Virus record (IMG/VR): IMGVR_UViG_3300021197_001233
Coordinates: 218 to 64,217 of that record
Reading direction: 5' to 3' (one strand)
Length of the DNA: 64,000 nucleotides
Origin: a virus
Taxonomy: Duplodnaviria; Caudoviricetes
Position numbers and translations under genes: made by a program. Below, one piece after another: positions 1 through 64,000 of the stretch. The notes under the pieces were generated by a model, which saw only the letters and a program-made list of their open reading frames with translations, searched no databases and had not been told where the DNA came from. Numbering within the stretch: position 1 is the stretch's first letter; each line of letters opens with the position of its first letter.

Positions 1-337
1 ATGACTCGGTGGAGCCACTGCGGTTGGACATATCAATCTCGATGATGCGGAACACCTCGACCGAGCAGTCGTCGCCATTGTCTGCCACCCAGTCATCGTG
101 GGTCATGTCAGATGGGACACAGGCGGCGTAGTCCTCGTACTCACGGGTCATCGTGACCTCAGCGTCACCTCCGTCTTGATGTTCGATACATACACATATC
201 TCATCCTTTCGGTAGTCGTCGAGGACTTGCTTGATGTGTTTCTCTGCGAACCCCCGCTTGGGGAAGAACTCGCAGGTGGTGTCGGAGTACCCTTCGAAGA
301 GTCCTGCGACAGCGTGGATTACTGCATATTGTTTCAT
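1..337 (-). CDS. early hypothetical protein (runs off window edge)
   Basis: ATG at 337 (MKQYAVIHAVAG...), open to position 1; preceded by promoter 372-404 and the leader motif at 348-357. Confidence 0.7.
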   Translation of the reverse strand, partial: MKQYAVIHAVAGLFEGYSDTTCEFFPKRGFAEKHIKQVLDDYRKDEICVCIEHQDGGDAEVTMTREYEDYAACVPSDMTHDDWVADNGDDCSVEVFRIIEIDMSNRSGSTES

Positions 338-371
338 GGTTATTGAATTGAAGTTTGTAAAAGTCTCGACA

Positions 372-427
372 CAAAGATAAGGAATTGATGTGGACAATTC
401 CAAATTTTTGTTGAAAAGATTTGTTAA
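372..427 (-). promoter_or_regulatory. Bacteroidota-type early promoter (TTTG-N21-TATCTTTG) with DnaA-box-like TTGTCCACA in the spacer
   Basis: + strand caaagata 372-379, tgtggacaa 389-397, caaa 401-404; 400-427 nearly identical to 2324-2351. Confidence 0.75.
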
Positions 428-431
428 AGGC

Positions 432-593
432 TTGGTTAGAAGGGAGGTTGGGATTCGAACACAACCGCCGTCCGACACAAAGGTCTTGGGAGTGGACGTG
501 CGCACCGACTGCGCTCCCTTGAAGAAGGTGAGGGGGCGGACTGACGTTTCAGCCACGCATACCCCCTCGTTGGTCAAACTTCAAACTAACCAA
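432..593 (-). ncRNA. candidate structured RNA: anti-leader hairpin, GC hairpin and tRNA-like domain
   Basis: Ends can pair (UUGGUUAG/CUAACCAA); hairpin 570-593; hairpin 530-568 (GAGGGGG/CCCCCUC); tRNA-like 440-520 with AAGGGAG/CUCCCUU stem and GUUCGAAUC T-loop. Confidence 0.6.
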
Positions 594-795
594 TACCGCT
601 TACGATGTCCATCGCTTTGGTCATCGCATAAGTTCGCTGTTGCATCCCCGTCCCTGCAAGCTGTGGGGATGGCAAGTACACGAAGGTAGAAAATGTTTTG
701 TCATTCTCCAACCCTTCGATTGAATATCCTTTATCACCTCGCATAATGGCATCTGCCACGGCGTTGGTGTGGTAAATCTTTTCTTGAAGTGTCAT
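586..795 (-). CDS. early hypothetical protein
   Basis: 69-aa ORF, ATGA-coupled to upstream gene. Confidence 0.6.
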   Translation of the reverse strand: MTLQEKIYHTNAVADAIMRGDKGYSIEGLENDKTFSTFVYLPSPQLAGTGMQQRTYAMTKAMDIVSGIG

Positions 796-1226
796 GATGT
801 AAGTGCTTCAGTTTCAATAAGTTCCTGTTCAATGATTTGCCTCATGATGTGACTGATGATGCGGTCTATGATGTCTGCGCTATCGGCCCAGTTGCAGTAC
901 CCTTGCGTAGTTTTCAACCAACCCCTGAACTCCTTGTGCAGGTTGTGTGGTGTGTGGTCGCGCAGGTAGTCCACCATGTCCTCGTAGTAGGAGTCCATCT
1001 TGTACTCGTCGTAGTAGGACTCGTCGCTTTCATAAACCTCCTCTGCTCTCCACAGGTTGCAGAACCCGTTGTTGTAGTAGTCGTAGCCGATTCGAGAGAT
1101 AGCACGGAGGGCTTCGGGAAGTCCGTCATCTGCCTCACCTGACGTAGGGATGAGTTGCTTCCATGCGGCATCGTACTGCTCTTGATACTTGCCCTCCTTG
1201 TCCCAATATGTTCCTGTCTTACTCAT
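792..1226 (-). CDS. early hypothetical protein (acidic)
   Basis: 144-aa ORF with leader motif at 1239-1248. Confidence 0.75.
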   Translation of the reverse strand: MSKTGTYWDKEGKYQEQYDAAWKQLIPTSGEADDGLPEALRAISRIGYDYYNNGFCNLWRAEEVYESDESYYDEYKMDSYYEDMVDYLRDHTPHNLHKEFRGWLKTTQGYCNWADSADIIDRIISHIMRQIIEQELIETEALTS

Positions 1227-1362
1227 TCTCTTGTTGTTTTGAAGTTTGATATTCGTCGTGTGCTTGCTCGACCGCTTTGTTCAGCATCTCTGCCTCTGCT
1301 CGATCGATTGCCTGCCCTTGCATACGGGCAAGCTGAATGATTACGTCTACGATGTCAGTCAT
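1219..1362 (-). CDS. small early hypothetical protein (47 aa, not in ORF track)
   Basis: MTDIVDVIIQLARMQGQAIDRAEAEMLNKAVEQAHDEYQTSKQQENE*, fills the gap in the minus-strand operon. Confidence 0.5.
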   Translation of the reverse strand: MTDIVDVIIQLARMQGQAIDRAEAEMLNKAVEQAHDEYQTSKQQENE

Positions 1363-1417
1363 GGTTGTCTCTGCTTGTTGGTGTAATTTCCATGGTCACG
1401 TCCCATATTATATTGTG

Positions 1418-1615
1418 TCATGTCAATGGTGTATGTGATTCCCAAAAGTGGATTTCTTCGTCGTGGATGCGGAAGCTCGTAGCAAATTTTAGCTCGTCGT
1501 TCCACACGCTGTCCAACCACACGCCGTGGTCGTCACGTGCTCCCATCACATGGGAGGCCTCGAACCCTTCTTTTTGCAGTGCTTTGACTGCACGTTCGCA
1601 TTGTTCTTGTGTCAT
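1418..1615 (-). CDS. early hypothetical protein
   Basis: 65-aa ORF, ATGA-coupled. Confidence 0.65.
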   Translation of the reverse strand: MTQEQCERAVKALQKEGFEASHVMGARDDHGVWLDSVWNDELKFATSFRIHDEEIHFWESHTPLT

Positions 1616-1926
1616 AGGTCAATGATTACGCCCTTGTCTTTGAGGGCATTGATGATGTAGTCAGGGAGTTCGAAGCATCCGTCGTACCCCACGAGTCGCA
1701 CGCTTCCGTCGTCGTCGTGCTCCGTTTCGAGCACACCCTCTGCATAGAATCGGTCGCCACCTGTGTCTAGGTCGTAGGTCTCGTACCATCCACCATATCC
1801 GTGGTCTGGGTCGATAGACACCTCGGTGTCCATGTCAACATTCTTTGCGGCATCAACGTCTACGTCGTAGGCGGTGCGCATTGATACGAATGGGAGTGTG
1901 TGCTTGAAGCTGTGTGTGAATTTCAT
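1612..1926 (-). CDS. early hypothetical protein
   Basis: Likely start MKFTHSF at 1926 (A-rich leader) within the 1612-2148 ORF. Confidence 0.7.
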   Translation of the reverse strand: MKFTHSFKHTLPFVSMRTAYDVDVDAAKNVDMDTEVSIDPDHGYGGWYETYDLDTGGDRFYAEGVLETEHDDDGSVRLVGYDGCFELPDYIINALKDKGVIIDL

Positions 1927-2023
1927 TGTGCTTTTGTTTCGTAGTGGTTCAACGTTTCGATGAGCAGTAGTCGTATGCAGGAGAGCACCATGCTCCACCC
2001 TGCGTATATCTGGATGGCTGTCA

Positions 2024-2272
2024 TCATTTTTTATCAAGCTTGAAGATGAGGTTGTTCTCTGCGTCGTTAGCGTAGTCGTCAAGCAGGTTGATGACCTCCT
2101 GAACGTGGTCAGGGTCTGCGTATTTCGTGTCTGAGAGCAGGGAGGCAAAGCCCTTCACATCCTTGGGCACAAGTCTGGCCGCTCGGTTGAGCTTGTTCAG
2201 GTTCGCACCGAAGTGGAAGTCATTGAGGAAGAGGACTGCGCGTCCTACGGGTTGTCCAAAGAAGTTGTCCAT
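2024..2272 (-). CDS. early hypothetical protein
   Basis: 82-aa ORF, first gene after promoter 2297-2328. Confidence 0.7.
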   Translation of the reverse strand: MDNFFGQPVGRAVLFLNDFHFGANLNKLNRAARLVPKDVKGFASLLSDTKYADPDHVQEVINLLDDYANDAENNLIFKLDKK

Positions 2273-2296
2273 GGTATTGGGGTTTGAAGTTCGGTG

Positions 2297-2351
2297 TAAA
2301 GATACAGCAATTTGTGGATGAATCCAAATTTCTGTTGAAAAGATTTGTTAA
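2297..2351 (-). promoter_or_regulatory. early promoter (TTTG-N20-TATCTTTA) with DnaA-box-like TCATCCACA
   Basis: + strand taaagata 2297-2304, tgtggatga 2313-2321, caaa 2325-2328; shares upstream repeat with 400-427. Confidence 0.7.
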
Positions 2352-2354
2352 TGC

Positions 2355-2519
2355 TCAGTAATCACGGGTCGTGATGCCGAAGCTACGCAGGTCGATGTAC
2401 ACGTCCTCGTCCCATGCGTCCTCGATGAGGCGCAACGCCTCCCTGTCGTCTGTGTCAGCGAAGTGTTCGTACGCGAGGACCTTTTCGTCTGCGCACAATT
2501 CTCTGAATGGATTAAACAT
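2355..2519 (-). CDS. early hypothetical protein
   Basis: Likely start MFNPFREL at 2519, leader motif at 2524-2533. Confidence 0.6.
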   Translation of the reverse strand: MFNPFRELCADEKVLAYEHFADTDDREALRLIEDAWDEDVYIDLRSFGITTRDY

Positions 2520-2553
2520 TTGCTTGAAGTTTGATGGTGTAACTATCTGATAG

Positions 2554-2700
2554 TCAGGCCTTCCAGACCTCATCCAACATCCAACCTTTCGTGCGTTCGA
2601 TGTGCTTGATGAAGTTTGCAATGTGGCCTCCGTCCTCGAAGTCGCGGGTCATTGACCACTTCTTCCCGCAGGACATAATGAATTGAATGGTAACTCTCAT
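2554..2700 (-). CDS. early hypothetical protein
   Basis: Start MRVTIQF at 2700, ATGA-coupled to upstream ORF. Confidence 0.6.
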   Translation of the reverse strand: MRVTIQFIMSCGKKWSMTRDFEDGGHIANFIKHIERTKGWMLDEVWKA

Positions 2701-2801
2701 TGGTCTAGTGTGTTGAGGACATAGTCCACGAGGGCGACGAACCCGCACCCGCTTGCGAATACTACCGCGAGCGATACGAGCAGGACTACCGCCTCGCTCA
2801 T
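2697..2801 (-). CDS. 34-aa hydrophobic membrane peptide (not in ORF track)
   Basis: MSEAVVLLVSLAVVFASGCGFVALVDYVLNTLDQ*, ATGA overlaps at both ends. Confidence 0.55.
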   Translation of the reverse strand: MSEAVVLLVSLAVVFASGCGFVALVDYVLNTLDQ

Positions 2802-2920
2802 GACTGCTTGTCTTTGAGGTTTGACACTGCATCCATGGCCATGCCTGTGAGCATGATGATGCCGACTACGCCGATGCCCGCCGCGAGCATGAGGTTGATG
2901 TTAAAAAGTAACTGAACCAT
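2798..2920 (-). CDS. 40-aa hydrophobic membrane peptide (not in ORF track)
   Basis: MVQLLFNINLMLAAGIGVVGIIMLTGMAMDAVSNLKDKQS*; leader motif at 2930-2941. Confidence 0.6.
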   Translation of the reverse strand: MVQLLFNINLMLAAGIGVVGIIMLTGMAMDAVSNLKDKQS

Positions 2921-2940
2921 TGTGTATGGGTTTGAAGTTT

Positions 2941-2990
2941 GATACAGACCCCCGAAGGGGTTTCGTCCATTCAGGACTCGTCAGTGTACC
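2941..2990 (-). ncRNA. hammerhead ribozyme (type I)
   Basis: GGUACA-CUGACGA-GUCC(UGAAU)GGAC-GAA-ACCCC(UUCG)GGGGU-C-UGUAUC: complete core, three stems, GUC cleavage triplet (cut between 2947 and 2946). Confidence 0.92.
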
Positions 2991-2992
2991 TG

Positions 2993-3172
2993 TCAGATGG
3001 GGTCGAAGTACCTGCGAATCTCCTGCTCCGCACGCTCGTCCTCTGCATCGTCCGCACCGATGAGGTCGGCCAACGTCATGTGTGCGTCTGCGAAGTGGGT
3101 GGACACGATGTCCTGCACGATGGTGGTGAGGGCTTGTACGCGCCCCTCATGCGCTTGCTTGGAAGTAGCCAT
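2993..3172 (-). CDS. early hypothetical protein
   Basis: Likely start MATSKQAH at 3172, downstream of promoter and leader motif 3177-3186. Confidence 0.7.
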   Translation of the reverse strand: MATSKQAHEGRVQALTTIVQDIVSTHFADAHMTLADLIGADDAEDERAEQEIRRYFDPI

Positions 3173-3192
3173 GGTGTTGAAGTTTGATGGTC

Positions 3193-3236
3193 GCAAGATA
3201 CGACCGAATTGTGGATAAAACAAATCTCTTTGTTAA
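3193..3236 (-). promoter_or_regulatory. early promoter (TTTG-N20-TATCTTGC) with perfect DnaA box TTATCCACA
   Basis: + strand gcaagata 3193-3200, tgtggataa 3210-3218, caaa 3221-3224. Confidence 0.7.
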
Positions 3237-3255
3237 GTCGCTGTGAGTCAGGAAG

Positions 3256-3870
3256 TTACAAGACGTCCTCGGCAGTCACGCCTCCGTCCATCATGTCCAT
3301 GTTCACCGCACGCACCATGTCCATCACGTCCGTGTACCCCTCATCGCGCATTACCGCGTATGGTGTGGGTGGCGTGTAGTCTGCCGCGTGCTGTGGGCGG
3401 GGCTTGGGCGCAGGTGCGTCAACCTCCGTGCGTGTGCCGAATGGCGAGGCCTTGGTGGGCTTGTCGTCGCACACGACCTCGGTCTTGCGCACGTTCCGCT
3501 TGGCGCTCTCGCGGTTGCTCAGGCGTTGTGCCTGTGCCTCCAACTTGTCGTTCTTGGTCTTGCGCTTGGTCTTGCGCTTCGTGGGCTTGGGTGCGGGAGG
3601 CGTGGTGGCCTCCTGCACGTCCACGGGGGTGTACGTGTTCGCGCTCTGGCACGCATCCATGACATCGAACATTTGCTCCATCGTCATCCCGTACTGCTCG
3701 CACAGCACGTCCGCACGTGACTGCTTCGCAGTCTTGGCTTTGGCTTTGGCTTTGGGCTTGGCCGCTTGCTCCTGGGCGAACTTGGCTTTGTTCGCGGCAC
3801 GGCGCTCGGCTCGGGTCAACTTGCGCCCCGTGTCGGGGCAGTGTGTGGGGGTGTAGGTCTTTGCAGACAT
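3256..3870 (-). CDS. first early gene; basic, Lys/Ala/Pro-rich protein (possibly nucleic-acid binding)
   Basis: Likely start MSAKTYTP at 3870; KPKAKAKAK and KRKTKRKTK tracts; promoter TATCTTTG at 3921-3928; leader motif 3881-3892. Confidence 0.75.
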   Translation of the reverse strand: MSAKTYTPTHCPDTGRKLTRAERRAANKAKFAQEQAAKPKAKAKAKTAKQSRADVLCEQYGMTMEQMFDVMDACQSANTYTPVDVQEATTPPAPKPTKRKTKRKTKNDKLEAQAQRLSNRESAKRNVRKTEVVCDDKPTKASPFGTRTEVDAPAPKPRPQHAADYTPPTPYAVMRDEGYTDVMDMVRAVNMDMMDGGVTAEDVL

Positions 3871-3920
3871 GGTGTAAGAAGTTTGAAGTTTGCTCGGCCC
3901 GACTCTCGAACCGATGCCAA

Positions 3921-3952
3921 CAAAGATAGGTAAATCAATCCCTGATGTCAAG
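3921..3952 (-). promoter_or_regulatory. early promoter (TTGA...TATCTTTG)
   Basis: + strand caaagata 3921-3928 matches Bacteroidota -7 TAnnTTTG. Confidence 0.65.
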
Positions 3953-4610
3953 CCAACGGATGTTAACGTCAGCAATGACGGGGGATGCAGAGCCAAATTT
4001 ATACGAGGTTATGTCCATTGTGTCACCCCATGAGCGGGGATGATTGGTTGCAGTAAAGGTATAGGTGAGGTATTGTCCCACCTTCGGGTAGAGCTACATG
4101 TCTGCGGTCACCTGATGCGATGATGCAGGTAACGATGCGTAAGTGACTGGGGGACAAGCGATTGCAATCTCGGAAGTAAATCTCCGTAGTATGGCAGAAA
4201 CTAGGGAGGGGGGTTTGGAAATGTAATTTCCAAAAGATTTGCCTCCGTACATATATACATATAATCCCCCCTATGTGTGGTTCTGATCGTTTTTTACGAC
4301 CAAACCCGAAAAAACCGCCGATATCCGCAAAAATTTTCACGCGGTATTTTTTGATTGACTCCATCTAACCCCTCATAACTGACTGATTTAGAGTAAGAAG
4401 CGGTATTTAGCCTCTAGTATAGCTTGAGTCTTGACTTTTAAAGATTTCTGTTATAACTTTGCTATACAATCAAGTGCAAAACAGTCGAAATAGTAGGGTG
4501 TGTGTACACACATTACACCATCCGATCTAGATTTAACTGTTAAATACGGGATAGCTGTGCCATGTGGGGATATTACCGACTAATCGGTACAGGGGGACAG
4601 CATATTTGGG

Positions 4611-4618
4611 TATATTTG
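4611..4618 (+). promoter_or_regulatory. late promoter element TATATTTG (representative of about 12 copies)
   Basis: Copies at 4611, 4919, 6150, 11224, 13107, 15699, 18627, 19622, 24604, 26802, 53400; TAATTTTG at 37842; matches Bacteroidota -7 consensus. Confidence 0.8.
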
Positions 4619-4622
4619 CCTC

Positions 4623-4913
4623 ATGCTACTGATAAAGATCTCCGAGAGCGGTTATCGCAGAGACAGTGAGGACCAGTTCAACGACCACAATGTGATTATG
4701 ACGGGCTGCATCTCTATGGATGCGGTAGATTACCCCGTTGTAGGTATGGACGAGATAGGTAACATCAAGATTATGATGCCTGGGTCCAAGCACAACTTTG
4801 AAGGGGAGAGGGTACTGGAGGTACCGCTTAAGAATGACGAGTACAACTTCATGAGTCAGGACGACATCTATGAGCTTGTTCGCATTAAGGCTGCAGAAAC
4901 GGGTTTCTCTTAA
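4623..4913 (+). CDS. conserved Bacteroidota-phage hypothetical protein
   Basis: GYRRDS...ISMDAVDYPVVGMDEIG...MMPG...FEGERVLEVP resembles a domain I recall from crAss-like/flavobacterial phages. Confidence 0.7.
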   Translation: MLLIKISESGYRRDSEDQFNDHNVIMTGCISMDAVDYPVVGMDEIGNIKIMMPGSKHNFEGERVLEVPLKNDEYNFMSQDDIYELVRIKAAETGFS

Positions 4914-4931
4914 TCCCGTATATTTGTACTC

Positions 4932-5672
4932 ATGGACATCATCAAGGATATCGGGAAATCTCTGAACTTTAAAGAGCGCTATGACGATCTTGAGCGTACA
5001 GGGATGGAGGATTATGATAGAAAGGAGTGCAAGGAGCTACGTGAGCTAAGTAAGAGCGGGGCACCGCTTTCAGAATCACAGAAAGAGACCCTTCACTACT
5101 GTGATACTATCAGGGGTGAGCGTCAAAGGGCTGCTATGAACCTCGGAACATCAGCCGCGAAGATTGGGGTGGGGGCATTTACTGGGAATGTTAATATGAT
5201 TACTCAAGGCGTCGGTGATGCTGGAGGATATATCATGTCTGAGGCCCAGGAGGTAGACGGCCCTAACGATGGCATTGGCCAAAAGATCGGTAAGGAGGAT
5301 TACATGAAGCTAGGTGCCGATGTCGTAAGCGGTGTTGGTGCATACGCCATGGGTAAGCAAGGAGCTGGTGGTGGCGAGGGTGGTGGCGTTCAGGATGTGG
5401 TGAATCAGGCAACGGGTGATACTGCTGGAGGCGCGGGGAATACATTTAATATGATGCAGACCCTTATGCAAAACCCTCAGTTTATGCAGATGATGCAGCA
5501 GCAGATGCAGGGTCAGGAGGGAGCTCAGAATGCATTTCAGACAGGTGGCGTACAGGGGGGGCTGAACTTCTTGTCTAACTACGGCGTCAATCAGAACGCT
5601 AATGGATCAAAACTAAAGCGGTCAACACGTGACCACGACTACATCAAAGGAAACACTAGAGGCTATAAATAA
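4932..5672 (+). CDS. Gly/Gln-rich protein, putative internal virion protein
   Basis: 246 aa, glycine-zipper-like segments, own promoter. Confidence 0.7.
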   Translation: MDIIKDIGKSLNFKERYDDLERTGMEDYDRKECKELRELSKSGAPLSESQKETLHYCDTIRGERQRAAMNLGTSAAKIGVGAFTGNVNMITQGVGDAGGYIMSEAQEVDGPNDGIGQKIGKEDYMKLGADVVSGVGAYAMGKQGAGGGEGGGVQDVVNQATGDTAGGAGNTFNMMQTLMQNPQFMQMMQQQMQGQEGAQNAFQTGGVQGGLNFLSNYGVNQNANGSKLKRSTRDHDYIKGNTRGYK

Positions 5673-6142
5673 TGGCTACACTTACAACAACTATTAAAGA
5701 AGAGCTAACGCTCAACGGCATCGAGAGGGGCTCAACAAACACCCTATCTATTACTGGGGTCAATGAGGTGTTGCAGCGTATGGTAACATGCCCTGCCAAC
5801 CAGGACACAACGATAGCCACATTCAAGGCCGCTGTGAATACATCTGAAGGCGCTCTCGACCTTGACAATGTCAAGTACATCAGGGTGACTAATCTCGATA
5901 GCACCAATGAATTGGTTCTGTCTTTGCAGATCTCTGCGGCTGAGAATGGAACGGCGGATGCATCTACAAGCATCTTGGTGGCTGCGGGTAGAAGCTTTAT
6001 CATGGGGTCTCCACATGACGGCATTGCTACGGACGATGACTCCACTACTGTCATCACCGACACAAACCTTAATGACCTGGAGAGTCTGATTGTGGACCCC
6101 AAGACTAGCAGCATAACAGTAGAGCTATTTATCGCAAGTTAA
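5672..6142 (+). CDS. small beta-rich virion structural protein
   Basis: MATLTTT start; KYIRVTNLD...LVAAGRSFIM motif related to 19649 and 20059 proteins. Confidence 0.65.
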   Translation: MATLTTTIKEELTLNGIERGSTNTLSITGVNEVLQRMVTCPANQDTTIATFKAAVNTSEGALDLDNVKYIRVTNLDSTNELVLSLQISAAENGTADASTSILVAAGRSFIMGSPHDGIATDDDSTTVITDTNLNDLESLIVDPKTSSITVELFIAS

Positions 6143-6161
6143 TACCGATTATATTTGCATC

Positions 6162-7790
6162 ATGCCAGGACTAAGAAAAATAATGCAGCGGGGAACAAAC
6201 AACCCCCTGTTCTTTCAGACTCTTCCATCTCAAACTCCGAAGCAGGTAAAGGAAGAGAAGATTCGGAAAAAGATAGATGAGGTGTACGGTAAGGGATATC
6301 AGGCCCCTTACGATGTCGATGGCGCTTACGGCCAGGAACCAAAAAGGAAGTCTGGCAACGCTGGCTTCAGAATGGTGAAAAACAATCTAACAGGAAGACA
6401 GATGAAGATAGCAAAGCAGACTGCCCCGTTTGACGAGATCAATGGGGCCGACTTTACGAAGCTTCGCGAGGCGCTCATGGGTAGGGGCAGGGCCAATGCC
6501 AAGGTATATCAGGATGGTACTGGTTCAGGAGATCGAACGACCACTTCAGAGTACTTTGATCAGAGACGGGGTCAACAAGCACAAGCTCGTCGCGATAGTA
6601 TGTCTTCTGGCCAACGCCTTGGTGAGGGTGTGTTCTCTCAGGCTGTTCAAAGCATGGATAGCAAAGCTCAGAGTGCCGTTGTTCCGTTTGCAAGAGAGAT
6701 TGAAGGTGCCCTCGCCAATGAGAGTAAGTGGGCCGAGGATTTTGCTGAAGAGATTTCTGCAATGGGCTACAGTATGGATGATCTTAAGTCTGGCAAAGTC
6801 CCTGCTCACACTATTGCCTCTGTAACTGGAAGAAGCGGTCAAGCCGCCAAGTTGCTGAGAAGTTCGATGGTTAACCAAGGCGGTCTCGATATGAAGGATG
6901 CTAATTATCTGATTACGGGGCTGTCTAAGTTTGGCAGAAACATTGAGGACGGTATTATCAACGTCTCTGACATGGACAACATGATGGGTGAACTTGGGTA
7001 TACTTCTGATGATGCGGCATTTATGGGTGACGCAATATCTAAAGGCGGCCTGGGCGTAAGTCAGTTTAATACTATGCGAATGGAGGAGCTTGGCGAGGGT
7101 GGCGGTCAGAGAGATGTTTCTGGTGGTGTAGAGGCCTTCCCGAGCGCTAATGAGTTTAGAGCTTCTCAAAAGAAGAATACGAGTAGGGATGGCTCCTACA
7201 AAGGAGGGTATGGTAAAAACAACGTAACGTTTGGTAGAGAGAAGTTTAGAGAGACTGACCAGACAATGAGGCCTGACGAGGATTTTCCAGCACAGGAGCT
7301 GCCACAGGAGGTGGTGCAGACTCAGCCAGATCCGATTGATCCAATTCAGGGCATGACTCCCGATCCTCAGCCCGTTGAAACACCAAAGCAGATTATTGAG
7401 ACGACCCCGCCGCCTCAGTTTGAGGAGAATCCTGATCCAGTTGTAGAGGAAAAGCCAGTCATCCGCGGCTGCATGGACCCAAAGTCCACGAATTACAACC
7501 CTAAGGCCACTCAGGATGATGGATCTTGTGCATACCCACAGGAAGAAGAGGAGACTCCATCAACTGGTAGATTTGGGCCTGCGTTGGATCTGTACGACTT
7601 CGAGCCGATGCCCTCAGATAAGTTGGGCACCGTGGACACTGGCGCTATGGGTAGATACAGCGATGCGATGCTTGGCTCTCAAATGGCAGAAAGAGCTGGT
7701 GTTAATAGGATGGGATCTGCCCTCCGCGCTAAGCTTAACACCATGGGGTCGAGTAACCCTAGAGGCATGCGGTTTGTAAAGAGACGATAA
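6162..7790 (+). CDS. low-complexity protein, putative internal virion protein, with EF-hand-like and GCxDP Cys repeat
   Basis: LTGRQMKIAK...DEINGADFTKLR; GCMDPKSTNYNPKATQDDGSC; Pro/Gln/Glu-rich linker. Confidence 0.7.
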   Translation: MPGLRKIMQRGTNNPLFFQTLPSQTPKQVKEEKIRKKIDEVYGKGYQAPYDVDGAYGQEPKRKSGNAGFRMVKNNLTGRQMKIAKQTAPFDEINGADFTKLREALMGRGRANAKVYQDGTGSGDRTTTSEYFDQRRGQQAQARRDSMSSGQRLGEGVFSQAVQSMDSKAQSAVVPFAREIEGALANESKWAEDFAEEISAMGYSMDDLKSGKVPAHTIASVTGRSGQAAKLLRSSMVNQGGLDMKDANYLITGLSKFGRNIEDGIINVSDMDNMMGELGYTSDDAAFMGDAISKGGLGVSQFNTMRMEELGEGGGQRDVSGGVEAFPSANEFRASQKKNTSRDGSYKGGYGKNNVTFGREKFRETDQTMRPDEDFPAQELPQEVVQTQPDPIDPIQGMTPDPQPVETPKQIIETTPPPQFEENPDPVVEEKPVIRGCMDPKSTNYNPKATQDDGSCAYPQEEEETPSTGRFGPALDLYDFEPMPSDKLGTVDTGAMGRYSDAMLGSQMAERAGVNRMGSALRAKLNTMGSSNPRGMRFVKRR

Positions 7791-7810
7791 CAATCCCAGT
7801 TTACTGGGTA

Positions 7811-7838
7811 AAAAAAAGGCCCCTTTCGGGGCCTTTTC
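7811..7838. terminator. bidirectional intrinsic terminator
   Basis: aaaaggcccc-tttc-ggggcctttt between convergent genes. Confidence 0.85.
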
Positions 7839-7850
7839 TGTTTATCTGCA

Positions 7851-8309
7851 TCACTTGTTCCACAGTGCCTGCGACAGCAATGGTATCTCTGTGCTACCAA
7901 CAGTATGAGTGCTAAGGTTTAGAATGTGGTCGTCAGTAACCATTGTCTCGTAGGGACAGTCCTCTTCTAGGTAGTAGTCGAGGTAGTCCTCATTCATTAC
8001 TACGTATGATCCGAAACAAAGCGGCTTTCCCTCCTTGAAGGGTACGATAACGTATACGCCTGGATCGGTGTATGTGAAGCATGCATTCTCTGCAGGAAGG
8101 TCTGTCACGATTTCAAGGTCTTGAGTGAAAAACCCTTGCGGTGGGACGAACTTAACTCCGTTCTTGGGAATGACATCTTCTACAACGAATACTGCAAACA
8201 TGTCTGCAGAGTCTACGTTTGAGGCGAAGTTTTCGGTGAATGTCCGTGAAAGCTGCGCTGATGCGGTAGTCGCGATCAGTACGGCTAATCCTGCAAGTAA
8301 GTTCTTCAT
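7851..8309 (-). CDS. secreted protein (Sec signal peptide)
   Basis: MKNLLAGLAVLIATTASA/Q: AxA followed by Gln, the Bacteroidota Q-rule. Confidence 0.75.
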   Translation of the reverse strand: MKNLLAGLAVLIATTASAQLSRTFTENFASNVDSADMFAVFVVEDVIPKNGVKFVPPQGFFTQDLEIVTDLPAENACFTYTDPGVYVIVPFKEGKPLCFGSYVVMNEDYLDYYLEEDCPYETMVTDDHILNLSTHTVGSTEIPLLSQALWNK

Positions 8310-8310
8310 C

Positions 8311-8490
8311 TTATTTGATTGTTTCGTTCTGTCCTGGCAGAGGTGAATTTAAGTGATTGATCGCAATGATCATCTCTTCGATCTGGGCTCCGCTGTAACG
8401 CTTATGCAAGCGGTTGTTCTTTGACGCCTCGTCGTCCACGAAAAGGCAACCGACAATTACGAGGGCTGCTGCTGCAAGTGTGTACTTCAT
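8311..8490 (-). CDS. 59-aa putative lipoprotein/membrane protein (not in ORF track)
   Basis: MKYTLAAAALVIVGC (lipobox-like IVGC)...NETIK*, stop 1 nt before the next ATG. Confidence 0.55.
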   Translation of the reverse strand: MKYTLAAAALVIVGCLFVDDEASKNNRLHKRYSGAQIEEMIIAINHLNSPLPGQNETIK

Positions 8491-8669
8491 TTGTGATTGG
8501 ATTGAATTTTGTAACTTTGTCTAAATCGCTGATCTCAGTATATGGAGAACTTTCGATACTCACAAATTTGGCTTGCAAAAAAACCTTAACGACTTGAAAA
8601 AGCCGTACTTTAACGCCAAGAAGAAACGAAAGGACTCCGCTGTGGAGAACGAAAAACGAAGACTTCATA

Positions 8670-9149
8670 ATGAAGCTATCAGAAAATCTATCACTCGCCG
8701 AATGCCTCCGCAGCAAAACAGCAACGAGGCTCGGGATAAACAATGAGCCAGATGATGAATGGGTTGTCGAAAATCTCAGAGCGGTTGCAGAGCGGGTATT
8801 TCAACCTTGTCGCGACCATTTCGGAGTTCCTATATACGTGTCGTCAGGGTATCGCTCGCCTGATCTCAACCTTGCGATCGGTGGGAGCCACCGCAGTCAG
8901 CACGTGGAAGGAAGAGCACTCGACCTCGATTGCGATGTATACGGCTCTATCACAAACTCTGAGCTCTTCAACTACATTAGAGAGAATCTGGAGTTCGATC
9001 AAATGGTGTGGGAGTTTGGTGATGACGATAATCCTAATTGGGTACACGTCTCTTATGTTCATGGCGGACATAATCGCAAGAGGTGCCTACGCGCTCGCAG
9101 GGATGATAACAACAAGGTTTACTACGAAGTAATTTACAAGCAACTATGA
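8670..9149 (+). CDS. peptidase M15A family endolysin
   Basis: SGYRS...SQHVEGRALD...WVHVS zinc-binding motifs. Confidence 0.88.
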   Translation: MKLSENLSLAECLRSKTATRLGINNEPDDEWVVENLRAVAERVFQPCRDHFGVPIYVSSGYRSPDLNLAIGGSHRSQHVEGRALDLDCDVYGSITNSELFNYIRENLEFDQMVWEFGDDDNPNWVHVSYVHGGHNRKRCLRARRDDNNKVYYEVIYKQL

Positions 9150-9280
9150 AGGAGGAAGATTTCGACGACATCAGCTTTTTGGATCAGGACAAACTGAAGA
9201 AGCAAGAGGCTAAAATTGAGTCTGGTGATATAACATGCAACCTCGACAGCCCCGAGGATTGCGAAAGCTGCAGCGGATAA
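9146..9280 (+). CDS. 44-aa acidic peptide ending CNLDSPEDCESCSG (RNR-alpha tail-like; not in ORF track)
   Basis: ATGA-coupled to endolysin and TAATG-coupled to next gene. Confidence 0.75.
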   Translation: MKEEDFDDISFLDQDKLKKQEAKIESGDITCNLDSPEDCESCSG

Positions 9281-10089
9281 TGTTAGGCCTAGGATTAAGT
9301 TTAAACTCCTCTGTACAGGAGTCGTCCGTCTCCAGGCTTCCATCCTACTCTAATAGCCACAACATTTTTGTTGACGGAACAGAGGCCGTAGGTATCCTTG
9401 ACTCAACCGACATCACGAGTATCTTTGGAGGCAATTACACCTATTCGTTTTGGGTTTATGATACTGCTTATAATACTTCTTATGCTTGCGGAACCAAGAA
9501 GAGCACAACTCCTACTTATGAAATTGGCGTTCGATTCTTAAACCTTGGCGTTATGTATCTTCAAGTATTTCATGAGGCCGATGGCACAGGGGGTAGCGCT
9601 TTCTATAATGTCGGCTCATCCCTCACGAATTCGAATTGGCATCAGATTACCGTTACATGCACGGCGGGGGCAACGGGTTCTGACAACGCAACAATAAAGA
9701 CGTATCTCAATGGAAGCCTTGTGGGTACGAACACCAGTGGCCCAACGAAGGATAAGCAAGATGCTTTTGCTGCCACAAGTGGATCCCTGTTTGGGGTCGG
9801 GGCTAGATATAGTGACTTGAACTCCCCAACCTTCCACACAAGCTCTTACTTTGATGAGTTTGCATTCTGGAGCGCGGTCTTGGATGCCGATGCTGTTTCG
9901 GCTATATACAACAGTGGGGACTCCATAGACCTGTCTGTGGACAGTGGGGACTATGACCGTTCCTCTGACCTTGAAAGCTGGTATAGATTTAATAACGACT
10001 TTACCGACAGTCAAGGAAATTCAACTACAGGCACAGCTGTTGGAGATCCCCTTTTCGGTTCATCTGACAATCCACCAGGAACCCCATGA
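9280..10089 (+). CDS. LamG/concanavalin A-like domain virion protein
   Basis: Start MLGLGLSL at 9280; YTYSFWV, WHQITVT, TYLNG, FDEFAFWSAVL. Confidence 0.85.
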   Translation: MLGLGLSLNSSVQESSVSRLPSYSNSHNIFVDGTEAVGILDSTDITSIFGGNYTYSFWVYDTAYNTSYACGTKKSTTPTYEIGVRFLNLGVMYLQVFHEADGTGGSAFYNVGSSLTNSNWHQITVTCTAGATGSDNATIKTYLNGSLVGTNTSGPTKDKQDAFAATSGSLFGVGARYSDLNSPTFHTSSYFDEFAFWSAVLDADAVSAIYNSGDSIDLSVDSGDYDRSSDLESWYRFNNDFTDSQGNSTTGTAVGDPLFGSSDNPPGTP

Positions 10090-10337
10090 ACAAGTACGTA
10101 ATAGTAAGCAAGTCGGAGTTAGACGACCCCAACACCACAATAGATTTTTCTCAACTGTTGTATCCAGATAAGGACAAGTTGAGGTATAGTATTGCTGGCG
10201 ATAAATCAGTCATTAAGTACGAGACTCCGATTCCTAGTTTCTTTTCTGGCAAGACTACATATACCTTATCTCAGATAACCCCAATACTTGAGGGTAGTGA
10301 GTGGACCGAGGTTATAACAGAGGACGATATACTTTAA
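10086..10337 (+). CDS. conserved phage hypothetical protein
   Basis: IDFSQL...LRYS..G.KSVIKY...EWT, a type often seen after LamG genes in marine phages. Confidence 0.7.
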   Translation: MNKYVIVSKSELDDPNTTIDFSQLLYPDKDKLRYSIAGDKSVIKYETPIPSFFSGKTTYTLSQITPILEGSEWTEVITEDDIL

Positions 10338-10756
10338 TCTTCTAGTTCCCCGTAGAACCTCTGCACCAGAAGCCTTCCTTTTTGCGTTAGAGAGTATCTA
10401 ACTCTATAGTTGAACTTAGTCTCATCCCTAAAAAGGTGATCCTCATACTTTTGTGAGGGGGTGAGCTTGTCAAAGTATTTGTACACGTAACCAGCCTTAA
10501 CTAGTTCGTATACAATGCGTTCGCCTATTTTTTTGGCAGAAGAATACCCGTAATCCTTGGCCGCATAAGACAGAGTCCAGAACTCTAAATCGTAGGCCCA
10601 CAGCATGAACATGAGCTCTTTTTCGAAGATGTCTCTCTTCACGCAGAACTCATTTACACTCTTTCTCAGATACTTAAGGTGATTGTTTTTTACGTACCTT
10701 TGGTTAAGCTTAGAGAACTCGCGGAACATCTTCCCCCTTGATTTCTTTGCTGGCAT
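10334..10756 (-). CDS. winged-helix (MarR-like) DNA-binding protein
   Basis: ELVKAGYV...RYSLTQKGRLLV; own TATCTTTG promoter overlapping the start of the divergent gene. Confidence 0.7.
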   Translation of the reverse strand: MPAKKSRGKMFREFSKLNQRYVKNNHLKYLRKSVNEFCVKRDIFEKELMFMLWAYDLEFWTLSYAAKDYGYSSAKKIGERIVYELVKAGYVYKYFDKLTPSQKYEDHLFRDETKFNYRVRYSLTQKGRLLVQRFYGELED

Positions 10757-10780
10757 TGAAATAAATTATACCGCAAAGAT

Positions 10781-11071
10781 ATGGAAGACGAGGAATTTTT
10801 GTACAGAATCAGGGAGTTGGCGGTTGCAATGGACGACCTCGTGGACGAATACGGGGTCAGAGATCGACTAATGTCAATCATGATTATCGGTGTGACCGAG
10901 CAGAACGAGCTAGGTGACACCAACATGAAGGCGGTGTATAGCTACAACCTCCACAACAAGGAGGAGCTGGATGAACTAATTGAATTTATGCAAGACACAT
11001 ACGTTGAGAAAGAGGACGAAGGACCAGATCTGGATGACCTACTCAACGGTCTTGATATATCGCTAAACTAA
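10781..11071 (+). CDS. acidic hypothetical protein
   Basis: 96-aa ORF in late operon. Confidence 0.7.
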   Translation: MEDEEFLYRIRELAVAMDDLVDEYGVRDRLMSIMIIGVTEQNELGDTNMKAVYSYNLHNKEELDELIEFMQDTYVEKEDEGPDLDDLLNGLDISLN

Positions 11072-11072
11072 A

Positions 11073-11312
11073 ATGGAGGGACTTATTAGGAAGATCGTCG
11101 TGGGTAGAGACCCAAAGGACGCTATGGCATATTATGTTGGCATGAGAGCAGGTAAGGGCAAGGTTAGCGCCATTGTTCTTGACCACGAGCACCTCCATAG
11201 GCACGGATCAAAAAGATATCTTGTATATTTGCAAGACGAGGATGATTCTCAGGTGCTGTGGAAGTCCATAGACAGCATGCCCTGCATGGTGGAGTTTGAT
11301 CTAAATTTTTAA
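11073..11312 (+). CDS. conserved phage hypothetical protein
   Basis: LIRKIVVGRDPKDAMAYYVG...WK...MPCMVEFDLNF. Confidence 0.75.
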   Translation: MEGLIRKIVVGRDPKDAMAYYVGMRAGKGKVSAIVLDHEHLHRHGSKRYLVYLQDEDDSQVLWKSIDSMPCMVEFDLNF

Positions 11313-11314
11313 TT

Positions 11315-11563
11315 ATGTCACACAAAAGCTATCCTAACGGGGAGTCTATCCCTCACTCGCTTCCAGACGCATACAAAGCAGCAACCACAAACGCAAAGTG
11401 CTCTAACTGCAACTTCTTTACGAGCAACCAGTCGTACTGCACGAAGTGGTCGGCACCTGTTAGGGGTAACTACGTTTGTGCCGCATGGAAGGCAAGGCAG
11501 CCTCAGAACAGAACATCATTTTCAAATACAACAAATAGACCTAGAAATGTCAGAGGATACTAA
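11315..11563 (+). CDS. HiPIP-like four-Cys protein
   Basis: Y-x8-CSNC-NFF-x6-C-x12-CAAW pattern. Confidence 0.55.
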   Translation: MSHKSYPNGESIPHSLPDAYKAATTNAKCSNCNFFTSNQSYCTKWSAPVRGNYVCAAWKARQPQNRTSFSNTTNRPRNVRGY

Positions 11564-11723
11564 AAAGAAGCCAGAGGGCCTCGGTGATACTATCGCGGAG
11601 ATTACTAGAGCCACCAGAATCAAGAACATTGTTGACCATATCAGCAATAAGACAGGAAAGGACTGCGGTTGCGCGAAGAGGCAGAAGGCGCTCAATAAGA
11701 TGTTCCCATACAGTAACAAGTGA
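11547..11723 (+). CDS. small conserved phage protein (GLGDT...CGC motif)
   Basis: Start MSEDTKKK; GLGDTI...DCGCAKRQKALNKMFPY. Confidence 0.7.
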   Translation: MSEDTKKKPEGLGDTIAEITRATRIKNIVDHISNKTGKDCGCAKRQKALNKMFPYSNK

Positions 11724-12325
11724 AGACATTTGACTTGTTTATCGTTGAACTGGAAAAAACGGTCAACGATACAATTACCACCGACTCAGGTCTTGAGCTC
11801 TACATTGAGACAAAGTTTGAGAACGGTGAGTTCGATCACAGGGTCACTCATGGGCCAGTTGTGGCTGTACCTTTTAAGTATGACACTGGGGTCAGCGTCG
11901 GGGATACTCTATACTTTCACCACCTTGTCGTCATGCAGGAGGGGCAAGTACTTACTGGTGTCGATAATCACTACTTTGTTCAGTACGGCAAGCAAGCTAT
12001 TGGTAACCAGGCGTTTGCGTACAAAAGCAAAGAGACTGGAGAGATAAAGTGCCTTGGTGGATGGACACTTCTTGAACCTATCGAAGAGGAACCTAAAGAC
12101 TCTGGAGTCATTGAGGTTGTAAGTCTTAAGGATAAGCTCCCGACAAAGGGCCGCGTCGTTTATACGTGCGGAGACGGTACAGCTGATGACGTGGTTGTAA
12201 ATCCAGGCGATGTGGTGGGGTTCAAAGAGAACCGAGATTACAGAATCAAAATTGACGGTGTGGAGATGTACAGAACCCGCGCCGAAGATCTTCTATATGT
12301 CGAAGAAGAAGTTTACAACGATTGA
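11720..12325 (+). CDS. GroES-like co-chaperonin (two tandem GroES-like units)
   Basis: GPVVAVP...VSVGDTLYF and KGRVVY.G...VNPGDVVGF...IKIDGVEMY...EDL. Confidence 0.7.
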   Translation: MKTFDLFIVELEKTVNDTITTDSGLELYIETKFENGEFDHRVTHGPVVAVPFKYDTGVSVGDTLYFHHLVVMQEGQVLTGVDNHYFVQYGKQAIGNQAFAYKSKETGEIKCLGGWTLLEPIEEEPKDSGVIEVVSLKDKLPTKGRVVYTCGDGTADDVVVNPGDVVGFKENRDYRIKIDGVEMYRTRAEDLLYVEEEVYND

Positions 12326-12587
12326 CGCGGCTCAGAGCCTTATGCACAGCATGGAGGTCGCCATTAACAACATGATTGACGAGGTAAAGAAGCCTGTCGA
12401 TCCAGATGCGGGTGGAGCTGCTAGAAAGGCCGAGCTTCAATCCATTAAGCAGACGGCCACGGATTGTAAGGAGCTGCTGGTTGAACGCCAGCGTCTTGAA
12501 CAAATGATCAAAGACCTAAGGGACAATGGACAAATCGAACAAGCCAAAGACTACTCAGGAGGTTTTGCTGAAAGATTCTCTAAATGA
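12297..12587 (+). CDS. probable terminase small subunit
   Basis: Helical 96-aa protein ending GFAERFSK, upstream of the large subunit; positional inference. Confidence 0.45.
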   Translation: MSKKKFTTIDAAQSLMHSMEVAINNMIDEVKKPVDPDAGGAARKAELQSIKQTATDCKELLVERQRLEQMIKDLRDNGQIEQAKDYSGGFAERFSK

Positions 12588-12668
12588 TTGGAAGAAGATA
12601 GTTTGGCAATACAGCAGGACCGACTATAGATTCTGGGAAGATTCTTGGAATAAAGATTTTGAGGACTA

Positions 12669-13013
12669 ATGGCCTATAAGGACCCAGAGGACCAGAAGAA
12701 GTTTTCCGCCGCACACTACGAGAAGTATAAGGATCAGTATAAGTCTAGATCTAAAAAGAGGAACAGAAATCAACGCAAGTGGGGTCGGGAGTTTATTCAA
12801 AGGGTTAAAAAAAATCTTCCGTGTGTGGATTGCGGTGAATCAAATCCAGTTGTTCTAGAATTTGACCACGTTTGCGGCGAAAAGCACCATAACATATCTG
12901 ACATGGTGAATCAATCCTACTGTATAGACACAATAAAAAAGGAAATTCGGAAGTGTGAAGTTAGGTGCGCTAACTGCCACAGAAAGAAGACCTTTGAAAG
13001 GAGAAACACATAG
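12669..13013 (+). CDS. HNH endonuclease
   Basis: CVDC...LEFDH...KCEVRCANCH. Confidence 0.88.
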   Translation: MAYKDPEDQKKFSAAHYEKYKDQYKSRSKKRNRNQRKWGREFIQRVKKNLPCVDCGESNPVVLEFDHVCGEKHHNISDMVNQSYCIDTIKKEIRKCEVRCANCHRKKTFERRNT

Positions 13014-13090
13014 CCGCAAGTATCCCCTCAAGCTTATACCTTGTAGAAAGGGTAACTGGTCACATGTGGGTTCGAGTCCCACCTTGCGGA
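13014..13090 (+). tRNA. atypical tRNA-Ile(UAU)-like gene with rearranged D-arm
   Basis: Acceptor CCGCAAG/CUUGCGG, CAAG-CUUAUAC-CUUG anticodon arm, GUGGG-UUCGAGU-CCCAC T-arm; no canonical D-arm. Confidence 0.7.
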
Positions 13091-13118
13091 CAAGGTGAAC
13101 GTGTCGTATATTTGCGAC

Positions 13119-13373
13119 ATGCGCGTCAAGAAAAAACGCAACTACAAGAGAGAGTACCGACTCTTCCACAAAAGCAAGAACGCTAAGAAGGCTCGCGCTG
13201 GAAGAAATTTACGGCGCAGGAGGGCCGAAAGGGAAGGCAGGGTCTCTAAGGGTGACGGCAAAGATGTTCATCACTATACGGTCGGAGGGGCAACTAAGAC
13301 CAGGGTCGAGCCAGCCTCAGTAAATAGAGGCAGAACCGAGGCCTCTAGGAGGCCAGGGAGTAATAGAAAATAA
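13119..13373 (+). CDS. basic HNH-like phage protein
   Basis: Start MRVKKKRNYKREY after promoter 13107; KGDGKDVHH...SVNRG. Confidence 0.7.
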   Translation: MRVKKKRNYKREYRLFHKSKNAKKARAGRNLRRRRAEREGRVSKGDGKDVHHYTVGGATKTRVEPASVNRGRTEASRRPGSNRK

Positions 13374-13379
13374 ACGTAT

Positions 13380-13453
13380 GCACCTGTAGCTCAACAGGAT
13401 AGAGCAGCGCACTTCTAATGCGCAGGTTTCAGGTTCGAGTCCTGACAGGTGTA
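13380..13453 (+). tRNA. tRNA-Arg(UCU)
   Basis: Canonical cloverleaf GCACCUG/CAGGUGU, GCGCA-CUUCUAA-UGCGC, GGUUCGAGUCC. Confidence 0.95.
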
Positions 13454-13466
13454 CAAATTAAATACA

Positions 13467-13598
13467 ATGGCAAAGGTTCAAGAATCCACGTACAAGTCCA
13501 AAAGAGTGAGACGAAAAGGAGTTCACTCAAAGAATAAGTCCTCAAAGAATAAGTCCTCAAGGAACTACACTAAGCGATATGCTGGTCAGGGTCGATGA
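13467..13598 (+). CDS. 43-aa basic peptide ending YAGQGR (not in ORF track)
   Basis: MAKVQESTYKSKRVRRKGVHSKNKSSKNKSSRNYTKRYAGQGR*; 15-nt tandem repeat at 13526-13555. Confidence 0.65.
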   Translation: MAKVQESTYKSKRVRRKGVHSKNKSSKNKSSRNYTKRYAGQGR

Positions 13599-15693
13599 CT
13601 ATGATGAGGACGTTATTGCAATTTGCCCCAAGGCTACAACGGGAAACGTTGTTTCGATTGGTGATTTATACATTGCACTTCCCTCTCAGCCTCCCGAAGA
13701 GAAAATTGAAGGATATGGACGTCCAAACAACTTGCAGTTGTGGGAAAGGGTTCCTATGCCATCGGAGCTGTCTAGGATTAAGACTATGGACGAGTGGAGT
13801 GAGATGCCAAGAGAATTCAGACAGAAATTTTCTCCGTATATCGAGGAGGAGTTTCGTCGTCGGCGTGAAGGCTTTTGGTTTTTCAATAACGGTAGGCCTA
13901 CGTATATTACGGGTAGGCACTACATGATGCTTCAATGGACCAAGATAGATATAGGATTTCCTAACTATCTTGCGTTCCAGCGCGAAATTTTTCTACATAT
14001 GGCCGCGTGTGAGGCAGACCCGAGATGTATCGGGCAGCTCTATACGAAGTGCAGGCGTAGCGGGTACACGAATATCTGCTCGTCTGTGCTTTTGGACGAA
14101 GCAACGCAGGTCAAGGATAAACTTCTCGGGATTCAGTCGAAGACGGGTAAGGATGCGCAAGAGAATATATTCATGAAGAAGGTGGTGCAAATGTTTCGTC
14201 ACTACCCCTTCTTCTTTAAACCAATTCAAGATGGTACCACGAATCCACGCATGGAGCTGGCTTTTCGCGAGCCGAGTAAGAGAATCACGAAGAAGAATAA
14301 GAGTGCGCAGAAGGGCGAGGCTCTTAATACGGTAATTAACTGGAAGAACACCACCAACAACGCCTACGATGGTGAAAAGCTTCATCTTATGTATTTGGAT
14401 GAGGCTGGCAAGTGGGAGAAGCCTTCGGATATTAGGGATGCATGGAGAATCCAGCGTACTTGCCTAATCGTCGGTAGAAAAATCGTGGGCAAGGCACTCG
14501 TGGGATCTACTGTAAACCCCATGGATAAGGGCGGTAGAGAGTACAAGGAGCTTTGGCGAGACTCAGACCCCAGCGAAAGAAACGCCAACGGAAGAACTAT
14601 ATCAGGGCTATACCGCCTATTTATCCCTGCCCAGAAGTCTCTTGAAGGGTTCTTCGATGTCTTTGGCAATGCGGTTTCTTATGATCCCCCGTCCTTAATA
14701 GAGGGGCTAGATGGGGAGGACATTCTTATTGGCGCGAAGACTTACTTGAAGAATGAGAGAGAGAGTTTGAAAGGTGATCCTTCTGAGCTTAATGAGGTTA
14801 CGAGGCAGTTCCCGTTTACCACAGATGAGGCATTTCGAGACAGTATCGAGGGTAGCGTCTTCAATATCGGTAAGATCTACGAGCAGGTACAGTATAATGA
14901 TGACCTATTCCCGAACCCTGTCGTTCGAGGCAACCTTATCTGGAAGGACGGCATCAAAGACGGAAAGGTTGTTTTTTCTCCTGACGCAAAGGGTAGGTTT
15001 AGAATATCCTGGATGCCACCAGAAGATCTGAGAAATGTTTCTAAGTTCGATCGAGGCAAACGCATTGCGCCTAATGCGGTGCTGGGTGTCGGCGGTGTTG
15101 ACTCCTACGACCTTGACGCCACCGTCGATGGTCGAGGGTCAAAAGGAGCGCTACACCTGTATAACAAGTTTCACATAGAGCACCCATCGAACATGTTTGT
15201 TCTGGAGTATGCGTCTCGTCCGCCTTTAGCTAAGATTTTCTACGAAGATTGCTTAATGGCTGCGTTTTTCTACGGTTACCCATTATTGATTGAGAACAAC
15301 AAGTATGGAATTGCAAGATACTTTGAATCAAGGGGTTACGATGGCTACCTAATGGATAGGCCATCTCACCTGTCGTCAGGGTCGTCTAATTTTAAGGTCA
15401 AGACTAAAGGCATCCCGTCGAACTCTCAGGATGTCATTCAGTCCCACGCCCATTCAATCGAGTCTTATGTGCATGACCATGTAGGCATAAATAGAGATAC
15501 TGGTGACTACGGAAACATGTACTTCAACAGAACCCTAGAAGACTGGATTGGTTTTCAGATAGACAACAGGACTAAGTTTGACCTTACAATATCTTCTGGG
15601 CTTGCGCTTTTGGCTGCGCAAAAAACAAAATCAAAACCAAAGAAAGACTTCTCTGAGTCTAAATTTTTTAGGCGTTATAAGCCCATAGGATGA
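13579..15693 (+). CDS. terL: terminase large subunit
   Basis: KCRRSGYT Walker A variant, YLDEAGKW Walker B, GSTVN coupling motif, GGVDSYD nuclease motif, KFDLTIS. Confidence 0.92.
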   Translation: MLVRVDDYDEDVIAICPKATTGNVVSIGDLYIALPSQPPEEKIEGYGRPNNLQLWERVPMPSELSRIKTMDEWSEMPREFRQKFSPYIEEEFRRRREGFWFFNNGRPTYITGRHYMMLQWTKIDIGFPNYLAFQREIFLHMAACEADPRCIGQLYTKCRRSGYTNICSSVLLDEATQVKDKLLGIQSKTGKDAQENIFMKKVVQMFRHYPFFFKPIQDGTTNPRMELAFREPSKRITKKNKSAQKGEALNTVINWKNTTNNAYDGEKLHLMYLDEAGKWEKPSDIRDAWRIQRTCLIVGRKIVGKALVGSTVNPMDKGGREYKELWRDSDPSERNANGRTISGLYRLFIPAQKSLEGFFDVFGNAVSYDPPSLIEGLDGEDILIGAKTYLKNERESLKGDPSELNEVTRQFPFTTDEAFRDSIEGSVFNIGKIYEQVQYNDDLFPNPVVRGNLIWKDGIKDGKVVFSPDAKGRFRISWMPPEDLRNVSKFDRGKRIAPNAVLGVGGVDSYDLDATVDGRGSKGALHLYNKFHIEHPSNMFVLEYASRPPLAKIFYEDCLMAAFFYGYPLLIENNKYGIARYFESRGYDGYLMDRPSHLSSGSSNFKVKTKGIPSNSQDVIQSHAHSIESYVHDHVGINRDTGDYGNMYFNRTLEDWIGFQIDNRTKFDLTISSGLALLAAQKTKSKPKKDFSESKFFRRYKPIG

Positions 15694-15723
15694 TTTGTTA
15701 TATTTGCACTATAATCGGGATAA

Positions 15724-18141
15724 ATGTACAGCAACTCTAAGGCCAACAAATCTTTCCCTGATCCTCTGCTGCCTTCTGAAAAAAAGGAGGACAAGAGGTA
15801 TGGGATGAAATACGCTAAGGCGATCGAGGCCCAGTGGAGAGGATCATCCGATAAGAACGCACTTCAAAAGAGAAGAAGAAAGATATTTCAAAGAAACAGG
15901 AAATACTCTTTAGGCATTCAAGATACCTCTATCTACAAGAGGCTCTTGAATAATGTTGATCCAAACTCAGGGGACGGAAGTTTGATGAATCTGGACTACA
16001 CCCCAGTACCGATTCTTCCTAAGTTCGTTCGTATTGTGGTAAACAAAATTCTTTCAAAGAATCCATACCCAAATCTAGAGGCTATTGATCCGTTCTCTTC
16101 TTCAGAAAAGAACAACTACAAGCGAAGAGTAAAGAATCAAGTTGAGCTTAGGGACGAGCTGAAGAAGCTAAAGGACACTACGGGCGGCCTTGTTTTGGGT
16201 GATGATCCAGACAAGTTGCCCGAGACTATGGAGGAGGCTGAAATTTATTTGGACAGTAACGTCAAGACTGACGGTGAGATTTCTGCTCAGATTGCAACAA
16301 ACCTCACTCTGTCATGGAACAACTTTAATGATGGGACATTTAGGCGCTGTGTAAATGATATCGTCGCGCTTGGAATGTCCGTCGTAAAAAGGTCCAACGA
16401 TCCCAATGTAGGTATTCGCGTTGAATACGTAGATCCAGAAAAGTTTGTGCATAGCTACACAGAGGACCCTTCTTTTGATGACCTAGTTTATGCTGGTCAC
16501 ATTAAGACGATCACAATCTCTGAGCTAAAGCGAATGGCAGGGGATCAGCTTTCAGAGGAGGATTACGAAAAGATTTCTCAAAAGTCTAAGGGTAGTGGCG
16601 TAAGCGGTAACTCTACACAATACGATGACCTTGGAGATAGGACTATGTACGAGTATGACGAGTACACCATTGACCTACTTGAGTTTGAGTTTTTGACCGT
16701 AGACACTATGTTCTTTGAAGAGAAGGAGAATAAGTTTGGCAACAGCAACTTCTACTATCAGGGCTTCGGTGAGAAAGGCAGCAAGGACAGTGTTTTTGAG
16801 GCGTCTCCAGAGAAGCTTCAAATTGAGTGTATTTATGGTGGGGTTTACATCATGGGAACCGATCATGTGATCAACTACGGCAAACAGACAAATATGCCTA
16901 GGAACATCCATGATTTGTCTAGGGCTAAGCTTTCATACTCTGTTGTTTCTACGAACATCAACAGGATGATGCCTAAGTCTATGGTTGATAGCTGCGTTGG
17001 CTTTGCCGACATGCTTCAGCTCACTCACCTTAAGATTCAACAGGCCATTGCAAAGGCCAAGCCAGATGGATTAATCATTGACATTGAGGGCCTAGAAAAC
17101 GTTCAGCTTGGCAAAGGCGGCGAGCTTCAGCCGCTCGATCTACACGATATCTATGAGCAGACGGGTGTCTTTTACTACAGAAGCAAGAATCCAGACGGAA
17201 CGGGTCAGGCCCCACCAATTAGGGAGATTGGCAACGCCATTAGGAACATCAACGAGCTTATCGCCCTATACAACCACTACCTAAGGCTGATTAGGGATAC
17301 TACAGGCATCAATGAGGCCATGGATGCTTCCTCGCCTAAGGGTGACGCTTTGGTTGGGGTCAGGCAGCAGGCTATTGCCGCAGGCAACAACGCTATCTAC
17401 GACATCACCAATGCGTCTATGATCTTGTACAAAAAGGTCTGTAGCGACGTTGTTAAGTGCCTCCAGATTATTCCCGAAGGCTCTGTTATCTCTAAGGCCT
17501 ATGAGAACGCTATTGGTGAGGAGAATATGGCAGCTTTGACGTCGTTCAAAGACCTGCCTATGTTCAACTTTGGCGTTCAGGTTGTAAAGGAGATGGAGAC
17601 CGAGGACAAGCAGTATCTCGAACAGAGTATCCAGGTGGCGCTTGGCCAGAAAGAGATTGATCTAGAGGACGCCCTTATTGTAAGAAATATCAAAGATGTG
17701 AATCAAGCCGAGCGTCTTCTTATGGTGAAGCGTAAAAATCGCCAGAAGGAGCAGGCTAAGATTGCTCAGCAAAACTCTCAGCAACAGGCTCAGGTGGCTC
17801 AGCAGGCAGCTCAGACTGCATCACAGGCCAAGCAGCAAGAGCTTCAGATAGAGGCGCAGCTTGAGATGCAAAAGATTCAGGCTAAGACACAGGCTGAGAT
17901 GGAACTAGAGAAAGTTAAGCACGAGCACAGAAGGGAGATCGAAATGATTAGAGCCCAGGCAACTCTTGGGTTTAGGACCGAGGACCAAGAGTTTAGAGAG
18001 AAGCTAGAGACCATGAAGGAAGAAGGTAAAGAATCTCGTGTTGATCAGCAGGCCTCGCTTACTAGTAAACTTATCGCGCAGCGTCAAGGCGAAGGCGGTC
18101 GTTTTGACAGCATGGATGAAAACATTGAAAACAGCCTATAA
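15724..18141 (+). CDS. portal protein
   Basis: 805 aa directly after terL; LDYTPVPILPKFV, IRDTTGINEA, Gln-rich C-terminal coiled coil. Confidence 0.88.
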   Translation: MYSNSKANKSFPDPLLPSEKKEDKRYGMKYAKAIEAQWRGSSDKNALQKRRRKIFQRNRKYSLGIQDTSIYKRLLNNVDPNSGDGSLMNLDYTPVPILPKFVRIVVNKILSKNPYPNLEAIDPFSSSEKNNYKRRVKNQVELRDELKKLKDTTGGLVLGDDPDKLPETMEEAEIYLDSNVKTDGEISAQIATNLTLSWNNFNDGTFRRCVNDIVALGMSVVKRSNDPNVGIRVEYVDPEKFVHSYTEDPSFDDLVYAGHIKTITISELKRMAGDQLSEEDYEKISQKSKGSGVSGNSTQYDDLGDRTMYEYDEYTIDLLEFEFLTVDTMFFEEKENKFGNSNFYYQGFGEKGSKDSVFEASPEKLQIECIYGGVYIMGTDHVINYGKQTNMPRNIHDLSRAKLSYSVVSTNINRMMPKSMVDSCVGFADMLQLTHLKIQQAIAKAKPDGLIIDIEGLENVQLGKGGELQPLDLHDIYEQTGVFYYRSKNPDGTGQAPPIREIGNAIRNINELIALYNHYLRLIRDTTGINEAMDASSPKGDALVGVRQQAIAAGNNAIYDITNASMILYKKVCSDVVKCLQIIPEGSVISKAYENAIGEENMAALTSFKDLPMFNFGVQVVKEMETEDKQYLEQSIQVALGQKEIDLEDALIVRNIKDVNQAERLLMVKRKNRQKEQAKIAQQNSQQQAQVAQQAAQTASQAKQQELQIEAQLEMQKIQAKTQAEMELEKVKHEHRREIEMIRAQATLGFRTEDQEFREKLETMKEEGKESRVDQQASLTSKLIAQRQGEGGRFDSMDENIENSL

Positions 18142-18566
18142 TGTCTCAAGTTAATTTCGACGTATCTCAAACACTGGATATTACGTGCGTGAAGGGGGAC
18201 ACCTTTTCAATGGATCTTACCCTTAAGGACTCTGCTGGTAGCGCTATCGACATAACAAATTACGAGTTCTATTTTCAGATCTTCAAGGGCTCATCAATTA
18301 TGATTTCTACTACGGATGCGAAGTCCTTTGAAAGGCAAAGAATTAGCTCTGGGAACGTCTTGGTAACTAAGAATGCGGATCAGACAGACAATAAGGGTAA
18401 GTTTAACATATCTATATCGTCTCTTGTTATGTCTAGCTTTCCAGCGGGAGGATATCTCTATGAAATGCAGATGAGCACTACTGGAGACTCTAGCGGTGTT
18501 GACACAACAATTCTCAAGGGTAATTTCATTGTGAATCCAGACCGTACATCTCCAGCCACAAGATAA
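18141..18566 (+). CDS. BppU-N-like virion adaptor protein
   Basis: KGDTFSMDL...IDITNY...YLYEMQM...TILKGNFIV. Confidence 0.6.
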   Translation: MSQVNFDVSQTLDITCVKGDTFSMDLTLKDSAGSAIDITNYEFYFQIFKGSSIMISTTDAKSFERQRISSGNVLVTKNADQTDNKGKFNISISSLVMSSFPAGGYLYEMQMSTTGDSSGVDTTILKGNFIVNPDRTSPATR

Positions 18567-18678
18567 TGTCTAGTGTAACTGTAAATAGGCCTACGTTCTA
18601 TCAAATTACTGTAAGCCCTGCTTCTTTATATTTGCTAACGGAAAGCAAGCCAACGACTTACATCATAACTAGACCTTA

Positions 18679-18996
18679 ATGCAGCTCGTCAAAGAAAACA
18701 AAAAGGGGAGAAAAGGAAAAATGCCCAAGAAGTTTTCTGTCAAGAGCGGAGACAAGTCTCCATCTGGTGGGTTGACGGCAAAGGGCGTTAGAAGGTATAG
18801 GTCTGCAAACCCTGGCAGTAAGCTTAAGACTGCCGTTACTGGCAAAGTTAAAAAAGGCAGTAAGGCCGCTAAAAGACGCAAGTCTTTCTGCTCACGTATG
18901 TGTGGCATGAAGAAGAGGCTAACTAGTGCTAAGACCGCAAAAAACCCGAACTCACGCATCAACAAAGCGTTGCGTAAGTGGAAATGTCGCTGCTGA
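18679..18996 (+). CDS. basic phage protein (DUF6321-like)
   Basis: SGGLTAKG...NPGSKLK...RRKSFCSRM...SRINKALRKWKC. Confidence 0.75.
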   Translation: MQLVKENKKGRKGKMPKKFSVKSGDKSPSGGLTAKGVRRYRSANPGSKLKTAVTGKVKKGSKAAKRRKSFCSRMCGMKKRLTSAKTAKNPNSRINKALRKWKCRC

Positions 18997-19187
18997 TGAA
19001 AACTGTAAAAGGCAAAAAGAAGGGAAACTTTACGGTCACGAACAAGACCAAGGAGATTGATCCACCATCTGGATTTCACTGGATGGAGGAGGGTGGTAGG
19101 TACTACCTAATGAAGGGTGATTATAAACCGCATCCTGGAGCTATAGCTAAGGCTAAGTTCAAGATGGCAGATCATGTAAAATCATGA
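18996..19187 (+). CDS. small basic phage protein
   Basis: Start MKTVKGKKKG; PPSGFHWM...YLMKGDYKPH. Confidence 0.7.
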   Translation: MKTVKGKKKGNFTVTNKTKEIDPPSGFHWMEEGGRYYLMKGDYKPHPGAIAKAKFKMADHVKS

Positions 19188-19354
19188 AGGTCTATAAAAA
19201 AGGCGGTAAGTCCAAGAAGTCTGGAAAAAAGGATGCCTGCTACCACAAAGTCAGATCTAGATACAGTGTGTGGCCATCAGCTTACGCCTCAGGTGCTCTT
19301 GTGCGCTGCAGAAAGGTGGGGGCTGCAAACTGGGGTAATAAGTCCAAGAAGTAA
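19184..19354 (+). CDS. 56-aa basic phage protein (not in ORF track)
   Basis: MKVYKKGG...KDACYHKVRSRYSVWPSAYASGALVRCRKVGAANWGN; coupled at both ends. Confidence 0.8.
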   Translation: MKVYKKGGKSKKSGKKDACYHKVRSRYSVWPSAYASGALVRCRKVGAANWGNKSKK

Positions 19355-19617
19355 TGGCTAAAGAAGGTCTCAGAAAATGGTTTGGTAGAAACCAAGGCAG
19401 GGGCTGGGCTGATTGCAAGGCGTCAAAGCGAGCGGGTAAGTTTGTGCCATGCGGCAGAAAGAAGTCTAGTAAAAGCAGGGGCACTGGATATCCTGCATGC
19501 AGACCTACTGTGGCTCAGTGCAATAGCGCTGCATCTAAGAAGACAAGCTCTAAGCGAATCTCCTGGAAGGGCAGGAAGAAGGCTACCCCAGGCATGCGAT
19601 TAGTGAAGTCTAAATAA
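19354..19617 (+). CDS. basic phage protein (DUF5872-like)
   Basis: GLRKWF...W.DCK...PCGR...YPACRP. Confidence 0.7.
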   Translation: MAKEGLRKWFGRNQGRGWADCKASKRAGKFVPCGRKKSSKSRGTGYPACRPTVAQCNSAASKKTSSKRISWKGRKKATPGMRLVKSK

Positions 19618-19648
19618 TACCTATATTTGCACAAACTAACAAATCAAA

Positions 19649-20059
19649 ATGGCTACAACTACTGTAACTCTCAGCATTTCCAGCGGTGATTTGACTGGCG
19701 ATGCTCTTTCGCTCTCGTCTACGACAAACATCAACAAGGCTGGAACAACCACTGGTCTCGACCAAACGACTGGTGTCGCTCGTAAATTCTTTGCATCTGC
19801 TCAGACGAACACCGCTCTGATTCTTGCTGCAGATTACACAGATGACAAGGCTCACAAGGTGTACATTAAGAACATCTCTACTACTGCCTCTGAATTTATC
19901 ACCGTGAAGATTGGAGCAACTGAGGTTGGCCGTCTGTACGCTGGTGACTTCTTGTTTATCCCATGGGCGGCTGACACCACAGGCGACAACGCTGACATCG
20001 ACATTGATACGTCTGCTGTTAACATGACCGTCGAGCACCTCGTTATTTACGAAGCGTAA
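19649..20059 (+). CDS. small virion structural protein
   Basis: Thr-rich beta protein; VYIKN...LYAGDFLFIPW. Confidence 0.7.
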   Translation: MATTTVTLSISSGDLTGDALSLSSTTNINKAGTTTGLDQTTGVARKFFASAQTNTALILAADYTDDKAHKVYIKNISTTASEFITVKIGATEVGRLYAGDFLFIPWAADTTGDNADIDIDTSAVNMTVEHLVIYEA

Positions 20060-20466
20060 TGGCGTTAGTTAGAGTCAGCTTGGCTTTGTCCAGCTCGGAC
20101 GTGCTTTCATCTCCACTAAGTTTGGGGGTGGATGCAGGCCTTGTTGTTGACTCTGGTAACTTAATCAGAGCCAAGGTCAAGGGTACCGCAGCTGATACAA
20201 ACGATTTGGCGATCTACATCGCAAATCAATGTACAGAAAGAGCTTACCTGTACATCAAGAACATGGAGAGTGAGCTTGAGAACTACATCTACATTCACAA
20301 CGACACTGACACTGGTCTCGTAGCCAAGATCGGTGGAGGTGAGTTTGCATTTATCCCAGTATCACCCGACAAGAAGTATGAGGTGTACGCGACGAAGGTA
20401 AACAGCTTGGTTGAATACGGTGTGTTCGGTAATGATGATTCAGACAACCCATACGGAGGTTCATAA
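20059..20466 (+). CDS. small virion structural protein (paralog of 19649)
   Basis: LSSSDVLS..LSL; YLYIKN...IGGGEFAFIPV. Confidence 0.7.
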   Translation: MALVRVSLALSSSDVLSSPLSLGVDAGLVVDSGNLIRAKVKGTAADTNDLAIYIANQCTERAYLYIKNMESELENYIYIHNDTDTGLVAKIGGGEFAFIPVSPDKKYEVYATKVNSLVEYGVFGNDDSDNPYGGS

Positions 20467-20476
20467 TAAATAAGAC

Positions 20477-20818
20477 ATGGCAACATTAGCAAATCAGGGG
20501 ATGGCCTCTCAGATGGCATTAGGACAACATGGAAGCATGTTTGTAAACGCTACTGGCGACGTTGACTGCCTGCCTCCAAACGGCATGGTCTTCGTGGCAA
20601 TCACGTGCCTCGCTGCAACTACGTTTGATGAGCTCGTATCAGAGGACGATACAAAATACTTTGGTAGCACAGGTACAGACAATACCCACAGCAGAGGTAT
20701 TGGAGACTTGGTTATCAATACAGATAGCTTTCCAGCTGGTCTAACAATCTTTGGGAGGTGGACCAAGTTTGACCTTGCTGGCGGATCTGTCATCGCTTAC
20801 GTCGGCCCAGCTAAGTAA
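20477..20818 (+). CDS. small virion structural protein (possible head decoration)
   Basis: FVAITCL...FPAGLTIFGRWT...GSVIAY. Confidence 0.6.
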   Translation: MATLANQGMASQMALGQHGSMFVNATGDVDCLPPNGMVFVAITCLAATTFDELVSEDDTKYFGSTGTDNTHSRGIGDLVINTDSFPAGLTIFGRWTKFDLAGGSVIAYVGPAK

Positions 20819-20840
20819 TCAATAAAAACAATTTAATATA

Positions 20841-21905
20841 ATGGAAGAGCAGGAAAACACAACTGCTGGCTTCGAGGTGTTTGACACCCCCGAGGCCATG
20901 ATTGAGGCTGAGGCCCCACAACAACAAGAAGAACAATCATTTGACCAAGCACCAGCTCCAATGGAGGAGCCGCAAGGTCAAGAACAACCGCTTCAGGAAT
21001 CAGCATACGTTGACCCTGAGGCACCATCACAGCCTGAATTTAATGATTCTCAGCTGGATGATATGACCCTTATGTACTTAAGCGAAAAGCTCGGTAGACA
21101 GGTGACGTCATTCGATGAGTTTAACCAGGTTCAGGAGCAGCAGCAGGTTCTCGACGAAAGAGTCGATGCGATCTCTCGGTTTGTACAGGAGACAGGGCGT
21201 TCTCCTCAAGATTGGTTTGCGTATCAGTCACTCGATCCACAAAATATGGACGATTCTACGGCTGTTCGCGTCAAGCTTGCTACCGACTACCCAGATCTGT
21301 CGTCTCAAGAAGTAAACATGCTGATGAAGAGCAAGTACGGTTTTGATGACACCCTCGCAACAGAGGAAGAAATCAATATCGCCAAGCTCAACCTTAAAAT
21401 TGCGGCACAGGAGGCCCGTCAAGACATTGCTACCATCAGGGAGGAATACTTGGCACCCGATGTGTCCCAAGGCCAGGAGTCATTTGTCAATGACGATTGG
21501 ATTAACAACATGTCCCAGGAGGTGGATGCTCTGCAGGCTCTAGAGTTTGATGTCGCAGATGGCAAGACCTTCCAGTTCTCGTTGGATCAATCCTATCTGT
21601 CAGAGCTAAAGGACAAGCAGGCTAACCTCGATTCCTTTTTCGATCGCTTCGTTGATAACGATGGGAACTGGAATCACGATGAGCTTTCGTCAATGTTCGC
21701 TGTGCGTGACAACATTGATCGCATCGTATCCTCGGCGTACCGCCAGGGTATGAGCGATGGTCAGCGCAACGTCGTTTCGACAGCCGCAAACATTTCAACC
21801 GCATCCCCTAATACGCAAGGGATGCAACAACAAGAGAACCCCCTCGGCGCTCAGGTGAAACAGATCCTGCGCGGCGGAAGCGGTTTCTCGTTTGGTAACA
21901 TCTAA
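20841..21905 (+). CDS. capsid scaffolding protein
   Basis: Acidic, helical, immediately upstream of the major capsid gene. Confidence 0.7.
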   Translation: MEEQENTTAGFEVFDTPEAMIEAEAPQQQEEQSFDQAPAPMEEPQGQEQPLQESAYVDPEAPSQPEFNDSQLDDMTLMYLSEKLGRQVTSFDEFNQVQEQQQVLDERVDAISRFVQETGRSPQDWFAYQSLDPQNMDDSTAVRVKLATDYPDLSSQEVNMLMKSKYGFDDTLATEEEINIAKLNLKIAAQEARQDIATIREEYLAPDVSQGQESFVNDDWINNMSQEVDALQALEFDVADGKTFQFSLDQSYLSELKDKQANLDSFFDRFVDNDGNWNHDELSSMFAVRDNIDRIVSSAYRQGMSDGQRNVVSTAANISTASPNTQGMQQQENPLGAQVKQILRGGSGFSFGNI

Positions 21906-21918
21906 ATACTAAGAAACT

Positions 21919-23367
21919 ATGGCTGATTTGAAATCAGGACAACCCAGTACTTACAGCACTACTTCAGTAGGTGATAAGACTGTGAAAAATACTCTGCTGT
22001 CTAGAGGCTTTAAGCTTACTCCAGACAGCTACACTACTGTTGATGAACTCATCAAGGCGACCCGCGAGGACGTCATGCCTGAGCTTATCCAAATCTACGG
22101 CGACCAAGGCTTGACGGGCTTCTTGAAGCTCACTGGCGCCGTAAACAGCGGTGGCTCTTCTGACCAGATCGACTGGTGGGAGGCAGGCCGTCGTCACAGA
22201 GCATACACGCTGACCGACAACTTTACGTCAGGCAGCACTGGTGCTTCTGTAACTGTTACTGACGCTACTTTCATTGCAAACGTTCAGAAGAACGATGTCG
22301 TGATGGAGGCCTCAACTGGTGTTCGTTTTATCGTACAGTCTGGTGGTGCAACCACCTCTACGAGCTCTCCATCAAACGCTGTTTTGGTGAAGATGGACAA
22401 CACTTCTATTGTGGATGCTGATTTGACTGACGGCGCGAACAACTGCGTCATGTTGGTCATCGGTAACATCTACGCACAGGGCACGAACCAGCCTACTGGT
22501 TTCACTGATCCTGGAATCAAGCGTTACACCAACCCATATATGATCGTCAAGGATCGCTACGAGGTCAACGGATCTCAGGCTACCAACGTCGGTTACGTAA
22601 ACTTGGGTGGTGGTGACTACCGCTGGTTCATGTACGGTGAGGGAGAGGCTCGTGCTCGCTTTGAGGACAAGCGTGAATTGATGATGCTCTTCGGTGAGAA
22701 GAGAGGCGGCACCGCTGGAACTGCTTTGGATAATGCCATGGCTGGTTCTGAAGGCTACTTCTCAGCTATCGAGGATAGAGGTATCGTCGTTCAGAACGCT
22801 TCTTCTAACCCACTCGACAGCTTCTCTGAGTTTGACGACATCATCCTGGAGTTGGATAAGCAAGGCGCCCCTTCTGAGTACGCAATGTACGTGAACAGAA
22901 AGCAGGACCTCGCTATCGACGACATGTTGGCGTCTGGTATCGCCACCCAGGTGACTGCTGGCTTGCCAGGTCAGTTCGGTGCATTCCAGAACAACGCAGA
23001 TATGGCTGTTCAGCTCGGATTTAAGAGCTTTACTCGCGGTGGCTACACCTTCCACAAGCACGACTGGAGATTGTTGAACGATCCAACGATGTTGGGTGCC
23101 GCAACAAACAACTTCCTGCAGGGCTGCATGGTGCCATTGAGAACGGTGAATGACGCTAGAAGCGGTGCTTCTGTGCCTGCCCTCTCTATGCACTACAAGG
23201 AGGCTAACGGCTACTCTCGTGAGATGGAGCACTGGGTAACTGGCGGAGGCGTGTTGGGTCACACCAACAACGGCGATGCTGGTACGGACCAGGCTGTATT
23301 CCACTACAGATCAGAAATTGCTCTCTGCGTCCGCGCTGCAAACCAGCACGTAATGATCAAGGGCTAA
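21919..23367 (+). CDS. major capsid protein
   Basis: 482 aa; GSEGYFSAIEDRG, LGFKSFTRGGYTFHKHDW, HYRSEIALCVRAAN; position after scaffold. Confidence 0.85.
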   Translation: MADLKSGQPSTYSTTSVGDKTVKNTLLSRGFKLTPDSYTTVDELIKATREDVMPELIQIYGDQGLTGFLKLTGAVNSGGSSDQIDWWEAGRRHRAYTLTDNFTSGSTGASVTVTDATFIANVQKNDVVMEASTGVRFIVQSGGATTSTSSPSNAVLVKMDNTSIVDADLTDGANNCVMLVIGNIYAQGTNQPTGFTDPGIKRYTNPYMIVKDRYEVNGSQATNVGYVNLGGGDYRWFMYGEGEARARFEDKRELMMLFGEKRGGTAGTALDNAMAGSEGYFSAIEDRGIVVQNASSNPLDSFSEFDDIILELDKQGAPSEYAMYVNRKQDLAIDDMLASGIATQVTAGLPGQFGAFQNNADMAVQLGFKSFTRGGYTFHKHDWRLLNDPTMLGAATNNFLQGCMVPLRTVNDARSGASVPALSMHYKEANGYSREMEHWVTGGGVLGHTNNGDAGTDQAVFHYRSEIALCVRAANQHVMIKG

Positions 23368-23403
23368 TAGTCAATCGTTTAACTATTAAAACCCAAGATT
23401 ATT

Positions 23404-23877
23404 ATGGCTACTACTAAAGTATTACCAGGAAACGCTGTGGTCTCCAACAGGATCATCAGTGATGAAGTTTTGGTAGAAGGAGGGGGTCCAATCGTAGGCC
23501 TTATCCAACCTGCAAACAGCATCATTGAAAAGATCTTTTTGAGAGTTATTGAAGCGCCCCTTATTGCTTCAGGAAACATTATGTGTGAGATCGGAACAGA
23601 AAGTGACGATCCAAACAACATTGTTACCGATGCAGGCGGAAGCGACAACATCCTCGATGGAGGCGCAACTTTGCCAGTGGGAACGATTTTTGACTTGACA
23701 AACTCAACAGGAAGCACGTTTAGATCAAACGGGCTTGCTACGGGTAACGCAAACGCAGAAACCGCATCCGAAATTGTAACTGACGAAACTAAGATCTATG
23801 CAAAATTCACATCAAGCACCGCTGTAACTACAGCAGGTAAGTTTGAGTTGTCTTTTACATACAGAGTCTTTGCATAA
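23404..23877 (+). CDS. probable capsid decoration protein
   Basis: QPANSIIEKI beta-rich protein directly after the capsid gene. Confidence 0.6.
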   Translation: MATTKVLPGNAVVSNRIISDEVLVEGGGPIVGLIQPANSIIEKIFLRVIEAPLIASGNIMCEIGTESDDPNNIVTDAGGSDNILDGGATLPVGTIFDLTNSTGSTFRSNGLATGNANAETASEIVTDETKIYAKFTSSTAVTTAGKFELSFTYRVFA

Positions 23878-23884
23878 CGCGAAT

Positions 23885-23925
23885 GGGTTGGGGAAAGTCC
23901 CCAGCCCCTTTGCTTTCTCTTTTTT
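23885..23925 (+). terminator. intrinsic terminator
   Basis: gggttgggga-aag-tccccagccc followed by T-rich tract. Confidence 0.7.
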
Positions 23926-23948
23926 AAAACACAAAAACAAAAATTATT

Positions 23949-24545
23949 ATGGGACATTTTGATGAATTGTTGGCATCCAAAATGGAGGCCGCAACAATGA
24001 ACTCTAGATATCTAGATTTCTGCGGAGGATTCGTAGGAAATCTGACAACTGGAACGGCAATTACTGATGCCGTAGCTGACGCTGGAACTGGGGGTAATGC
24101 TGCAGCAATTCTTGCGGCTACTTTGGTGGACGGTGAAGTCGTTGCGTGTGCATACGACGGAGGTGCTGCTGGCACCTTGTACTTGCCTAAGGCTGTTAAT
24201 GGTGCTTACTGCGCTGTCGAAATCACTGGAGATATTGACGAAGCTAATGCTTTTAACTTCGAGGCTAGAGGCGCTGCTGTAGCTACGTCTACTGCGGTTT
24301 TGGCCAAGCAGTTGATTGGACCTTTGCATGAGCACGGTGCTTCCGCTCAAACAGTGGAGACTGCAGGAACAGCTGAAGCTCCTACGTCAGTTAAGTTGGT
24401 CTACACTGCGGCAGCAGCCGACACCAACTTCTTGGGCGCTGGTAGCGTTATTCAGTTCTACTGCCCTAAGAATGATCAGTGGTTGGTTAGAGTGACCAAC
24501 ATTGTAGAAGGCACAGGCGCTACTGGCGCTTTCACTGTTGCCTAA
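23949..24545 (+). CDS. probable head decoration/fibre protein
   Basis: Ala/Gly/Thr-rich; TLYLPKA..G, GSVIQFYC...QWLV. Confidence 0.6.
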   Translation: MGHFDELLASKMEAATMNSRYLDFCGGFVGNLTTGTAITDAVADAGTGGNAAAILAATLVDGEVVACAYDGGAAGTLYLPKAVNGAYCAVEITGDIDEANAFNFEARGAAVATSTAVLAKQLIGPLHEHGASAQTVETAGTAEAPTSVKLVYTAAAADTNFLGAGSVIQFYCPKNDQWLVRVTNIVEGTGATGAFTVA

Positions 24546-24570
24546 TACTGATTAACAATTTTAAGCTACG

Positions 24571-24600
24571 AGAAAGGCCCTTCGGGGCCTTTTTCTTTTT
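24571..24600 (+). terminator. intrinsic terminator
   Basis: aaaggccc-ttcg-gggccttt plus T tract. Confidence 0.85.
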
Positions 24601-24626
24601 CCTTATATTTGCGGTACTTTAGTACA

Positions 24627-25913
24627 ATGAACAAGTATTTTATTTTCCGTAGGGAGGAGGTTACTGAGGCCAGTATCACATCCTCGGATACAGGCGTTGG
24701 GATGAGCGTCTTTGCTGTCCCAGCAGAGAGCGTATCATACATGTCTGCGGAGAAGGGAAAGGTTTTCATTGTATTTAACAACGCCACCCTGTATCAGGAA
24801 GCGAATCTGCGAGACGGAGAGTCCATCAAAAAGTCAGCCGTAACGATTGGTTGCCCAGTGGGGGAGGAGACTCAGTTCATTGAGGACATAGCCGCGTTTA
24901 TCACTGGTGAGACTCAGAGAAACATTATGAGATTCGATGTGCTGTCTAGCAAGTCCACGTTCAAGCTCGCTGACACAAAAGATGCAGACAGCATCACGCC
25001 TGTTATTAGCACGCGACCCGTAAACATGCAGACGGGTAATATCAGTGGACATACAGTCAGGCAGACAGAGGGGGGCGACAGTGTAATCGCTGGTATCGAC
25101 TTTGGGGCTAACCAGCCCATCGTAGACTACAATCACGCGGGTCTAGCTTCGTACTCTGACGGGACTGAAATTGCTCATGGTGGACAGGCATGGGACAACG
25201 GCGGGTCTGGTGGGGCTACGTATGACATTAGCACAAACGTCGGCGGACCCGTTGTTAGAGATCCAGCGTCAAATGATAGAGGTCTTTCTCAAAAAGGCAT
25301 TCAGTTTGCAGAAGGAGATCACCTAATTGTACCGACTCTTTCGGTTGAGCGTGACTACACTTTATACGTGGTCTTCAGCACGCAATATACCGCCTCCCTT
25401 TATAGCCCCTACTTCCATGTCATTTACGGGGACGCCGCAGGCGAAACCCTGGGGCCAGGAGGTAAGTTTAAAGAGAGCGGAGCAGCCAATAAGGTCTTCT
25501 TAGATAAGAATACGTTTTCGTTTAGGCATTCAGGTCAAACTGGACCAGTGGCAGAGGCCTCTGGTGACGGCAGAATTGTTGACGATCACCTTGTAAACCA
25601 TGCATTTAATCCCTGTCATGTGTTTGTCATAAGGAGAGATAAGGATGGTAACATGATCGTTCACAATAGAGACGGTGATGTTGAGGTCGTAATTCCTGCC
25701 GTATCTAGAGACAATGAGTCTGCACTACCGTCATTCACAGCGAAATCAACTACAGGAAAACTCAAGATTGAGCGCCTAGGGACTACAGAGGACATCATAG
25801 TCGATCACTTTAGCAAGTCTACCCTCGCTAGGTTCGGCGTTATAACAGAAGACATTGGCACCAACGAGTCAGCCAAACTCGCTAAGGAGCTATTTTCACT
25901 ATACAAATCTTAA
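24627..25913 (+). CDS. virion structural protein with LamG-like C-terminal domain
   Basis: Start MNKYFIF after promoter 24604; DYTLYVVF, HVFVIRRD. Confidence 0.65.
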   Translation: MNKYFIFRREEVTEASITSSDTGVGMSVFAVPAESVSYMSAEKGKVFIVFNNATLYQEANLRDGESIKKSAVTIGCPVGEETQFIEDIAAFITGETQRNIMRFDVLSSKSTFKLADTKDADSITPVISTRPVNMQTGNISGHTVRQTEGGDSVIAGIDFGANQPIVDYNHAGLASYSDGTEIAHGGQAWDNGGSGGATYDISTNVGGPVVRDPASNDRGLSQKGIQFAEGDHLIVPTLSVERDYTLYVVFSTQYTASLYSPYFHVIYGDAAGETLGPGGKFKESGAANKVFLDKNTFSFRHSGQTGPVAEASGDGRIVDDHLVNHAFNPCHVFVIRRDKDGNMIVHNRDGDVEVVIPAVSRDNESALPSFTAKSTTGKLKIERLGTTEDIIVDHFSKSTLARFGVITEDIGTNESAKLAKELFSLYKS

Positions 25914-25924
25914 TTCATTTTACA

Positions 25925-26764
25925 ATGGCACAACAAACTAGACGGTCTCCTGGAAGACCTAAAAAGGTCCAGGCAGAAGAGATTCAGACTGAAGTCGCTG
26001 AGGCACCTAAGCCAAAGAAGAAGTCTGTAATCAGGCGCAAAGAGAACCTCAATACTGTTGCTGAGTACGAGATCCAGCGCGGCGGTGGGGTAGCTTACAT
26101 GCTTCCTCAAAAGGGTGTAACGGTGTTTGACGAAGAGAACAACACCGTAAGAGAGATGCGGTACTGTCCTAATGAGCCATCTATTTATGTGGATGAGCAG
26201 AGTGACAACGCGATCAAGGAATCTGTTGTCTTTAGGGAGGGGCACCTTTTTGTCCCTAAAAACAAGCCAAACCTAAAGGAGTTTCTTGACAAGCACCCAT
26301 TTAACGTAGGTAACGCTGGCCACATCTTCAAACTCGTAGACAAGAAGCGCGATGCAGAGGCAGAGCTCGTTAAAGAGTTCAAGGCTTCTGAAGCCATCGG
26401 CATGGTAAGAGACAAGGATATTAACGAACTTCTACCTATTGCTCTCTACTTCAAGATTAACATCAATGTTCCGACATCGGAAATTAGATACAATCTGTTG
26501 AATGTTGCAAAAAAGAAGCCACAGGAATTTATTGAGTCGTTTGATTCACCACAGGTACAGGCTAGATCTGTTATTCAGCAGGCAAAGGATTATCAAATCA
26601 TTGGCCTTAAGGAGGACAGATGTTTCTGGTTCGATAGCAAGTCAATGATAGTGAGCGTGCCAGCGGGACAAAACCCAACGGACGTTATGGTTCGATATTG
26701 CCTAACCGAGAAGGGCGCGCCTGTTTTAGCAGAGCTAGAGCAGCAGCTTGAGAAGCTTGCCTAA
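25925..26764 (+). CDS. conserved structural-module protein
   Basis: REMRYCPNEPSIYVDEQ...VFREGHLFVPK...FLDKHP. Confidence 0.7.
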   Translation: MAQQTRRSPGRPKKVQAEEIQTEVAEAPKPKKKSVIRRKENLNTVAEYEIQRGGGVAYMLPQKGVTVFDEENNTVREMRYCPNEPSIYVDEQSDNAIKESVVFREGHLFVPKNKPNLKEFLDKHPFNVGNAGHIFKLVDKKRDAEAELVKEFKASEAIGMVRDKDINELLPIALYFKININVPTSEIRYNLLNVAKKKPQEFIESFDSPQVQARSVIQQAKDYQIIGLKEDRCFWFDSKSMIVSVPAGQNPTDVMVRYCLTEKGAPVLAELEQQLEKLA

Positions 26765-26769
26765 CAGAT

Positions 26770-26799
26770 AGCCGCCCTTCGGGGCGGCTTTTTGTTTTT
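26770..26799 (+). terminator. intrinsic terminator
   Basis: agccgccc-ttcg-gggcggct plus T tract. Confidence 0.85.
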
Positions 26800-26813
26800 C
26801 GTATATTTGCCTT

Positions 26814-27611
26814 ATGATAAGCGTTATTGACGTATACAGAACCCTCGTTGATTATTGCAACAAGGATCAGAAGGGTTTTGTCACACCCGAAGTGTTCAAT
26901 TCGTTTGCGTCCTTAGCCCAGAAAAAGATCTACAACTCATTCTTTTCTGCTGTAGCTACAGCCAAGGGTGTCCGCTTGAACCAAACAGACGGAAGCAGAG
27001 AGTTCTCTACGAACAAATTCATCAAAGAGGACCTGTCTAGATACATTAAAAAGGTGCGTCTTGCGTCTTACTCAGTGGGCAATCAATACGGATATGACAG
27101 CCCCTCTGACGGCCCACAGCCTACCACAAACACATCTGGGGTAATTGGGTCATCTAGATTTAAAAAACCAAAGGATTTAGGTAGGATTATATCCCTGTCA
27201 AATCAATACAAGAACCTGGTTGAGCTCGTCTATAACGACGACGATATAAACAACATCCTCAGGAGCAATCTATCTAGACCAAGTGTAAACTTTCCAGTTG
27301 CACTTATTGGTAAGGACATCGAGGTGTTCCCTAGTGACGCGACAAACGGGGAGCTGTCGCCAGAGGTCATCACTATGTCGTACTACAGACAGCCTAGATC
27401 GGTATACGTAATGGGATATGGTGAATATGCATCAGGTGACGTGGATGGGAGCAGTGAGCCTGGGTATGTAGAGAAAGCAAACGCTCCAGATCCAATAAAT
27501 TGTAGAGACTTCGATCTGCCCGAGCACTATAAGAATGAGCTCGTAGAGACCATTGCTGCATATATCGGGATCAGATTGAGAGATCCAATTCTTCAAAACA
27601 AACCACAGTAA
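26814..27611 (+). CDS. tail ring/head-tail adaptor protein
   Basis: VYRTL...NKDQKGFVTPEVFN..A..AQ; YYRQP; DFDLPE...YIGIRLRD. Confidence 0.7.
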   Translation: MISVIDVYRTLVDYCNKDQKGFVTPEVFNSFASLAQKKIYNSFFSAVATAKGVRLNQTDGSREFSTNKFIKEDLSRYIKKVRLASYSVGNQYGYDSPSDGPQPTTNTSGVIGSSRFKKPKDLGRIISLSNQYKNLVELVYNDDDINNILRSNLSRPSVNFPVALIGKDIEVFPSDATNGELSPEVITMSYYRQPRSVYVMGYGEYASGDVDGSSEPGYVEKANAPDPINCRDFDLPEHYKNELVETIAAYIGIRLRDPILQNKPQ

Positions 27612-28495
27612 TGGCTATACCTAGAAACGGTCATAACAACGGTCACAATTACATCTCATTGAGAGAGGTTATTGCTGACTACATGCTCACCATGGACGAG
27701 GACGACTACGCCTCATCTGCGACAGAGTACGCCATAAGGAATATGGCCCTGCGTGGTATTAGAGAGTTTGGCTTTGATGTCCAGCCATCTGTTAGGTCTT
27801 TGAAAAGAACTTTGCAGTCCAATAACACAATTATCCTACCAGATGATTTTGTTGATGTGATTAAGATCGGCACCGTGGATGAGAACGGTATTGTTAGAGC
27901 CTTTGCCGAAAACAAAAACCTGAACATCTCTCAGGCATACAACACTGACGGGGATATTGTAAATCAAAGCCTACAGCTTGGACTTGACGATCATCGGAGC
28001 AAAGGCAATAGAAGGCCCATACCAGACAACAAACTTCAAAACAGAAAGGATGATCTGACTGCTACTAATTCAGAGGCCAATAACGAAGATATCGACTGGT
28101 ACATCTTTGAGAACTATCTGTATCAAGGAAGTCTTGGCAGAATGTATGGGTTAGGCGGTGGAAAGCTTAGAGGTACATACCGCATCAACTACGATCAGAA
28201 CAGAATTGAGATTGACTCTGAGGCTGGCGTAACAGAGGTCGTTATAGAGTACATCTCTGACTCGGCGAGGTCTACGGACCCTGTGGTTCACGTATACGCT
28301 GAGGAGGCTCTTAGGGCCTTCATATACTATAAGATTGTAGAGCGCAAGAGCTCTGTCCCAGCTGGAGAAAAGCAGCGGGCTAGACAGGAGTATTACAACG
28401 AGCGAAGAAAGGCTCGTGCTAGACTCAGCAACTTCTCGAAGACTGAGGCCATGAATGTAATTAGAAGAAACTTTAAGCTAGTACCCAAGTACTAA
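27611..28495 (+). CDS. tail ring/tubular protein
   Basis: RGIREFGFD...LPDDFVD...VIEYISD...VHVYAEEALRAFI. Confidence 0.7.
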   Translation: MAIPRNGHNNGHNYISLREVIADYMLTMDEDDYASSATEYAIRNMALRGIREFGFDVQPSVRSLKRTLQSNNTIILPDDFVDVIKIGTVDENGIVRAFAENKNLNISQAYNTDGDIVNQSLQLGLDDHRSKGNRRPIPDNKLQNRKDDLTATNSEANNEDIDWYIFENYLYQGSLGRMYGLGGGKLRGTYRINYDQNRIEIDSEAGVTEVVIEYISDSARSTDPVVHVYAEEALRAFIYYKIVERKSSVPAGEKQRARQEYYNERRKARARLSNFSKTEAMNVIRRNFKLVPKY

Positions 28496-31400
28496 TGATT
28501 GAAAAGAAAAGACCCAGGAAGCTCAACTCTTCGAAAGACTCAAGAGTGCGGGGCGCAGACGAGATGTACGATGCGCTGAATGTGCAGGTATCTTCTGATT
28601 ACGATGGCGCTGGATCTGATGCTGACGGAAACGCTGGAGGTAATGTTGGTGTTCTTAAGCCAGCATACGGGAACTCTGTAAATCAGTATTTTGAGCAGTT
28701 TTCTGAGCAGAGCTTTGAGCGTTCTAGCTCCCTGAAAGTTCTGGGTAATGTAGTGGACGACGAGAATGATGTCATTTACTATTTTGTATGGTCGTCTGTT
28801 CCTAAGGAGCAAGGTATCTACGCCTACGACCCAAAGGGATTCCTTCCCGACGTCTCAGGTAACAGCAACATGATTAAGGTGGTGTATAAGTCACCGCTTC
28901 TAAACTTCCCATCTGACGGTTTCGTGAAGGGGGACGTTGTTGTCATTCAGGATGAGGGCGATGAGAACCAAAAGGTTAAGCCCGTCATCTATTTTACCGA
29001 TGGAGTAAACGAGCCGAGAAGCATAAATGTTTTCCTTGCCTACAATAAGGTAAGGAACCGCATGACCCCTGGTGACGGAGGGGTTCAGTCTTCGAACACT
29101 TTCGCTGATGATCACTTCGATCAGCAGGACTTTATTCATGCGTGCCCCAAGACTCCAGTACACCCCCCTAAGGCTTTTTTTAGGAATGATCCTAACAGTA
29201 GGTCGTCAAATTTTGAGGGTATTTCTGGATATCAGTTCGCATATCAGTATATCTACAAGGGAGGTGAAGAGTCTGCCCTTTCTACCTACTCAGATATTAT
29301 CATACCACCAGCCTATCTACAGCAGGGGGCTAAATCATCTGCGAATCTTAGCCAGACGAATGAGTGCGTCATTAAGATCCCTAGAGGCTCTGTCAAGGAC
29401 CCTGCCAGTGTCGACGCCAACGGCTATCTCACTGGTAGTGTTATTGCTGATGCGACCTCAGCCAACTCTATCATAAATAGGTACTTGCCCCGTAACGTAG
29501 AGAAGATTCGTATCCTTGTCAGAGAGGGGAATAGGGGGGCATTTAGCGTAGTAGAAACCATTCCTTCTGGAGTTGACGACTTCGTAACAACTAGTGATGG
29601 TCAGGACCCCAGAGGGCTGTATACGGACCTTCAGTACATATTTAGAAACGATAGAGTAAAGACTGGATTCTCCAAGGACGAAGCCAATAAGCCGTTCGAT
29701 AGCGTACCTCAAGTTGCTGGCGCTCAGACAGTTGCGTCAAATAGGCTTATGTATGGGGACTATGTCACAGGCTACGACAACGTGGACGTATCAGCGTCTG
29801 CTACAATTACGTACAATTCTAGGCCAGAGGATTTTAAAAGCATTGACATCACTGTCCGCCCAACCATTGACCTCCTGGATCAGGATCTTAGCGTAAACAA
29901 CAGGAGATCTGGGATCTATTTTGACGTAGACAACTTCCCAGCCGATAATATCGGGCTATCTGACGACTCTACCGTTGACGTTACAATAACCGTAAGGCCT
30001 AAGAGGAACTGGCACATATACAACGCCAATAACTCGTTCCACGGGTCTAGACATATTGGAAACCTAAGCCCAAACGTCATTGAGGATAACAACACTCAAA
30101 ATCCAGGCAACCCATCGACGACCATTCAGCCTTATCAGGTCTCTCCCAACCTTGCAAGCGACGGGGTAGACGGTGTGGATGGCGTAACTGGTGAGCCTGG
30201 TACTTTTGGGTCAAGTAGGTCAAGAACAAACTTAAGCTCAAACCATAGCCTTGATACAATTTGGGGGGCCAATAATGGGGTTACTTTGGGCCCCTCTAAC
30301 CCCAAGTGGAAGACGGTGGCGTCTCAGCACGATGTAGACCCAAATGAAGACGGCACTCTTAGTACCTCGACAATCATCTCTGGATCTAACTCTGAGGTTC
30401 CTGTCAGATACGGTACATCAGCCGCTAACCCTTTTATCCTTAGGGGAAGACCGCTTCTTTTTAGCGTAAGCATTAAGTTGAAGTCCAACATAAGCGGAAG
30501 TAACTACAAGAAGCTGCTTAGAGACTTTATATCAAGGGCGATGACGTGGGACAGGGATGCGGTAGACGCTAACGGAGACCCCCTGTACCCGAGAGAGGTG
30601 CAGTTTAATGGTACGTTTTATGATTCAAATGGAGTGTCCCCGTACTTCGAGATCCTTGATATCAAGAACGATTACTCCTACACAATCGACGAAGGACTGG
30701 ACGGGGGCAACGCCAATAGCACAATAGAGGACGTAACTGGTGGCGCAAATAAGATCAACGTAACCACAAAGGGGGACGATAGAAAGCATTTGATTGTTGC
30801 TGTCGGAAATGGCAATATCGTAAAGGAGGGGGCGAACCCTGCCGACCTGCGCTACTTGCCACCGTGTGGCTACTTTATAGTGAATAGAGCCACCCCCACC
30901 TTTAGGCTTACGTCTCGCGACGATATTGACCCTACAGCGACGTATGGGGTCCTTCAGCTAGACCTAAGGTCTCTTAACGATGTAGAGACTCTTACCTGTG
31001 TCCCATTCGTTGATGCTGACCTGTGGGAGGATAAGGGCATGAAGCTCAGGAATGTTCCCGAGGCGGGAAGTGGATTTGGAACCATTTTTAACCCAGGAAA
31101 TGCGGAGGAGATTGCTCAAGGTCAATCTAACCAACCAAGGGGTCCTGAGGGCACGGTATATTGGTGGAACTCTGGCATATTTAACTCTGGCAGATTTAGC
31201 GACCCTGACAACTGGGGGCTGAGGGATGTTACTGTGTGGCAGTTTCAGACAATGGTGATCGACTCGTGGTGGTGCTTCTCCAAGGAGTACCTGGTGAGAA
31301 AGCCGATTCCAGAGTTCTTGTTTACACCGCTATACTCCGACTATAAGAGAATATCAAATGGTTTTACTAGTGCCACAGAAGCGACGGCGGCGGACATTGA

Positions 31401-34400
31401 AGGGGTCAGTGCTGGCGATGCCGTGGGCGCCCCAGGAGATCTTAGCGTTGACACCACAAATAACGGGGTACTTAGAAACGCTGCTGTAGTAAAGCAGGGT
31501 CATATCGAAAAGCTTGTCCACGAGAACCAGCTTGGCGTGGGAGGGGATGAGATGAGCACTGGAGGGTTTGGCGATGGTGTAGATTCCCCAGAGCTTCTTG
31601 GATTTTTGCACTTTAGGCACAATATGCGCCTTCGCGTAGGAGGTGATGGTTTTTACCCAGCCATTCAAAATACGGACCTTGGCGCGTATACTGGTGAAGG
31701 AGGAGCCCATTATGGTTTGTTGGGTCTAAAAAATAAGTACGATAAAACAAGAGCAAGGATTGTAGGGTGGATTGACAGCGGTCTGGGATATATCGGAGAC
31801 AACTCTGCAAACATATACAACACAGGCGGCGTCAATCAGCCCACCAACAACCCTGATCGCTGGAATAGTGGATTTACAATCCTTGACGGTGCGGGAGGTA
31901 TTGGTGGAAACCCCACGGGTGGCGAGGCCATGCTTAGATATGACGCGGGTAAGTCCTGCGCCATGGGCACTGTCAATGGGATGATGCTGTTTACGGGGTA
32001 CATAGGACCTAGAGACACGGTACTCCCCTCTAAGATTAAGGACGGGACAAAGCCCCCATTTGATCTTGATGCCCCTACACTGATTTTTTATAACGATAGA
32101 TTTAGCAACTACTTCAATAAGTTCGGTCAGGACAGCATGATGGCGTTCCTTGGGCAGTTCAACTATACGTCCCTGAGCAATGCAGGCGGGTTTACCTGGG
32201 CGCCAGGCGGCATATTCCCCAACCCTCTTACGAAATCACTGTACTATACCTCGCCGCTTGATTTAGGGCTCGGGGACCAGGGGCAAAACATTCTTGACGA
32301 GGACAACTTTCAAAACCATGATTGGAGGGATGATTATAGGGATCAGGTCGTGCGCAATCAGCCCGTCGTTGAGATTCTTGATGTAGGTGGTGGTACTGTC
32401 CTTGCCGACGAAATACGGTCTGGAGGCAGGTCCTTTAAGACTAAGGCCAATCATTCCTTTGGCATTGTGTTCTATGATGAGAGAGGTCGTGCTGGCCGCG
32501 TCAATCCGATAAAGATAGACGGGAGCAGTTCCCTGTTTGTAGAGGGGTATGACGGAAGGGACAGTGACGAATTGGCTGGTAGGGTGTCTATCAAGCTCAA
32601 GCTTGACGACGTGGTGGAGAGGGTCCCCGACTGGGCCCGTCATTATCAGATCGTATATGCTGGCAACTCCACGTACTCAAACTTTATTCAGTACTCTGCA
32701 GGGGGCGCCTTTGTTGGCACCTTCAACGAGGGGGAGGCTGAGCAGGATAGTCAAAACATATATGTGTCTTTGAACTACCTGCAGGGAAACAAGGATGTGT
32801 CGTATACCGAATCGTTCGGTGCTGTATCTCCATCTGGCACTAAGCAGATGTATGTCCACAGCCCAGGCGATAAGCTCAGGGTTATATCATACTTTGTGTC
32901 AAACCCGATTGATGAGAATGGAGACATCACTGGGAGGGTGTACCCTAGAGACTATGAGTTTGAAATAGTAGGTGTTGAAAATCTTTCAGGCAACCCAGAG
33001 ATCAACCCTCTCCGCAGAACGTTCACCGACTCCTCTGACTCCGCAGTTATGTCTGACGCGAAGACTGGTCAGTTCCTTGTCCTCAAGAATAACCCTTTTG
33101 CGGCTGGATTCTCGTATGACGATGTAAAGAATGGTGAGAATGACCCATCGTCGAACAAGCACTTCTGGAACAGTATCTGCGTAGTTGAGATATACTCGCC
33201 ATCTCAAGAGGTTGCGGATGAAGAGCAGAGGCTGTACTACGAGATTGGCCAGGTGTATGACATCGGCATCTCTGACGGGAATGTTGTAAGCGGCTCTGAC
33301 GGGGCCACAGTAATGGATTCTGGTAGGCCATACTACAAGACTAACCCTGTGCTTCTTGAGAAGGGGGACGTATGGTTTAGGCGAGTGCCTATGGCGGTGC
33401 CTAAGTTTGATACCGATCCAGACTCTGAGACGTTTGGTAGGTTTAGGAACTTGATTACATACGATAAGGATAACGAGGTGGGCAGCACCCCAAGGTTCCA
33501 GAACTATTTCCTTGAGACAGAGGCGTTTAACGACACCTTCTCTGGGAATGATGTACTGTCTAGAGGTAAGCCAAACATCATAGACGACGAGTTCGGCAGA
33601 AGCAGAAAGAAGGGGTCTATCGCGTTCTCCGATAAGCACGTATACGATAAGTCCAAGCTTCGCTTCTCTTCATTTAAGGAGAACAGCTTCAAGGACTTCC
33701 CTTCTGAGCACGGACCAATTCGGTACTTGATGGACAATTACGATTCTATCGTGATGATTCAAGAGAGAAAGACCAGTGCCATTCCAGTTGAAAGATCTAT
33801 TCTCAGCACCGCCGACGGGTCAAATAGCCTCGTACAGAGCAAGGAGCCGCTCGGTGTTCAGAGCTTCTACGCTGGCGACTACGGGTGCGACAAAAACCCA
33901 GAGTCGGTAATCAGGGCTGGGGGCGCGATATACTTTGCATCGCCCAAGTCCGCCGAGGTATACCGCCTCTCTATTGGCGGCGGCATCGAGGTCATCTCAT
34001 CTATCGGTCTTAAGTCAGAGTTCTACAAGACGTTTAGATATGTAAATAGCTCTGCTGGCGCTAACGAAAGAGTTTACGTACCAACGGGTTATGACCCAGT
34101 AAATGACGAGTTCCTTATCACCATTAGAAAGGAGTCGTTTACAGCCCCTTCGGGACCTGTTGAGACCCAGGGAGTCATAGGCCCTGTGGCTGAGGACACA
34201 AATGATGATGTGTTTGGGGGTGTAGATGAAGTTATCTCAGGTTGCACATACATTGCCTCTCCTAACTTCAACCCTTTTGCTCTTGAGGATGATGGGAACT
34301 GCTTCGTTTTAGGTTGTACTGACCCCATATCTCTTAACTACACGCAATCTCCGCAGTTGGGGGTTGAGGTTATATTATGTGATTCTGGCTCGACCACCTT

Positions 34401-35853
34401 GGTGGGAAAAGAGTATTATAACAATCCGTTTGATTGTGCCTGCAGATACTTTAACCCGTGCATCTTTGACGCATTCTCTTTGTTGCCTGACGGCAAGGTT
34501 AATTACAGCGACGTAAATGAGTTCCTTGGTCTGCTAAGTAACTCAACGTTTACTGTGCCAGATATTCCAAATGAGTATTTCCCAAATAATGCTCAGCAGC
34601 TGTTTGCCACTGGGGTTATAAACAACTTAGGCCTTGACTTTATGTGGACTGCAGGCTTGGCCGTTCAGCCACCAGCGTCTCTTGCTGGTCAGCCGTCTAC
34701 ATCGTGGAACTTTTCAAATGACACATTTGACAGTGTGGCATATAGATTCGCTGTCGCGGCGTACACTGAAGGTCCATCTGCTGCAGAGATGCAGGATTAC
34801 TACAGCAACTCTGGAGATCCAGCGTATACAGGCAGTATTGAAGAAATTTGGGCTCAATCTCCAGACGTTGAGTGGATGGACACTTACTGGAGAGACGTCA
34901 ATGAAGACGTACCTATCTGGCAGGCATCATGGCACCAGGCCAACCACGTCACACTTAGCGGAGGTGACGATCTTTCTACCTTTAACGGGGCTCCAGAGGG
35001 TTGCGTGTACATTGGATGTACCGACAATGTGGTGCCTGCCCTGAACTACGACCCTCTTGCGGACGCTAACAACCCCTGCGGGCAATCCGTCGTCGGCCCT
35101 GGAAATGATTTATTTAGGACCCCGACAGATGAAAACGGAAATTGCCCAGACGGGCTATCTGAGTGTTGTGAGCCTGGTGAATGCTACACTCCATTTGAGT
35201 GTCTTGAATGTGGGAACCCATGTTTAGATACTCCCGTGTTCCATACGTTCCCTTGCGCGGACAACCCTGTGAGTCCGCTTATGGGCTATACTAATGTCAA
35301 TCCAAATGATGATACCTATGGATTGGGTAGCTTTATAACGAGTGAGCTTGGTTCATTCCCTAACGCAGATTATACATTTACGCAGGACGCTAGCAACCCA
35401 GCGGGCATGCCTGTCGGCTCTCTGTTCGCCACAAGTCAGGCCGCCCTACAGGAGCTTAGAGACCTTGTGAGCATGCACTACCAGCAGTATCAGACCAACT
35501 GCGTGTCAGATGCGACGCAGTTTGTTGGGACTTACTACACTGAGAATGTACCATGTGACGACACCTACAACCCGCCGCCGACTGCTCCGATTGATTACTA
35601 CTACTGGATTGACTGCTGTCAATACAAGTGCCAGGGTAACTATCCAACGAACGCAAGCGGGGCTATGGACAACACGGGTAACGCTGATGACTCTCTTAGA
35701 ACTGAAGATTTTGTGCTTCCTCTGGGTGGTGGTACGGGTATTCCTCCATGCTACAATGGCGACTATCCATCTACAGACTATAGCGTGGGGGATCTAAACC
35801 CAGACTTTGACTACAATCCTAACGTAAGCGGTAATCAGCCACAGGACGACTAA
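28495..35853 (+). CDS. large tail nozzle/muzzle-like protein, N-terminal part, with Cys-rich extension
   Basis: YDALNV, IYFTDG.NEPRSIN, YQFAYQY.Y..GEESALS, NRLMYGDY, KTKANHSFGIVFYDERGR, YGCDKNPES, GYDPVNDEF. Confidence 0.75.
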   Translation: MIEKKRPRKLNSSKDSRVRGADEMYDALNVQVSSDYDGAGSDADGNAGGNVGVLKPAYGNSVNQYFEQFSEQSFERSSSLKVLGNVVDDENDVIYYFVWSSVPKEQGIYAYDPKGFLPDVSGNSNMIKVVYKSPLLNFPSDGFVKGDVVVIQDEGDENQKVKPVIYFTDGVNEPRSINVFLAYNKVRNRMTPGDGGVQSSNTFADDHFDQQDFIHACPKTPVHPPKAFFRNDPNSRSSNFEGISGYQFAYQYIYKGGEESALSTYSDIIIPPAYLQQGAKSSANLSQTNECVIKIPRGSVKDPASVDANGYLTGSVIADATSANSIINRYLPRNVEKIRILVREGNRGAFSVVETIPSGVDDFVTTSDGQDPRGLYTDLQYIFRNDRVKTGFSKDEANKPFDSVPQVAGAQTVASNRLMYGDYVTGYDNVDVSASATITYNSRPEDFKSIDITVRPTIDLLDQDLSVNNRRSGIYFDVDNFPADNIGLSDDSTVDVTITVRPKRNWHIYNANNSFHGSRHIGNLSPNVIEDNNTQNPGNPSTTIQPYQVSPNLASDGVDGVDGVTGEPGTFGSSRSRTNLSSNHSLDTIWGANNGVTLGPSNPKWKTVASQHDVDPNEDGTLSTSTIISGSNSEVPVRYGTSAANPFILRGRPLLFSVSIKLKSNISGSNYKKLLRDFISRAMTWDRDAVDANGDPLYPREVQFNGTFYDSNGVSPYFEILDIKNDYSYTIDEGLDGGNANSTIEDVTGGANKINVTTKGDDRKHLIVAVGNGNIVKEGANPADLRYLPPCGYFIVNRATPTFRLTSRDDIDPTATYGVLQLDLRSLNDVETLTCVPFVDADLWEDKGMKLRNVPEAGSGFGTIFNPGNAEEIAQGQSNQPRGPEGTVYWWNSGIFNSGRFSDPDNWGLRDVTVWQFQTMVIDSWWCFSKEYLVRKPIPEFLFTPLYSDYKRISNGFTSATEATAADIEGVSAGDAVGAPGDLSVDTTNNGVLRNAAVVKQGHIEKLVHENQLGVGGDEMSTGGFGDGVDSPELLGFLHFRHNMRLRVGGDGFYPAIQNTDLGAYTGEGGAHYGLLGLKNKYDKTRARIVGWIDSGLGYIGDNSANIYNTGGVNQPTNNPDRWNSGFTILDGAGGIGGNPTGGEAMLRYDAGKSCAMGTVNGMMLFTGYIGPRDTVLPSKIKDGTKPPFDLDAPTLIFYNDRFSNYFNKFGQDSMMAFLGQFNYTSLSNAGGFTWAPGGIFPNPLTKSLYYTSPLDLGLGDQGQNILDEDNFQNHDWRDDYRDQVVRNQPVVEILDVGGGTVLADEIRSGGRSFKTKANHSFGIVFYDERGRAGRVNPIKIDGSSSLFVEGYDGRDSDELAGRVSIKLKLDDVVERVPDWARHYQIVYAGNSTYSNFIQYSAGGAFVGTFNEGEAEQDSQNIYVSLNYLQGNKDVSYTESFGAVSPSGTKQMYVHSPGDKLRVISYFVSNPIDENGDITGRVYPRDYEFEIVGVENLSGNPEINPLRRTFTDSSDSAVMSDAKTGQFLVLKNNPFAAGFSYDDVKNGENDPSSNKHFWNSICVVEIYSPSQEVADEEQRLYYEIGQVYDIGISDGNVVSGSDGATVMDSGRPYYKTNPVLLEKGDVWFRRVPMAVPKFDTDPDSETFGRFRNLITYDKDNEVGSTPRFQNYFLETEAFNDTFSGNDVLSRGKPNIIDDEFGRSRKKGSIAFSDKHVYDKSKLRFSSFKENSFKDFPSEHGPIRYLMDNYDSIVMIQERKTSAIPVERSILSTADGSNSLVQSKEPLGVQSFYAGDYGCDKNPESVIRAGGAIYFASPKSAEVYRLSIGGGIEVISSIGLKSEFYKTFRYVNSSAGANERVYVPTGYDPVNDEFLITIRKESFTAPSGPVETQGVIGPVAEDTNDDVFGGVDEVISGCTYIASPNFNPFALEDDGNCFVLGCTDPISLNYTQSPQLGVEVILCDSGSTTLVGKEYYNNPFDCACRYFNPCIFDAFSLLPDGKVNYSDVNEFLGLLSNSTFTVPDIPNEYFPNNAQQLFATGVINNLGLDFMWTAGLAVQPPASLAGQPSTSWNFSNDTFDSVAYRFAVAAYTEGPSAAEMQDYYSNSGDPAYTGSIEEIWAQSPDVEWMDTYWRDVNEDVPIWQASWHQANHVTLSGGDDLSTFNGAPEGCVYIGCTDNVVPALNYDPLADANNPCGQSVVGPGNDLFRTPTDENGNCPDGLSECCEPGECYTPFECLECGNPCLDTPVFHTFPCADNPVSPLMGYTNVNPNDDTYGLGSFITSELGSFPNADYTFTQDASNPAGMPVGSLFATSQAALQELRDLVSMHYQQYQTNCVSDATQFVGTYYTENVPCDDTYNPPPTAPIDYYYWIDCCQYKCQGNYPTNASGAMDNTGNADDSLRTEDFVLPLGGGTGIPPCYNGDYPSTDYSVGDLNPDFDYNPNVSGNQPQDD

Positions 35854-35862
35854 CACGAAAAG

Positions 35863-37836
35863 ATGAAGACTTTTGCATTTAAAAACTCTCAGAAGTACTG
35901 GTCTACCAGGTACTCGTTCTCCCCTAGGAACTACTCTAGGCTAGACAGGGATATGTTTACGTCTCACCCTCAGGGATCTGATGCAATGTACATCCACGGC
36001 CCGAAGGCCACGGCGGAAAAAAACACATACTACGGAAACAAGACGTCATCGAGTGTTAAGTTTACATTTAACAACGACCCAAGCCAAAACAAGATTTACA
36101 AGAACCTATCTCTTGAGGGGTCGTTTAACGATAAAAACTTTCTAGGCACATTTAAGTCGAACGACTCTACAGATCCAGGTCAGTCTAGGGTTTCTAGTGT
36201 AAGGGGATGGAAGGAGAAAGGGGCTCATCTTCATGCCAATATAGCTAGGTCGCCAAATAGCGGGAGAGCTAACATCGTGCCTGTGGGTGTGGTAAGAAGA
36301 GTTCATCAGGCCTTCTTCCCTGAGTCTACATCTGCGCTTGGGGCTATGTGGTCGGACACTGGAAGGACTCAGTCCGAGTGGCTTAATAACGACTCTATAT
36401 CCAGGGTTTTGGCTGCAGATGGTGATGGGCCGAATGGATTGGCCGCCATTTTGCCCTACGGGTTGGATAAGGCTTACATGGCCAACAGCTCGTTGCTGTT
36501 ATCAGACCCAGACGCGCTCGACCCAGAAAGCTCTAAATACCTGTTTATGGAGATAGACTTTTTCCCTGGGTACAAGGACTCATCTGGAAGTGCTAAATAC
36601 ATATTCGCCGCGTCTGACGATTTTGATCCGTCTACGATCTATGGCACCCCATACGACTCTGTAGAGGCGCTATTTCAGAGCGACATCGGGCTATGTGCTT
36701 TTGCAAAAAATAAGGCTACTGGTAACTTTAAAAAGAGGAGCTACACTCCGAGCAATGATGGGGGCGAAGGGTTTACTTTTGACCCAAGTTTTCCATACTC
36801 CATTGATTTTCAGCCCACCAAAGAGGGCCTTTTTGTTTGCTACAACGGACCTATTAGTGGTGATGAAGAGCCTGGAGGTGGCGGAGACGATCCAAATACT
36901 GAGACAGAGTTCACCTGCGCCGACATCTCTATCTCAATAGCTGACGGCACGGTTGGTCAGACTGTCACTGCCACAGCAACAGGTGCAAATATTGTGTCTA
37001 TCGTCCCCCCAGAGTATGCCGAAGGCACCGCCTCCTACACTATAAACTTTAACGTTCCAGGCGGATACACAAATACAGGTGATCCGCTCTCATGCACCGC
37101 CAACGGTGTTGGAAATGAGCAGGTGGATGATCCCGACGACTCAGGAGACAATGGCGGCACAGATGGTGGTGGCGGCACAGATGGTGGCGGGGATACGGGT
37201 GCACTCCCAACATTTACTTGCACCGATGCATTCTTCCGTGTTACACCGAATGGAATTGCAGGCACCACGGCAGAGTACAACATTGATGAGGGCACTGTAA
37301 TTGGCTCGATATCCCCCGACATCTATCAAGTGGGAACTGCAGATTATACCGCTAATATCCAGGTTCCTGATGGTTATAGCAACTCAGGTGAACAAATAGT
37401 ATGCACGGGTAGTGCGACTGCTTTTGTCGAAAACGCTGAACCCACTGCCGACCTCAACGGCGACGGCGCGGTTGCAACAAATGACCTGCTTATCTTTTTG
37501 CAAAGTTTTGGCAGCAATGAAAGCGGTCCTGCAGACCTCAACCAAGACGGGGCGGTTGCGACGGGCGACCTCCTGATATTTTTAACAGCATTTGGGTCGA
37601 TTCTCAGAAGCGATATAAGAGGTGGTGCTGGTGTCCCTGCCTTTGTGTCTGCAACAAACGCTGTTATATCCTCTGCAGACCCTATAATCGTTTATGCTGT
37701 AACCCCAGAGAATGTAAACGGGGAGGCGGCTAGAGGCAACTACGCCGATGTAACCCTTACATTCCCAGGGTCGAATTTTGAACTAGACATCGTAAACCTT
37801 GATTATGAACCGACTCAGCTCGATCATAGCAGATAA
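35863..37836 (+). CDS. tail nozzle/muzzle-like protein, C-terminal part, with inserted repeats and dockerin-like motifs
   Basis: WSTRYSF, FNNDPSQNKIYKNLSLEG, RGNYADVTL...FEL; two FTC...VP.GY.N.G...CT repeats; two ADLNxDGAVATxDLLIFL repeats. Confidence 0.7.
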   Translation: MKTFAFKNSQKYWSTRYSFSPRNYSRLDRDMFTSHPQGSDAMYIHGPKATAEKNTYYGNKTSSSVKFTFNNDPSQNKIYKNLSLEGSFNDKNFLGTFKSNDSTDPGQSRVSSVRGWKEKGAHLHANIARSPNSGRANIVPVGVVRRVHQAFFPESTSALGAMWSDTGRTQSEWLNNDSISRVLAADGDGPNGLAAILPYGLDKAYMANSSLLLSDPDALDPESSKYLFMEIDFFPGYKDSSGSAKYIFAASDDFDPSTIYGTPYDSVEALFQSDIGLCAFAKNKATGNFKKRSYTPSNDGGEGFTFDPSFPYSIDFQPTKEGLFVCYNGPISGDEEPGGGGDDPNTETEFTCADISISIADGTVGQTVTATATGANIVSIVPPEYAEGTASYTINFNVPGGYTNTGDPLSCTANGVGNEQVDDPDDSGDNGGTDGGGGTDGGGDTGALPTFTCTDAFFRVTPNGIAGTTAEYNIDEGTVIGSISPDIYQVGTADYTANIQVPDGYSNSGEQIVCTGSATAFVENAEPTADLNGDGAVATNDLLIFLQSFGSNESGPADLNQDGAVATGDLLIFLTAFGSILRSDIRGGAGVPAFVSATNAVISSADPIIVYAVTPENVNGEAARGNYADVTLTFPGSNFELDIVNLDYEPTQLDHSR

Positions 37837-37854
37837 TTCACTAATTTTGCAATC

Positions 37855-38775
37855 ATGAGGATAATAGGCAGCAATCCGCGCCCACAGCCAAGGGCAAAGG
37901 CATTCAACGAAGGAACAGGATTTATGAATGCACTCAATACTGCGTTTCAGCCAGGCGCAGGCAAGACTGGAGCGGCGGGATATGCCAGCAGTGCTCTTGG
38001 ATTTTTAGGAGAGAACAAGCTTAGGCAGATGCCAAAGCTCCAGCTCCAGGCGCTCGATACTGATGTAGACAGCAAGCAAAAAATACTTGAAAGGGCCGCT
38101 GTTATGCCAGAGATTAGCAGAATGGGCCTTAACGAGACACAACGAAAGATTGAAAAGTCTGATGAGGAGGATGCGTCTACGCTCGCCACACTCATAGAGT
38201 CTGGCATGTCTCCTGCGGAGGCAAACAATGTCCTGTCTGAGAATAGGGACAACAGAACAAGCGCTTTGATTAGTCAGCTGGGCCAGATGGATGCTTTGCA
38301 GAATCAGAGAGACATGATGCAGAAGCAGGCGACCGATGCTGCGTTTGGTGAACTTGAGGCCTCTGAGGTCGCAAGGGATCAGTTCGACATTCTTGGTCAA
38401 GAAAAGGCCAACACAGATGCAATGTTTGCGTTTGGCACGCAGTTTTCAAACCTTGAGGGGTTGATTAACCCGCAGGCTGCTGCTGACAAAAAAGAAACTA
38501 CTCGTGGAGCAAAGCTTGCAGAGAGAGGATACAAGCACGGGGGAATCACTCCAGGGCCGCACGATCACGATGTGCTGAATCTTATCATCTCACATGAGGA
38601 CGGTTCGCCTGCCCTTGATGGGGACGGGGATGAGATGCATGTGACTGGTAGCGAGGCAATTATCCCAGACTACATCTTCGAGGAGCTCATGGCTGCTGCA
38701 AAGGCAGGAGATAAGAACGCTCTGTTTGAGATCTTCATGGATGAGATCGCCACAGAAGAAAGATTCCAAGTATAA
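37855..38775 (+). CDS. internal virion/ejection protein
   Basis: Helical; GGITPGPHDH...HVTGSEAIIP; first gene of the ejection-type operon. Confidence 0.6.
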   Translation: MRIIGSNPRPQPRAKAFNEGTGFMNALNTAFQPGAGKTGAAGYASSALGFLGENKLRQMPKLQLQALDTDVDSKQKILERAAVMPEISRMGLNETQRKIEKSDEEDASTLATLIESGMSPAEANNVLSENRDNRTSALISQLGQMDALQNQRDMMQKQATDAAFGELEASEVARDQFDILGQEKANTDAMFAFGTQFSNLEGLINPQAAADKKETTRGAKLAERGYKHGGITPGPHDHDVLNLIISHEDGSPALDGDGDEMHVTGSEAIIPDYIFEELMAAAKAGDKNALFEIFMDEIATEERFQV

Positions 38776-41700
38776 TGGCAAACGGATTTGACCCAAGGAG
38801 CCAGTTCTACAAAGCCCAGGCATCACAGGTAGCGCAGAAGAGGCAGGCACTGACATACGCTAGACAGCGTCAGGACGCTGAGGATAGAACCAAGATCCAG
38901 AACGTAAATACGCTCTCTGGATTTAATGCTGCAAAGGTGCCTGAGGGACCGATGCGCGAGATCTACGAAGACCGCATCAGGGACGCACAGTCGTATATGA
39001 ACGGTGCTGGGTCATACGAAGGTCAAGATTACAGCGCTCTTGAGGCTGCAAATAAGATCTCTGGCCTTACCACGATGTTTAACAAGATGTCGGCCCACAA
39101 CATGGGAGATGTAGCAGAGGCACAGGCCACCTACAAGAAGGGGGCATTTGAGATTGCAGAGGATAGAGAGAGGATCAATCCATACGGGGACCCTAGCGGG
39201 GAGGCGGTATATGCCAACAACTCACCTGACGGATACAAGGCTAGAGTGCAAAAGCACAACAATTACTTTCAGTGGACTGGTGAGTACGACGCAAATGGAG
39301 ACCCTCTTGGGTACAATATCGGCGATGACGGGCAGCCTACAGGTGAGCCCACAAGTATATTTAATATGCAGCGGTATGCCAACCCATCAGCCTTTGAGAA
39401 TGACACCGTAACGGAGCCTATCCCAGCCCTTGTAGATGTGGTTCAAGATCCTAAGCTTCAGCAGAGGATGAACACGCTTGCAACAAGGCCCTCAACACTT
39501 GAGGAGATGAAGCAGCAGGGCATAACGGACCCTGTCAAAAGACACGAGTTTGTGGTCAATAAGGTTCTAGGTGACTACATGAGTAGCACAAATACCGACA
39601 TGGAGTTTCGTGAGTCTATCATTAGGGAGCTTCAAAAGAACGGCAATGAGTTCAAGCCAGAAGAGGTCGAGGCATTTATAAACAGCCCATTATCTAATCA
39701 GGAGCTATTGTCAGACATTCAGACTCAAGCTGCGTCCGTGCTTGCTGACCTTACGTACAACGCGCCAACCGTATCTAGCCCATTTGAGGGTAAGTTTGAG
39801 GTTCAGGGTCGTGGCGGATCTGTAGCTGATGCGCCGTATATGGTGGAGGTCGATAGACTTAGAGAGACGGTTGAGGTTGCTGGAGGCGAGAACCTTCCAG
39901 GCACATCAAATAGCTACACAATTAACGGGGTAGGGTTCGACCAAACAAACGGGGATATCCTTATACCGATTACCTATACGGAGGCAGAGGAGATTGACGA
40001 TGAGCTTAGAGGGGTTGGCGTTGAGGCTGGTGAAATAACTAGAAATCAAACACTTAGGATTCCTAAGGGTAATACAGATCTGGCAGATCCATTGGCTCTT
40101 GAGGCATATAGGAACCTCCCTCCATCCGAGCAGCAAAGAATTGCAACAGAAATAAGTTTAGGTTTTTCTGAGTCAGACGAAAACATTAGACGTGAGCTAG
40201 AGGCTCAGCAGGCTCAATCTGCGGATTCACCACAAACTCCATCCCCTACGCCAGAGCCTCGGCAGGAGGAGACTCTTGACATCGAGGAGATTCCGCTTGA
40301 AGAGGATAACCTTGATGAGGGTGTAGATGGCAGACCGCTTACACCTCTTGCAGCTATTCCAGAAGAGGACGCAGAGCTTGTGGCACAGGCTAATGCAGCC
40401 ATGAATGATCCATTGATGCAGTCTGGTGACAACTACGGCCCAGAGGTGGTGGCTGCCACAGAAACATTAAGAGATCCGCAGGCCCCAGACTCAGCAAGAG
40501 AAAGGGCTAGAAATGTTCTCACGAATGCTGCTGCACAGAGAGACCAAAGGGCCGCTGGACCTGAGCGTAGAGAGCGCTCTGCGTTCGAGTCTGATACCGA
40601 GGGGGTCGAACCTCAGGTTCTAGAGCAGTACTACAATAACGTGCAGCCTAGAGAGTACGGTCTTTACCCTCTCCCCGAGGGGGCTAATATCAGGGGCGAT
40701 CAGGTCGTAATGGACGGTCAGGTTGTGGGTAGCTACGAAAGCAGAATGAATCCCAACACTGGTGAATATGTCACGGGCATGAGGCCTATGGCTGTTGAGC
40801 CGCAGAGTGCTGCTGCAAGGCAGGCTGGTGAGGCGGTATCTAATATCGCTTCCAATGTGTCTGACTTCGCTGCAGACGTAAGGGACAATGCTGGAGGCAA
40901 CTTTAGACGCGCCTATGACGAGGCAGTTAGCGCTCTTTCAAATACAGGCAGCGCTCTGATGAATTTCATTCGAGGCGGCGGTCCCACTCAAGAAAATGTT
41001 GATAGACAAAGGTTTGAGGCGGCAAGAGAGAGGCAGAGACTAGAGGAAGAGCAGCCTGCAGTGTCAGTGCCAGACACAGGAACTGTGGCTACACCTGAGC
41101 CAACTAGGGGTCGTGGGGACGTAGTAGACAACATCCCAGTTAGACCAGAGCCAGGATCTCCCAGACAGGCACAGGCTGAGGGTGAGCTCAGGGAGAGGCT
41201 TGAGGCCGAAGAGGACCGTCTCATTGAAGAGCAGGGCGTGACTATGGCTACACCTATTGAAAAGGGTGGCGTTGCTTTTGGATCTAGAGAAGAAAGAAAA
41301 GACGCTAAGAGAGAGGTCAGGACTCAGGCATTCTCTAATGCTGTTGATTTGTTCAAAAAGCTTAACGCGCCATTCCCTGTTGTTGCCGCATCACAATTTG
41401 TTCAGGAGAGCGAGCAGGGCATATCTGACCTCGTTCAAGACACAAATAATGGTTTTGGCATTAAGTACAACGAGCGCGTTGCTAAGAAGTTCAAGGAGCG
41501 CGGTATTGACGCTAGAAAGTCGGATAGGACCTATCGGGACTCAACAGAGGCTAGAACTGGGGCAGCAGACCCGAATGCATACTACTTCTCATTCCCCAGC
41601 GTAGAGGAGGGATTTAAGGCCTATCTAGCATTTATAGAGTTGAACCCAAGATATGGAGAGGCCCTTGATTCTGGATCTGAAATGGATTATCTTCGTAAAC

Positions 41701-41822
41701 TGGTGGAAGCGGGCTACGCCACGGGCAGCGATGGTGAAGGCGGAGGTTATACTGAAGCGATCAACAAAATTGCATCGGGGTATGGCTTTGACATCAGTGG
41801 AGATGTCCCGCCTGGCAGATAA
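38775..41822 (+). CDS. ejection protein with C-terminal GH73 (FlgJ-like) glucosaminidase
   Basis: AASQFVQES...NNGFGIK...F.SVEEG...NPRY...AGYAT. Confidence 0.8.
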   Translation: MANGFDPRSQFYKAQASQVAQKRQALTYARQRQDAEDRTKIQNVNTLSGFNAAKVPEGPMREIYEDRIRDAQSYMNGAGSYEGQDYSALEAANKISGLTTMFNKMSAHNMGDVAEAQATYKKGAFEIAEDRERINPYGDPSGEAVYANNSPDGYKARVQKHNNYFQWTGEYDANGDPLGYNIGDDGQPTGEPTSIFNMQRYANPSAFENDTVTEPIPALVDVVQDPKLQQRMNTLATRPSTLEEMKQQGITDPVKRHEFVVNKVLGDYMSSTNTDMEFRESIIRELQKNGNEFKPEEVEAFINSPLSNQELLSDIQTQAASVLADLTYNAPTVSSPFEGKFEVQGRGGSVADAPYMVEVDRLRETVEVAGGENLPGTSNSYTINGVGFDQTNGDILIPITYTEAEEIDDELRGVGVEAGEITRNQTLRIPKGNTDLADPLALEAYRNLPPSEQQRIATEISLGFSESDENIRRELEAQQAQSADSPQTPSPTPEPRQEETLDIEEIPLEEDNLDEGVDGRPLTPLAAIPEEDAELVAQANAAMNDPLMQSGDNYGPEVVAATETLRDPQAPDSARERARNVLTNAAAQRDQRAAGPERRERSAFESDTEGVEPQVLEQYYNNVQPREYGLYPLPEGANIRGDQVVMDGQVVGSYESRMNPNTGEYVTGMRPMAVEPQSAAARQAGEAVSNIASNVSDFAADVRDNAGGNFRRAYDEAVSALSNTGSALMNFIRGGGPTQENVDRQRFEAARERQRLEEEQPAVSVPDTGTVATPEPTRGRGDVVDNIPVRPEPGSPRQAQAEGELRERLEAEEDRLIEEQGVTMATPIEKGGVAFGSREERKDAKREVRTQAFSNAVDLFKKLNAPFPVVAASQFVQESEQGISDLVQDTNNGFGIKYNERVAKKFKERGIDARKSDRTYRDSTEARTGAADPNAYYFSFPSVEEGFKAYLAFIELNPRYGEALDSGSEMDYLRKLVEAGYATGSDGEGGGYTEAINKIASGYGFDISGDVPPGR

Positions 41823-41833
41823 TAAACTAAGAC

Positions 41834-44800
41834 ATGGTTAACGAATTTGACAACACGGACCCATTGCAGCTGAGCGAAACGCCACAGGCAGCGGTCCCAG
41901 AGCCAGTGCAACCGCAGCAGCCTGTACAGCAGCAACCTCAAAGAGAGCTCACTAACGATGACCGCATTGATTTCTACAGAGGCAAGGGGTACTCTGACGG
42001 CCAGATTGTTGATATACTTGGTGCGTCTGGAAAAGCCACCAGGGAGCAGGCTCAAGGTATTATGCTTGCTCAGTACGAGAACCAAAGAAGAGAGGTGCTT
42101 GCAGAAAATGAAAGGCTCAAGAAGGAACAGGCCGATGCAGAGAAGCACATGATCGAGAGGCAGCAGTCCCTCGATGCACTCTTAAAAAAAAAAGATTCAG
42201 CATCGGACCCTTCCACTTTGCCTGGTGGCGCGGAGGTCAGAGCTGATCTAGGACTTCCAGCTGCGGAACCTAGAGACGTAGACGCAGAGGTTAACGAACT
42301 TGTACAGCAGGAGGGGTTTGAAAGCTTAAAGTACGAGAACTCTAGACCAGAGGATTACGACACTCCAGATCTTCTCAATATGTATCAGGCTAATGGTCAG
42401 CTTGCTGATCTTGCCGTGAACATGTCTGCATCTAATGCAGCTATTGAGGCGTTGAAATCTGGTGATAATCAAGAACTTAGAGAGGCTGTAGAGGCTGCTG
42501 ACAACGAGGCCGTTCAAGAGCTTTTTCAGAACTACATCACTGCTGACCCTAGGTCTAGCGACTACGGGGAGCTTAAGCAGGAGCTCAGTCAGGGACTGTT
42601 TGACCTGTACGATGAATCCAACAGGCAGTCGTCACTGGCTATGCAGCAGCTTCAGTCTATCAACGAGGAGATTGGACTGCCATGGAACTACAGTAATGAT
42701 AGTGAGATAGACAGGGCTCAGGCCATGCTTGAGTCGATGAGAATCAGAGAGGACGGGGAGCGGACAACTCAAAGGTATCAGGACATGCTGTTTAGCCAGC
42801 GTATGGCTAGGGCTAGGTACGACGAGCTTGAGGACATGCTACCAGATTGGCTTGTGGCCAGATCGGTGGCGGCGGGCAACTTCGCCAACAACATGCTCCA
42901 CGTTATGCCAAATCAAATCGCTGGTCTGGCATTCGATCAGATCGGGGACAGAGATAAGGCGAATGAGTACTTCGAAAAGGCGCGAAGAGTCTCTGACTAC
43001 AACCAACAGCTCACAACAGAAAGAAACAAAAGAAGCTACGAGTTCACAGATGATGAGCTGAACACGGGAATTTGGGAGAGCATTGTCGGAGCGTGGAACG
43101 GGGAGGAGGATAAGGGTTGGGGCCTTGTTGCAAGAAAGGCTGCATCCACCTTTGAGGACGTGTTCCCTGACGTTGCTTTTGCCGTCGCCACCATGGGTGA
43201 AGGCACGGCCATGAAGCAAGTCGCCAAAGAGGGCCTTAAAGAGGCCACGGAGGAGAGCGTCAAGAGGCAGCTTAAGAGAAAGGTTTTGCTTGGTAATGGT
43301 ATTAGCGCATCTACTGCTGCGACGTTTGGTATACGCTCTATGGGGGATACATACGACTCGGTATTCGATGACCCTACAAGAACCCTGAATGAGAAGATGT
43401 TCTTGGCCACATCTGTCGGTGTCGCCGAAGCAACAATGCAGTTTATCTTCAGGGGCGCTGAAGCTGGCCTTGCAAAGGGCGGAACGGCCCTGAGAAATTT
43501 TGCTTCTGGCGCCGCAGAGAAGAACTGGAAGCAGGCTATGAGGGATGCACTGAAAGGAGTTACAAAGAGGCAGATTGCATTGGGTGGGGCAAAGCAGAAC
43601 GCTGGTGAGTTTTTTGAAGAGGCGATTATTGAGGCTGTGGATCAGTCAGTTAGAATCGTTCAGGATAAGATGGCTGGGCGCAAGACAAAGGGTATTGATG
43701 GGAATGCCATTATGGACGCTGGTCTCGCTGGTCTTCTTGGTACGGGACCGCTTACAACACTTCAGGCCTCATCAGCTATGATGGCCAACCACAAGGTGAA
43801 AAAGACTCGGTCATACGTTGTTGAGCAGCTTAGAAATCTTGACAGAGATATGATGCTCACGACGGACGCTTCTATTCTTGGCGGAATGAAGGCTAAGCGT
43901 AGAGAGCTTGAGGGGTATCTCAATCAACTTGAGGGTATGTCCGAGGCTGAATATCACAAGCTCACAGACAACGAAAAGAAGCAGATCAACGCAATCCACA
44001 GGGAGCTTGCCACTACACGAGATCAAATCAAAAGAGAGAAGAATCCAGACACCAAAAGAAGACTGGAGGAGAGGTTTGAAGGGCTGTACAAGAGGAAGGT
44101 TGATATCGAAAAGGCGGCGGAGTCTAGAGCTTCTATGGCACCAGCACCTCCTCTTCCAGACGCTGAAGGGAATGATGTTGCTTCAAACGAAAGAGATGTA
44201 GACACGGCTACCGAGCAGGAGCACGCCGCTATGCCAGAGGAGCAGGATCAAGAGGCTTCAGATATCACAGAGGCGATTGATGAAAAAGTTGACGGGCATG
44301 TTGCGTCTCACAGGCGTGCCGTGGAAAGGGCTGCCTCAGATCCCGAGAACTCAACTAGACACGCTAGGACTGCAAAGTCAATGCGCACAAAGGCCAAGAA
44401 GCTTTTGATGGCTGAGGGAATGACCGAGGCGGAGGCTGAATCAGAGGTCGATAGAAGAATCGGTACTGCTCAGGCGGAGACAGAGACCAAGGGCGATAGA
44501 CCAGCAAGGTCTGTTCGAATGGGCCTTGTTGGTGACACCGACGTAAATGCTGACTGGATTGGAGACGGTCCAGGGCAAATACCGCTTCCTGTTGTGGCTC
44601 AGATAGACCGCATGAAGCGAGCGTTTGGTAAGCCTCTCGATTCTATGGGGGTACACCTTCAGACCCACCTTGATGCAGAGTCGTTCTCGGACGCTACGGG
44701 GACGGGTAAGAACACGAGAGGGGTATACGATCCGTCTACGAAAACAATTCACCTCAACCCCAACAGCGGAGTAAAGGATGTGATTGAAGAGTTTGGTCAT

Positions 44801-47800
44801 GCTGCATTCAGATCCATCCTTAAGTCTGACTCTAAGTTCTCTCAGAAGGTTTACGATAACATCTTGTTTGAGGCTGGCATGGGCGGTGGTGCGTTCGGAA
44901 GAAAGGACCCCAAGACTGGCATGATTGTCCTTCCTAAGAACTTTAGAGAGGATGAGAATCTCCAGCAGCTTGCAAAGGAGAATCCATTTGCATTGGCAGT
45001 TCTTAAGACGGAGGATCTTTATCCAGACTACGACAATGCTCGCCGAAGGGAGGAGACAATACTAGAGGCACTCAGGGAGTACGCCACCAACCCCAGTAAG
45101 TTCAACGCTGCGTCGAGACGTGGGCGAGGAAGAACTAGGGTTGATCAGCTCAAGGCTATCGTAAACAGGGCTATGACTAAAGCTGGGTTCAGAGGCAACT
45201 TTATTTCCCCTGACTCTGGCGTAGACTTCTACAGCTTTGCAGAGAGGTTCAAGCTTGCCACTGAAGGCGTGGAGACTGACGTTACTATGGACGAGTCTGA
45301 CTACACAGCTCAGACCAACATCGAGAACTCCACCCCCAGAAAGAGGAAGAACGCCAAGAAGAAGGCCAAAGAAAAGATTTTGGCTAGGACTGGTGAGTCA
45401 CCACAGGACGCCATTAAGAGGCACAGGAGGGAGCAGGAGGCTAAGCGCAGGAGAGAGAGCGCTAAAGCGGTAGATAACTTCGAAAGCACTCTTGGACGCC
45501 CAGAGCCGTTTGAGTCGAGAGACGGTGGCGCCTTTGATTACTTGAGAGACACTGAGGTGTTCTACGAGTCCGTTCCTCCACTGAGCGGCGGTGTGGTTAA
45601 TCAGGTGCCTAGAAAGAAGTCCTTCAAGGTAAAGGACTACTACCACTTCAGGAACTGGTACAACTATATGACCAGGAATCAGACGGATGACAACATTAGA
45701 CGTATGTACTACGTCAAGGATGGCGTCAAGAAAATGATCAATCCGCCTAAGATTGCAATCGACAAAGAGACTGGTAAGCCTAAGTATATCTCGGGGCCAG
45801 AGACTTGGGTTCAGCGTCAGGTTAGGCTGAACACAGAGGCGATCGAAAGAAGGGATCAGGCCAGAAGAAGGGCATTCAAAAACTCCGATGATGTAGAGCC
45901 AGGAGAGTCTCTCGGAGACGGCAGTGTCCAGCTTGAGTCCAGAGAGGGTGGTGCGTTTGATCCTGAAACGTTTACGTTCGGAAGAGATACGTACGACATT
46001 GCTGAGGCTCAGCGCCTGTCATCTAACAATGAGGTTAAGACGATGCCGAATGAAAATCTGAAAAACCTCAGGATGCCATTCGTCCGCTTTAATCCTGAAT
46101 TTGTCGACGCCGCTGATTTGTCGAGACCTATTATACTTGCCCCATACAGAGATCAGGGCCTCCTGATGATCGACGGAAATCACAGGGTCGAGAAGGCAAT
46201 CAAGGAGGGAGTGGATTTGAAGTACGTCCAACTAACTAAGGATCAGACAGATAAGATCCTCAACACTGGCGCCTTAGAGTCCAGAGAAGGCGGAGCCTTT
46301 GACCTCCCAGATGGAGTCAAAGAAGCTACAGCATCTGAATATGCTGACGCCATGGCTAAGGCCTTTGAAGCTGCAGAGAGAGAGGGCGACAAGAAGTTCC
46401 TTCAGGTAAGCAGGGTCAATGAGCAGCAGGCTCAAGAAATCCTTGATGGAGGCGGTCGTTTGTTTATCTCTGATGACGGAATGGCTGGATCGTACGTGCA
46501 GGGAGACGGCTATATGGGCGGGCTGTTTAAGTCCCCAGACTCCAAGCAGAGAGGGGTGGCAAAGGTTATGCAAGATGTGCGTGATAAGTTTGGAGGAAAG
46601 TACTTCGACGCTTATGGCACAGAGCTGGAGTCTATCTACGTAAAGAATGGGTATAAGCCAGTAGCAAGAATAGAGTTTGTGCCTGATTACGCCCCAGAGG
46701 GATGGGATGCCCCAGACTCACCGCTTAAGAATCAGCCAGATTTGGTCTTCTTTGTGAAGGGTGATGGCGAAGTGGGTGGCGGCAAGAGGGTCGATGATTA
46801 TGATGCTGGAATGGCCGAGGCCAAGAAGCTTCTGCCCGAAAGCGAAGGTAGTCTTGAGGCTAGAGCTGGCGGGGCGTTTGACTCACTGAACATGGAGGAG
46901 GCTAAGAGAAAGGGTCTCCCGACAGATAACATCGAGTCAATCAGCGGTGCTCAGATACGATTCTTTGGATTTGACAGAACCGTGCCTACGGTCATTGAGG
47001 ATCTCAACCACCGAATCGCTTCAGGCATACAGTACATCTTCAATAAGCGCGTCCCGTACAAGGAGGGAGATGCTAGGCTCATCACGGCCCATAGAAATAT
47101 GGACATGGCAAAGCAGGAGTACAACGGCCTGAAGAGGCTCGCTATGGCAGACTCCAAGTCATCAAACCCCCTTGGGTACATTGCCATTGGATTTAGCCTC
47201 AACGGTGAAGCGTCTACCACTGGGAACCCAGACGTATACTCCTATCTAATCAAAAAGTTTAGGCAGAAGTTTGACGGGGACGAACTTATCGGCAAGACAA
47301 ACACTGCCGTAAACAGCATCACGAAAAAGTACAAGGCCCCCATGATCAATCGTATTCAGCAGAAGGCGATCGAGGAGGGTAGAAACGATGTGTCAAGCGC
47401 CATCGACATCGAGTTCAGCGATAACGGCCAACCAATCACCGCCTCTGCAAACATCACAACAGCAGAGCAGGCTGCTTTTGTCCTTGATATGCTTGAGGAC
47501 GCATCGGCTCCATTCACATTCCAAGAGCGCAACTTCTCGTCTGGAAGGTTTACCCAGCGCATCACACCCATGAAGGACGTGATGGACAAGGTCATTGACC
47601 CGCTGTTTAAAGACGCGGATCTCGGCACTGCGGTGGCGTTTGTAAAGGTGCCATACAAGATTGAGGATGGCCAGGTCAAGGGCTTTGATATTGTTGAGGT
47701 TCCAGGAGATCCGTTCGCTGGTGCGATTGTGGTTGAGCCTGGATTTGACAATCAGTTTGAGGGCCACCGTCTTGCCGAGAGGCAGTACAGACTTGAGGAT

Positions 47801-50800
47801 ATCATGCCAGACTACTCCATGGCCATGGGTACAAGGGAGGTTACAGATCCAGAGACTGGTGAGAAGACTCGCGTGCCAGCACGCCGTCGCCGCTTGAGTT
47901 CAGCTGTGGCTGCGGCTACAAGAGATGCCGAGGGGCCAATGAAAGACTTCGAGGCCAAGGTCAGGGAGAAGGTGTCCAATCAGGCCGCCAAGAATGTGTT
48001 CAAGGGTGTCGTCAATATCAACTACGGAGACGTAGGGGCGATGGAGGAGGACATCTACATGGGTAGCAAGTCAGCAGTTCAGAGACCATCCGCCACGACG
48101 GACATTGCTATGAATGCTATGGAGTCTAGAGAGGGAAGTGTCTTTGAGTCTAGGGCTGAGGATGCACCGACTCCAGGAAGACCTGACGGTCAGTTCCAGC
48201 AGAGAGATCAGACCAGATTTGGTAGATTTAAAGCCAAGTGGATTCGCAGGCTGCAGGATAAGTACAGCGACATCATGGGCTTGCAGGAGGATGTAGAGAC
48301 ATTCTTGGGCAAAGCCGTGAGAGAGGACGAGGACTTCAAGATGGCCGAGGAGCTCATGTATGGCAAGACAGCGAGCGACCTCAAGAAGCTTGATCAAAAG
48401 ATCGAAAGGCTCACAGACAACATAAAGGCCAACGGGGTCAACGTGGGTGAGCTTACCGATTACCTCTACGCTCTCCACGCCAAGGAAAGGAACGACGTCA
48501 TCTTTGAAAGAGACGGTGTTGAGAACGGCAGTGGTATGTCGAATGCAGAGGCCTCGGCAATCCTTGACGGGATCTCTGAGGGCAAGAGGGCTGCCTTAGA
48601 CAGCGCCCTGAAGATCGTAAGAGAGATTCAACAGGACACTAGAAGCACGATGGTAGAGTTTGGGCTGGAGACAGCCGAGACTGTTGATGCGTGGGAGAGC
48701 CTGTTCGAGAACTACGTACCGCTTTCGGGTATTGCTACTGACGAGTTCAGCAGTGATAAGACCGCCTACCCAACAGGCGGTGCTGGTATGCAGGTACGAG
48801 GCCCTATGACCAAGAGGGCTGCGGGTAGAAAGAGCAAGGCGGACAACCTCGTGGCTCAGATCATTGCGCAAAACTCTGCCGTAAAGATCCAGGCCAGAAA
48901 GAACGAGGCGCTTGGAACGCTTCACACCCTCATTACAAACAATCCAAACCCAGCAATCTGGGAGATCGTTGAGGACGCTAAGTTCGGAGACCCGTCTGTT
49001 GTGCCAGTGAGAATTGGTGGCAGGCAGGAGTTCATCAAGTTCACTGAGCCTCAGCACGCTGAGACGTTAAAGAACATGAACATCCCGAAGACGGTGTGGT
49101 TGGCCAAGGTGCTTTCGCCTCTCAACAACTGGCTAAGACGCTCATTTACAACGCTTAACCCCGAATTTGTAATCTCCAACTTCTCAAGGGATATCCAGTC
49201 TGCACTTTTCAATGCAGCTGCTGAGTCTGAGATTGAAGGCGGTCAGATACTTGGGGCACAGGTTATGGGCGACATGGCAAGGATGGTTGGGCCATCTATG
49301 AAGGCTTTGTTCAAAGAGACTAATCCCAACTCACTTGGCAAACTGTTTAAGGAGAATCCAATCATTGGTAAGTACTACCAGGAGTTTGTTGAGGACGGCG
49401 GGCAGACTGGATGGGGATATCAGAAGAACCTCCAGGAGATAGCTGCAGATCTAGAAAGATCCACAACAGATAAGTCTCGGGCGCAGGAAGTGCTTGGTGG
49501 TGTGAGGGAGAACACAGTAGACATGGTGGAGGGGGTCAACGATGCATTTGAGAATGCGATTAGGCTGTCGTCATATATTGCCGCAAGAGAGAACGGAATA
49601 AGCAGATCCAAGGCCGCACAGTTTGCGAAAAACATCACGGTGAACTTTAACAAGCACGGTGAGTACGGTCAAGTTGCAAACCAGCTCTACCTATTCTTCA
49701 ACGCATCGGTTCAGGGTACCTCAAGACTCGGTAGATCTCTTGTCACACTCAAGCCGCCCAAGGCTCCCGACGGGTCATCCCGTGAGTGGTATCAGAGAAT
49801 TAACACCGCACAGAAGATGGCGGCTGGACTGACTGTATTCTCAGCGATGCTTGCCCAGGTGGGTAGAGCCATGTCTGACGAGGACGAGGATGGCACCCTG
49901 TACTGGGATAAGATTCCAGACTACGTCAAAGAGAGAAACCTCGTCGTTATGTTTGACGGGAAGAACTACTTCAAGATACCGCTTCCTTATGGTTTCAACA
50001 TGTTTGCCAATCTGGGTACAGGGATGGTGGATCTTGCGGCAGGGGCTAAGTCTTGGGATGAGACGGGATGGTTCTTGGCCAACTCGTTCCTTAGCTCGTT
50101 CTCCCCGATCAGCTACGGGCAGTCAAGAGACCTTTTCACCTACGGCACCAAGGCTGTCGTGCCTACAGCACTTAAGCCAGCCATTGAGGTAGCTACGAAT
50201 GAGTCGTATTTCGGAGGTCCAGTGTATGCAGAGCAGCTGCCATTCGGCGCTCCTAAGCCAGAGTCGCAGATGTCGTTTAAATCACCTCGTGCCGTACAGG
50301 ACTTCTTTACATGGATGAACGATGCTACGGGTGGATCTGCTCAGGTACCAGGGGATGTAGATATCAACCCCGACAAGTTTTGGCACGTATTCGACTACTT
50401 TATTGGTGGCGCAGGACAATTTGTGGGCAGGACCGCATCCACAGCTAGGGACGCGGTAGTTAAAGCCACGAATGATGAGCTTGAGGTCTCGTTCAATGAT
50501 GTCCCGCTCTTGCGTAAGATTTACGGCGAGCCCTCCAAGTATTACGATATGGAGAAGTTCAAGGAGCGCGAAGTGGTGATCAAGCAGCTTATGAGAGAGG
50601 CGAAGGACCCTGATGCGAGGCGTCTTGGAGAGAACAGATACAAAGGCGTAGGAACTCTTGACAAAGCGTTGAAGGCGGTAAATAAGCGGATGAAGCTTAT
50701 CAGAAAGGCCAAGCAAAACGCCAGAAACATTAAGGACTACGCTGAAAGACAGATTAGGATTCAAGAGCTTATGGATATGGAGCGTGGCCTCATCATGAAG

Positions 50801-50839
50801 TTCAACAAAATGTACGACGATGTCAGAAAAGAAAACTAA
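41834..50839 (+). CDS. 3001-aa polyvalent ejection protein (zincin-like, ParB/Srx-like, GNAT-like, LPD38-like domains)
   Basis: RGVYDP..KTIHLNP...IEEFGH; PIIL...MIDGNHR; GGLFKSP...RGVAK...FDAY...Y..NGY.PVAR; WDKIPDYVKERN...FKIPLPYGF. Confidence 0.8.
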   Translation: MVNEFDNTDPLQLSETPQAAVPEPVQPQQPVQQQPQRELTNDDRIDFYRGKGYSDGQIVDILGASGKATREQAQGIMLAQYENQRREVLAENERLKKEQADAEKHMIERQQSLDALLKKKDSASDPSTLPGGAEVRADLGLPAAEPRDVDAEVNELVQQEGFESLKYENSRPEDYDTPDLLNMYQANGQLADLAVNMSASNAAIEALKSGDNQELREAVEAADNEAVQELFQNYITADPRSSDYGELKQELSQGLFDLYDESNRQSSLAMQQLQSINEEIGLPWNYSNDSEIDRAQAMLESMRIREDGERTTQRYQDMLFSQRMARARYDELEDMLPDWLVARSVAAGNFANNMLHVMPNQIAGLAFDQIGDRDKANEYFEKARRVSDYNQQLTTERNKRSYEFTDDELNTGIWESIVGAWNGEEDKGWGLVARKAASTFEDVFPDVAFAVATMGEGTAMKQVAKEGLKEATEESVKRQLKRKVLLGNGISASTAATFGIRSMGDTYDSVFDDPTRTLNEKMFLATSVGVAEATMQFIFRGAEAGLAKGGTALRNFASGAAEKNWKQAMRDALKGVTKRQIALGGAKQNAGEFFEEAIIEAVDQSVRIVQDKMAGRKTKGIDGNAIMDAGLAGLLGTGPLTTLQASSAMMANHKVKKTRSYVVEQLRNLDRDMMLTTDASILGGMKAKRRELEGYLNQLEGMSEAEYHKLTDNEKKQINAIHRELATTRDQIKREKNPDTKRRLEERFEGLYKRKVDIEKAAESRASMAPAPPLPDAEGNDVASNERDVDTATEQEHAAMPEEQDQEASDITEAIDEKVDGHVASHRRAVERAASDPENSTRHARTAKSMRTKAKKLLMAEGMTEAEAESEVDRRIGTAQAETETKGDRPARSVRMGLVGDTDVNADWIGDGPGQIPLPVVAQIDRMKRAFGKPLDSMGVHLQTHLDAESFSDATGTGKNTRGVYDPSTKTIHLNPNSGVKDVIEEFGHAAFRSILKSDSKFSQKVYDNILFEAGMGGGAFGRKDPKTGMIVLPKNFREDENLQQLAKENPFALAVLKTEDLYPDYDNARRREETILEALREYATNPSKFNAASRRGRGRTRVDQLKAIVNRAMTKAGFRGNFISPDSGVDFYSFAERFKLATEGVETDVTMDESDYTAQTNIENSTPRKRKNAKKKAKEKILARTGESPQDAIKRHRREQEAKRRRESAKAVDNFESTLGRPEPFESRDGGAFDYLRDTEVFYESVPPLSGGVVNQVPRKKSFKVKDYYHFRNWYNYMTRNQTDDNIRRMYYVKDGVKKMINPPKIAIDKETGKPKYISGPETWVQRQVRLNTEAIERRDQARRRAFKNSDDVEPGESLGDGSVQLESREGGAFDPETFTFGRDTYDIAEAQRLSSNNEVKTMPNENLKNLRMPFVRFNPEFVDAADLSRPIILAPYRDQGLLMIDGNHRVEKAIKEGVDLKYVQLTKDQTDKILNTGALESREGGAFDLPDGVKEATASEYADAMAKAFEAAEREGDKKFLQVSRVNEQQAQEILDGGGRLFISDDGMAGSYVQGDGYMGGLFKSPDSKQRGVAKVMQDVRDKFGGKYFDAYGTELESIYVKNGYKPVARIEFVPDYAPEGWDAPDSPLKNQPDLVFFVKGDGEVGGGKRVDDYDAGMAEAKKLLPESEGSLEARAGGAFDSLNMEEAKRKGLPTDNIESISGAQIRFFGFDRTVPTVIEDLNHRIASGIQYIFNKRVPYKEGDARLITAHRNMDMAKQEYNGLKRLAMADSKSSNPLGYIAIGFSLNGEASTTGNPDVYSYLIKKFRQKFDGDELIGKTNTAVNSITKKYKAPMINRIQQKAIEEGRNDVSSAIDIEFSDNGQPITASANITTAEQAAFVLDMLEDASAPFTFQERNFSSGRFTQRITPMKDVMDKVIDPLFKDADLGTAVAFVKVPYKIEDGQVKGFDIVEVPGDPFAGAIVVEPGFDNQFEGHRLAERQYRLEDIMPDYSMAMGTREVTDPETGEKTRVPARRRRLSSAVAAATRDAEGPMKDFEAKVREKVSNQAAKNVFKGVVNINYGDVGAMEEDIYMGSKSAVQRPSATTDIAMNAMESREGSVFESRAEDAPTPGRPDGQFQQRDQTRFGRFKAKWIRRLQDKYSDIMGLQEDVETFLGKAVREDEDFKMAEELMYGKTASDLKKLDQKIERLTDNIKANGVNVGELTDYLYALHAKERNDVIFERDGVENGSGMSNAEASAILDGISEGKRAALDSALKIVREIQQDTRSTMVEFGLETAETVDAWESLFENYVPLSGIATDEFSSDKTAYPTGGAGMQVRGPMTKRAAGRKSKADNLVAQIIAQNSAVKIQARKNEALGTLHTLITNNPNPAIWEIVEDAKFGDPSVVPVRIGGRQEFIKFTEPQHAETLKNMNIPKTVWLAKVLSPLNNWLRRSFTTLNPEFVISNFSRDIQSALFNAAAESEIEGGQILGAQVMGDMARMVGPSMKALFKETNPNSLGKLFKENPIIGKYYQEFVEDGGQTGWGYQKNLQEIAADLERSTTDKSRAQEVLGGVRENTVDMVEGVNDAFENAIRLSSYIAARENGISRSKAAQFAKNITVNFNKHGEYGQVANQLYLFFNASVQGTSRLGRSLVTLKPPKAPDGSSREWYQRINTAQKMAAGLTVFSAMLAQVGRAMSDEDEDGTLYWDKIPDYVKERNLVVMFDGKNYFKIPLPYGFNMFANLGTGMVDLAAGAKSWDETGWFLANSFLSSFSPISYGQSRDLFTYGTKAVVPTALKPAIEVATNESYFGGPVYAEQLPFGAPKPESQMSFKSPRAVQDFFTWMNDATGGSAQVPGDVDINPDKFWHVFDYFIGGAGQFVGRTASTARDAVVKATNDELEVSFNDVPLLRKIYGEPSKYYDMEKFKEREVVIKQLMREAKDPDARRLGENRYKGVGTLDKALKAVNKRMKLIRKAKQNARNIKDYAERQIRIQELMDMERGLIMKFNKMYDDVRKEN
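45512..48153 (+). repeat. five in-frame ESREGGAFD-type repeats
   Basis: Starts at 45512, 45935, 46277, 46856, 48122. Confidence 0.85.
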
Positions 50840-51260
50840 GATTAGAGATACTAAGCTCGGTGGCTGGTTGAGAGACAAGGCACCGAAGATTCTAGATACT
50901 GTGGGCGATCTACTTCCTGATAGAGGTGCGCTCGGGGTTGTGAAGAATTTACTGGATAAGGAGCCTGGTGTTGATCCTGCTGAGGCTAAGGCTATAGTGG
51001 ATGCTGAAGTGCAGTTCCAGAATAATGTAACGGAGAGGTGGAAGGCCGATATGAGCAGCGATGTAAAGCTGGCCAAGTACATCAGGCCAGTGACGCTTAT
51101 CTGCCTTATGGTTATGTTCATGGCTACAATGGTTGCAGACAGCATGGATTCATGGCCATTCAACGTGAAAGATTCGTACGTATCTTTGCTTGAAATCTTG
51201 ATGCTCACCGCTTTCGGCGCATACTTCGCAGGAAGGACGATCGAGAAGTCCAGAAAATGA
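50820..51260 (+). CDS. holin-like membrane protein
   Basis: VTERWKADMSSD..LAKYIRP plus hydrophobic helices, GAYFAGRTIEK. Confidence 0.75.
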   Translation: MSEKKTKIRDTKLGGWLRDKAPKILDTVGDLLPDRGALGVVKNLLDKEPGVDPAEAKAIVDAEVQFQNNVTERWKADMSSDVKLAKYIRPVTLICLMVMFMATMVADSMDSWPFNVKDSYVSLLEILMLTAFGAYFAGRTIEKSRK

Positions 51261-51967
51261 GGATTATATCAGACGATACAAAGTTGCCACGCCGAAAGAA
51301 GCGCAGGAATGAGGATTCAAACATGGAGCCTCAGTCCGAAAGAGAGCAGAGAGAATGGAACCTTTCGGCGGCAGCAGCCAATATGCAGAATAGATTCATT
51401 GATCCTCAGCTCGCTAAGGAGGGCTTGGTAGATCCAACCCTTATGACAGAGGCTGACCCGCAGGCTGCATCGTTTATTGAGGAAGAGCTTTTTCCTTCTG
51501 TTGGGTTTAATCCTGAGGGAGGTCAGAATGCATCTAAGTATGCATGGTCTGCTGCTACGGTAAGTGACCTCGCGTCAGCCTTTGACCCGTCATTTCAAAA
51601 AAGCGCTAGACACTCTGACTATATAAGAAGGGGATTTCAGGGTGAGGGCAACTACGAGTCGGACAAGATATCTAAAAGGACTGATTTCAAACCAGGGGAT
51701 ATCCTTTTTAAAGGCAGGGTGGATGGTCAGGGCAATCCCCTCGGGCCTCAGACCTATAAGCAGTTTAAAAAAGACGCCAAAGGTAAGGGGGAGTTTGGTC
51801 AAGAGGAAGGGTATGGATCTCACTCCGACATCATCGTGGGGTCTGGTACGGACTCGCGCGGTAAATACTACGAAGTTCAGGGCGGTAACGTGGGCGATAA
51901 GCTCAGTGTAAAACGACTCTATGCCAATGAGCTTGCAAAAAAATACGCAGGAAGACTTACTCAATAA
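51257..51967 (+). CDS. DUF2272-like (CHAP/NlpC-P60-related) cell-wall hydrolase
   Basis: AWSAATVS, HSDYI, PGDILF, SHSDIIV, GGNV. Confidence 0.7.
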   Translation: MRIISDDTKLPRRKKRRNEDSNMEPQSEREQREWNLSAAAANMQNRFIDPQLAKEGLVDPTLMTEADPQAASFIEEELFPSVGFNPEGGQNASKYAWSAATVSDLASAFDPSFQKSARHSDYIRRGFQGEGNYESDKISKRTDFKPGDILFKGRVDGQGNPLGPQTYKQFKKDAKGKGEFGQEEGYGSHSDIIVGSGTDSRGKYYEVQGGNVGDKLSVKRLYANELAKKYAGRLTQ

Positions 51968-51974
51968 TAGAGAC

Positions 51975-52184
51975 ATGATAGACAACTTGACTCATTTTGA
52001 ATTTTTAACAGTGGCAGGGGCCTTGGTAATGGGGTGGATTAAATTTCAGTCTGACTACAATAAGCTCAGCTCAAGGGTGCATGCACTAGAAGCCGACAGC
52101 GCTGAGTTTAAGGCTGACGTAAAGCAAATGATAAAGGACATCCAGGAGATCAAGGTTCTTCTGGCCAAGAATCAGATGCAATGA
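51975..52184 (+). CDS. small TM plus coiled-coil protein (lysis-associated?)
   Basis: Start MIDNLTHF; hydrophobic N-terminus then heptads. Confidence 0.6.
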   Translation: MIDNLTHFEFLTVAGALVMGWIKFQSDYNKLSSRVHALEADSAEFKADVKQMIKDIQEIKVLLAKNQMQ

Positions 52185-52462
52185 ATATAGACTCTAAGAT
52201 TGTTACAGGACTTGCTGGAACCCTTCTTTTGGGTGTCTGTGGTTGGATTCTAAACTCTACGCTGGAGATCCAAAAGGATATAGTTGAGGTAAGAATCCAA
52301 ACGGAATCTATGCGGGAGACATTATCCAAGGTGTACGAAGAAAACTGTCCGTACTGTGTACACGCTGCCCATAGTAGCTTATCACAACACCCACTGCTGG
52401 GCCCAACTATGAAGCATTCTCATAGACACGTTGGTAGCGAAATTGTAGATGTAAACGAATGA
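52181..52462 (+). CDS. small TM protein
   Basis: N-terminal TM, coiled coil, CPYCVH. Confidence 0.6.
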   Translation: MNIDSKIVTGLAGTLLLGVCGWILNSTLEIQKDIVEVRIQTESMRETLSKVYEENCPYCVHAAHSSLSQHPLLGPTMKHSHRHVGSEIVDVNE

Positions 52463-52767
52463 AGATTGACGACAATACAGATCTTGGAATCAACATTAAG
52501 TGGCTCGTACAGATTGTCGTTGGAGTTGGAGCTGCAGTTACGCTATACTTTACCCTGATGTCTGCACTGTCTCAGCTTGAGATAGAAACCATGCGCCACA
52601 ATCAAGAGATCGAACTCAACTCAGAGTTCAGGATCAAGTGGCCAAGGGGGGAAATGGGTAGTCTTCCTGATGACGCTGAGCAGAACCTTAGGTTGAATCA
52701 CCTAGAAAGAGACATAGACCAGCTTCAGGTGCTTGTCGATGAGCTGCGTCAAAAGGATTGTAAATGA
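52459..52767 (+). CDS. TM plus coiled-coil protein
   Basis: TM then NSEFRIKWPRGEMGSLPDDAEQ. Confidence 0.65.
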   Translation: MKIDDNTDLGINIKWLVQIVVGVGAAVTLYFTLMSALSQLEIETMRHNQEIELNSEFRIKWPRGEMGSLPDDAEQNLRLNHLERDIDQLQVLVDELRQKDCK

Positions 52768-52776
52768 TGCAATAAT

Positions 52777-53388
52777 ATGGCAAGAGAAAACGTATTTCCT
52801 GTATGTCAAAGCGGAGGAAGTAAGACATATATCGCTAAGGATAAGAAAGAAGGAGGTAAATATCGTTCTTCTGGGCCCATAATTTACCGAGAAACTGAAG
52901 ACCCAGATGTCGTATTTACTGAACACACCAACGGTAATTACTTAAATCAAGTTTTTTTTCTCTCAAAAAACAAGACGGAGTATTTAATTGACCACACAGA
53001 GGCCCCTGAAACAGATCTTGTTGTAGTCAATGGGCAAGAATTTGCATCCCCGATTTTCGCCTATCAGGAACTTAATAACATTAGTTATGTAGACCTATGG
53101 CTCGACATAAACAACGAACAAAAAAAAGATTTGGCGCCTATTCCTGGCTCAATTATATGCATAGGGAGAAAGAAGAACAGCGACGCTGCGTGGAGTGGCT
53201 CAACGTCTTTGTTTCTGTGGCTTTTATTTTCATACCAGGACCCCAAAAACAACGCTCCGTTTAAAGACGATACAGCGGCGCTTGCTTCAAACAAACTTGA
53301 CGGTGCGGTCATAGAGGACGGGGAGTGGGCCACATACATGTGGATTGGTACGCGCTTTGTGTTCCTCGGCTCTAACAACTGGTACTAA
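52777..53388 (+). CDS. paralog array member 1 (putative virion surface protein)
   Basis: MARENVFPVC...PGSIICI...GTRFVFLGSNNWY. Confidence 0.7.
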   Translation: MARENVFPVCQSGGSKTYIAKDKKEGGKYRSSGPIIYRETEDPDVVFTEHTNGNYLNQVFFLSKNKTEYLIDHTEAPETDLVVVNGQEFASPIFAYQELNNISYVDLWLDINNEQKKDLAPIPGSIICIGRKKNSDAAWSGSTSLFLWLLFSYQDPKNNAPFKDDTAALASNKLDGAVIEDGEWATYMWIGTRFVFLGSNNWY

Positions 53389-53411
53389 ACACAATACATT
53401 ATATTTGCATC

Positions 53412-53801
53412 ATGCCACTACCACACTACAAAAAGAATGTCTTTCCATTGTTTGTGGACGACAAAGAGCCAGTTCAGGTCATTGATTCTGATGGTACAGA
53501 CAAGGAATGGAACAAGAAGACAAGCAGAGTCCTCATTCAGCCAGACCCCGCAGGAGCTGTAAAGATCAAGCTCGGCAAGCCAGAGACTCCTGGGATCATG
53601 GTCGAGGTCGGTAAGGACGCTGGAAGTTTCTCTTGCATCGTAGTCCTTGGGGACTCTACTGATCAGTACGGACCATTCGATAACGACGCTGACTTTAGAG
53701 AGGTCGAGCTTCAGTACGCGGGGGGCACTGAAGCCTCTGTGTTCACATGCTTCTGGAACGGAGAGAACTGGGTGCCGATTGGATTGACTGCAACAACGTA
53801 A
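53412..53801 (+). CDS. paralog array member 2 (divergent, short)
   Basis: NVFPL...TPGIMVEV...WNGENWVPIG; own promoter at 53400. Confidence 0.7.
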   Translation: MPLPHYKKNVFPLFVDDKEPVQVIDSDGTDKEWNKKTSRVLIQPDPAGAVKIKLGKPETPGIMVEVGKDAGSFSCIVVLGDSTDQYGPFDNDADFREVELQYAGGTEASVFTCFWNGENWVPIGLTATT

Positions 53802-53804
53802 GTT

Positions 53805-54395
53805 GTGGCAAGGAGTCATACATATCCAGTTTCCAAAAACTCTTTCGAAAAGGTTGAGTGGGATAACAACCCGCTAGACTTACAGATTGAGAATAGACAG
53901 TATATTTCAGGGAATAGGCGTATTATAAATTATGTCACGAGCGACCCCTCTGTTATTAGAAGCGTTTCAGTGACTCTGTCAGAAGGCGAAACGTTAATAG
54001 ATCTTCCCGACACATCCTTTGACGGAGGGACTCTCCAATCGAGTTCATTCCTTACGTTGCAGCTTGGTCTAGAAGAGTCGTTTGGTACTGATTCCCTTGC
54101 AATAAATCCTCTGAAAGAAGGTAGAGATTACGGAAAATTAGAGGCAGGTCAAATAGCGTGCATAGCCGTAAAAAGGCTGGACGAAGTCTTTGACAACGAC
54201 GGTAGAATTTACAACCAGGCATTTAATCATTTGTTTGGCGGAGTTAGTGGAGATGATGGATTTGGATTTAACTACCCATTCGGCAGACTTGGTGGTTTCC
54301 ACGGATACGCTCAATATATAAACGAGGGTAAATGGGTTACGCTCATGTTCACTGGCACCCGATGGGTAGTCATGGGATCTAACAACTGGTACTAA
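53805..54395 (+). CDS. paralog array member 3
   Basis: MARSHTYPV...AGQIACI...GTRWVVMGSNNWY. Confidence 0.7.
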   Translation: MARSHTYPVSKNSFEKVEWDNNPLDLQIENRQYISGNRRIINYVTSDPSVIRSVSVTLSEGETLIDLPDTSFDGGTLQSSSFLTLQLGLEESFGTDSLAINPLKEGRDYGKLEAGQIACIAVKRLDEVFDNDGRIYNQAFNHLFGGVSGDDGFGFNYPFGRLGGFHGYAQYINEGKWVTLMFTGTRWVVMGSNNWY

Positions 54396-55072
54396 TGGCA
54401 AGAGAACACGTATATCCTGTATGCGGGAATGGTCTCAAGACGATAAGTTTTGTAGACCTAGAGATGACGTTGGACGAAAGCGATGTTAGTAGTAGTTCTT
54501 TTAATTTTTACAGAAACGAAGACCAATCCATCAGTATTCGAAAGAAAGTTTCTGATAGCAAGGTTATTAACCTTGTTATTTCTGGGGGCAAGGACGGGAT
54601 CACGGATCAGATTTTAATTGACTTAAAAGACTCAGACTTGCCATCGGGGTTTCTTGATAGTATAGACGCGGTACCTTATTCAGCGAGCAGCTTTTCGCTT
54701 GACGTTAGAAGTTACTTTATTTACTCTCTTGGTATCCGCACTGGTCCAGAATCTTTTCTCGGATACGTGCCCCTACCCTTAAAAAATCTTCCCACACCAG
54801 GCGCGATTATATGCATTGCAGCAAAGAATTTTAAGCAATCCTCGGATGATACAGATCCTGAAAGAACTAATGATCTTCATTCGGTTTATCCATACGATTT
54901 TCCTGGAACAGAAGATAAGCCACACAGCAGAGGCTTGTTTCGCGATCAGCCCCCGTACGTATACGCTGACGTTCTTAATTTAGATTCAGTTGGGCTTAAA
55001 ATAGGCCAATGGTACACCCTAATGTACACTGGCACACGCTTCGTTCTCCTAGGCTCTAACAACTGGGTTTAA
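54395..55072 (+). CDS. paralog array member 4
   Basis: MAREHVYPVC...PGAIICI...GTRFVLLGSNNWV. Confidence 0.7.
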   Translation: MAREHVYPVCGNGLKTISFVDLEMTLDESDVSSSSFNFYRNEDQSISIRKKVSDSKVINLVISGGKDGITDQILIDLKDSDLPSGFLDSIDAVPYSASSFSLDVRSYFIYSLGIRTGPESFLGYVPLPLKNLPTPGAIICIAAKNFKQSSDDTDPERTNDLHSVYPYDFPGTEDKPHSRGLFRDQPPYVYADVLNLDSVGLKIGQWYTLMYTGTRFVLLGSNNWV

Positions 55073-55275
55073 TCGCTCTGCTTCTTGATGATCCCGAACC
55101 ACTCAGGATCAATATCCTCGATCGGGTCTATGAACTTCTCGTTGCAGTGATCGTTGATCTCTTTCTGCTGCTCAGGCGTGTTCGTCACGCATACATTAGC
55201 CGCCTGGTACTTGGCGTTCTGCTCTAGAAGGGCGTCGATTTTACGCTTCAATCTCTTGTGCTTGTTAGTTTTCAT
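55069..55275 (-). CDS. hypothetical protein
   Basis: 68-aa ORF, last gene of the minus-strand module. Confidence 0.65.
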   Translation of the reverse strand: MKTNKHKRLKRKIDALLEQNAKYQAANVCVTNTPEQQKEINDHCNEKFIDPIEDIDPEWFGIIKKQSD

Positions 55276-55291
55276 GGACCGATAAAGATAG

Positions 55292-55786
55292 TCAATATCT
55301 TTGATCGTACTTCCAGACTCGGTATGACATCAACGCCTTGATATCGTGCAACTTAAGCATCGTGATGACATCCTGCCTATCTCTTCGGGTATACTTTTTA
55401 AGGTAGGCATATCTCTTGTCAGACACCTTCTCGTCAAGCACATGCTTCTCGCAAAAGAAGGCGAGCTCCTCACGGTCAACAATAGAGAACCCACCCTCCT
55501 CTGGCATATCGAATGCAATAATCGTGGCCTCCCCGTACATCCACCCTGGATCTCCGTTCACGTTCTTGAACTCCACCCATATCTCGTCGGGTAGGTTGTT
55601 GCCCTTTACGTCAACACCCCATCGCTTACCGTCTCTATTCATAGCAAGCCAGTAGTCTATGTGCTTGTGAATGTCATCCTCTTTTTTGGCATGACCTACA
55701 AGCAGGCCCTTATTTCTAGCGGCCCGTGCGAATCTAACCTCGGCCACTCTGCCCGTGGTGCTAGAGTACCGCCTACGATTGTTCAT
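55292..55786 (-). CDS. PD-(D/E)XK family nuclease
   Basis: AE..F...HIDYW...VDVK...IWVEFKNV.G..GW. Confidence 0.7.
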   Translation of the reverse strand: MNNRRRYSSTTGRVAEVRFARAARNKGLLVGHAKKEDDIHKHIDYWLAMNRDGKRWGVDVKGNNLPDEIWVEFKNVNGDPGWMYGEATIIAFDMPEEGGFSIVDREELAFFCEKHVLDEKVSDKRYAYLKKYTRRDRQDVITMLKLHDIKALMSYRVWKYDQRY

Positions 55787-55997
55787 CAAAATCCTCCCTG
55801 TATTCCGAGGCAGCCGTCCTGATCGTGTCGATCTCATGATTCACCCACTCACGAAAGTCTTTGATAAGACTCTCTATACCCTCTTGGTTGTGAGTCGGTA
55901 CCCCATCATCATGTATGCTCTCATAGAGATGAGTAGCTGCCTGATGAATGCGATCGCAAGAACCATGTATCAATCTACTCAGCTCAAATATCTCCAT
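55773..55997 (-). CDS. hypothetical protein
   Basis: 74-aa ORF in operon. Confidence 0.6.
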   Translation of the reverse strand: MEIFELSRLIHGSCDRIHQAATHLYESIHDDGVPTHNQEGIESLIKDFREWVNHEIDTIRTAASEYREDFDEQS

Positions 55998-56442
55998 CCT
56001 TGATAGATTTTAAGATTTCCTGTACAGCATGATCCACCTGTCTGCTGTTCTTCGCTAAAAATACTATGTAAGTTGATTGAACACCAACTAAATGACGCAA
56101 AAAAAGCTTCCATCGCATCATAAAGTCATGGTGAGACGGTAGATACCCCTTTGTTTCTATGATCCACTTGTGGTTCTTCCCCACAAAATCAGGGGTATAC
56201 GTAATGGGGAGGACGACAGATCCTGTTCTATCTGCCATGTCCTTCCCCTTTGACGTCATCTTGAAGTACTTGTTCGGGAACCTGAATCGGTCCATCAATT
56301 CGAACTTGTGTTCTTCATAATCAAAATCTAGCCCGTATTCACGTAACTGATCCGCGCAATACTTTTCAATCGAGCTCTTATACCGTCCGAGCTGTTTTTT
56401 TTTGCGTGTACGCTTACGAGGCGTTTTCGTTTGTCGCTTCAC
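55984..56442 (-). CDS. T7 endonuclease I-like Holliday junction resolvase
   Basis: YKSSIE...YE...TYTPDF...IIETKG. Confidence 0.82.
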   Translation of the reverse strand: MKRQTKTPRKRTRKKKQLGRYKSSIEKYCADQLREYGLDFDYEEHKFELMDRFRFPNKYFKMTSKGKDMADRTGSVVLPITYTPDFVGKNHKWIIETKGYLPSHHDFMMRWKLFLRHLVGVQSTYIVFLAKNSRQVDHAVQEILKSIKDGDI

Positions 56443-56451
56443 ATTGGGAAG

Positions 56452-58278
56452 TTACACTGAATTTTCTGAAGAATCAACTCCTGTGGATAAGAAATTCGTG
56501 AAGACAGGCATTGTACCCTTCTCTTCAAACTTAATCGACTCGAACAGAGGGCGTTGTCTTGCCCACGAGAAAAAGCCTGTGTGGGAAAGATTCATGACAA
56601 GCTTGTACGGCTCGTCCAGCGGTGTAGGCCTACCGCCTGTCTCTGTCTCGCGCACCTTTCGTACGTGTAACTCGCTCAGCTTACGGATGTTATGATCTGC
56701 CGATTGAACCTTTCGGTGAATCGTCATGAAGCAATCCGCTCTGTTTACGAACTTTCCACCGCCCTCTGTATCCTCGGCGTACGGGGCAACAGGTAGCCCG
56801 TCAGCACCCTTACGGCGCTGCGCCTCAGTGACAGCGTGCATATTCAACCATACGGCCACGTTGTTGGACTTGCTAAACGTCAAGAACTCCGACGCGGCCT
56901 CGTAGTGGTAGTCGTGTACACCGATGGATGTGTTGCGCATATCCAGCTTGAGGCTGTTGTACGGGTCAATAAATACCGCATCGACCTCTTGCTGTCGCAT
57001 GATCTTCTCCATGAAGACAATGATATCTGAGTAGGAGTACACGCTCTCGTTGCTGATAACCACGAAATGCTCCTGCACCCAGGCGTATGCCTTCTTGCGC
57101 TCGAAGTAGTTCATGTCTGCGACTTTCTTGTCCATAGCGAACTGCATGAGCTGCATCTTTACGGATGCGGTCCTGTTCTCACTGGAGTATATAATCCATT
57201 TCCACCCGTGCCTAATCGAAGCATTGGCGATAAGGTACAGGGCTGTGGTGGTCTTACCCACGTTGGAGTGCCCATTGATGATGACGAACTCCTTCTTGTA
57301 TCGGAAGTATTCGTCGAGGGCGGTGTCCCCTGTGTCAAGGCCAATCTCAATCTTGCCCTGAGAGTAGTCGTCGATCCAGCGGAAGTCCTCGTCGTCGGAC
57401 GACACGAAGGACATGTCCCCGTCGTTGATAAGCATCTCGCGCTTGACGTTCTTCTCTTCATCGATGAGGTCACGTATGGGCATAACCTTACCATTCTCAA
57501 TGCCATCGCGGATCGTAAGCTTAGCCATCTCTGGCGAGTCGATGTCTCTCTTGGAGATCTCCCTGAATAGGATACGTACCGCCTCGTCCTCCTCCATCTT
57601 CCCTGCCCCGATGTATCCGCCGCATAGTCTAGCCGCATCGAAGAGCTTTCTGTGTTTGTCCCCGTCCTCGGCGTTGCGAATCATTCGCGCGGCCAGGTTG
57701 AGCTTCATGTAGTCGGTGTAGTCGTACGCTTCGTTGGTGGGCACCTGAGCCTCGGCTCGCTCTGTGGTGAACGCCCCAAACTTCTTGTTCTCGTCCTTGA
57801 TGATGATGTCTGGGTCATGCGACTCCCAACAGGCTCGTGACTCATTAACACCTGACTCGTCTAGCCCAAGGCCGTGTGTTCTATCGAAGTACTTGATGAG
57901 GGCTCTAAAGTGATCCCTGTGCCGCTCTGGATTGGTGATCTGGACCAGTGCCTTGACCCCCTCTCCGCTAGGCGAAGTCCAGCATGAATGAATGAAATCA
58001 TCCGTTGCAAGGGCCGTCTTGGTCGCGTTAACGTCAACGTGGTCAAAGTCCAAAACAATAAATCCCGAATGCTCGAAGAGCGCGTCATCGGCACGCGACG
58101 AAAACTCCCCGCTGAAACAAACAACGGGGAGCGCCTTTTTCTTCTCTTTGTCACCAGTCCTAACATCAGCTACTAGTGTACTCGACTTCCCATCTCGAAT
58201 CCTCTCCAGAGCTAACTGTAGTGGAATGTGATGAGGTGTTGTCTTGTCGAATACGTCTTTGAATATCGTTACTTGCAT
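56452..58278 (-). CDS. primase-helicase (BT4734/VirE-N-like primase plus SF4-like helicase)
   Basis: KKALPVVCFSG, SGFIVLDFDH, WTSPSGEGVK; GHSNVGKT Walker A; FIDPYN; VRKVR. Confidence 0.85.
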   Translation of the reverse strand: MQVTIFKDVFDKTTPHHIPLQLALERIRDGKSSTLVADVRTGDKEKKKALPVVCFSGEFSSRADDALFEHSGFIVLDFDHVDVNATKTALATDDFIHSCWTSPSGEGVKALVQITNPERHRDHFRALIKYFDRTHGLGLDESGVNESRACWESHDPDIIIKDENKKFGAFTTERAEAQVPTNEAYDYTDYMKLNLAARMIRNAEDGDKHRKLFDAARLCGGYIGAGKMEEDEAVRILFREISKRDIDSPEMAKLTIRDGIENGKVMPIRDLIDEEKNVKREMLINDGDMSFVSSDDEDFRWIDDYSQGKIEIGLDTGDTALDEYFRYKKEFVIINGHSNVGKTTTALYLIANASIRHGWKWIIYSSENRTASVKMQLMQFAMDKKVADMNYFERKKAYAWVQEHFVVISNESVYSYSDIIVFMEKIMRQQEVDAVFIDPYNSLKLDMRNTSIGVHDYHYEAASEFLTFSKSNNVAVWLNMHAVTEAQRRKGADGLPVAPYAEDTEGGGKFVNRADCFMTIHRKVQSADHNIRKLSELHVRKVRETETGGRPTPLDEPYKLVMNLSHTGFFSWARQRPLFESIKFEEKGTMPVFTNFLSTGVDSSENSV

Positions 58279-58531
58279 TGTCTTTGGCAATCATTAAGAG
58301 AATCATGTATCCTGCCAGGTCTTGCAGGGTGTCTTCTGTGTCGTCGATCGGACCTGAGTTCTTGATGCGCTTGAGTTTGTCATCAATTCTTGCTTTGATA
58401 CTTGACACTGCGTTTACCTGCGAGAATATGTTGAGTGGCTCCAAGGCCGCATCCCCATACTTCGCATTCTTTTGAAGCAGTAAGTCCTCTAACTTCTTGC
58501 ACTTCAATTTAATTTTCTGTCTTGTGTTCAT
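58166..58531 (-). CDS. DUF1599/Nmad1-like protein
   Basis: KNAKYGD...RIDDKLKR...EDTLQDLAGY. Confidence 0.75.
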   Translation of the reverse strand: MNTRQKIKLKCKKLEDLLLQKNAKYGDAALEPLNIFSQVNAVSSIKARIDDKLKRIKNSGPIDDTEDTLQDLAGYMILLMIAKDNASNDIQRRIRQDNTSSHSTTVSSGEDSRWEVEYTSS

Positions 58532-58754
58532 CCAAGCTTAAATTAGAGTATGAAATAAATTTCTTTGTAAGTATCTCTCGGATGATAATCTGCTTATCAG
58601 CCTTTGCGTTCTTCCCGTACAGCTCCTCACCTAACCTCTTCATGGTCTTGGTGTCGTGAGCGGAGATCTGGTGTGGAGTATCGAATACAGATACCACCCA
58701 TACGACACGCTCGGTGACCTTCTTTTTCTTTTTGAAGGCCACACGAGCGGTCAT
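58509..58754 (-). CDS. hypothetical protein
   Basis: Likely start MTARVAF at 58754. Confidence 0.55.
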   Translation of the reverse strand: MTARVAFKKKKKVTERVVWVVSVFDTPHQISAHDTKTMKRLGEELYGKNAKADKQIIIREILTKKFISYSNLSLDEHKTEN

Positions 58755-58770
58755 ATAGTATATGGGAGCC

Positions 58771-59067
58771 TTAGAACGGCAGGTCACTTGTTTCAGCCTT
58801 CTGCTTGCGCTCAACACGCTTCTGCTTGGCTGCCTCGCTGTTCGGATCGAACACGCTGCAGCATGGCTTACCATTCTTAGACATGAATAGCTTGAGGTAT
58901 ACGTTACCACCCTGCCCTTCGGCATTTTTAGTGGTGGTGTACTTCTCCAGCATTTCTTTGAGCTCCGTGTCTTTAAGCTTCACGGACCAGCTTGAGAGTT
59001 GTCCCTCGTACATACGAGGCTCTTCGGTGTACCCTACGAGTACGGAATCATAGCTTGTATCGCTCAT
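58771..59067 (-). CDS. probable single-stranded DNA-binding protein
   Basis: Start MSDTSYD; beta-rich core and SDLPF tail; lies next to exonuclease and annealase genes. Confidence 0.65.
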   Translation of the reverse strand: MSDTSYDSVLVGYTEEPRMYEGQLSSWSVKLKDTELKEMLEKYTTTKNAEGQGGNVYLKLFMSKNGKPCCSVFDPNSEAAKQKRVERKQKAETSDLPF

Positions 59068-59139
59068 GATGTAATGAAATTTGAAAAATGAATATGGAAA
59101 TTGTAAAAGACGATGGCCAAGATAGACCATCTAAGTATT

Positions 59140-59901
59140 CTATACTGTAAACTCGGCAAAGAATCTTTCAGTGGGGTTGGGGTCATCTAAGTAGTTTTTA
59201 ATGTTTTCTAACGCTTGGTGGAACTTCATCTCGCCCTTGAACAAAGTCTCATCAGAGCACTTGACGTCGGCGGGATAGAACGGGTACGCTTTCTCCTGCA
59301 CCACCCAGTAGTATTCTTTTAGATCAAATACCTTGCAGTAGATGTACGCCTGGATGTCATAGCAGAAGCTGTTGACGTCATACCTGAACTTGTCGATCGA
59401 TCGTGAGGACTTGGAGTCAACGATGAACTGACCATCTTGTAGGCAGTCGAGGAATCCTTTAAGCGGTACCCCGTCAATGTCTACGTTGAACTCCACCTGA
59501 AACTTACCGCCTGCAAAACGCTTGTCATACAGGCCGCAGTCCTTCAGGCGCTGGATCATCTCTTCTGCCTGCTTCCAATCTTTTTGTCCGACGATTGTTT
59601 TCCCCATGTGCTTTTCCGCTTCTTCCTTTTTCCACTCTCGATAGCGCTTAGTATTACGGGGGAACTTACCACCAATGCTACTGACGATATCCATATCGTC
59701 CAAAACATGATATGTGTCATGTGCTTTCTCTGGTTCAAAAAGGAGCATATCGTACAAGCTCCCAAAGGTTAGTGCTTCTGACTCTTTCTTGAGCTGCCCC
59801 TTCATGTACATCTCCCAAAGACGCATGTCTCCAAGTGCATGCTTGAGTGAGGAGTAAGACAGGTGTGGCTTACCAGTTGCTGCAGTTAATTTATCTCTCA
59901 T
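59140..59901 (-). CDS. PD-(D/E)XK exonuclease (RecE/ExoVIII-like, DUF3799-like)
   Basis: LSYSSLK, FGSLYD, KGFLD, IVDSKS, YDIQAYIY. Confidence 0.82.
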   Translation of the reverse strand: MRDKLTAATGKPHLSYSSLKHALGDMRLWEMYMKGQLKKESEALTFGSLYDMLLFEPEKAHDTYHVLDDMDIVSSIGGKFPRNTKRYREWKKEEAEKHMGKTIVGQKDWKQAEEMIQRLKDCGLYDKRFAGGKFQVEFNVDIDGVPLKGFLDCLQDGQFIVDSKSSRSIDKFRYDVNSFCYDIQAYIYCKVFDLKEYYWVVQEKAYPFYPADVKCSDETLFKGEMKFHQALENIKNYLDDPNPTERFFAEFTV

Positions 59902-60106
59902 TATCTAGGTTGTTCCAGTGTCTTGTGCTTTTAAGAACTTGCCTTGCCCATCCCAAGTCATGCCATTCCATGTGCTTAGACAGAGCCGATCTCGCGTCCT
60001 TGTTAGACCCGAGCTTGCGCCTGTAGTAGTCGTAAAGAATTGCATGCTCGTCTTTTAGGCGCTTGTCTATGGCCTCGTTGAGCTGATGCCTTATGCCTGG
60101 AGTCAT
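59891..60106 (-). CDS. hypothetical protein
   Basis: 71-aa ORF in operon. Confidence 0.6.
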   Translation of the reverse strand: MTPGIRHQLNEAIDKRLKDEHAILYDYYRRKLGSNKDARSALSKHMEWHDLGWARQVLKSTRHWNNLDNER

Positions 60107-60245
60107 GACTTGTTAAGAAATGAATTAAGGCCAAGAATGGTGGGGCACCAGATGCCGACATAGAGTCCAGCCATTTGACTTCCCGTAAACCATAGCGTCA
60201 ACGAGATTGCCATCGACACAAAGGATGCTATTAAAAGTGCGTTTT

Positions 60246-60800
60246 TCATCGTACGAATTTTTTGAGTCCAGCAACCTGCTTCTCAGTGAGCTGGTCACCA
60301 TACTTCTTGGTGATGGCGCTGAAGGCCTTCTGCTTGTCTGTCTGGGACTTGATGTACCCCACCGCCTTGTCCATGATGTTCTCTACTGGCGCATCGAGCG
60401 CCTTGCTAAGCTTTTGAACGTGAGGGTTCTCAATGACGGCTTGCTGTTTGGCAATGGCTTCTTCGACTTCATTAGCTGACGCAATAGACGTGTCGATTCC
60501 GATTGCAAGCATAGCGAGGGCTCGACCAACGGCTGAGGTTTCACAGTTTTCGACATAACTTGTCTTGTTTATGTTGGATGAGCCGCGCTCCTCGTGAGCG
60601 TGACCCGTAGCTACCACTCGCTGAGATTCGTCAGCGATGGTGCATTTGCATACACAGCTCTCTCCGTCGAGGACAGGAAAGTCTGTGGCTATCGTCCAGT
60701 TCATGTAGCGCTCCTCCTGGCGGAAGAACTTGATGCGCTCATTGACCTCAACGTACTGCTTGCCACGGATGTTCGTGGTCTTGAACTTGTAGTTAGACAT
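60246..60800 (-). CDS. Rad52/Sak-like single-strand annealing protein
   Basis: GKQYVEVNERI...ATGHA.E...ENCETSAVGRAL. Confidence 0.75.
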   Translation of the reverse strand: MSNYKFKTTNIRGKQYVEVNERIKFFRQEERYMNWTIATDFPVLDGESCVCKCTIADESQRVVATGHAHEERGSSNINKTSYVENCETSAVGRALAMLAIGIDTSIASANEVEEAIAKQQAVIENPHVQKLSKALDAPVENIMDKAVGYIKSQTDKQKAFSAITKKYGDQLTEKQVAGLKKFVR

Positions 60801-60830
60801 GATGATAGTGAATTGAATTGAATGTGCAAA

Positions 60831-61265
60831 TTAAGCAGAAGGCATTTGATATCCAAGCTCATCCTTGAGCTTTTCCTCCATTTCCATTAACAACTTTATG
60901 CTTTTCTGAACCTCGATTAGCCTGTCATGAGATGTCAGTTTTGTGGATATGGGCTTAATATCCATTTCTTCCGAAAGATCCATGACTATTCTAGTGGCAA
61001 GTGAGTACTTACGTAAATAGTCGGGGGAGTGGAGCATAAGACCGCCATGCTCTTTGCTGTGATGCACAAAGGTTGAGTGGTCTTTATTGAACAGACTGCC
61101 TATTTGTGCAAGCGTGGCGTATGGACGCATGGCGTTGCCAAGAGCGGCCCTGCTCTCCACGAAGTATCTGAGTCGAGAGTTGTCCTCAATGACTTCACCT
61201 GTCTCAGACTCGAATCTAATACGAGTGCCGCGAAGCAGTGTCTCTATTTTTTGTTTTTGACTCAT
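60831..61265 (-). CDS. DnaA domain IV-like HTH protein
   Basis: SR.RYFVESR...TLAQIGSLFNKDHSTFVH matches the DnaA C-terminal signature IG..F.RDHSTV.H. Confidence 0.72.
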   Translation of the reverse strand: MSQKQKIETLLRGTRIRFESETGEVIEDNSRLRYFVESRAALGNAMRPYATLAQIGSLFNKDHSTFVHHSKEHGGLMLHSPDYLRKYSLATRIVMDLSEEMDIKPISTKLTSHDRLIEVQKSIKLLMEMEEKLKDELGYQMPSA

Positions 61266-61681
61266 GTGTGTTCTTTGATGGTTTCTTTGATGAAGTGCTG
61301 TGCAGCGAAGTACTCGCTCAGCACGTCGAACAGCTCAACCACGCGACCAGAGAAGTTGCGAAAGGTTGTTGCATTATCTAGGCGGTTCTCTTGCTCAATG
61401 CCGAGGTTGTCAAGCATGTCCTCCTGCTCAAGCATGGCCTCAATGTCTGACACAATCTCTGAGTTGAGTTCTTCTACCGCCTCCTTGAAGTTGTCAACGA
61501 CAAGGTCAGGGTTCATAAAGGCCCACGCTTCGAGGCCATACTCGCGTATGTCAACGAGGATAATCTTGCGGGCAACCATTGCTGGCCTCACGCTGTCTGG
61601 CAGGTACTCGTCAAGGAAGGAGTTGACCTTCTCTTGAGTTAGTGGTTTGGTAAGGAATCGGAATCCTTCGTCGTTAGTCAT
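61262..61681 (-). CDS. hypothetical protein
   Basis: 139-aa acidic ORF. Confidence 0.65.
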   Translation of the reverse strand: MTNDEGFRFLTKPLTQEKVNSFLDEYLPDSVRPAMVARKIILVDIREYGLEAWAFMNPDLVVDNFKEAVEELNSEIVSDIEAMLEQEDMLDNLGIEQENRLDNATTFRNFSGRVVELFDVLSEYFAAQHFIKETIKEHT

Positions 61682-61812
61682 TGGCTTCGGTATTTTTCTG
61701 TTTCAACAATTTTTTGATTAGTCTCTCCATCTTACGCCTTCGGTGGCGCGGGGATCGTAGCTCGTCGTTGCCGAGAACTTCGGACATCTGCTTAGTCCCC
61801 TGTCTAGTTTTA

Positions 61813-62205
61813 TTACCCATATATCTTGGCTTTTGATGTGGTTAACTTTAAGAATGTCTTGCCGTCTACATTGAAGTCCGTGTCTGTGAACCAGTGCGGA
61901 TTCTTGCGCGGGTTGTACTTGTACTGCGTCAGCGTGTCCTCTCCGACGTCCTTGAACGTAGGGCTCTTGCGGTACTCGATGTCGAGGTTGTCGCAGTCCA
62001 CCCATGCACACACCGTCTTGTTGGCTCCGTCAAATATCTTCCGAGCGGTAGCTACCTGGTTGCCAAGTTTGCAGTTGTACATCTTGATGTTGCACTGCTC
62101 GGGGTCGTAGTAGTCTCGATAGTGGCCGTTCTTCTTGTCCACCACCTGCCAGTGCATGTAGTTCTTACCCTTGGCTAAATGGAATCTTACTCTAAATCTT
62201 TTCAT
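61813..62205 (-). CDS. conserved phage hypothetical protein
   Basis: Start MKRFRVRFHLAKGKNYMHWQV; NKTVCAWV; YNPRKNPHW. Confidence 0.7.
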   Translation of the reverse strand: MKRFRVRFHLAKGKNYMHWQVVDKKNGHYRDYYDPEQCNIKMYNCKLGNQVATARKIFDGANKTVCAWVDCDNLDIEYRKSPTFKDVGEDTLTQYKYNPRKNPHWFTDTDFNVDGKTFLKLTTSKAKIYG

Positions 62206-62342
62206 TTTGTATTCGTAGTCTTTGTTTTGCTTCGTAGTCTCTGACCATGCATTCAAGTATCATGCGGTCTTGTGGGATGCGGTAAAGCTCGTACCTCTGC
62301 ATCATGTTGTCAATGCGACGCTCAAGCTCCTGCATGTATTCG

Positions 62343-62945
62343 TTAGTCAACATTGTATATCATTTTGTAGTGAGTAGGTAGGAATTCGTACTTCCATTCA
62401 TTGTATGTGCTGTATTTACCATCCTTCCCCAGGTATTGCCAAAGGATTCCAGATGAGTGTGGCTTCTTCTTCCACAGGACTATGGATTCGTCGGCCTCTA
62501 ACCATGAGGGCATGTACATGAGTCCCCACTTGTTCATAAAAGACCTCTCTTTTCGGCTGTACATGTTCTTGGTTCTCCTGATGTTAAGTCTGTACACTGG
62601 ATAGTTGAGTAAGTGAATGGTGCATGCCTCTCCGAGATCGAACATGTACTTCCACATGTTCTTGATTTTGCCATTAAGAAACATGCTACGCTTGTGCTTT
62701 GGCAGCTCTTCAATCGCGTTGTTCCTACATATAGTGGCAACTTTTTTCAGAAGCTTAACCCTTTTCTCAAGCACGCGGTGAAGGGAAGAGATTGCCCACT
62801 CCTCCCAACACCCGTCGAGTTTCTGCTCATTATGCCTTCTCTCGTAGAAGCTGTAAAGCTCTCGATACTTTCTGCACTTGATGAGTCGTTCTGATTCGAG
62901 ATACCAATTCAGGTTCTCTCTGTCGATATCGTCTTCGCACATCAT
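62343..62945 (-). CDS. hypothetical protein
   Basis: 200-aa ORF. Confidence 0.6.
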   Translation of the reverse strand: MMCEDDIDRENLNWYLESERLIKCRKYRELYSFYERRHNEQKLDGCWEEWAISSLHRVLEKRVKLLKKVATICRNNAIEELPKHKRSMFLNGKIKNMWKYMFDLGEACTIHLLNYPVYRLNIRRTKNMYSRKERSFMNKWGLMYMPSWLEADESIVLWKKKPHSSGILWQYLGKDGKYSTYNEWKYEFLPTHYKMIYNVD

Positions 62946-63172
62946 TCTGGTAAGCTATCGAAGCTCTTGCTCTCCAAGTTTCTATGCTCTTGCTTGAACT
63001 CTGGACTACTCATCAGTGCCGCACGCTTAAGCTCGTAGTTCAAGAGGTTGGCACACTGACCGACCACCTTGGACACTGCGTTAGCCTGCGCCACGTCGAT
63101 TTCGTACCTATCTAACTTCTCAAGCGTCGTGCAAAGCACGTGAAATAAACTCTTTGCATTTACTGGTTTCAT
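62942..63172 (-). CDS. hypothetical protein
   Basis: 76-aa helical ORF. Confidence 0.65.
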   Translation of the reverse strand: MKPVNAKSLFHVLCTTLEKLDRYEIDVAQANAVSKVVGQCANLLNYELKRAALMSSPEFKQEHRNLESKSFDSLPE

Positions 63173-63275
63173 AGTTTTAACTTATTTAATCTTTTGCTTT
63201 TTTAATAATCTGTAAAGGTGTCTCTCGGTTATGCCGAGTCGCTTGGCCGCAAGGCGTCGGTTACCACAGGCATCC

Positions 63276-63998
63276 TCAAGCGCTAACGCTATCGTCTCCT
63301 TGGTCATCTACTCCGTGGATACGGCATTCGAACTCCTTGTCAGCACACAGGTTCTTGAGTGCGTCAATGGCGCTCTCTTCGGTGTAGTCCCCGCACTTGC
63401 CACGCATCCAGTCGGTATCGACGTGGTCAGATAGGTCGATATACTTGCTGAACGATACCTCGAAGTCTCCGCAGTATTCGTTCTCTTCGATGCTGATGTC
63501 AGCTGCTTCTTCAAGCTCCGTGCATGCCGCCTCTACTCCATGTTGCACACCTTCACGGAAGATGGCGATGGCTACGGCCTTGGGGATGACAGGCATGGAT
63601 TGCTCCTTATTGATGTCCATAATCGAGTAGCGTTCTTTGAGGTCGCTGATGGTGCGCTGAAGCAGTTCTACCTCACCCTCTGCACGTCCACGCGCCTCTT
63701 CGAGGTCGCGGTATGCTTGGCATCCGCATGGTCCGCTTGATGCTTCTTTCTGTTGTACCAACTTGTTGTACTCCTTGGTGTAGAACTCGACATCACGCTT
63801 CAGCCGTTCGTTCTCGTCACGCAAGTACTTGACGTTTTTCTCTAGCATCTCCCGCTCCTCTTGAAGCGCGGCCTCACGACCTGTCTGCTCTTGGTATGTA
63901 GCCATAGATTCGATGGTTTGGTTTGCTGATGATATAGCGTTCTCTGCGTAGCGGATGGCCGCTTCAAGCTCGTTCTTAGATTCTTGTGCTGAATTCAT
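63276..63998 (-). CDS. coiled-coil hypothetical protein (start may lie outside window)
   Basis: 240-aa ORF with long heptad region. Confidence 0.65.
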   Translation of the reverse strand: MNSAQESKNELEAAIRYAENAISSANQTIESMATYQEQTGREAALQEEREMLEKNVKYLRDENERLKRDVEFYTKEYNKLVQQKEASSGPCGCQAYRDLEEARGRAEGEVELLQRTISDLKERYSIMDINKEQSMPVIPKAVAIAIFREGVQHGVEAACTELEEAADISIEENEYCGDFEVSFSKYIDLSDHVDTDWMRGKCGDYTEESAIDALKNLCADKEFECRIHGVDDQGDDSVSA

Positions 63999-64000
63999 GA

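Follow-up and report, generated by a model that had tools for sequence, protein, structure and literature searches.

The closest known system to the one described here is a conceptual relative, the c4 antisense RNA of phages P1 and P7 (Rfam family C4). One published account describes c4 as a phage antisense RNA cut from a longer transcript by host RNase P (PMC5320573, citing Citron & Schuster 1990 and Hartmann et al. 1995), whose loops pair at and near the ribosome-binding region of a phage mRNA and whose few-base loop and target differences set specificity among related phages (PMC5320573). The locus analysed here likewise comprises a phage antisense RNA with proposed excision, putative loop pairing near the initiation region, and lineage-specific loop/target pairs; the sequence-only reading from which we started, which knew of no described system with such an architecture, has to be corrected on this point. 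However, c4 targets one operon (ant) with two loops and is a lysogenic immunity system, whereas here one loop matches up to seven to nine separate early-gene leaders in a phage that, on a shallow look, bears no sign of lysogeny; unlike c4, the RNA also has a full tRNA-like domain.

Phage T4 offers a second comparison, as its RegA protein is a repressor that shuts off many early mRNAs via an initiation-region element they share. The global early shut-off proposed here would similarly act through a common initiation-region element; yet RegA recognises a loose A/U-rich element, whereas the proposed repressor is an RNA, not a protein, and would read an exact 11-mer by base pairing. For the tRNA-like domain, MALAT1/mascRNA provides a precedent in which a tRNA-shaped processing signal defines the end of a neighbouring RNA. 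The t-elements of plant mitochondria are also described as tRNA-like processing signals (PMC1920247). Our element resembles both in placing a tRNA-shaped structure, as a putative cleavage site for tRNA-processing enzymes, beside another RNA; those examples, however, are eukaryotic or organellar, and this one is from a phage.

The window—the whole 64,000-nt stretch of DNA analysed—represents an uncultured marine phage, whose genome it covers almost completely and whose host probably belongs to the Flavobacteriia. Its early region is a minus-strand operon carrying the gene for a 155-nt non-coding RNA at 439-593. Two stretches, 507-666 and 309-500, have identical matches among metatranscriptome contigs, although the depth of these is as low as elsewhere in the early region and their source may be DNA. 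Counted on both strands, the 10-mer TTGAAGTTTG occurs eight times in the window against 0.22 expected, a number attained by none of 100 shuffled windows. Six plus-strand copies, which read CAAACTTCAA on the minus strand, each precede an ATG on that strand: those at 348-357 (10 nt 5′ of the ATG at 337; ORF of at least 112 aa, running off the window start), 1239-1248 (12 nt, ATG at 1226; 144-aa ORF at 792-1226; the motif lies within the 3′ end of the preceding ORF), 2524-2533 (4 nt, ATG at 2519; 54 aa), 2932-2941 (11 nt, ATG at 2920; 40 aa), 3177-3186 (4 nt, ATG at 3172; 59 aa), and 3883-3892 (12 nt, ATG at 3870; 204-aa ORF at 3256-3870). Together with a minus-strand variant at 2284-2293 (CGAACUUCAA; TTGAAGTTCG), 11 nt 5′ of the ATG at 2272 of an 82-aa ORF, these are the leaders that had been reported to sit 4-12 nt before seven early start codons, and all seven were confirmed. 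The altered base of the variant is still G-U compatible with the loop described below. A further minus-strand copy with one mismatch (CAAACCUCAA; 2814-2823), absent from the earlier list, lies 12 nt 5′ of the ATG (2801) that starts a hydrophobic ORF of 34 aa and is possibly a degenerate leader of uncertain status. Minus-strand matches to TTGAAGTTTG occur at 575-584 and at 28030. The latter was rejected as part of the system and treated as unrelated, since it lies inside a late plus-strand ORF with no start codon after it and since, in relatives, a motif copy at a like genome position does not follow the lineage's leader changes.

The inverted copy at 575-584 belongs to the RNA gene. As the sequence-only reading had it, the minus-strand RNA at 574-586 (GUUUGAAGUUUGA) is an exact 13-nt complement of 2930-2942, the leader at 2932-2941 with its flanks, and is presented by a minus-strand hairpin at 570-593 (hairpin 1; stem UUGGUUAG/UUGACCAA, loop UUUGAAGU) that folds in isolation at -7.0 kcal/mol. 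Complementarity to the leaders spans the loop and the 3′ strand of the stem. The leader has a computed self-fold of 0.0 kcal/mol, and hairpin-leader hetero-duplexes range from -15.9 to -18.9 kcal/mol. In relatives, 99.4% of cells in the hairpin 1 helix are paired, and all seven pairs are changed on both sides in at least one sequence. The stop codon of an upstream 69-aa ORF (586-588) falls within the 5′ arm of hairpin 1; the upstream ORFs of relatives differ but all terminate in this arm, in most lineages with UGA inside the hairpin loop, which argues that the RNA module sets the ORF ends. An alternative pairing between UUGGUUAG and CUAACCAA (432-439), also noted earlier, exists in the window; however, this closing helix recurs in only three of 78 distinct relatives with enough downstream flank, confined to close kin of the window.

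The earlier description of a structured element of roughly 160 nt with a tRNA-like domain proved accurate: a covariance model matched 439-593 on the minus strand with 142.8 bits, and 80 distinct copies were found in marine viral and metagenomic contigs. Hairpin 1 is followed by a G+C-rich hairpin 2, a linker, and a non-canonical tRNA-like domain. In an alignment that was itself fitted to the structure, 94.5% of cells are paired and 31 of 42 pairs have changes on both sides; none of 500 shuffles was as good, and slid controls reached 39-52% pairing. Hairpin 2 (530-568, minus strand) has an outer stem of a G-run and a C-run (one pair: GC 26, AU 16, GU 7) and an inner stem with the near-invariant cap UGAAACGUCA; its helix is 98.3% paired, with six of six pairs changed on both sides in some sequence. 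The pyrimidine-rich linker ACCUUCUUC (521-529, minus strand) ends directly 5′ of the tRNA-like domain, and we predict an RNase P site at its 3′ edge. The domain itself (439-520, minus strand) shares with canonical tRNA and tmRNA a 7-bp acceptor stem (AAGGGAG/CUCCCUU), a D-type stem (CGCA/UGCG) with GG in its loop, and a T arm with the loop UUCGAAU. Unlike them, it carries a variable-length hairpin in place of the anticodon arm, lacks an anticodon loop, a tag frame, and any spacer separating the acceptor and D stems, and has a 6-bp T stem with a conserved mismatch; a single C follows the acceptor stem and CCA is not encoded. The T arm and part of the acceptor stem served as search anchor, and their invariance is therefore by construction. 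ARAGORN called no tRNA in the element and the Rfam tRNA model did not match it; a search of 380-640 at E-values up to 10 returned no Rfam family, C4 included, which sets the element apart from c4 in sequence and structure. The exact T-arm/acceptor pattern was absent from 185,579 species genomes.

If loop and leaders interact, they should change together, a test that had been set beforehand. Among relatives, we counted 227 non-redundant leader sites, 202 of them with an ATG 0-15 nt away that opens an ORF of at least 30 aa; the gap has two modes, being 10-12 nt at 159 sites and 4 nt at 15. Loci with the loop TTGAAGTTTG (106) have 336 leaders reading CAAACTTCAA, ten CAAACTTCAC and one CAAACATCAA. 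By comparison, five loci with the loop GTGAAGTTTG have 13 CAAACTTCAC leaders and six with TTGATGTTTG have ten CAAACATCAA leaders, in both cases with none of the reference form; three with the 1-nt-deletion loop TTGAAGTTG have five TCAACTTCAA and two reference leaders; and two with TCGAAGTTTG yielded one exact UCAAACUUCGA, 4 nt 5′ of an ATG. Hence, each of the four loop variants, of which three are substitutions and one is a 1-nt deletion, comes with correspondingly changed leaders, with a single leader found in one lineage. At the gene for a protein starting MKQYAV, the leader (reference, TTGATG-matching, or deletion-matching) tracks the hairpin of its own genome, so that an orthologous gene follows the loop change in two variants. 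As judged from these sequences, loop and leaders co-evolve across phages. Among one-mismatch leader sites, wobble-compatible changes account for 16 of 42 versus three of 36 elsewhere, but the terminal position accounts for most of these 16, and internal positions (five of 17) are close to random expectation, a pattern compatible with RNA pairing and with a protein-bound double-stranded DNA site alike; the first leader position is the least conserved (18 of the 42).

The distribution of the motif points the same way. Across 109 loci (617 kb; a redundant set), 332 copies are sense and 110 antisense, of which 109 are the hairpin itself, leaving 332 to 1 outside it. In five complete relatives, the own-lineage leader clusters within 3-7 kb in one orientation, and the single inverted copy is the hairpin. 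Among 25 relatives found through the 144-aa protein, an inverted copy accompanies at least two leaders in ten of eleven—the eleventh is cut off before that region, so that all ten leader-rich relatives whose sequence extends that far have it—but is present in none of the 14 with zero or one leader; it is always the same hairpin, 5′ of the same tRNA-like domain. Five whole records of relatives with zero or one leader (three at least 95% complete) gave no match to the RNA model and hold zero to one motif copies. Every hairpin 1 found joins a tRNA-like domain, which also occurs solo in related phages: 20 loci with the domain and without the hairpin hold about nine motif-family copies in 116 kb, at most two per locus. 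Among the relatives covered, none without the hairpin has a multi-copy leader.

Could the motif act as DNA? A regular-expression scan for TTTG, spacer, TAnnTTTG, which we take to be the Bacteroidota promoter type, located a minus-strand host-type promoter at 372-404, directly following the RNA element, and similar minus-strand sites at 2297-2328 and 3193-3224. The leaders at 348-357, 2284-2293, and 3177-3186 lie 14, 3, and 6 nt past the respective -7 boxes, and a promoter-like site (3923-3951) lies upstream of the leader at 3883-3892. Overall, a host-type promoter is present in the 75 nt upstream of only 17 of 268 leader sites, its end always 3-30 nt before the motif. A 10-mer bound by a phage DNA-binding protein, or serving as promoter for a phage RNA polymerase, with the hairpin incidental, strikes us as improbable. 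One recognition protein would indeed make direct and inverted copies co-vary, and the phage encodes a muzzle-protein C-terminal domain and a BT4734-like primase, both crAss-type features; for phi14:2, a crAss-like phage, the available account has an injected polymerase transcribing the early genes (bioRxiv 10.1101/2020.03.07.982082). Yet that same account reports no common motif found upstream of early transcripts (bioRxiv 10.1101/2020.03.07.982082), and in our phage the giant proteins lack DFDxD, with no match to a solved virion polymerase and no Pfam polymerase family. Moreover, leaders are mostly intercistronic, with some inside coding sequence, and in no case overlap a promoter; the 332-to-1 orientation, the placement of the sole inverted copy always in the loop of a compensating-stem hairpin within a conserved structured RNA, and a 1-nt deletion matched in leaders, which protein sites would tolerate poorly, likewise argue against DNA recognition.

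We give even less credence, as a very improbable reading, to a repeated cassette that never pairs in trans, in which the leader is a copied translation or recombination module, like the promoter-early stem-loops of T4-type phages, and the hairpin merely a terminator or processing hairpin. Plastic early regions typically combine small early ORFs with repeated upstream cassettes, and the promoters here have extended sequence in common; but cassette copying leaves the parallel change in four loop variants and the restriction of multi-copy leaders to hairpin carriers unexplained, and hairpin 1 has no U-run terminator 3′ of it.

Our favoured account, at somewhat better than even confidence, is that an antisense RNA made from the early operon binds, by base pairing, an 11-nt leader that early mRNAs share, most likely shutting down their translation, while its tRNA-like domain would serve for processing and stability. 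The co-evolution supports the earlier proposal of a phage sRNA directed at many early initiation regions; its accumulation, its action in trans, and its sign we infer. The RNA would be excised from the early transcript, the 3′ tRNA-like domain acting as an RNase P/tRNA-processing signal and stabilising it. The loop and weak stem top of hairpin 1 would display 11 nt complementary to the private leader UCAAACUUCAA, 4-12 nt before seven or eight early start codons; pairing would be initiated by the loop on unstructured leaders and extend into the stem to about 10-13 bp, blocking the initiation region. An opposite sign for the same RNA-RNA pairing is unlikely but deserves weight: the RNA might activate or protect early mRNAs, shielding them from nucleases or tethering them to ribosomes via the tRNA-like/hairpin-2 domain in a host that uses little Shine-Dalgarno. 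Bacteroidota mostly dispense with Shine-Dalgarno pairing, the leader's gaps of 4 and 10-12 nt put it in the place expected of a ribosome-binding element, and the domain, found alone whereas the hairpin never is, may have a function of its own and might be the effector rather than an end-cap. However, the two spacings are poorly compatible with a fixed docking geometry, the most translation-hungry genes, the late ones, have no leader, and related phages manage entirely without the system. Relative to the RNA gene, 177 leader sites are located upstream and 50 downstream, a poor arrangement for a needed translation factor that suits a delayed repressor.

A different consequence of pairing would be cleavage. 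Here, the leader would invade hairpin 1 to form an 11-12-bp helix with a free CCA-type tail on the RNA side, mimicking the acceptor/T-stem stack of a pre-tRNA, so that host RNase P would cleave early mRNAs right at the leader's 5′ edge. As substrate features, this enzyme favours a U at -1 and an RCCA tail. In our data, U precedes the leader in 184 of 201 sites, and of 79 distinct elements, 76 have ACCA after the antisense stretch and one each has GCCA, ACCT, or GCCT, with CC present in all 79; the two G-C pairs containing this CC show no flips (GC in 87 and 89 of about 90 rows) while adjacent pairs flip. The duplex equals the 12-bp acceptor/T stack in length, and the element is physically attached to a tRNA-like RNase P-type substrate. 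We know of no natural trans guide for bacterial RNase P. Synthetic external guide sequences, in the portrayal of PMC5108630, combine an antisense stretch with an ACCA-type tail, pair near the mRNA start, and work. Our element shares this layout; those guides, however, are designed free-ended oligonucleotides, whereas the ACCA of our element is internal and, in the free RNA, paired. The CC could equally be the strong base of the hairpin stem and the U an eleventh base pair, with A, while the pair adjoining the putative cleavage site involves the least conserved leader position, and we hold RNase P guidance to be a slim prospect.

Under translational shut-off, by contrast, early-protein synthesis would fall once the RNA builds up, amounting to delayed negative feedback on early proteins. 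The same RNA may also silence the early mRNAs of super-infecting phages that carry the same leader, which would explain divergence into distinct leader/loop pairs. The joint change of tag and loop points to an RNA switch over early protein synthesis.

To search for the predicted leader/anti-leader pairing, we counted the 10-mer TTGAAGTTTG on both strands and found it eight times in the window (0.22 expected; none of 100 shuffles reached eight). Six plus-strand copies read CAAACTTCAA—the leader—in the minus-strand mRNA, where they precede an ATG by 4, 4, 10, 11, 12, and 12 nt and are followed by ORFs of 40 to 204 aa. The variant leader at 2284 lies 11 nt ahead of an ATG, and a further one-mismatch copy at 2814 stands 12 nt ahead of a 34-aa ORF. 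The inverted copy (575–584) falls within the loop of a hairpin at 570–593 on the minus strand (hairpin 1) and, together with its flanks, is perfectly complementary over 13 nt to the leader at 2930–2942; all parts described in the sequence-only reading are present in the window. The eighth exact copy (28030–28039, sense orientation) sits inside a late 294-aa ORF and is probably a coding coincidence, since a similar copy near 27 kb in relatives does not follow the leader variant of its lineage.

The IMG/VR record comprises 64,217 bases, 64,000 of them in the window, and is rated complete. Plus-strand genes span about 4.6–50.8 kb and include giant ORFs of 2,452 aa (28495–35853, plus strand; without Pfam or solved-structure match) and 3,001 aa (41834–50839, plus strand; Pfam LPD38 at residues 2691–2876 and a weak deacetylase-like stretch). 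A 657-aa ORF (35863–37836) carries the crAss muzzle-protein C-terminal domain (Pfam); other Pfam matches are a BT4734-like primase/DnaB helicase, a PDDEXK-like protein, and a glucosaminidase. The primase-helicase matched 43 phage records—34 of them Flavobacterium, Cellulophaga, Nonlabens, Maribacter, or Tenacibaculum phages—with Maribacter phage Panino as best match (35% identity). Small minus-strand ORFs fill the block 1–3900, in which three sites fit the form TTTG, spacer, TAnnTTTG, presumably the Bacteroidota promoter consensus; a fourth promoter-like site lies at 3923–3951. From the Pfam content, the primase-helicase matches, and the ORF block with its promoter sites, we infer that 1–3900 is the early region of a marine Flavobacteriia phage, with "early" deduced from the layout. 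When cultured relatives were sought by blastn, window 1–4500 had no match among 50,697 phage records.

Hairpin 1 opens a 155-nt element (439–593, minus strand) that continues with hairpin 2 (530–568), a linker (521–529), and a tRNA-like domain (439–520). Relatives were collected via a neighboring 144-aa protein (25 loci) and via exact patterns of the tRNA-like part (31 viral and at least 110 metagenome loci); two further patterns added seven true copies amid many chance matches. The full element occurs at no fewer than 127 loci, as at least 80 distinct sequences of 100–363 nt, and going by record names all element-bearing records are marine or aquatic assemblies. Its architecture is constant: hairpin 1, hairpin 2 with a G-run/C-run stem and an almost invariant apex UGAAACGUCA, a pyrimidine-rich linker, and the tRNA-like domain. 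In the latter, the acceptor stem has 7 bp and the D-type stem 4 bp with a GG loop, and a variable hairpin replaces the anticodon arm. The T arm has a canonical T loop, a single C trails the stem, and CCA is not encoded.

RNAalifold recovered the acceptor, D, variable, and T helices as well as the outer stem of hairpin 2. A covariance model trained on 50 copies gave 93 aligned matches, in which 94.5% of cells were paired and 31 of 42 pairs had changes on both sides; this alignment is structure-fitted, includes a few secondary, paralogous rows, and has the T arm as search anchor. None of 500 shuffles reached the observed pairing values, and sliding the partners left 39–52% paired. AAGGGAG/CUCCCUU, the T loop UUCGAAU, and the D loop AGUCGGU were kept in 50/50 aligned copies, and a second subtype displayed T-stem covariation (UA to AU and UA to GC; six rows). 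The pyrimidine-rich 3′ strand of the acceptor stem (window 439–450) and its purine-rich partner resemble an anti-Shine-Dalgarno/Shine-Dalgarno duplex, possibly by coincidence. An alternative helix closing the element, noted in the sequence-only reading, is indeed present in the window, yet is found in only three of 78 relatives; the switch is therefore not a family feature. Pairing of the loop with the linker UCAA, as in the minimum-energy fold, was likewise rejected: by eye on the alignment, the linker is unchanged across loop variants.

Several relatives depart from this layout. One copy (locus L223, 95–222) is devoid of hairpin 2 and joins hairpin 1 directly to the tRNA-like domain. In three loci (L034, L036, L060), hairpin 2 and the tRNA-like domain are separated by an additional structured module of ~150 nt, which also precedes hairpin-less tRNA-like domains in L037, L172, and L212. 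In many relatives, one, two, or three additional RNAs follow the element, each with acceptor-like ends and a T arm (locus coordinates: L009, about 4604–4745; L011, about 2790–3080; L014, about 4700–4790), one example being ~135 nt long and ending in a GGTTCGACTCC-type T arm. ARAGORN and Rfam recognized none of these RNAs, which resemble an array of tRNA-like RNAs; the window has the first element only. Finally, a 9,750-nt contig (L040/L189) bears the same element at both ends in inverted orientation (90–227 minus, 9524–9661 plus), either an inverted terminal duplication or an assembly artefact.

Known RNA families did not account for the element. Neither ARAGORN (canonical tRNA) nor Rfam (gathering score or E up to 10) called anything at 439–593, nor did either at the element in 10–12 relatives, and the true tRNA-Arg of the window (13380–13454) was detected as positive control. 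In place of the 7-nt loop and 5-bp stem of a canonical anticodon arm, the variable hairpin extends from a 4-bp stem capped by a tetraloop up to more than 60 nt, with no conserved loop; a tRNA-like elbow is nevertheless predicted, with the acceptor stem on a T arm of T-loop consensus and GG in the D loop. A tmRNA was dismissed, as ARAGORN and Rfam found none and the tRNA-like part is contiguous. The exact T-arm/acceptor pattern had no match in the genomes of 185,579 prokaryote species, and the element is therefore not a host tRNA gene fragment of the attP type. Rfam reported no C4 at gathering score in the window and 10 relatives, and no family matched 380–640 at E up to 10. At the level of function the resemblance to C4 is closer, with a loop that complements an mRNA site at the ribosome-binding region and a specificity that co-varies among related phages.

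Such co-variation of leader and loop was the decisive test of the proposed circuit, and loop variants were indeed accompanied by matching leader variants. Among the matches listed, which include the metagenome loci (at least 110), the reference loop TTGAAGTTTG (106 loci, 620 kb) comes with 336 CAAACTTCAA, 10 CAAACTTCAC, and 1 CAAACATCAA leaders. Loop GTGAAGTTTG (five loci) is accompanied by 13 CAAACTTCAC and no reference leaders, and loop TTGATGTTTG (six loci) by 10 CAAACATCAA and, again, no reference leaders. Where the loop has lost one U (TTGAAGTTG; three loci), five leaders have lost one A (TCAACTTCAA) and two are of the reference type. For loop TCGAAGTTTG (two loci) we found one exact UCAAACUUCGA leader, 4 nt before an ATG, with a chance expectation of ~0.005 in the locus. 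Two clearly distinct element backgrounds, which differ in hairpin-1 stem, hairpin 2, and variable arm, carry the TTGATG loop, arguing that loop/leader switches were independent.

Real ORFs stand behind the variant leaders. Orthologues of one protein (beginning MKQYAV) carry the reference, the TTGATG-matching, or the deletion-matching leader, each according to the hairpin of its own genome. A tree of the conserved downstream protein was set aside as a means of counting independent switches: only 3 of its 57 sequences come from loop-changed lineages, and two loop variants are missing. In five complete genomes, the lineage's own leader clusters within 3–7 kb in one orientation, with a single inverted copy in the hairpin.

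Presence and absence followed the same pattern. Among the 25 relatives collected via the 144-aa protein, eleven carry at least two leaders. The inverted copy is present in ten of these—the sequence of the eleventh breaks off 4 nt past the protein match—and absent from all 14 loci with no or one leader, in which the covariance model also found nothing. Nor did the model match five whole records of such relatives (three at least 95% complete), which hold zero or one motif copy each. In none of the 20 loci (116 kb) that have a tRNA-like domain but no hairpin 1 does the motif family appear more than twice; it is thus the hairpin, rather than the tRNA-like domain, that the multi-copy leader accompanies. 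Further pattern searches among relatives revealed no hairpin 1 lacking a tRNA-like domain.

An inverted copy that tracks the direct copies would also be expected if a single DNA-binding protein read them all, and we therefore sought features that discriminate between RNA and DNA level. Outside the hairpin, orientation is 332 to 1 among the matches listed, and the inverted copy always lies in the loop, inside a structured RNA whose helix 1 is kept paired through compensatory changes. One of the co-varying changes is an indel. For 251 of 268 leader-like sites there is no host-type promoter within 75 nt, and the end of the preceding ORF contains some of the leaders; at sites that do have a promoter, the motif begins 3–30 nt after the −7 box, so it is part of the transcript. 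Conserved complementarity extends over 11 nt and then stops: U precedes the motif in 184 of 201 sites, matching the A after UUUG in the hairpin. These features favor the RNA level. A G–U wobble comparison favors neither level: 16 of 42 one-mismatch leader sites are G–U compatible, compared with 3 of 36 elsewhere, but the excess is at the terminal position. A phage or virion RNA polymerase as reader of the motif was rejected, as the giant ORFs have no DFDxD (crAss-type) motif, solved-structure match, or Pfam polymerase family; moreover, in the available text on the crAss-like Cellulophaga phage phi14:2, early transcripts share no common upstream motif (bioRxiv 10.1101/2020.03.07.982082), which speaks against a phage-polymerase promoter.

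The spacer of the promoter that follows the element contains a perfect inverted repeat of 7 bp (381–401; GGAATTG...CAATTCC). Upstream of two early promoters, ~25 nt of sequence are in common (AACAAATCTTTTCAACA.AAATTTGGA; 405–430 and 2329–2352), and three early promoters have ATCCACAA in their spacers. These sequences could form an operator for a DNA-binding regulator, distinct from the leader motif.

On the RNA side, folding predicts no structure for the leaders (0.0 kcal/mol), and leader plus hairpin 1 reaches −15.9 to −18.9 kcal/mol, compared with −7.0 for the predicted fold of hairpin 1 on its own. Pairing would start in the loop and, because the three adjoining stem pairs are weak (A-U, G-U, U-G), could spread to 10–13 bp. 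The duplex would cover roughly −22 to −12, or −14 to −5 at 4-nt spacing, a region within what the 30S subunit must bind. When all start regions of the window were ranked by duplex energy with the element, ignoring accessibility, G+C-rich spurious ORFs dominated. For 177 of 227 sites, the RNA gene comes after the target in the direction of transcription. The upstream ORF ends at a UGA inside the loop in most lineages and at a UAG in the 5′ arm in the window; ribosomes terminating there would mask the anti-leader until the RNA is released. Taken together, these properties fit an RNA that represses early translation with a delay. A single study's four marine metatranscriptome runs contain identical low-depth contigs scattered across 1–4000, including 507–666 and 309–500, which as contigs are no evidence of transcription, strand, or ends. 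The lysine/alanine-rich repeat AKPKAKAKAK... of the 204-aa early protein (window 3700–3800) is encoded by DNA that draws very deep 29–31-nt RNA-library contigs (depth up to 260), probably derived from other organisms.

With acceptor/T stack and elbow motifs intact and no anticodon loop, the tRNA-like domain is best read as a putative substrate for tRNA-end-processing enzymes, which would free and stabilize the upstream RNA. Signals of this kind—tRNA-like and end-forming—are described for eukaryotes and organelles in the available part of an earlier study (PMC1920247). The domain may also have a function of its own, as it follows different upstream modules and occurs alone. A more far-reaching but improbable interpretation is a natural external guide: leader pairing would build a pre-tRNA-like helix with a CCA-type tail on early mRNAs, host RNase P would cut just upstream of the start codon, and the attached tRNA-like domain would recruit the same enzyme. 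ACCA follows the antisense stretch in 76 of 79 distinct elements with CC always kept, the two G-C pairs holding CC never flip, and U precedes the leader in 92% of sites; however, each feature also has a plainer explanation, and the pair adjoining the would-be cleavage site is the least conserved. If this held, the phages would encode a programmable mRNA shut-off based on RNase P, with lineage-specific codes that double as exclusion determinants among lytic marine phages.

Taking the element as an antisense repressor, the closest known system in logic is c4 of phages P1 and P7, to whose Rfam family the element does not belong; unlike c4, the element has a single loop, carries a full tRNA-like domain, and would act on many dispersed targets. 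T4 RegA, a global repressor of early mRNAs, would be the protein analogue. The division into distinct leader/loop pairs among similar elements recalls P1/P7 heteroimmunity, which the accessible text attributes to c4 RNA (PMC5320573), and by this analogy suggests a possible second role in excluding like phages. Another marine Flavobacteriia phage, phi14:2, makes two abundant, stable early non-coding RNAs described as of unknown function in the available text (bioRxiv 10.1101/2020.03.07.982082); any relation is only thematic, because the element model has no match in the phi14:2 genome. The model also had no match in Cellulophaga phage phi38:1, and in Maribacter phage Panino it matched an ordinary tRNA cluster and nothing else. 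As to the proposal that no system of this architecture has been described, our literature search (supplementary material outside its scope) found no description of this RNA or leader, although the logic is close to that of c4. We class the finding as putative antisense control of phage translation, a known principle, exerted through an RNA family without Rfam match.

The natural variants are ready-made orthogonal leader/loop pairs, so that reporter assays offer a direct test of the hypothesis, and Bacteroidota could gain from these pairs a small set of programmable translation switches. Single phage genes are already known to be under antisense control; here it would extend to a whole early regulon whose members bear a private leader tag that one small RNA recognizes. 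The phages concerned look lytic, and little is understood of translation initiation and RNA regulation in their host group, the Flavobacteriia. The RNA family itself adds at least 80 distinct copies from marine metagenomes, and its union of regulatory hairpin and tRNA-like domain would tie phage gene timing to the tRNA-processing machinery of the host.

Follow-up and report, generated by a model that had tools for sequence, protein, structure and literature searches.

A type I hammerhead ribozyme joined to an early-gene leader in a marine phage group

Phage hammerheads and the junction at 2990-2941

Tandem hammerhead ribozymes that flank genes in prophages cleave in vitro and in E. coli, and cutting of long phage transcripts into single-gene or operon-length messages has been proposed (Perreault et al. 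2011, PMC3088659; available text). According to the same text, the haloviruses HF1 and HF2 have a hammerhead situated 13 nt ahead of a start codon, and a 5' end has been mapped no more than 3 nt away from the cut. This ribozyme class is established to leave 2',3'-cyclic phosphate and 5'-OH ends according to the available sections of a 2019 review (PMC6765202), which also describe the roles of hammerheads in bacteria and phages as still largely unknown. What these parts of PMC3088659 and PMC6765202 say agrees with the original prediction, a first reading of the DNA studied here, which held that hammerheads are known in phages and that their role there is poorly understood. Type I hammerheads located before ORFs in fungal and plant RNA viruses have been linked to translation (PMC13725137, available text). 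Our literature search found no paper linking hammerheads with Flavobacterium or Cellulophaga phages; the Dataset S1 alignments of PMC3088659 may include copies.

The DNA analysed is a 64,000-nt stretch (the window) that makes up nearly all of a 64,217-bp IMG/VR virus record rated complete. The large terminase encoded there shows 46.8% identity to its counterpart in an uncultured podovirus, 39.6% to the elemo phages of Flavobacterium and 34-37% to Cellulophaga phages. Because of this likeness to Flavobacterium and Cellulophaga phages, a member of the Flavobacteriia is the probable host. Flavobacterium mRNAs have no Shine-Dalgarno sequences and favour an A at -3 (PMC6847099, available text), and the phage leaders described below, being without Shine-Dalgarno sequences, fit such a host. 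The window also holds a tRNA (13380-13453, +, 69 bits), a 1015-aa protein with a glucosaminidase domain (38775-41822, +) and two giant ORFs, one of 3001 aa with an LPD38 domain (41834-50839, +) and one of 2452 aa (28495-35853, +) for which there was no Pfam match and no match among solved structures (PDB).

A string of small genes forms an early block on the minus strand, from ~3950 down to 350. The hammerhead lies in this block, with the following features around it.

3240-3173, minus: promoter-like region (TTAACA-17-CACAAT, 9/12), small hairpin and leader motif upstream of gene B
3172-2993, minus: gene B, upstream early gene of 59 aa, with its stop 2 nt before the hammerhead
2995-2993, minus: TGA stop of this 59-aa ORF
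2992-2991, minus: CA between the stop codon and stem I
2990-2941, minus: type I hammerhead ribozyme, 50 nt, from direct reading and a descriptor
2990-2985, minus: stem I 5' strand, GGTACA
2984-2978, minus: core CTGACGA (RNA CUGACGA; conserved CUGANGA)
2977-2965, minus: stem II hairpin GTCC-TGAAT-GGAC, 4 bp with a 5-nt loop, first pair G-C
2964-2962, minus: core GAA
2961-2948, minus: stem III hairpin ACCCC-TTCG-GGGGT, 5 bp with an A-U closing pair and a UUCG loop
2947, minus: cleavage nucleotide C17 (triplet GUC), predicted cut between 2947 and 2946
2946-2941, minus: stem I 3' strand, TGTATC, pairing with 2990-2985 in an open stem I of 6 bp
2946-2921, minus: predicted 26-nt 5' leader of the cut message, containing the leader motif AAACUUCAA (2940-2932)
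2940-2932, minus: AAACTTCAA, adjoining the stem I 3' strand
2931-2921, minus: ACCCATACACA, between AAACTTCAA and the ATG at 2920
2920-2798, minus: gene C, 40-aa hydrophobic peptide, first cistron of the predicted cut message, Kyte-Doolittle 2.2 (2.22)
2801-2697, minus: gene D, 34-aa hydrophobic peptide, start overlapping the gene C stop (ATGA), Kyte-Doolittle 2.5

Every position of the conserved core (C3 U4 G5 A6 N7 G8 A9, G12 A13 A14, A15.1-U16.1 and H17) is present at 2990-2941, and the three helices, of 6, 4 and 5 uninterrupted bp, contain zero core-adjacent mispairs; consensus-core criteria for the class are given in the Methods of PMC3088659 (available text). Stem I is open and stems II and III end in loops, which is the type I topology, and the minimum-free-energy fold contains stems I and II complete and 4/5 pairs of stem III. 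The sequence and the covariation in relatives bear out the prediction of a complete minus-strand hammerhead of type I between two early genes. The coordinates given with that prediction were all right, namely the 2-nt gap after the stop of ORF 2993-3172, the start of the 3' product at 2946 and the 26-nt leader. We consider a real hammerhead confirmed and its activity very probable, cleavage being predicted from the sequence. The description of the leader motif as abutting the ribozyme was not quite exact: the 12-nt motif ATCAAACTTCAA shares the last 3 nt of stem I. Read directly, the predicted 26-nt leader contains no Shine-Dalgarno sequence and has an A at -3. The two tiny membrane peptides expected downstream are found as ORFs of 40 and 34 aa (genes C and D), each with a strongly hydrophobic 19-residue stretch and each of identical length in a relative, G001.

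Our own descriptor, which demands the core, the closing A-U pair, H17 and three uninterrupted stems, gives exactly one site on both strands of the window, even with stems of 3/2/2 bp. Among 1000 dinucleotide-preserving shuffles of the window, none reached stems of at least 6/4/5 bp and 125 yielded some relaxed match (stems at least 3/2/2). An Infernal-type check with a hammerhead model, proposed along with the prediction, succeeded in part: Rfam Hammerhead_1 (RF00163) aligned end to end over the full model, but at 22.6 bits against a gathering score of 34 (E-value 0.0023 on 231 nt, 1.5e-4 per genome), so that by this score alone the element is no member of the family. At the gathering threshold, Rfam lists only a tRNA and not the hammerhead, and the RAGATH-1 hammerhead model (RF03152) gave 18.3 bits (E = 0.81) against a gathering cut-off of 56.3 bits. 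RF00163 scores are also low, 14-24 bits, for the listed hammerheads of four relatives. A covariance model of the family described below (R1), built from a 47-copy alignment that includes the window's own copy, scores this copy at 70.8 bits. Run over the whole window with filters off, R1 found no second hammerhead, the next match scoring 11.5 bits.

Four marine metatranscriptome runs from one study contain parts of 1500-4500 as short low-depth contigs, given without strand or ends. A contig of 391 nt runs uncut through 2699-3089 without a single difference, and represents either uncleaved RNA or DNA carried into the library. Stretches that these runs leave uncovered were given no weight. The summed depth reaches 78-646 at 3722-3822, where the listed pieces are contigs of 31-38 nt at 3732-3763; this jump is probably due to a word shared with other organisms.

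Conservation of the ribozyme-leader unit

The promoter-like region at 3173-3240 is conserved in the relatives G001 and G002 and is likely the start of the transcript that carries the hammerhead, where it would act as a promoter. Promoter-like sites were called with a Bacteroidetes promoter consensus. A hairpin, GGTCG...CGACC, lies within the region at ~3189-3205 (minus), just before the gene B leader. It reads GGTTG...CAACC in G001, a compensatory change (compare L122 5717-5800), and the hairpin may form a 5' stem-loop of the primary transcript. The available text of the phi14:2 paper (bioRxiv 10.1101/2020.03.07.982082) contains no early-promoter motif for comparison.

In the early block, CAAACTTCAA stands 4-13 nt ahead of the ATG of most genes, and this leader follows promoter-like sequences at 3951-3923, 2328-2297 and 404-372. 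Ahead of the gene C leader there is the hammerhead, and ahead of the leader of gene F (ATG 2519) neither a hammerhead nor a promoter-like site. The 12-mer ATCAAACTTCAA occurs seven times in the window with at most 1 mismatch, compared with 0.44 expected (0/100 shuffles reach 7). Exact copies are found on the minus strand at 1239-1250, 2524-2535, 2932-2943 and 3177-3188, all copies fall within 357-3894, and the 12-mer heads most early genes with or without an upstream hammerhead or promoter-like site. The promoter-like regions of two early genes also share a 39-nt direct repeat, 90% identical, at 389-427 and 2313-2351; on the minus strand each copy contains TTTG, 20-21 nt and then TATCTTTG or TATCTTTA.

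Using the 204-aa early protein (3870-3256) as query, we found three related contigs, G001, G002 and G003, which carry hammerheads just downstream of this protein and on the same strand. There is one in G001, one in G003 (at the contig edge) and four within 1.6 kb in G002, compared with the single copy of the window. The stems of the relatives differ in sequence yet pair, e.g. GGCACA/TGTGTC, GCGC/GCGC, GGCT/AGCC and ACGCC/GGCGT. In all four related genomes (the window and G001-G003) a hammerhead comes after gene B, which itself exists in two unrelated forms, the window protein being shared with G002 and an unrelated 56-aa protein being present in G001 and G003. The gene that follows varies as well, with two hydrophobic peptides in the window and G001 versus a 58-aa protein in G002. 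Two extra small ORFs, each followed by a hammerhead and a leader, stand in G002 between the conserved first promoter and gene A, and gene F has a hammerhead in G002 and none in the window or G001. Since the junction stays constant while the flanking genes differ, and since G002 has these extra units, the hammerhead and leader behave like a cassette junction. A search for relatives through the 542-aa protein at 6162-7790 found none. Among GenBank phages, megablast of window positions 1-12000 and blastn of the 75-nt hammerhead plus leader gave no match, and the hammerhead-leader cassette had 0 matches in species-representative bacterial and archaeal genomes, hence no sign of prophage copies.

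We also scanned viral contigs for the core and closing pair together with the leader AAACTTCAA, leaving the three stems free, a pattern into which direct joining to AAACTTCAA is built for all copies recovered. The scan returned 89 stretches, 78 of them distinct. All 15 inner pairs form in 42 of these, and the other 36 are A-rich, pair at chance level and have no hammerhead fold, with none intermediate or near-perfect. In the final alignment, 47 distinct family copies from viral contigs keep the fold with 98.8% of cells paired, a percentage that is partly built in because copies had to pair in order to be picked by the descriptor. The split into two groups (42 perfect, 36 unrelated) and the variety of pair types are independent evidence. 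Both sides vary in 10/16 pairs (109 cells) across the 47 copies, with changes in all three helices; 0/500 shuffles reach the observed covariation score, and slid controls are 24-53% paired. Two copies, L208:1940-1989 and L197:1864-1915, were added to the alignment by hand, and three hammerheads in L019 (2) and L077 (1) were left out as belonging to other lineages, with long stem III inserts, that had passed a loose leader filter. Nearly all family copies run into the leader AAACUUCAA, with an ATG ~10 nt further on. One further element, at 10944-11013 of L007, has the family stem I, core and stem II and then breaks off right after GAAAC; from its sequence it looks like a truncated relic.

Stem I of the window hammerhead is a plain 6-bp helix without an internal loop, and we recognised none of the known loop-loop tertiary motifs in this element. 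An A at -1, directly before stem I, is found in 47/47 family copies and in 77/116 hammerheads outside the family, and a C at -2 in 33/47 family copies. Invariant positions of the family alignment further include a U at both ends of loop II and the AAA with which the leader opens. These conserved residues, namely the A at -1, the leader's AAA behind stem I and the two U of loop II, are suggestive in that they could supply a stem I-loop II contact, the kind that rapid hammerhead cleavage at cellular Mg2+ requires; the A at -1 may then be part of the ribozyme, as the partner of loop II.

The phage group is abundant: a closely related terminase is present in at least 600 viral contigs and is 77-95% identical among the 80 listed. 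Seven relatives of at least 50 kb were chosen by terminase among these 80, and a hammerhead is present in 3/7 of them and in 2/4 of those at least 90% complete, so that the element appears common but dispensable. Ten other near-complete relatives, picked for having a hammerhead, carry one or two copies each (two in 4/10). We also considered whether the leader 10-mer is absent along with the hammerhead, and rejected this as the picture is mixed: the hammerhead-less genomes G014, G015 and G016 are without it and G018 has one copy, and two of three hammerhead-bearing genomes (G017 and G019) are also without the exact 10-mer.

A copy is also present in cultured phages. R1 matches Flavobacterium phage vB_FspP_elemoB_14-3B (NC_062741.1) with 45.1 bits at 17213-17270, minus, in a block of small early genes, where the unannotated hammerhead is followed by AAACTTTAAAAACAATACTAAG and then an ATG. 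The annotated start of gp69 (17232, GTG) falls inside this hammerhead, and an in-frame ATG at 17190 sits 29 nt after the predicted cut. Judged by the sequence, ATG 17190 is more likely to be the gp69 start than GTG 17232, which would mean that the hammerhead corrects a gene start in at least NC_062741.1. Sixty-eight records of cultured Flavobacterium phages have this region with at least 95% identity; they leave the copy unannotated and name the host strain, and the function can therefore be tested directly in the laboratory. Among the five cultured-relative records searched with R1, only elemoB has a match, with none in MW202828.1, Cellulophaga phi13:2, Cellulophaga phi38:1 or Tenacibaculum Gundel_1.

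A wider scan, in which the core and a single stem II sequence were fixed and the downstream side was left free, reached at least 120 viral contigs. Of the 120 listed, 102 contain type I hammerheads by our descriptor. Most of the remaining 18 look like type III, a few tens of nt before an ATG (L006, L011, L016, L028, L059, L073, L081, L103 and L120 are examples). With duplicates removed, the matches listed comprise 134 distinct type I copies at 82 loci. Among these, an ORF start (ATG, at least 30 codons) lies 15-45 nt past the cut in 100/134, at a median of 26 nt, which equals the distance in the window; random positions in the same loci have such a start in 498/2680 cases. An upstream stop lies within 20 nt in 52/134 of the copies listed. 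The first 5 nt of the 3' product, that is of the stem I 3' strand, are identical in 50.6% of 85 within-phage pairs compared with 5.4% between phages, and within phages stem II is identical in 14% and stem III in 15% of pairs. A shared start of the 3' product together with divergent stems II and III supports the new 5' end as the constant part. The suggestion that the ribozyme standardises the 5' end thus gains support of a comparative kind, from the ORF starts at 15-45 nt and from the 50.6% versus 5.4% sharing. An unusually unstructured cut message, which we also considered, is not supported: 45-nt 3' products are not less structured than coding controls (mean z -0.09 versus -0.30, p = 0.2), with the same outcome against composition-matched shuffles. 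One unrelated 66.6-kb viral contig, L004, has seven type I hammerheads within 4.6 kb (8690-13234), each followed by an AGGAGG-like ribosome site and, where the 30 nt shown reach one, by a start codon.

Proposed function and alternative explanations

Our preferred reading, to which we give a probability of roughly 0.6, is that of a working type I hammerhead in a minus-strand early operon that cuts the polycistronic mRNA between cistrons and leaves a fixed 5'-OH end and leader on the downstream message. Once RNA polymerase has passed 2941, on what is presumably the transcribed strand, the 50-nt element would fold and cut itself after C2947, during or soon after transcription. The transcript starting upstream of gene B would thereby be split into two messages. 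The gene B message would keep its stop codon, and its 3' end would be the folded ribozyme (stems II and III), bearing a 2',3'-cyclic phosphate; the message for genes C, D and onward would begin with 5'-OH UGUAUC and AAACUUCAA, 26 nt before the AUG. Type I is the only topology that leaves almost no ribozyme on the downstream RNA, here only 6 nt, and with so short a remnant every cistron behind such an element would receive, independently of the upstream sequence, an identical short leader that has no Shine-Dalgarno sequence. Most of the ribozyme of RiboJ, a synthetic insulator, by comparison stays on the downstream RNA. The element would act in effect as a natural expression insulator for small early-gene cassettes. 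It may also influence stability or translation of the messages; a stabilised downstream message was the other role put forward with the original prediction.

More speculatively, hammerhead and leader could together form a portable self-insulating junction by which abundant marine Flavobacteriia phages insert and swap small early genes behind one promoter, each cistron receiving the same 5' end, as part of a wider design rule; we put this forward as a tentative idea that may well prove wrong. The rule for phage type I hammerheads may be a 6-bp stem I flanked by A, a cut ~26 nt before the start and the same 5' end throughout a given phage. If true, a defined 5' terminus would count for more in bacterial gene expression than has been assumed.

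Two other roles for cleavage have to be weighed against this one. The cut might mainly free a 5' end for ribosome loading on the next cistron, with an effect on translation and not on stability or insulation. The leader, with no Shine-Dalgarno sequence and an A at -3 as in Flavobacterium mRNAs (PMC6847099, available text), and the median of 26 nt between cut and start among the matches listed are both in keeping with this. However, many of the scanned phage hammerheads precede AGGAGG-type sites, so that the arrangement is not tied to hosts without Shine-Dalgarno pairing, and several early genes, gene F at 2519 for example, carry the leader with neither a hammerhead nor an obvious promoter. We regard this explanation as unlikely. 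Cleavage could instead switch expression off or trigger decay: the resulting 5'-OH and cyclic-phosphate ends would mark one or both halves for rapid degradation, as with glmS, and so limit expression of the flanking early genes. glmS cleavage does lead to degradation by cellular RNases, and ribozyme processing could yield transcripts of differing stabilities (PMC6765202, available text). Here, though, the cut spares the stop of the upstream ORF and leaves the downstream ORF with a complete conserved leader, as if both messages were to be preserved, and the sequence gives no hint of a regulated core, which leaves a decay switch distinctly improbable.

The remaining explanations make cleavage incidental or deny it. 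Hammerhead and leader might be kept mainly as repeated recombination junctions for early-gene cassettes, with cleavage a by-product. The varying genes around a preserved junction, the extra ORF-hammerhead-leader units behind the same promoter in G002, the abrupt end of the L007 hammerhead after GAAAC and the presence of the element in only 3/7 close relatives (of at least 50 kb, among the 80 listed) would all agree with such a linker. A linker needs identity, yet stems II and III diverge while their pairing and 13 core positions persist; this is the pattern expected from selection on catalysis, and we give the recombination explanation little chance. That the element is a chance look-alike or an inactive relic could be argued from the Rfam score under the gathering cut-off and from the uncut contig in the RNA library, but 0/1000 shuffles are as good, 42 independent copies pair perfectly and none partly, and compensatory changes are found in all three helices, all of which makes this extremely improbable.

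Comparison with described systems

The RNA-virus ribozymes of PMC13725137 resemble the window element in being type I with a long helix III, in preceding ORFs and in being tied to the expression of the ORF that follows (available text). They differ, according to the same text, in a helix II of 0-2 or 6-8 bp, compared with the usual 4 bp and 5-nt loop in the window, in having no loop-loop contacts and in belonging to eukaryotic RNA viruses. RiboJ-type synthetic insulators share the logic of normalising 5' UTRs, but RiboJ is engineered and has an added 23-nt hairpin after the ribozyme (PMC7536230, available text).

The HF1/HF2 variant likewise lies in an early region with a start codon close behind it (13 nt away, against 26 nt from the cut in the window), and the 5' end mapped near its cut points to activity in vivo. 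It differs from the window element, whose core is canonical, in its variant core, its archaeal host and a suggested salt-dependent control (PMC3088659, available text).

With the bacterial and phage type I hammerheads (RF00163; PMC3088659, available text) the window element shares the core, the open-stem-I junction and an intergenic site on the coding strand. Unlike the tandem sets described there, it is a single copy in the window, falls below the Rfam cut-off and has a stem I without an internal loop. Unlike the hammerheads in the available text of that paper, it is fused to a fixed leader, AAACUUCAA, which also heads early genes that have no ribozyme. As the arrangement in phages was already described by Perreault et al. 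(2011; available text), the window element adds a member to a known class. It brings to that class the constant joining of the ribozyme to a leader found across the lineage, its cassette-like behaviour and a phage and host available in culture, in a family that belongs to an abundant marine phage group with a closely related terminase in at least 600 viral contigs.
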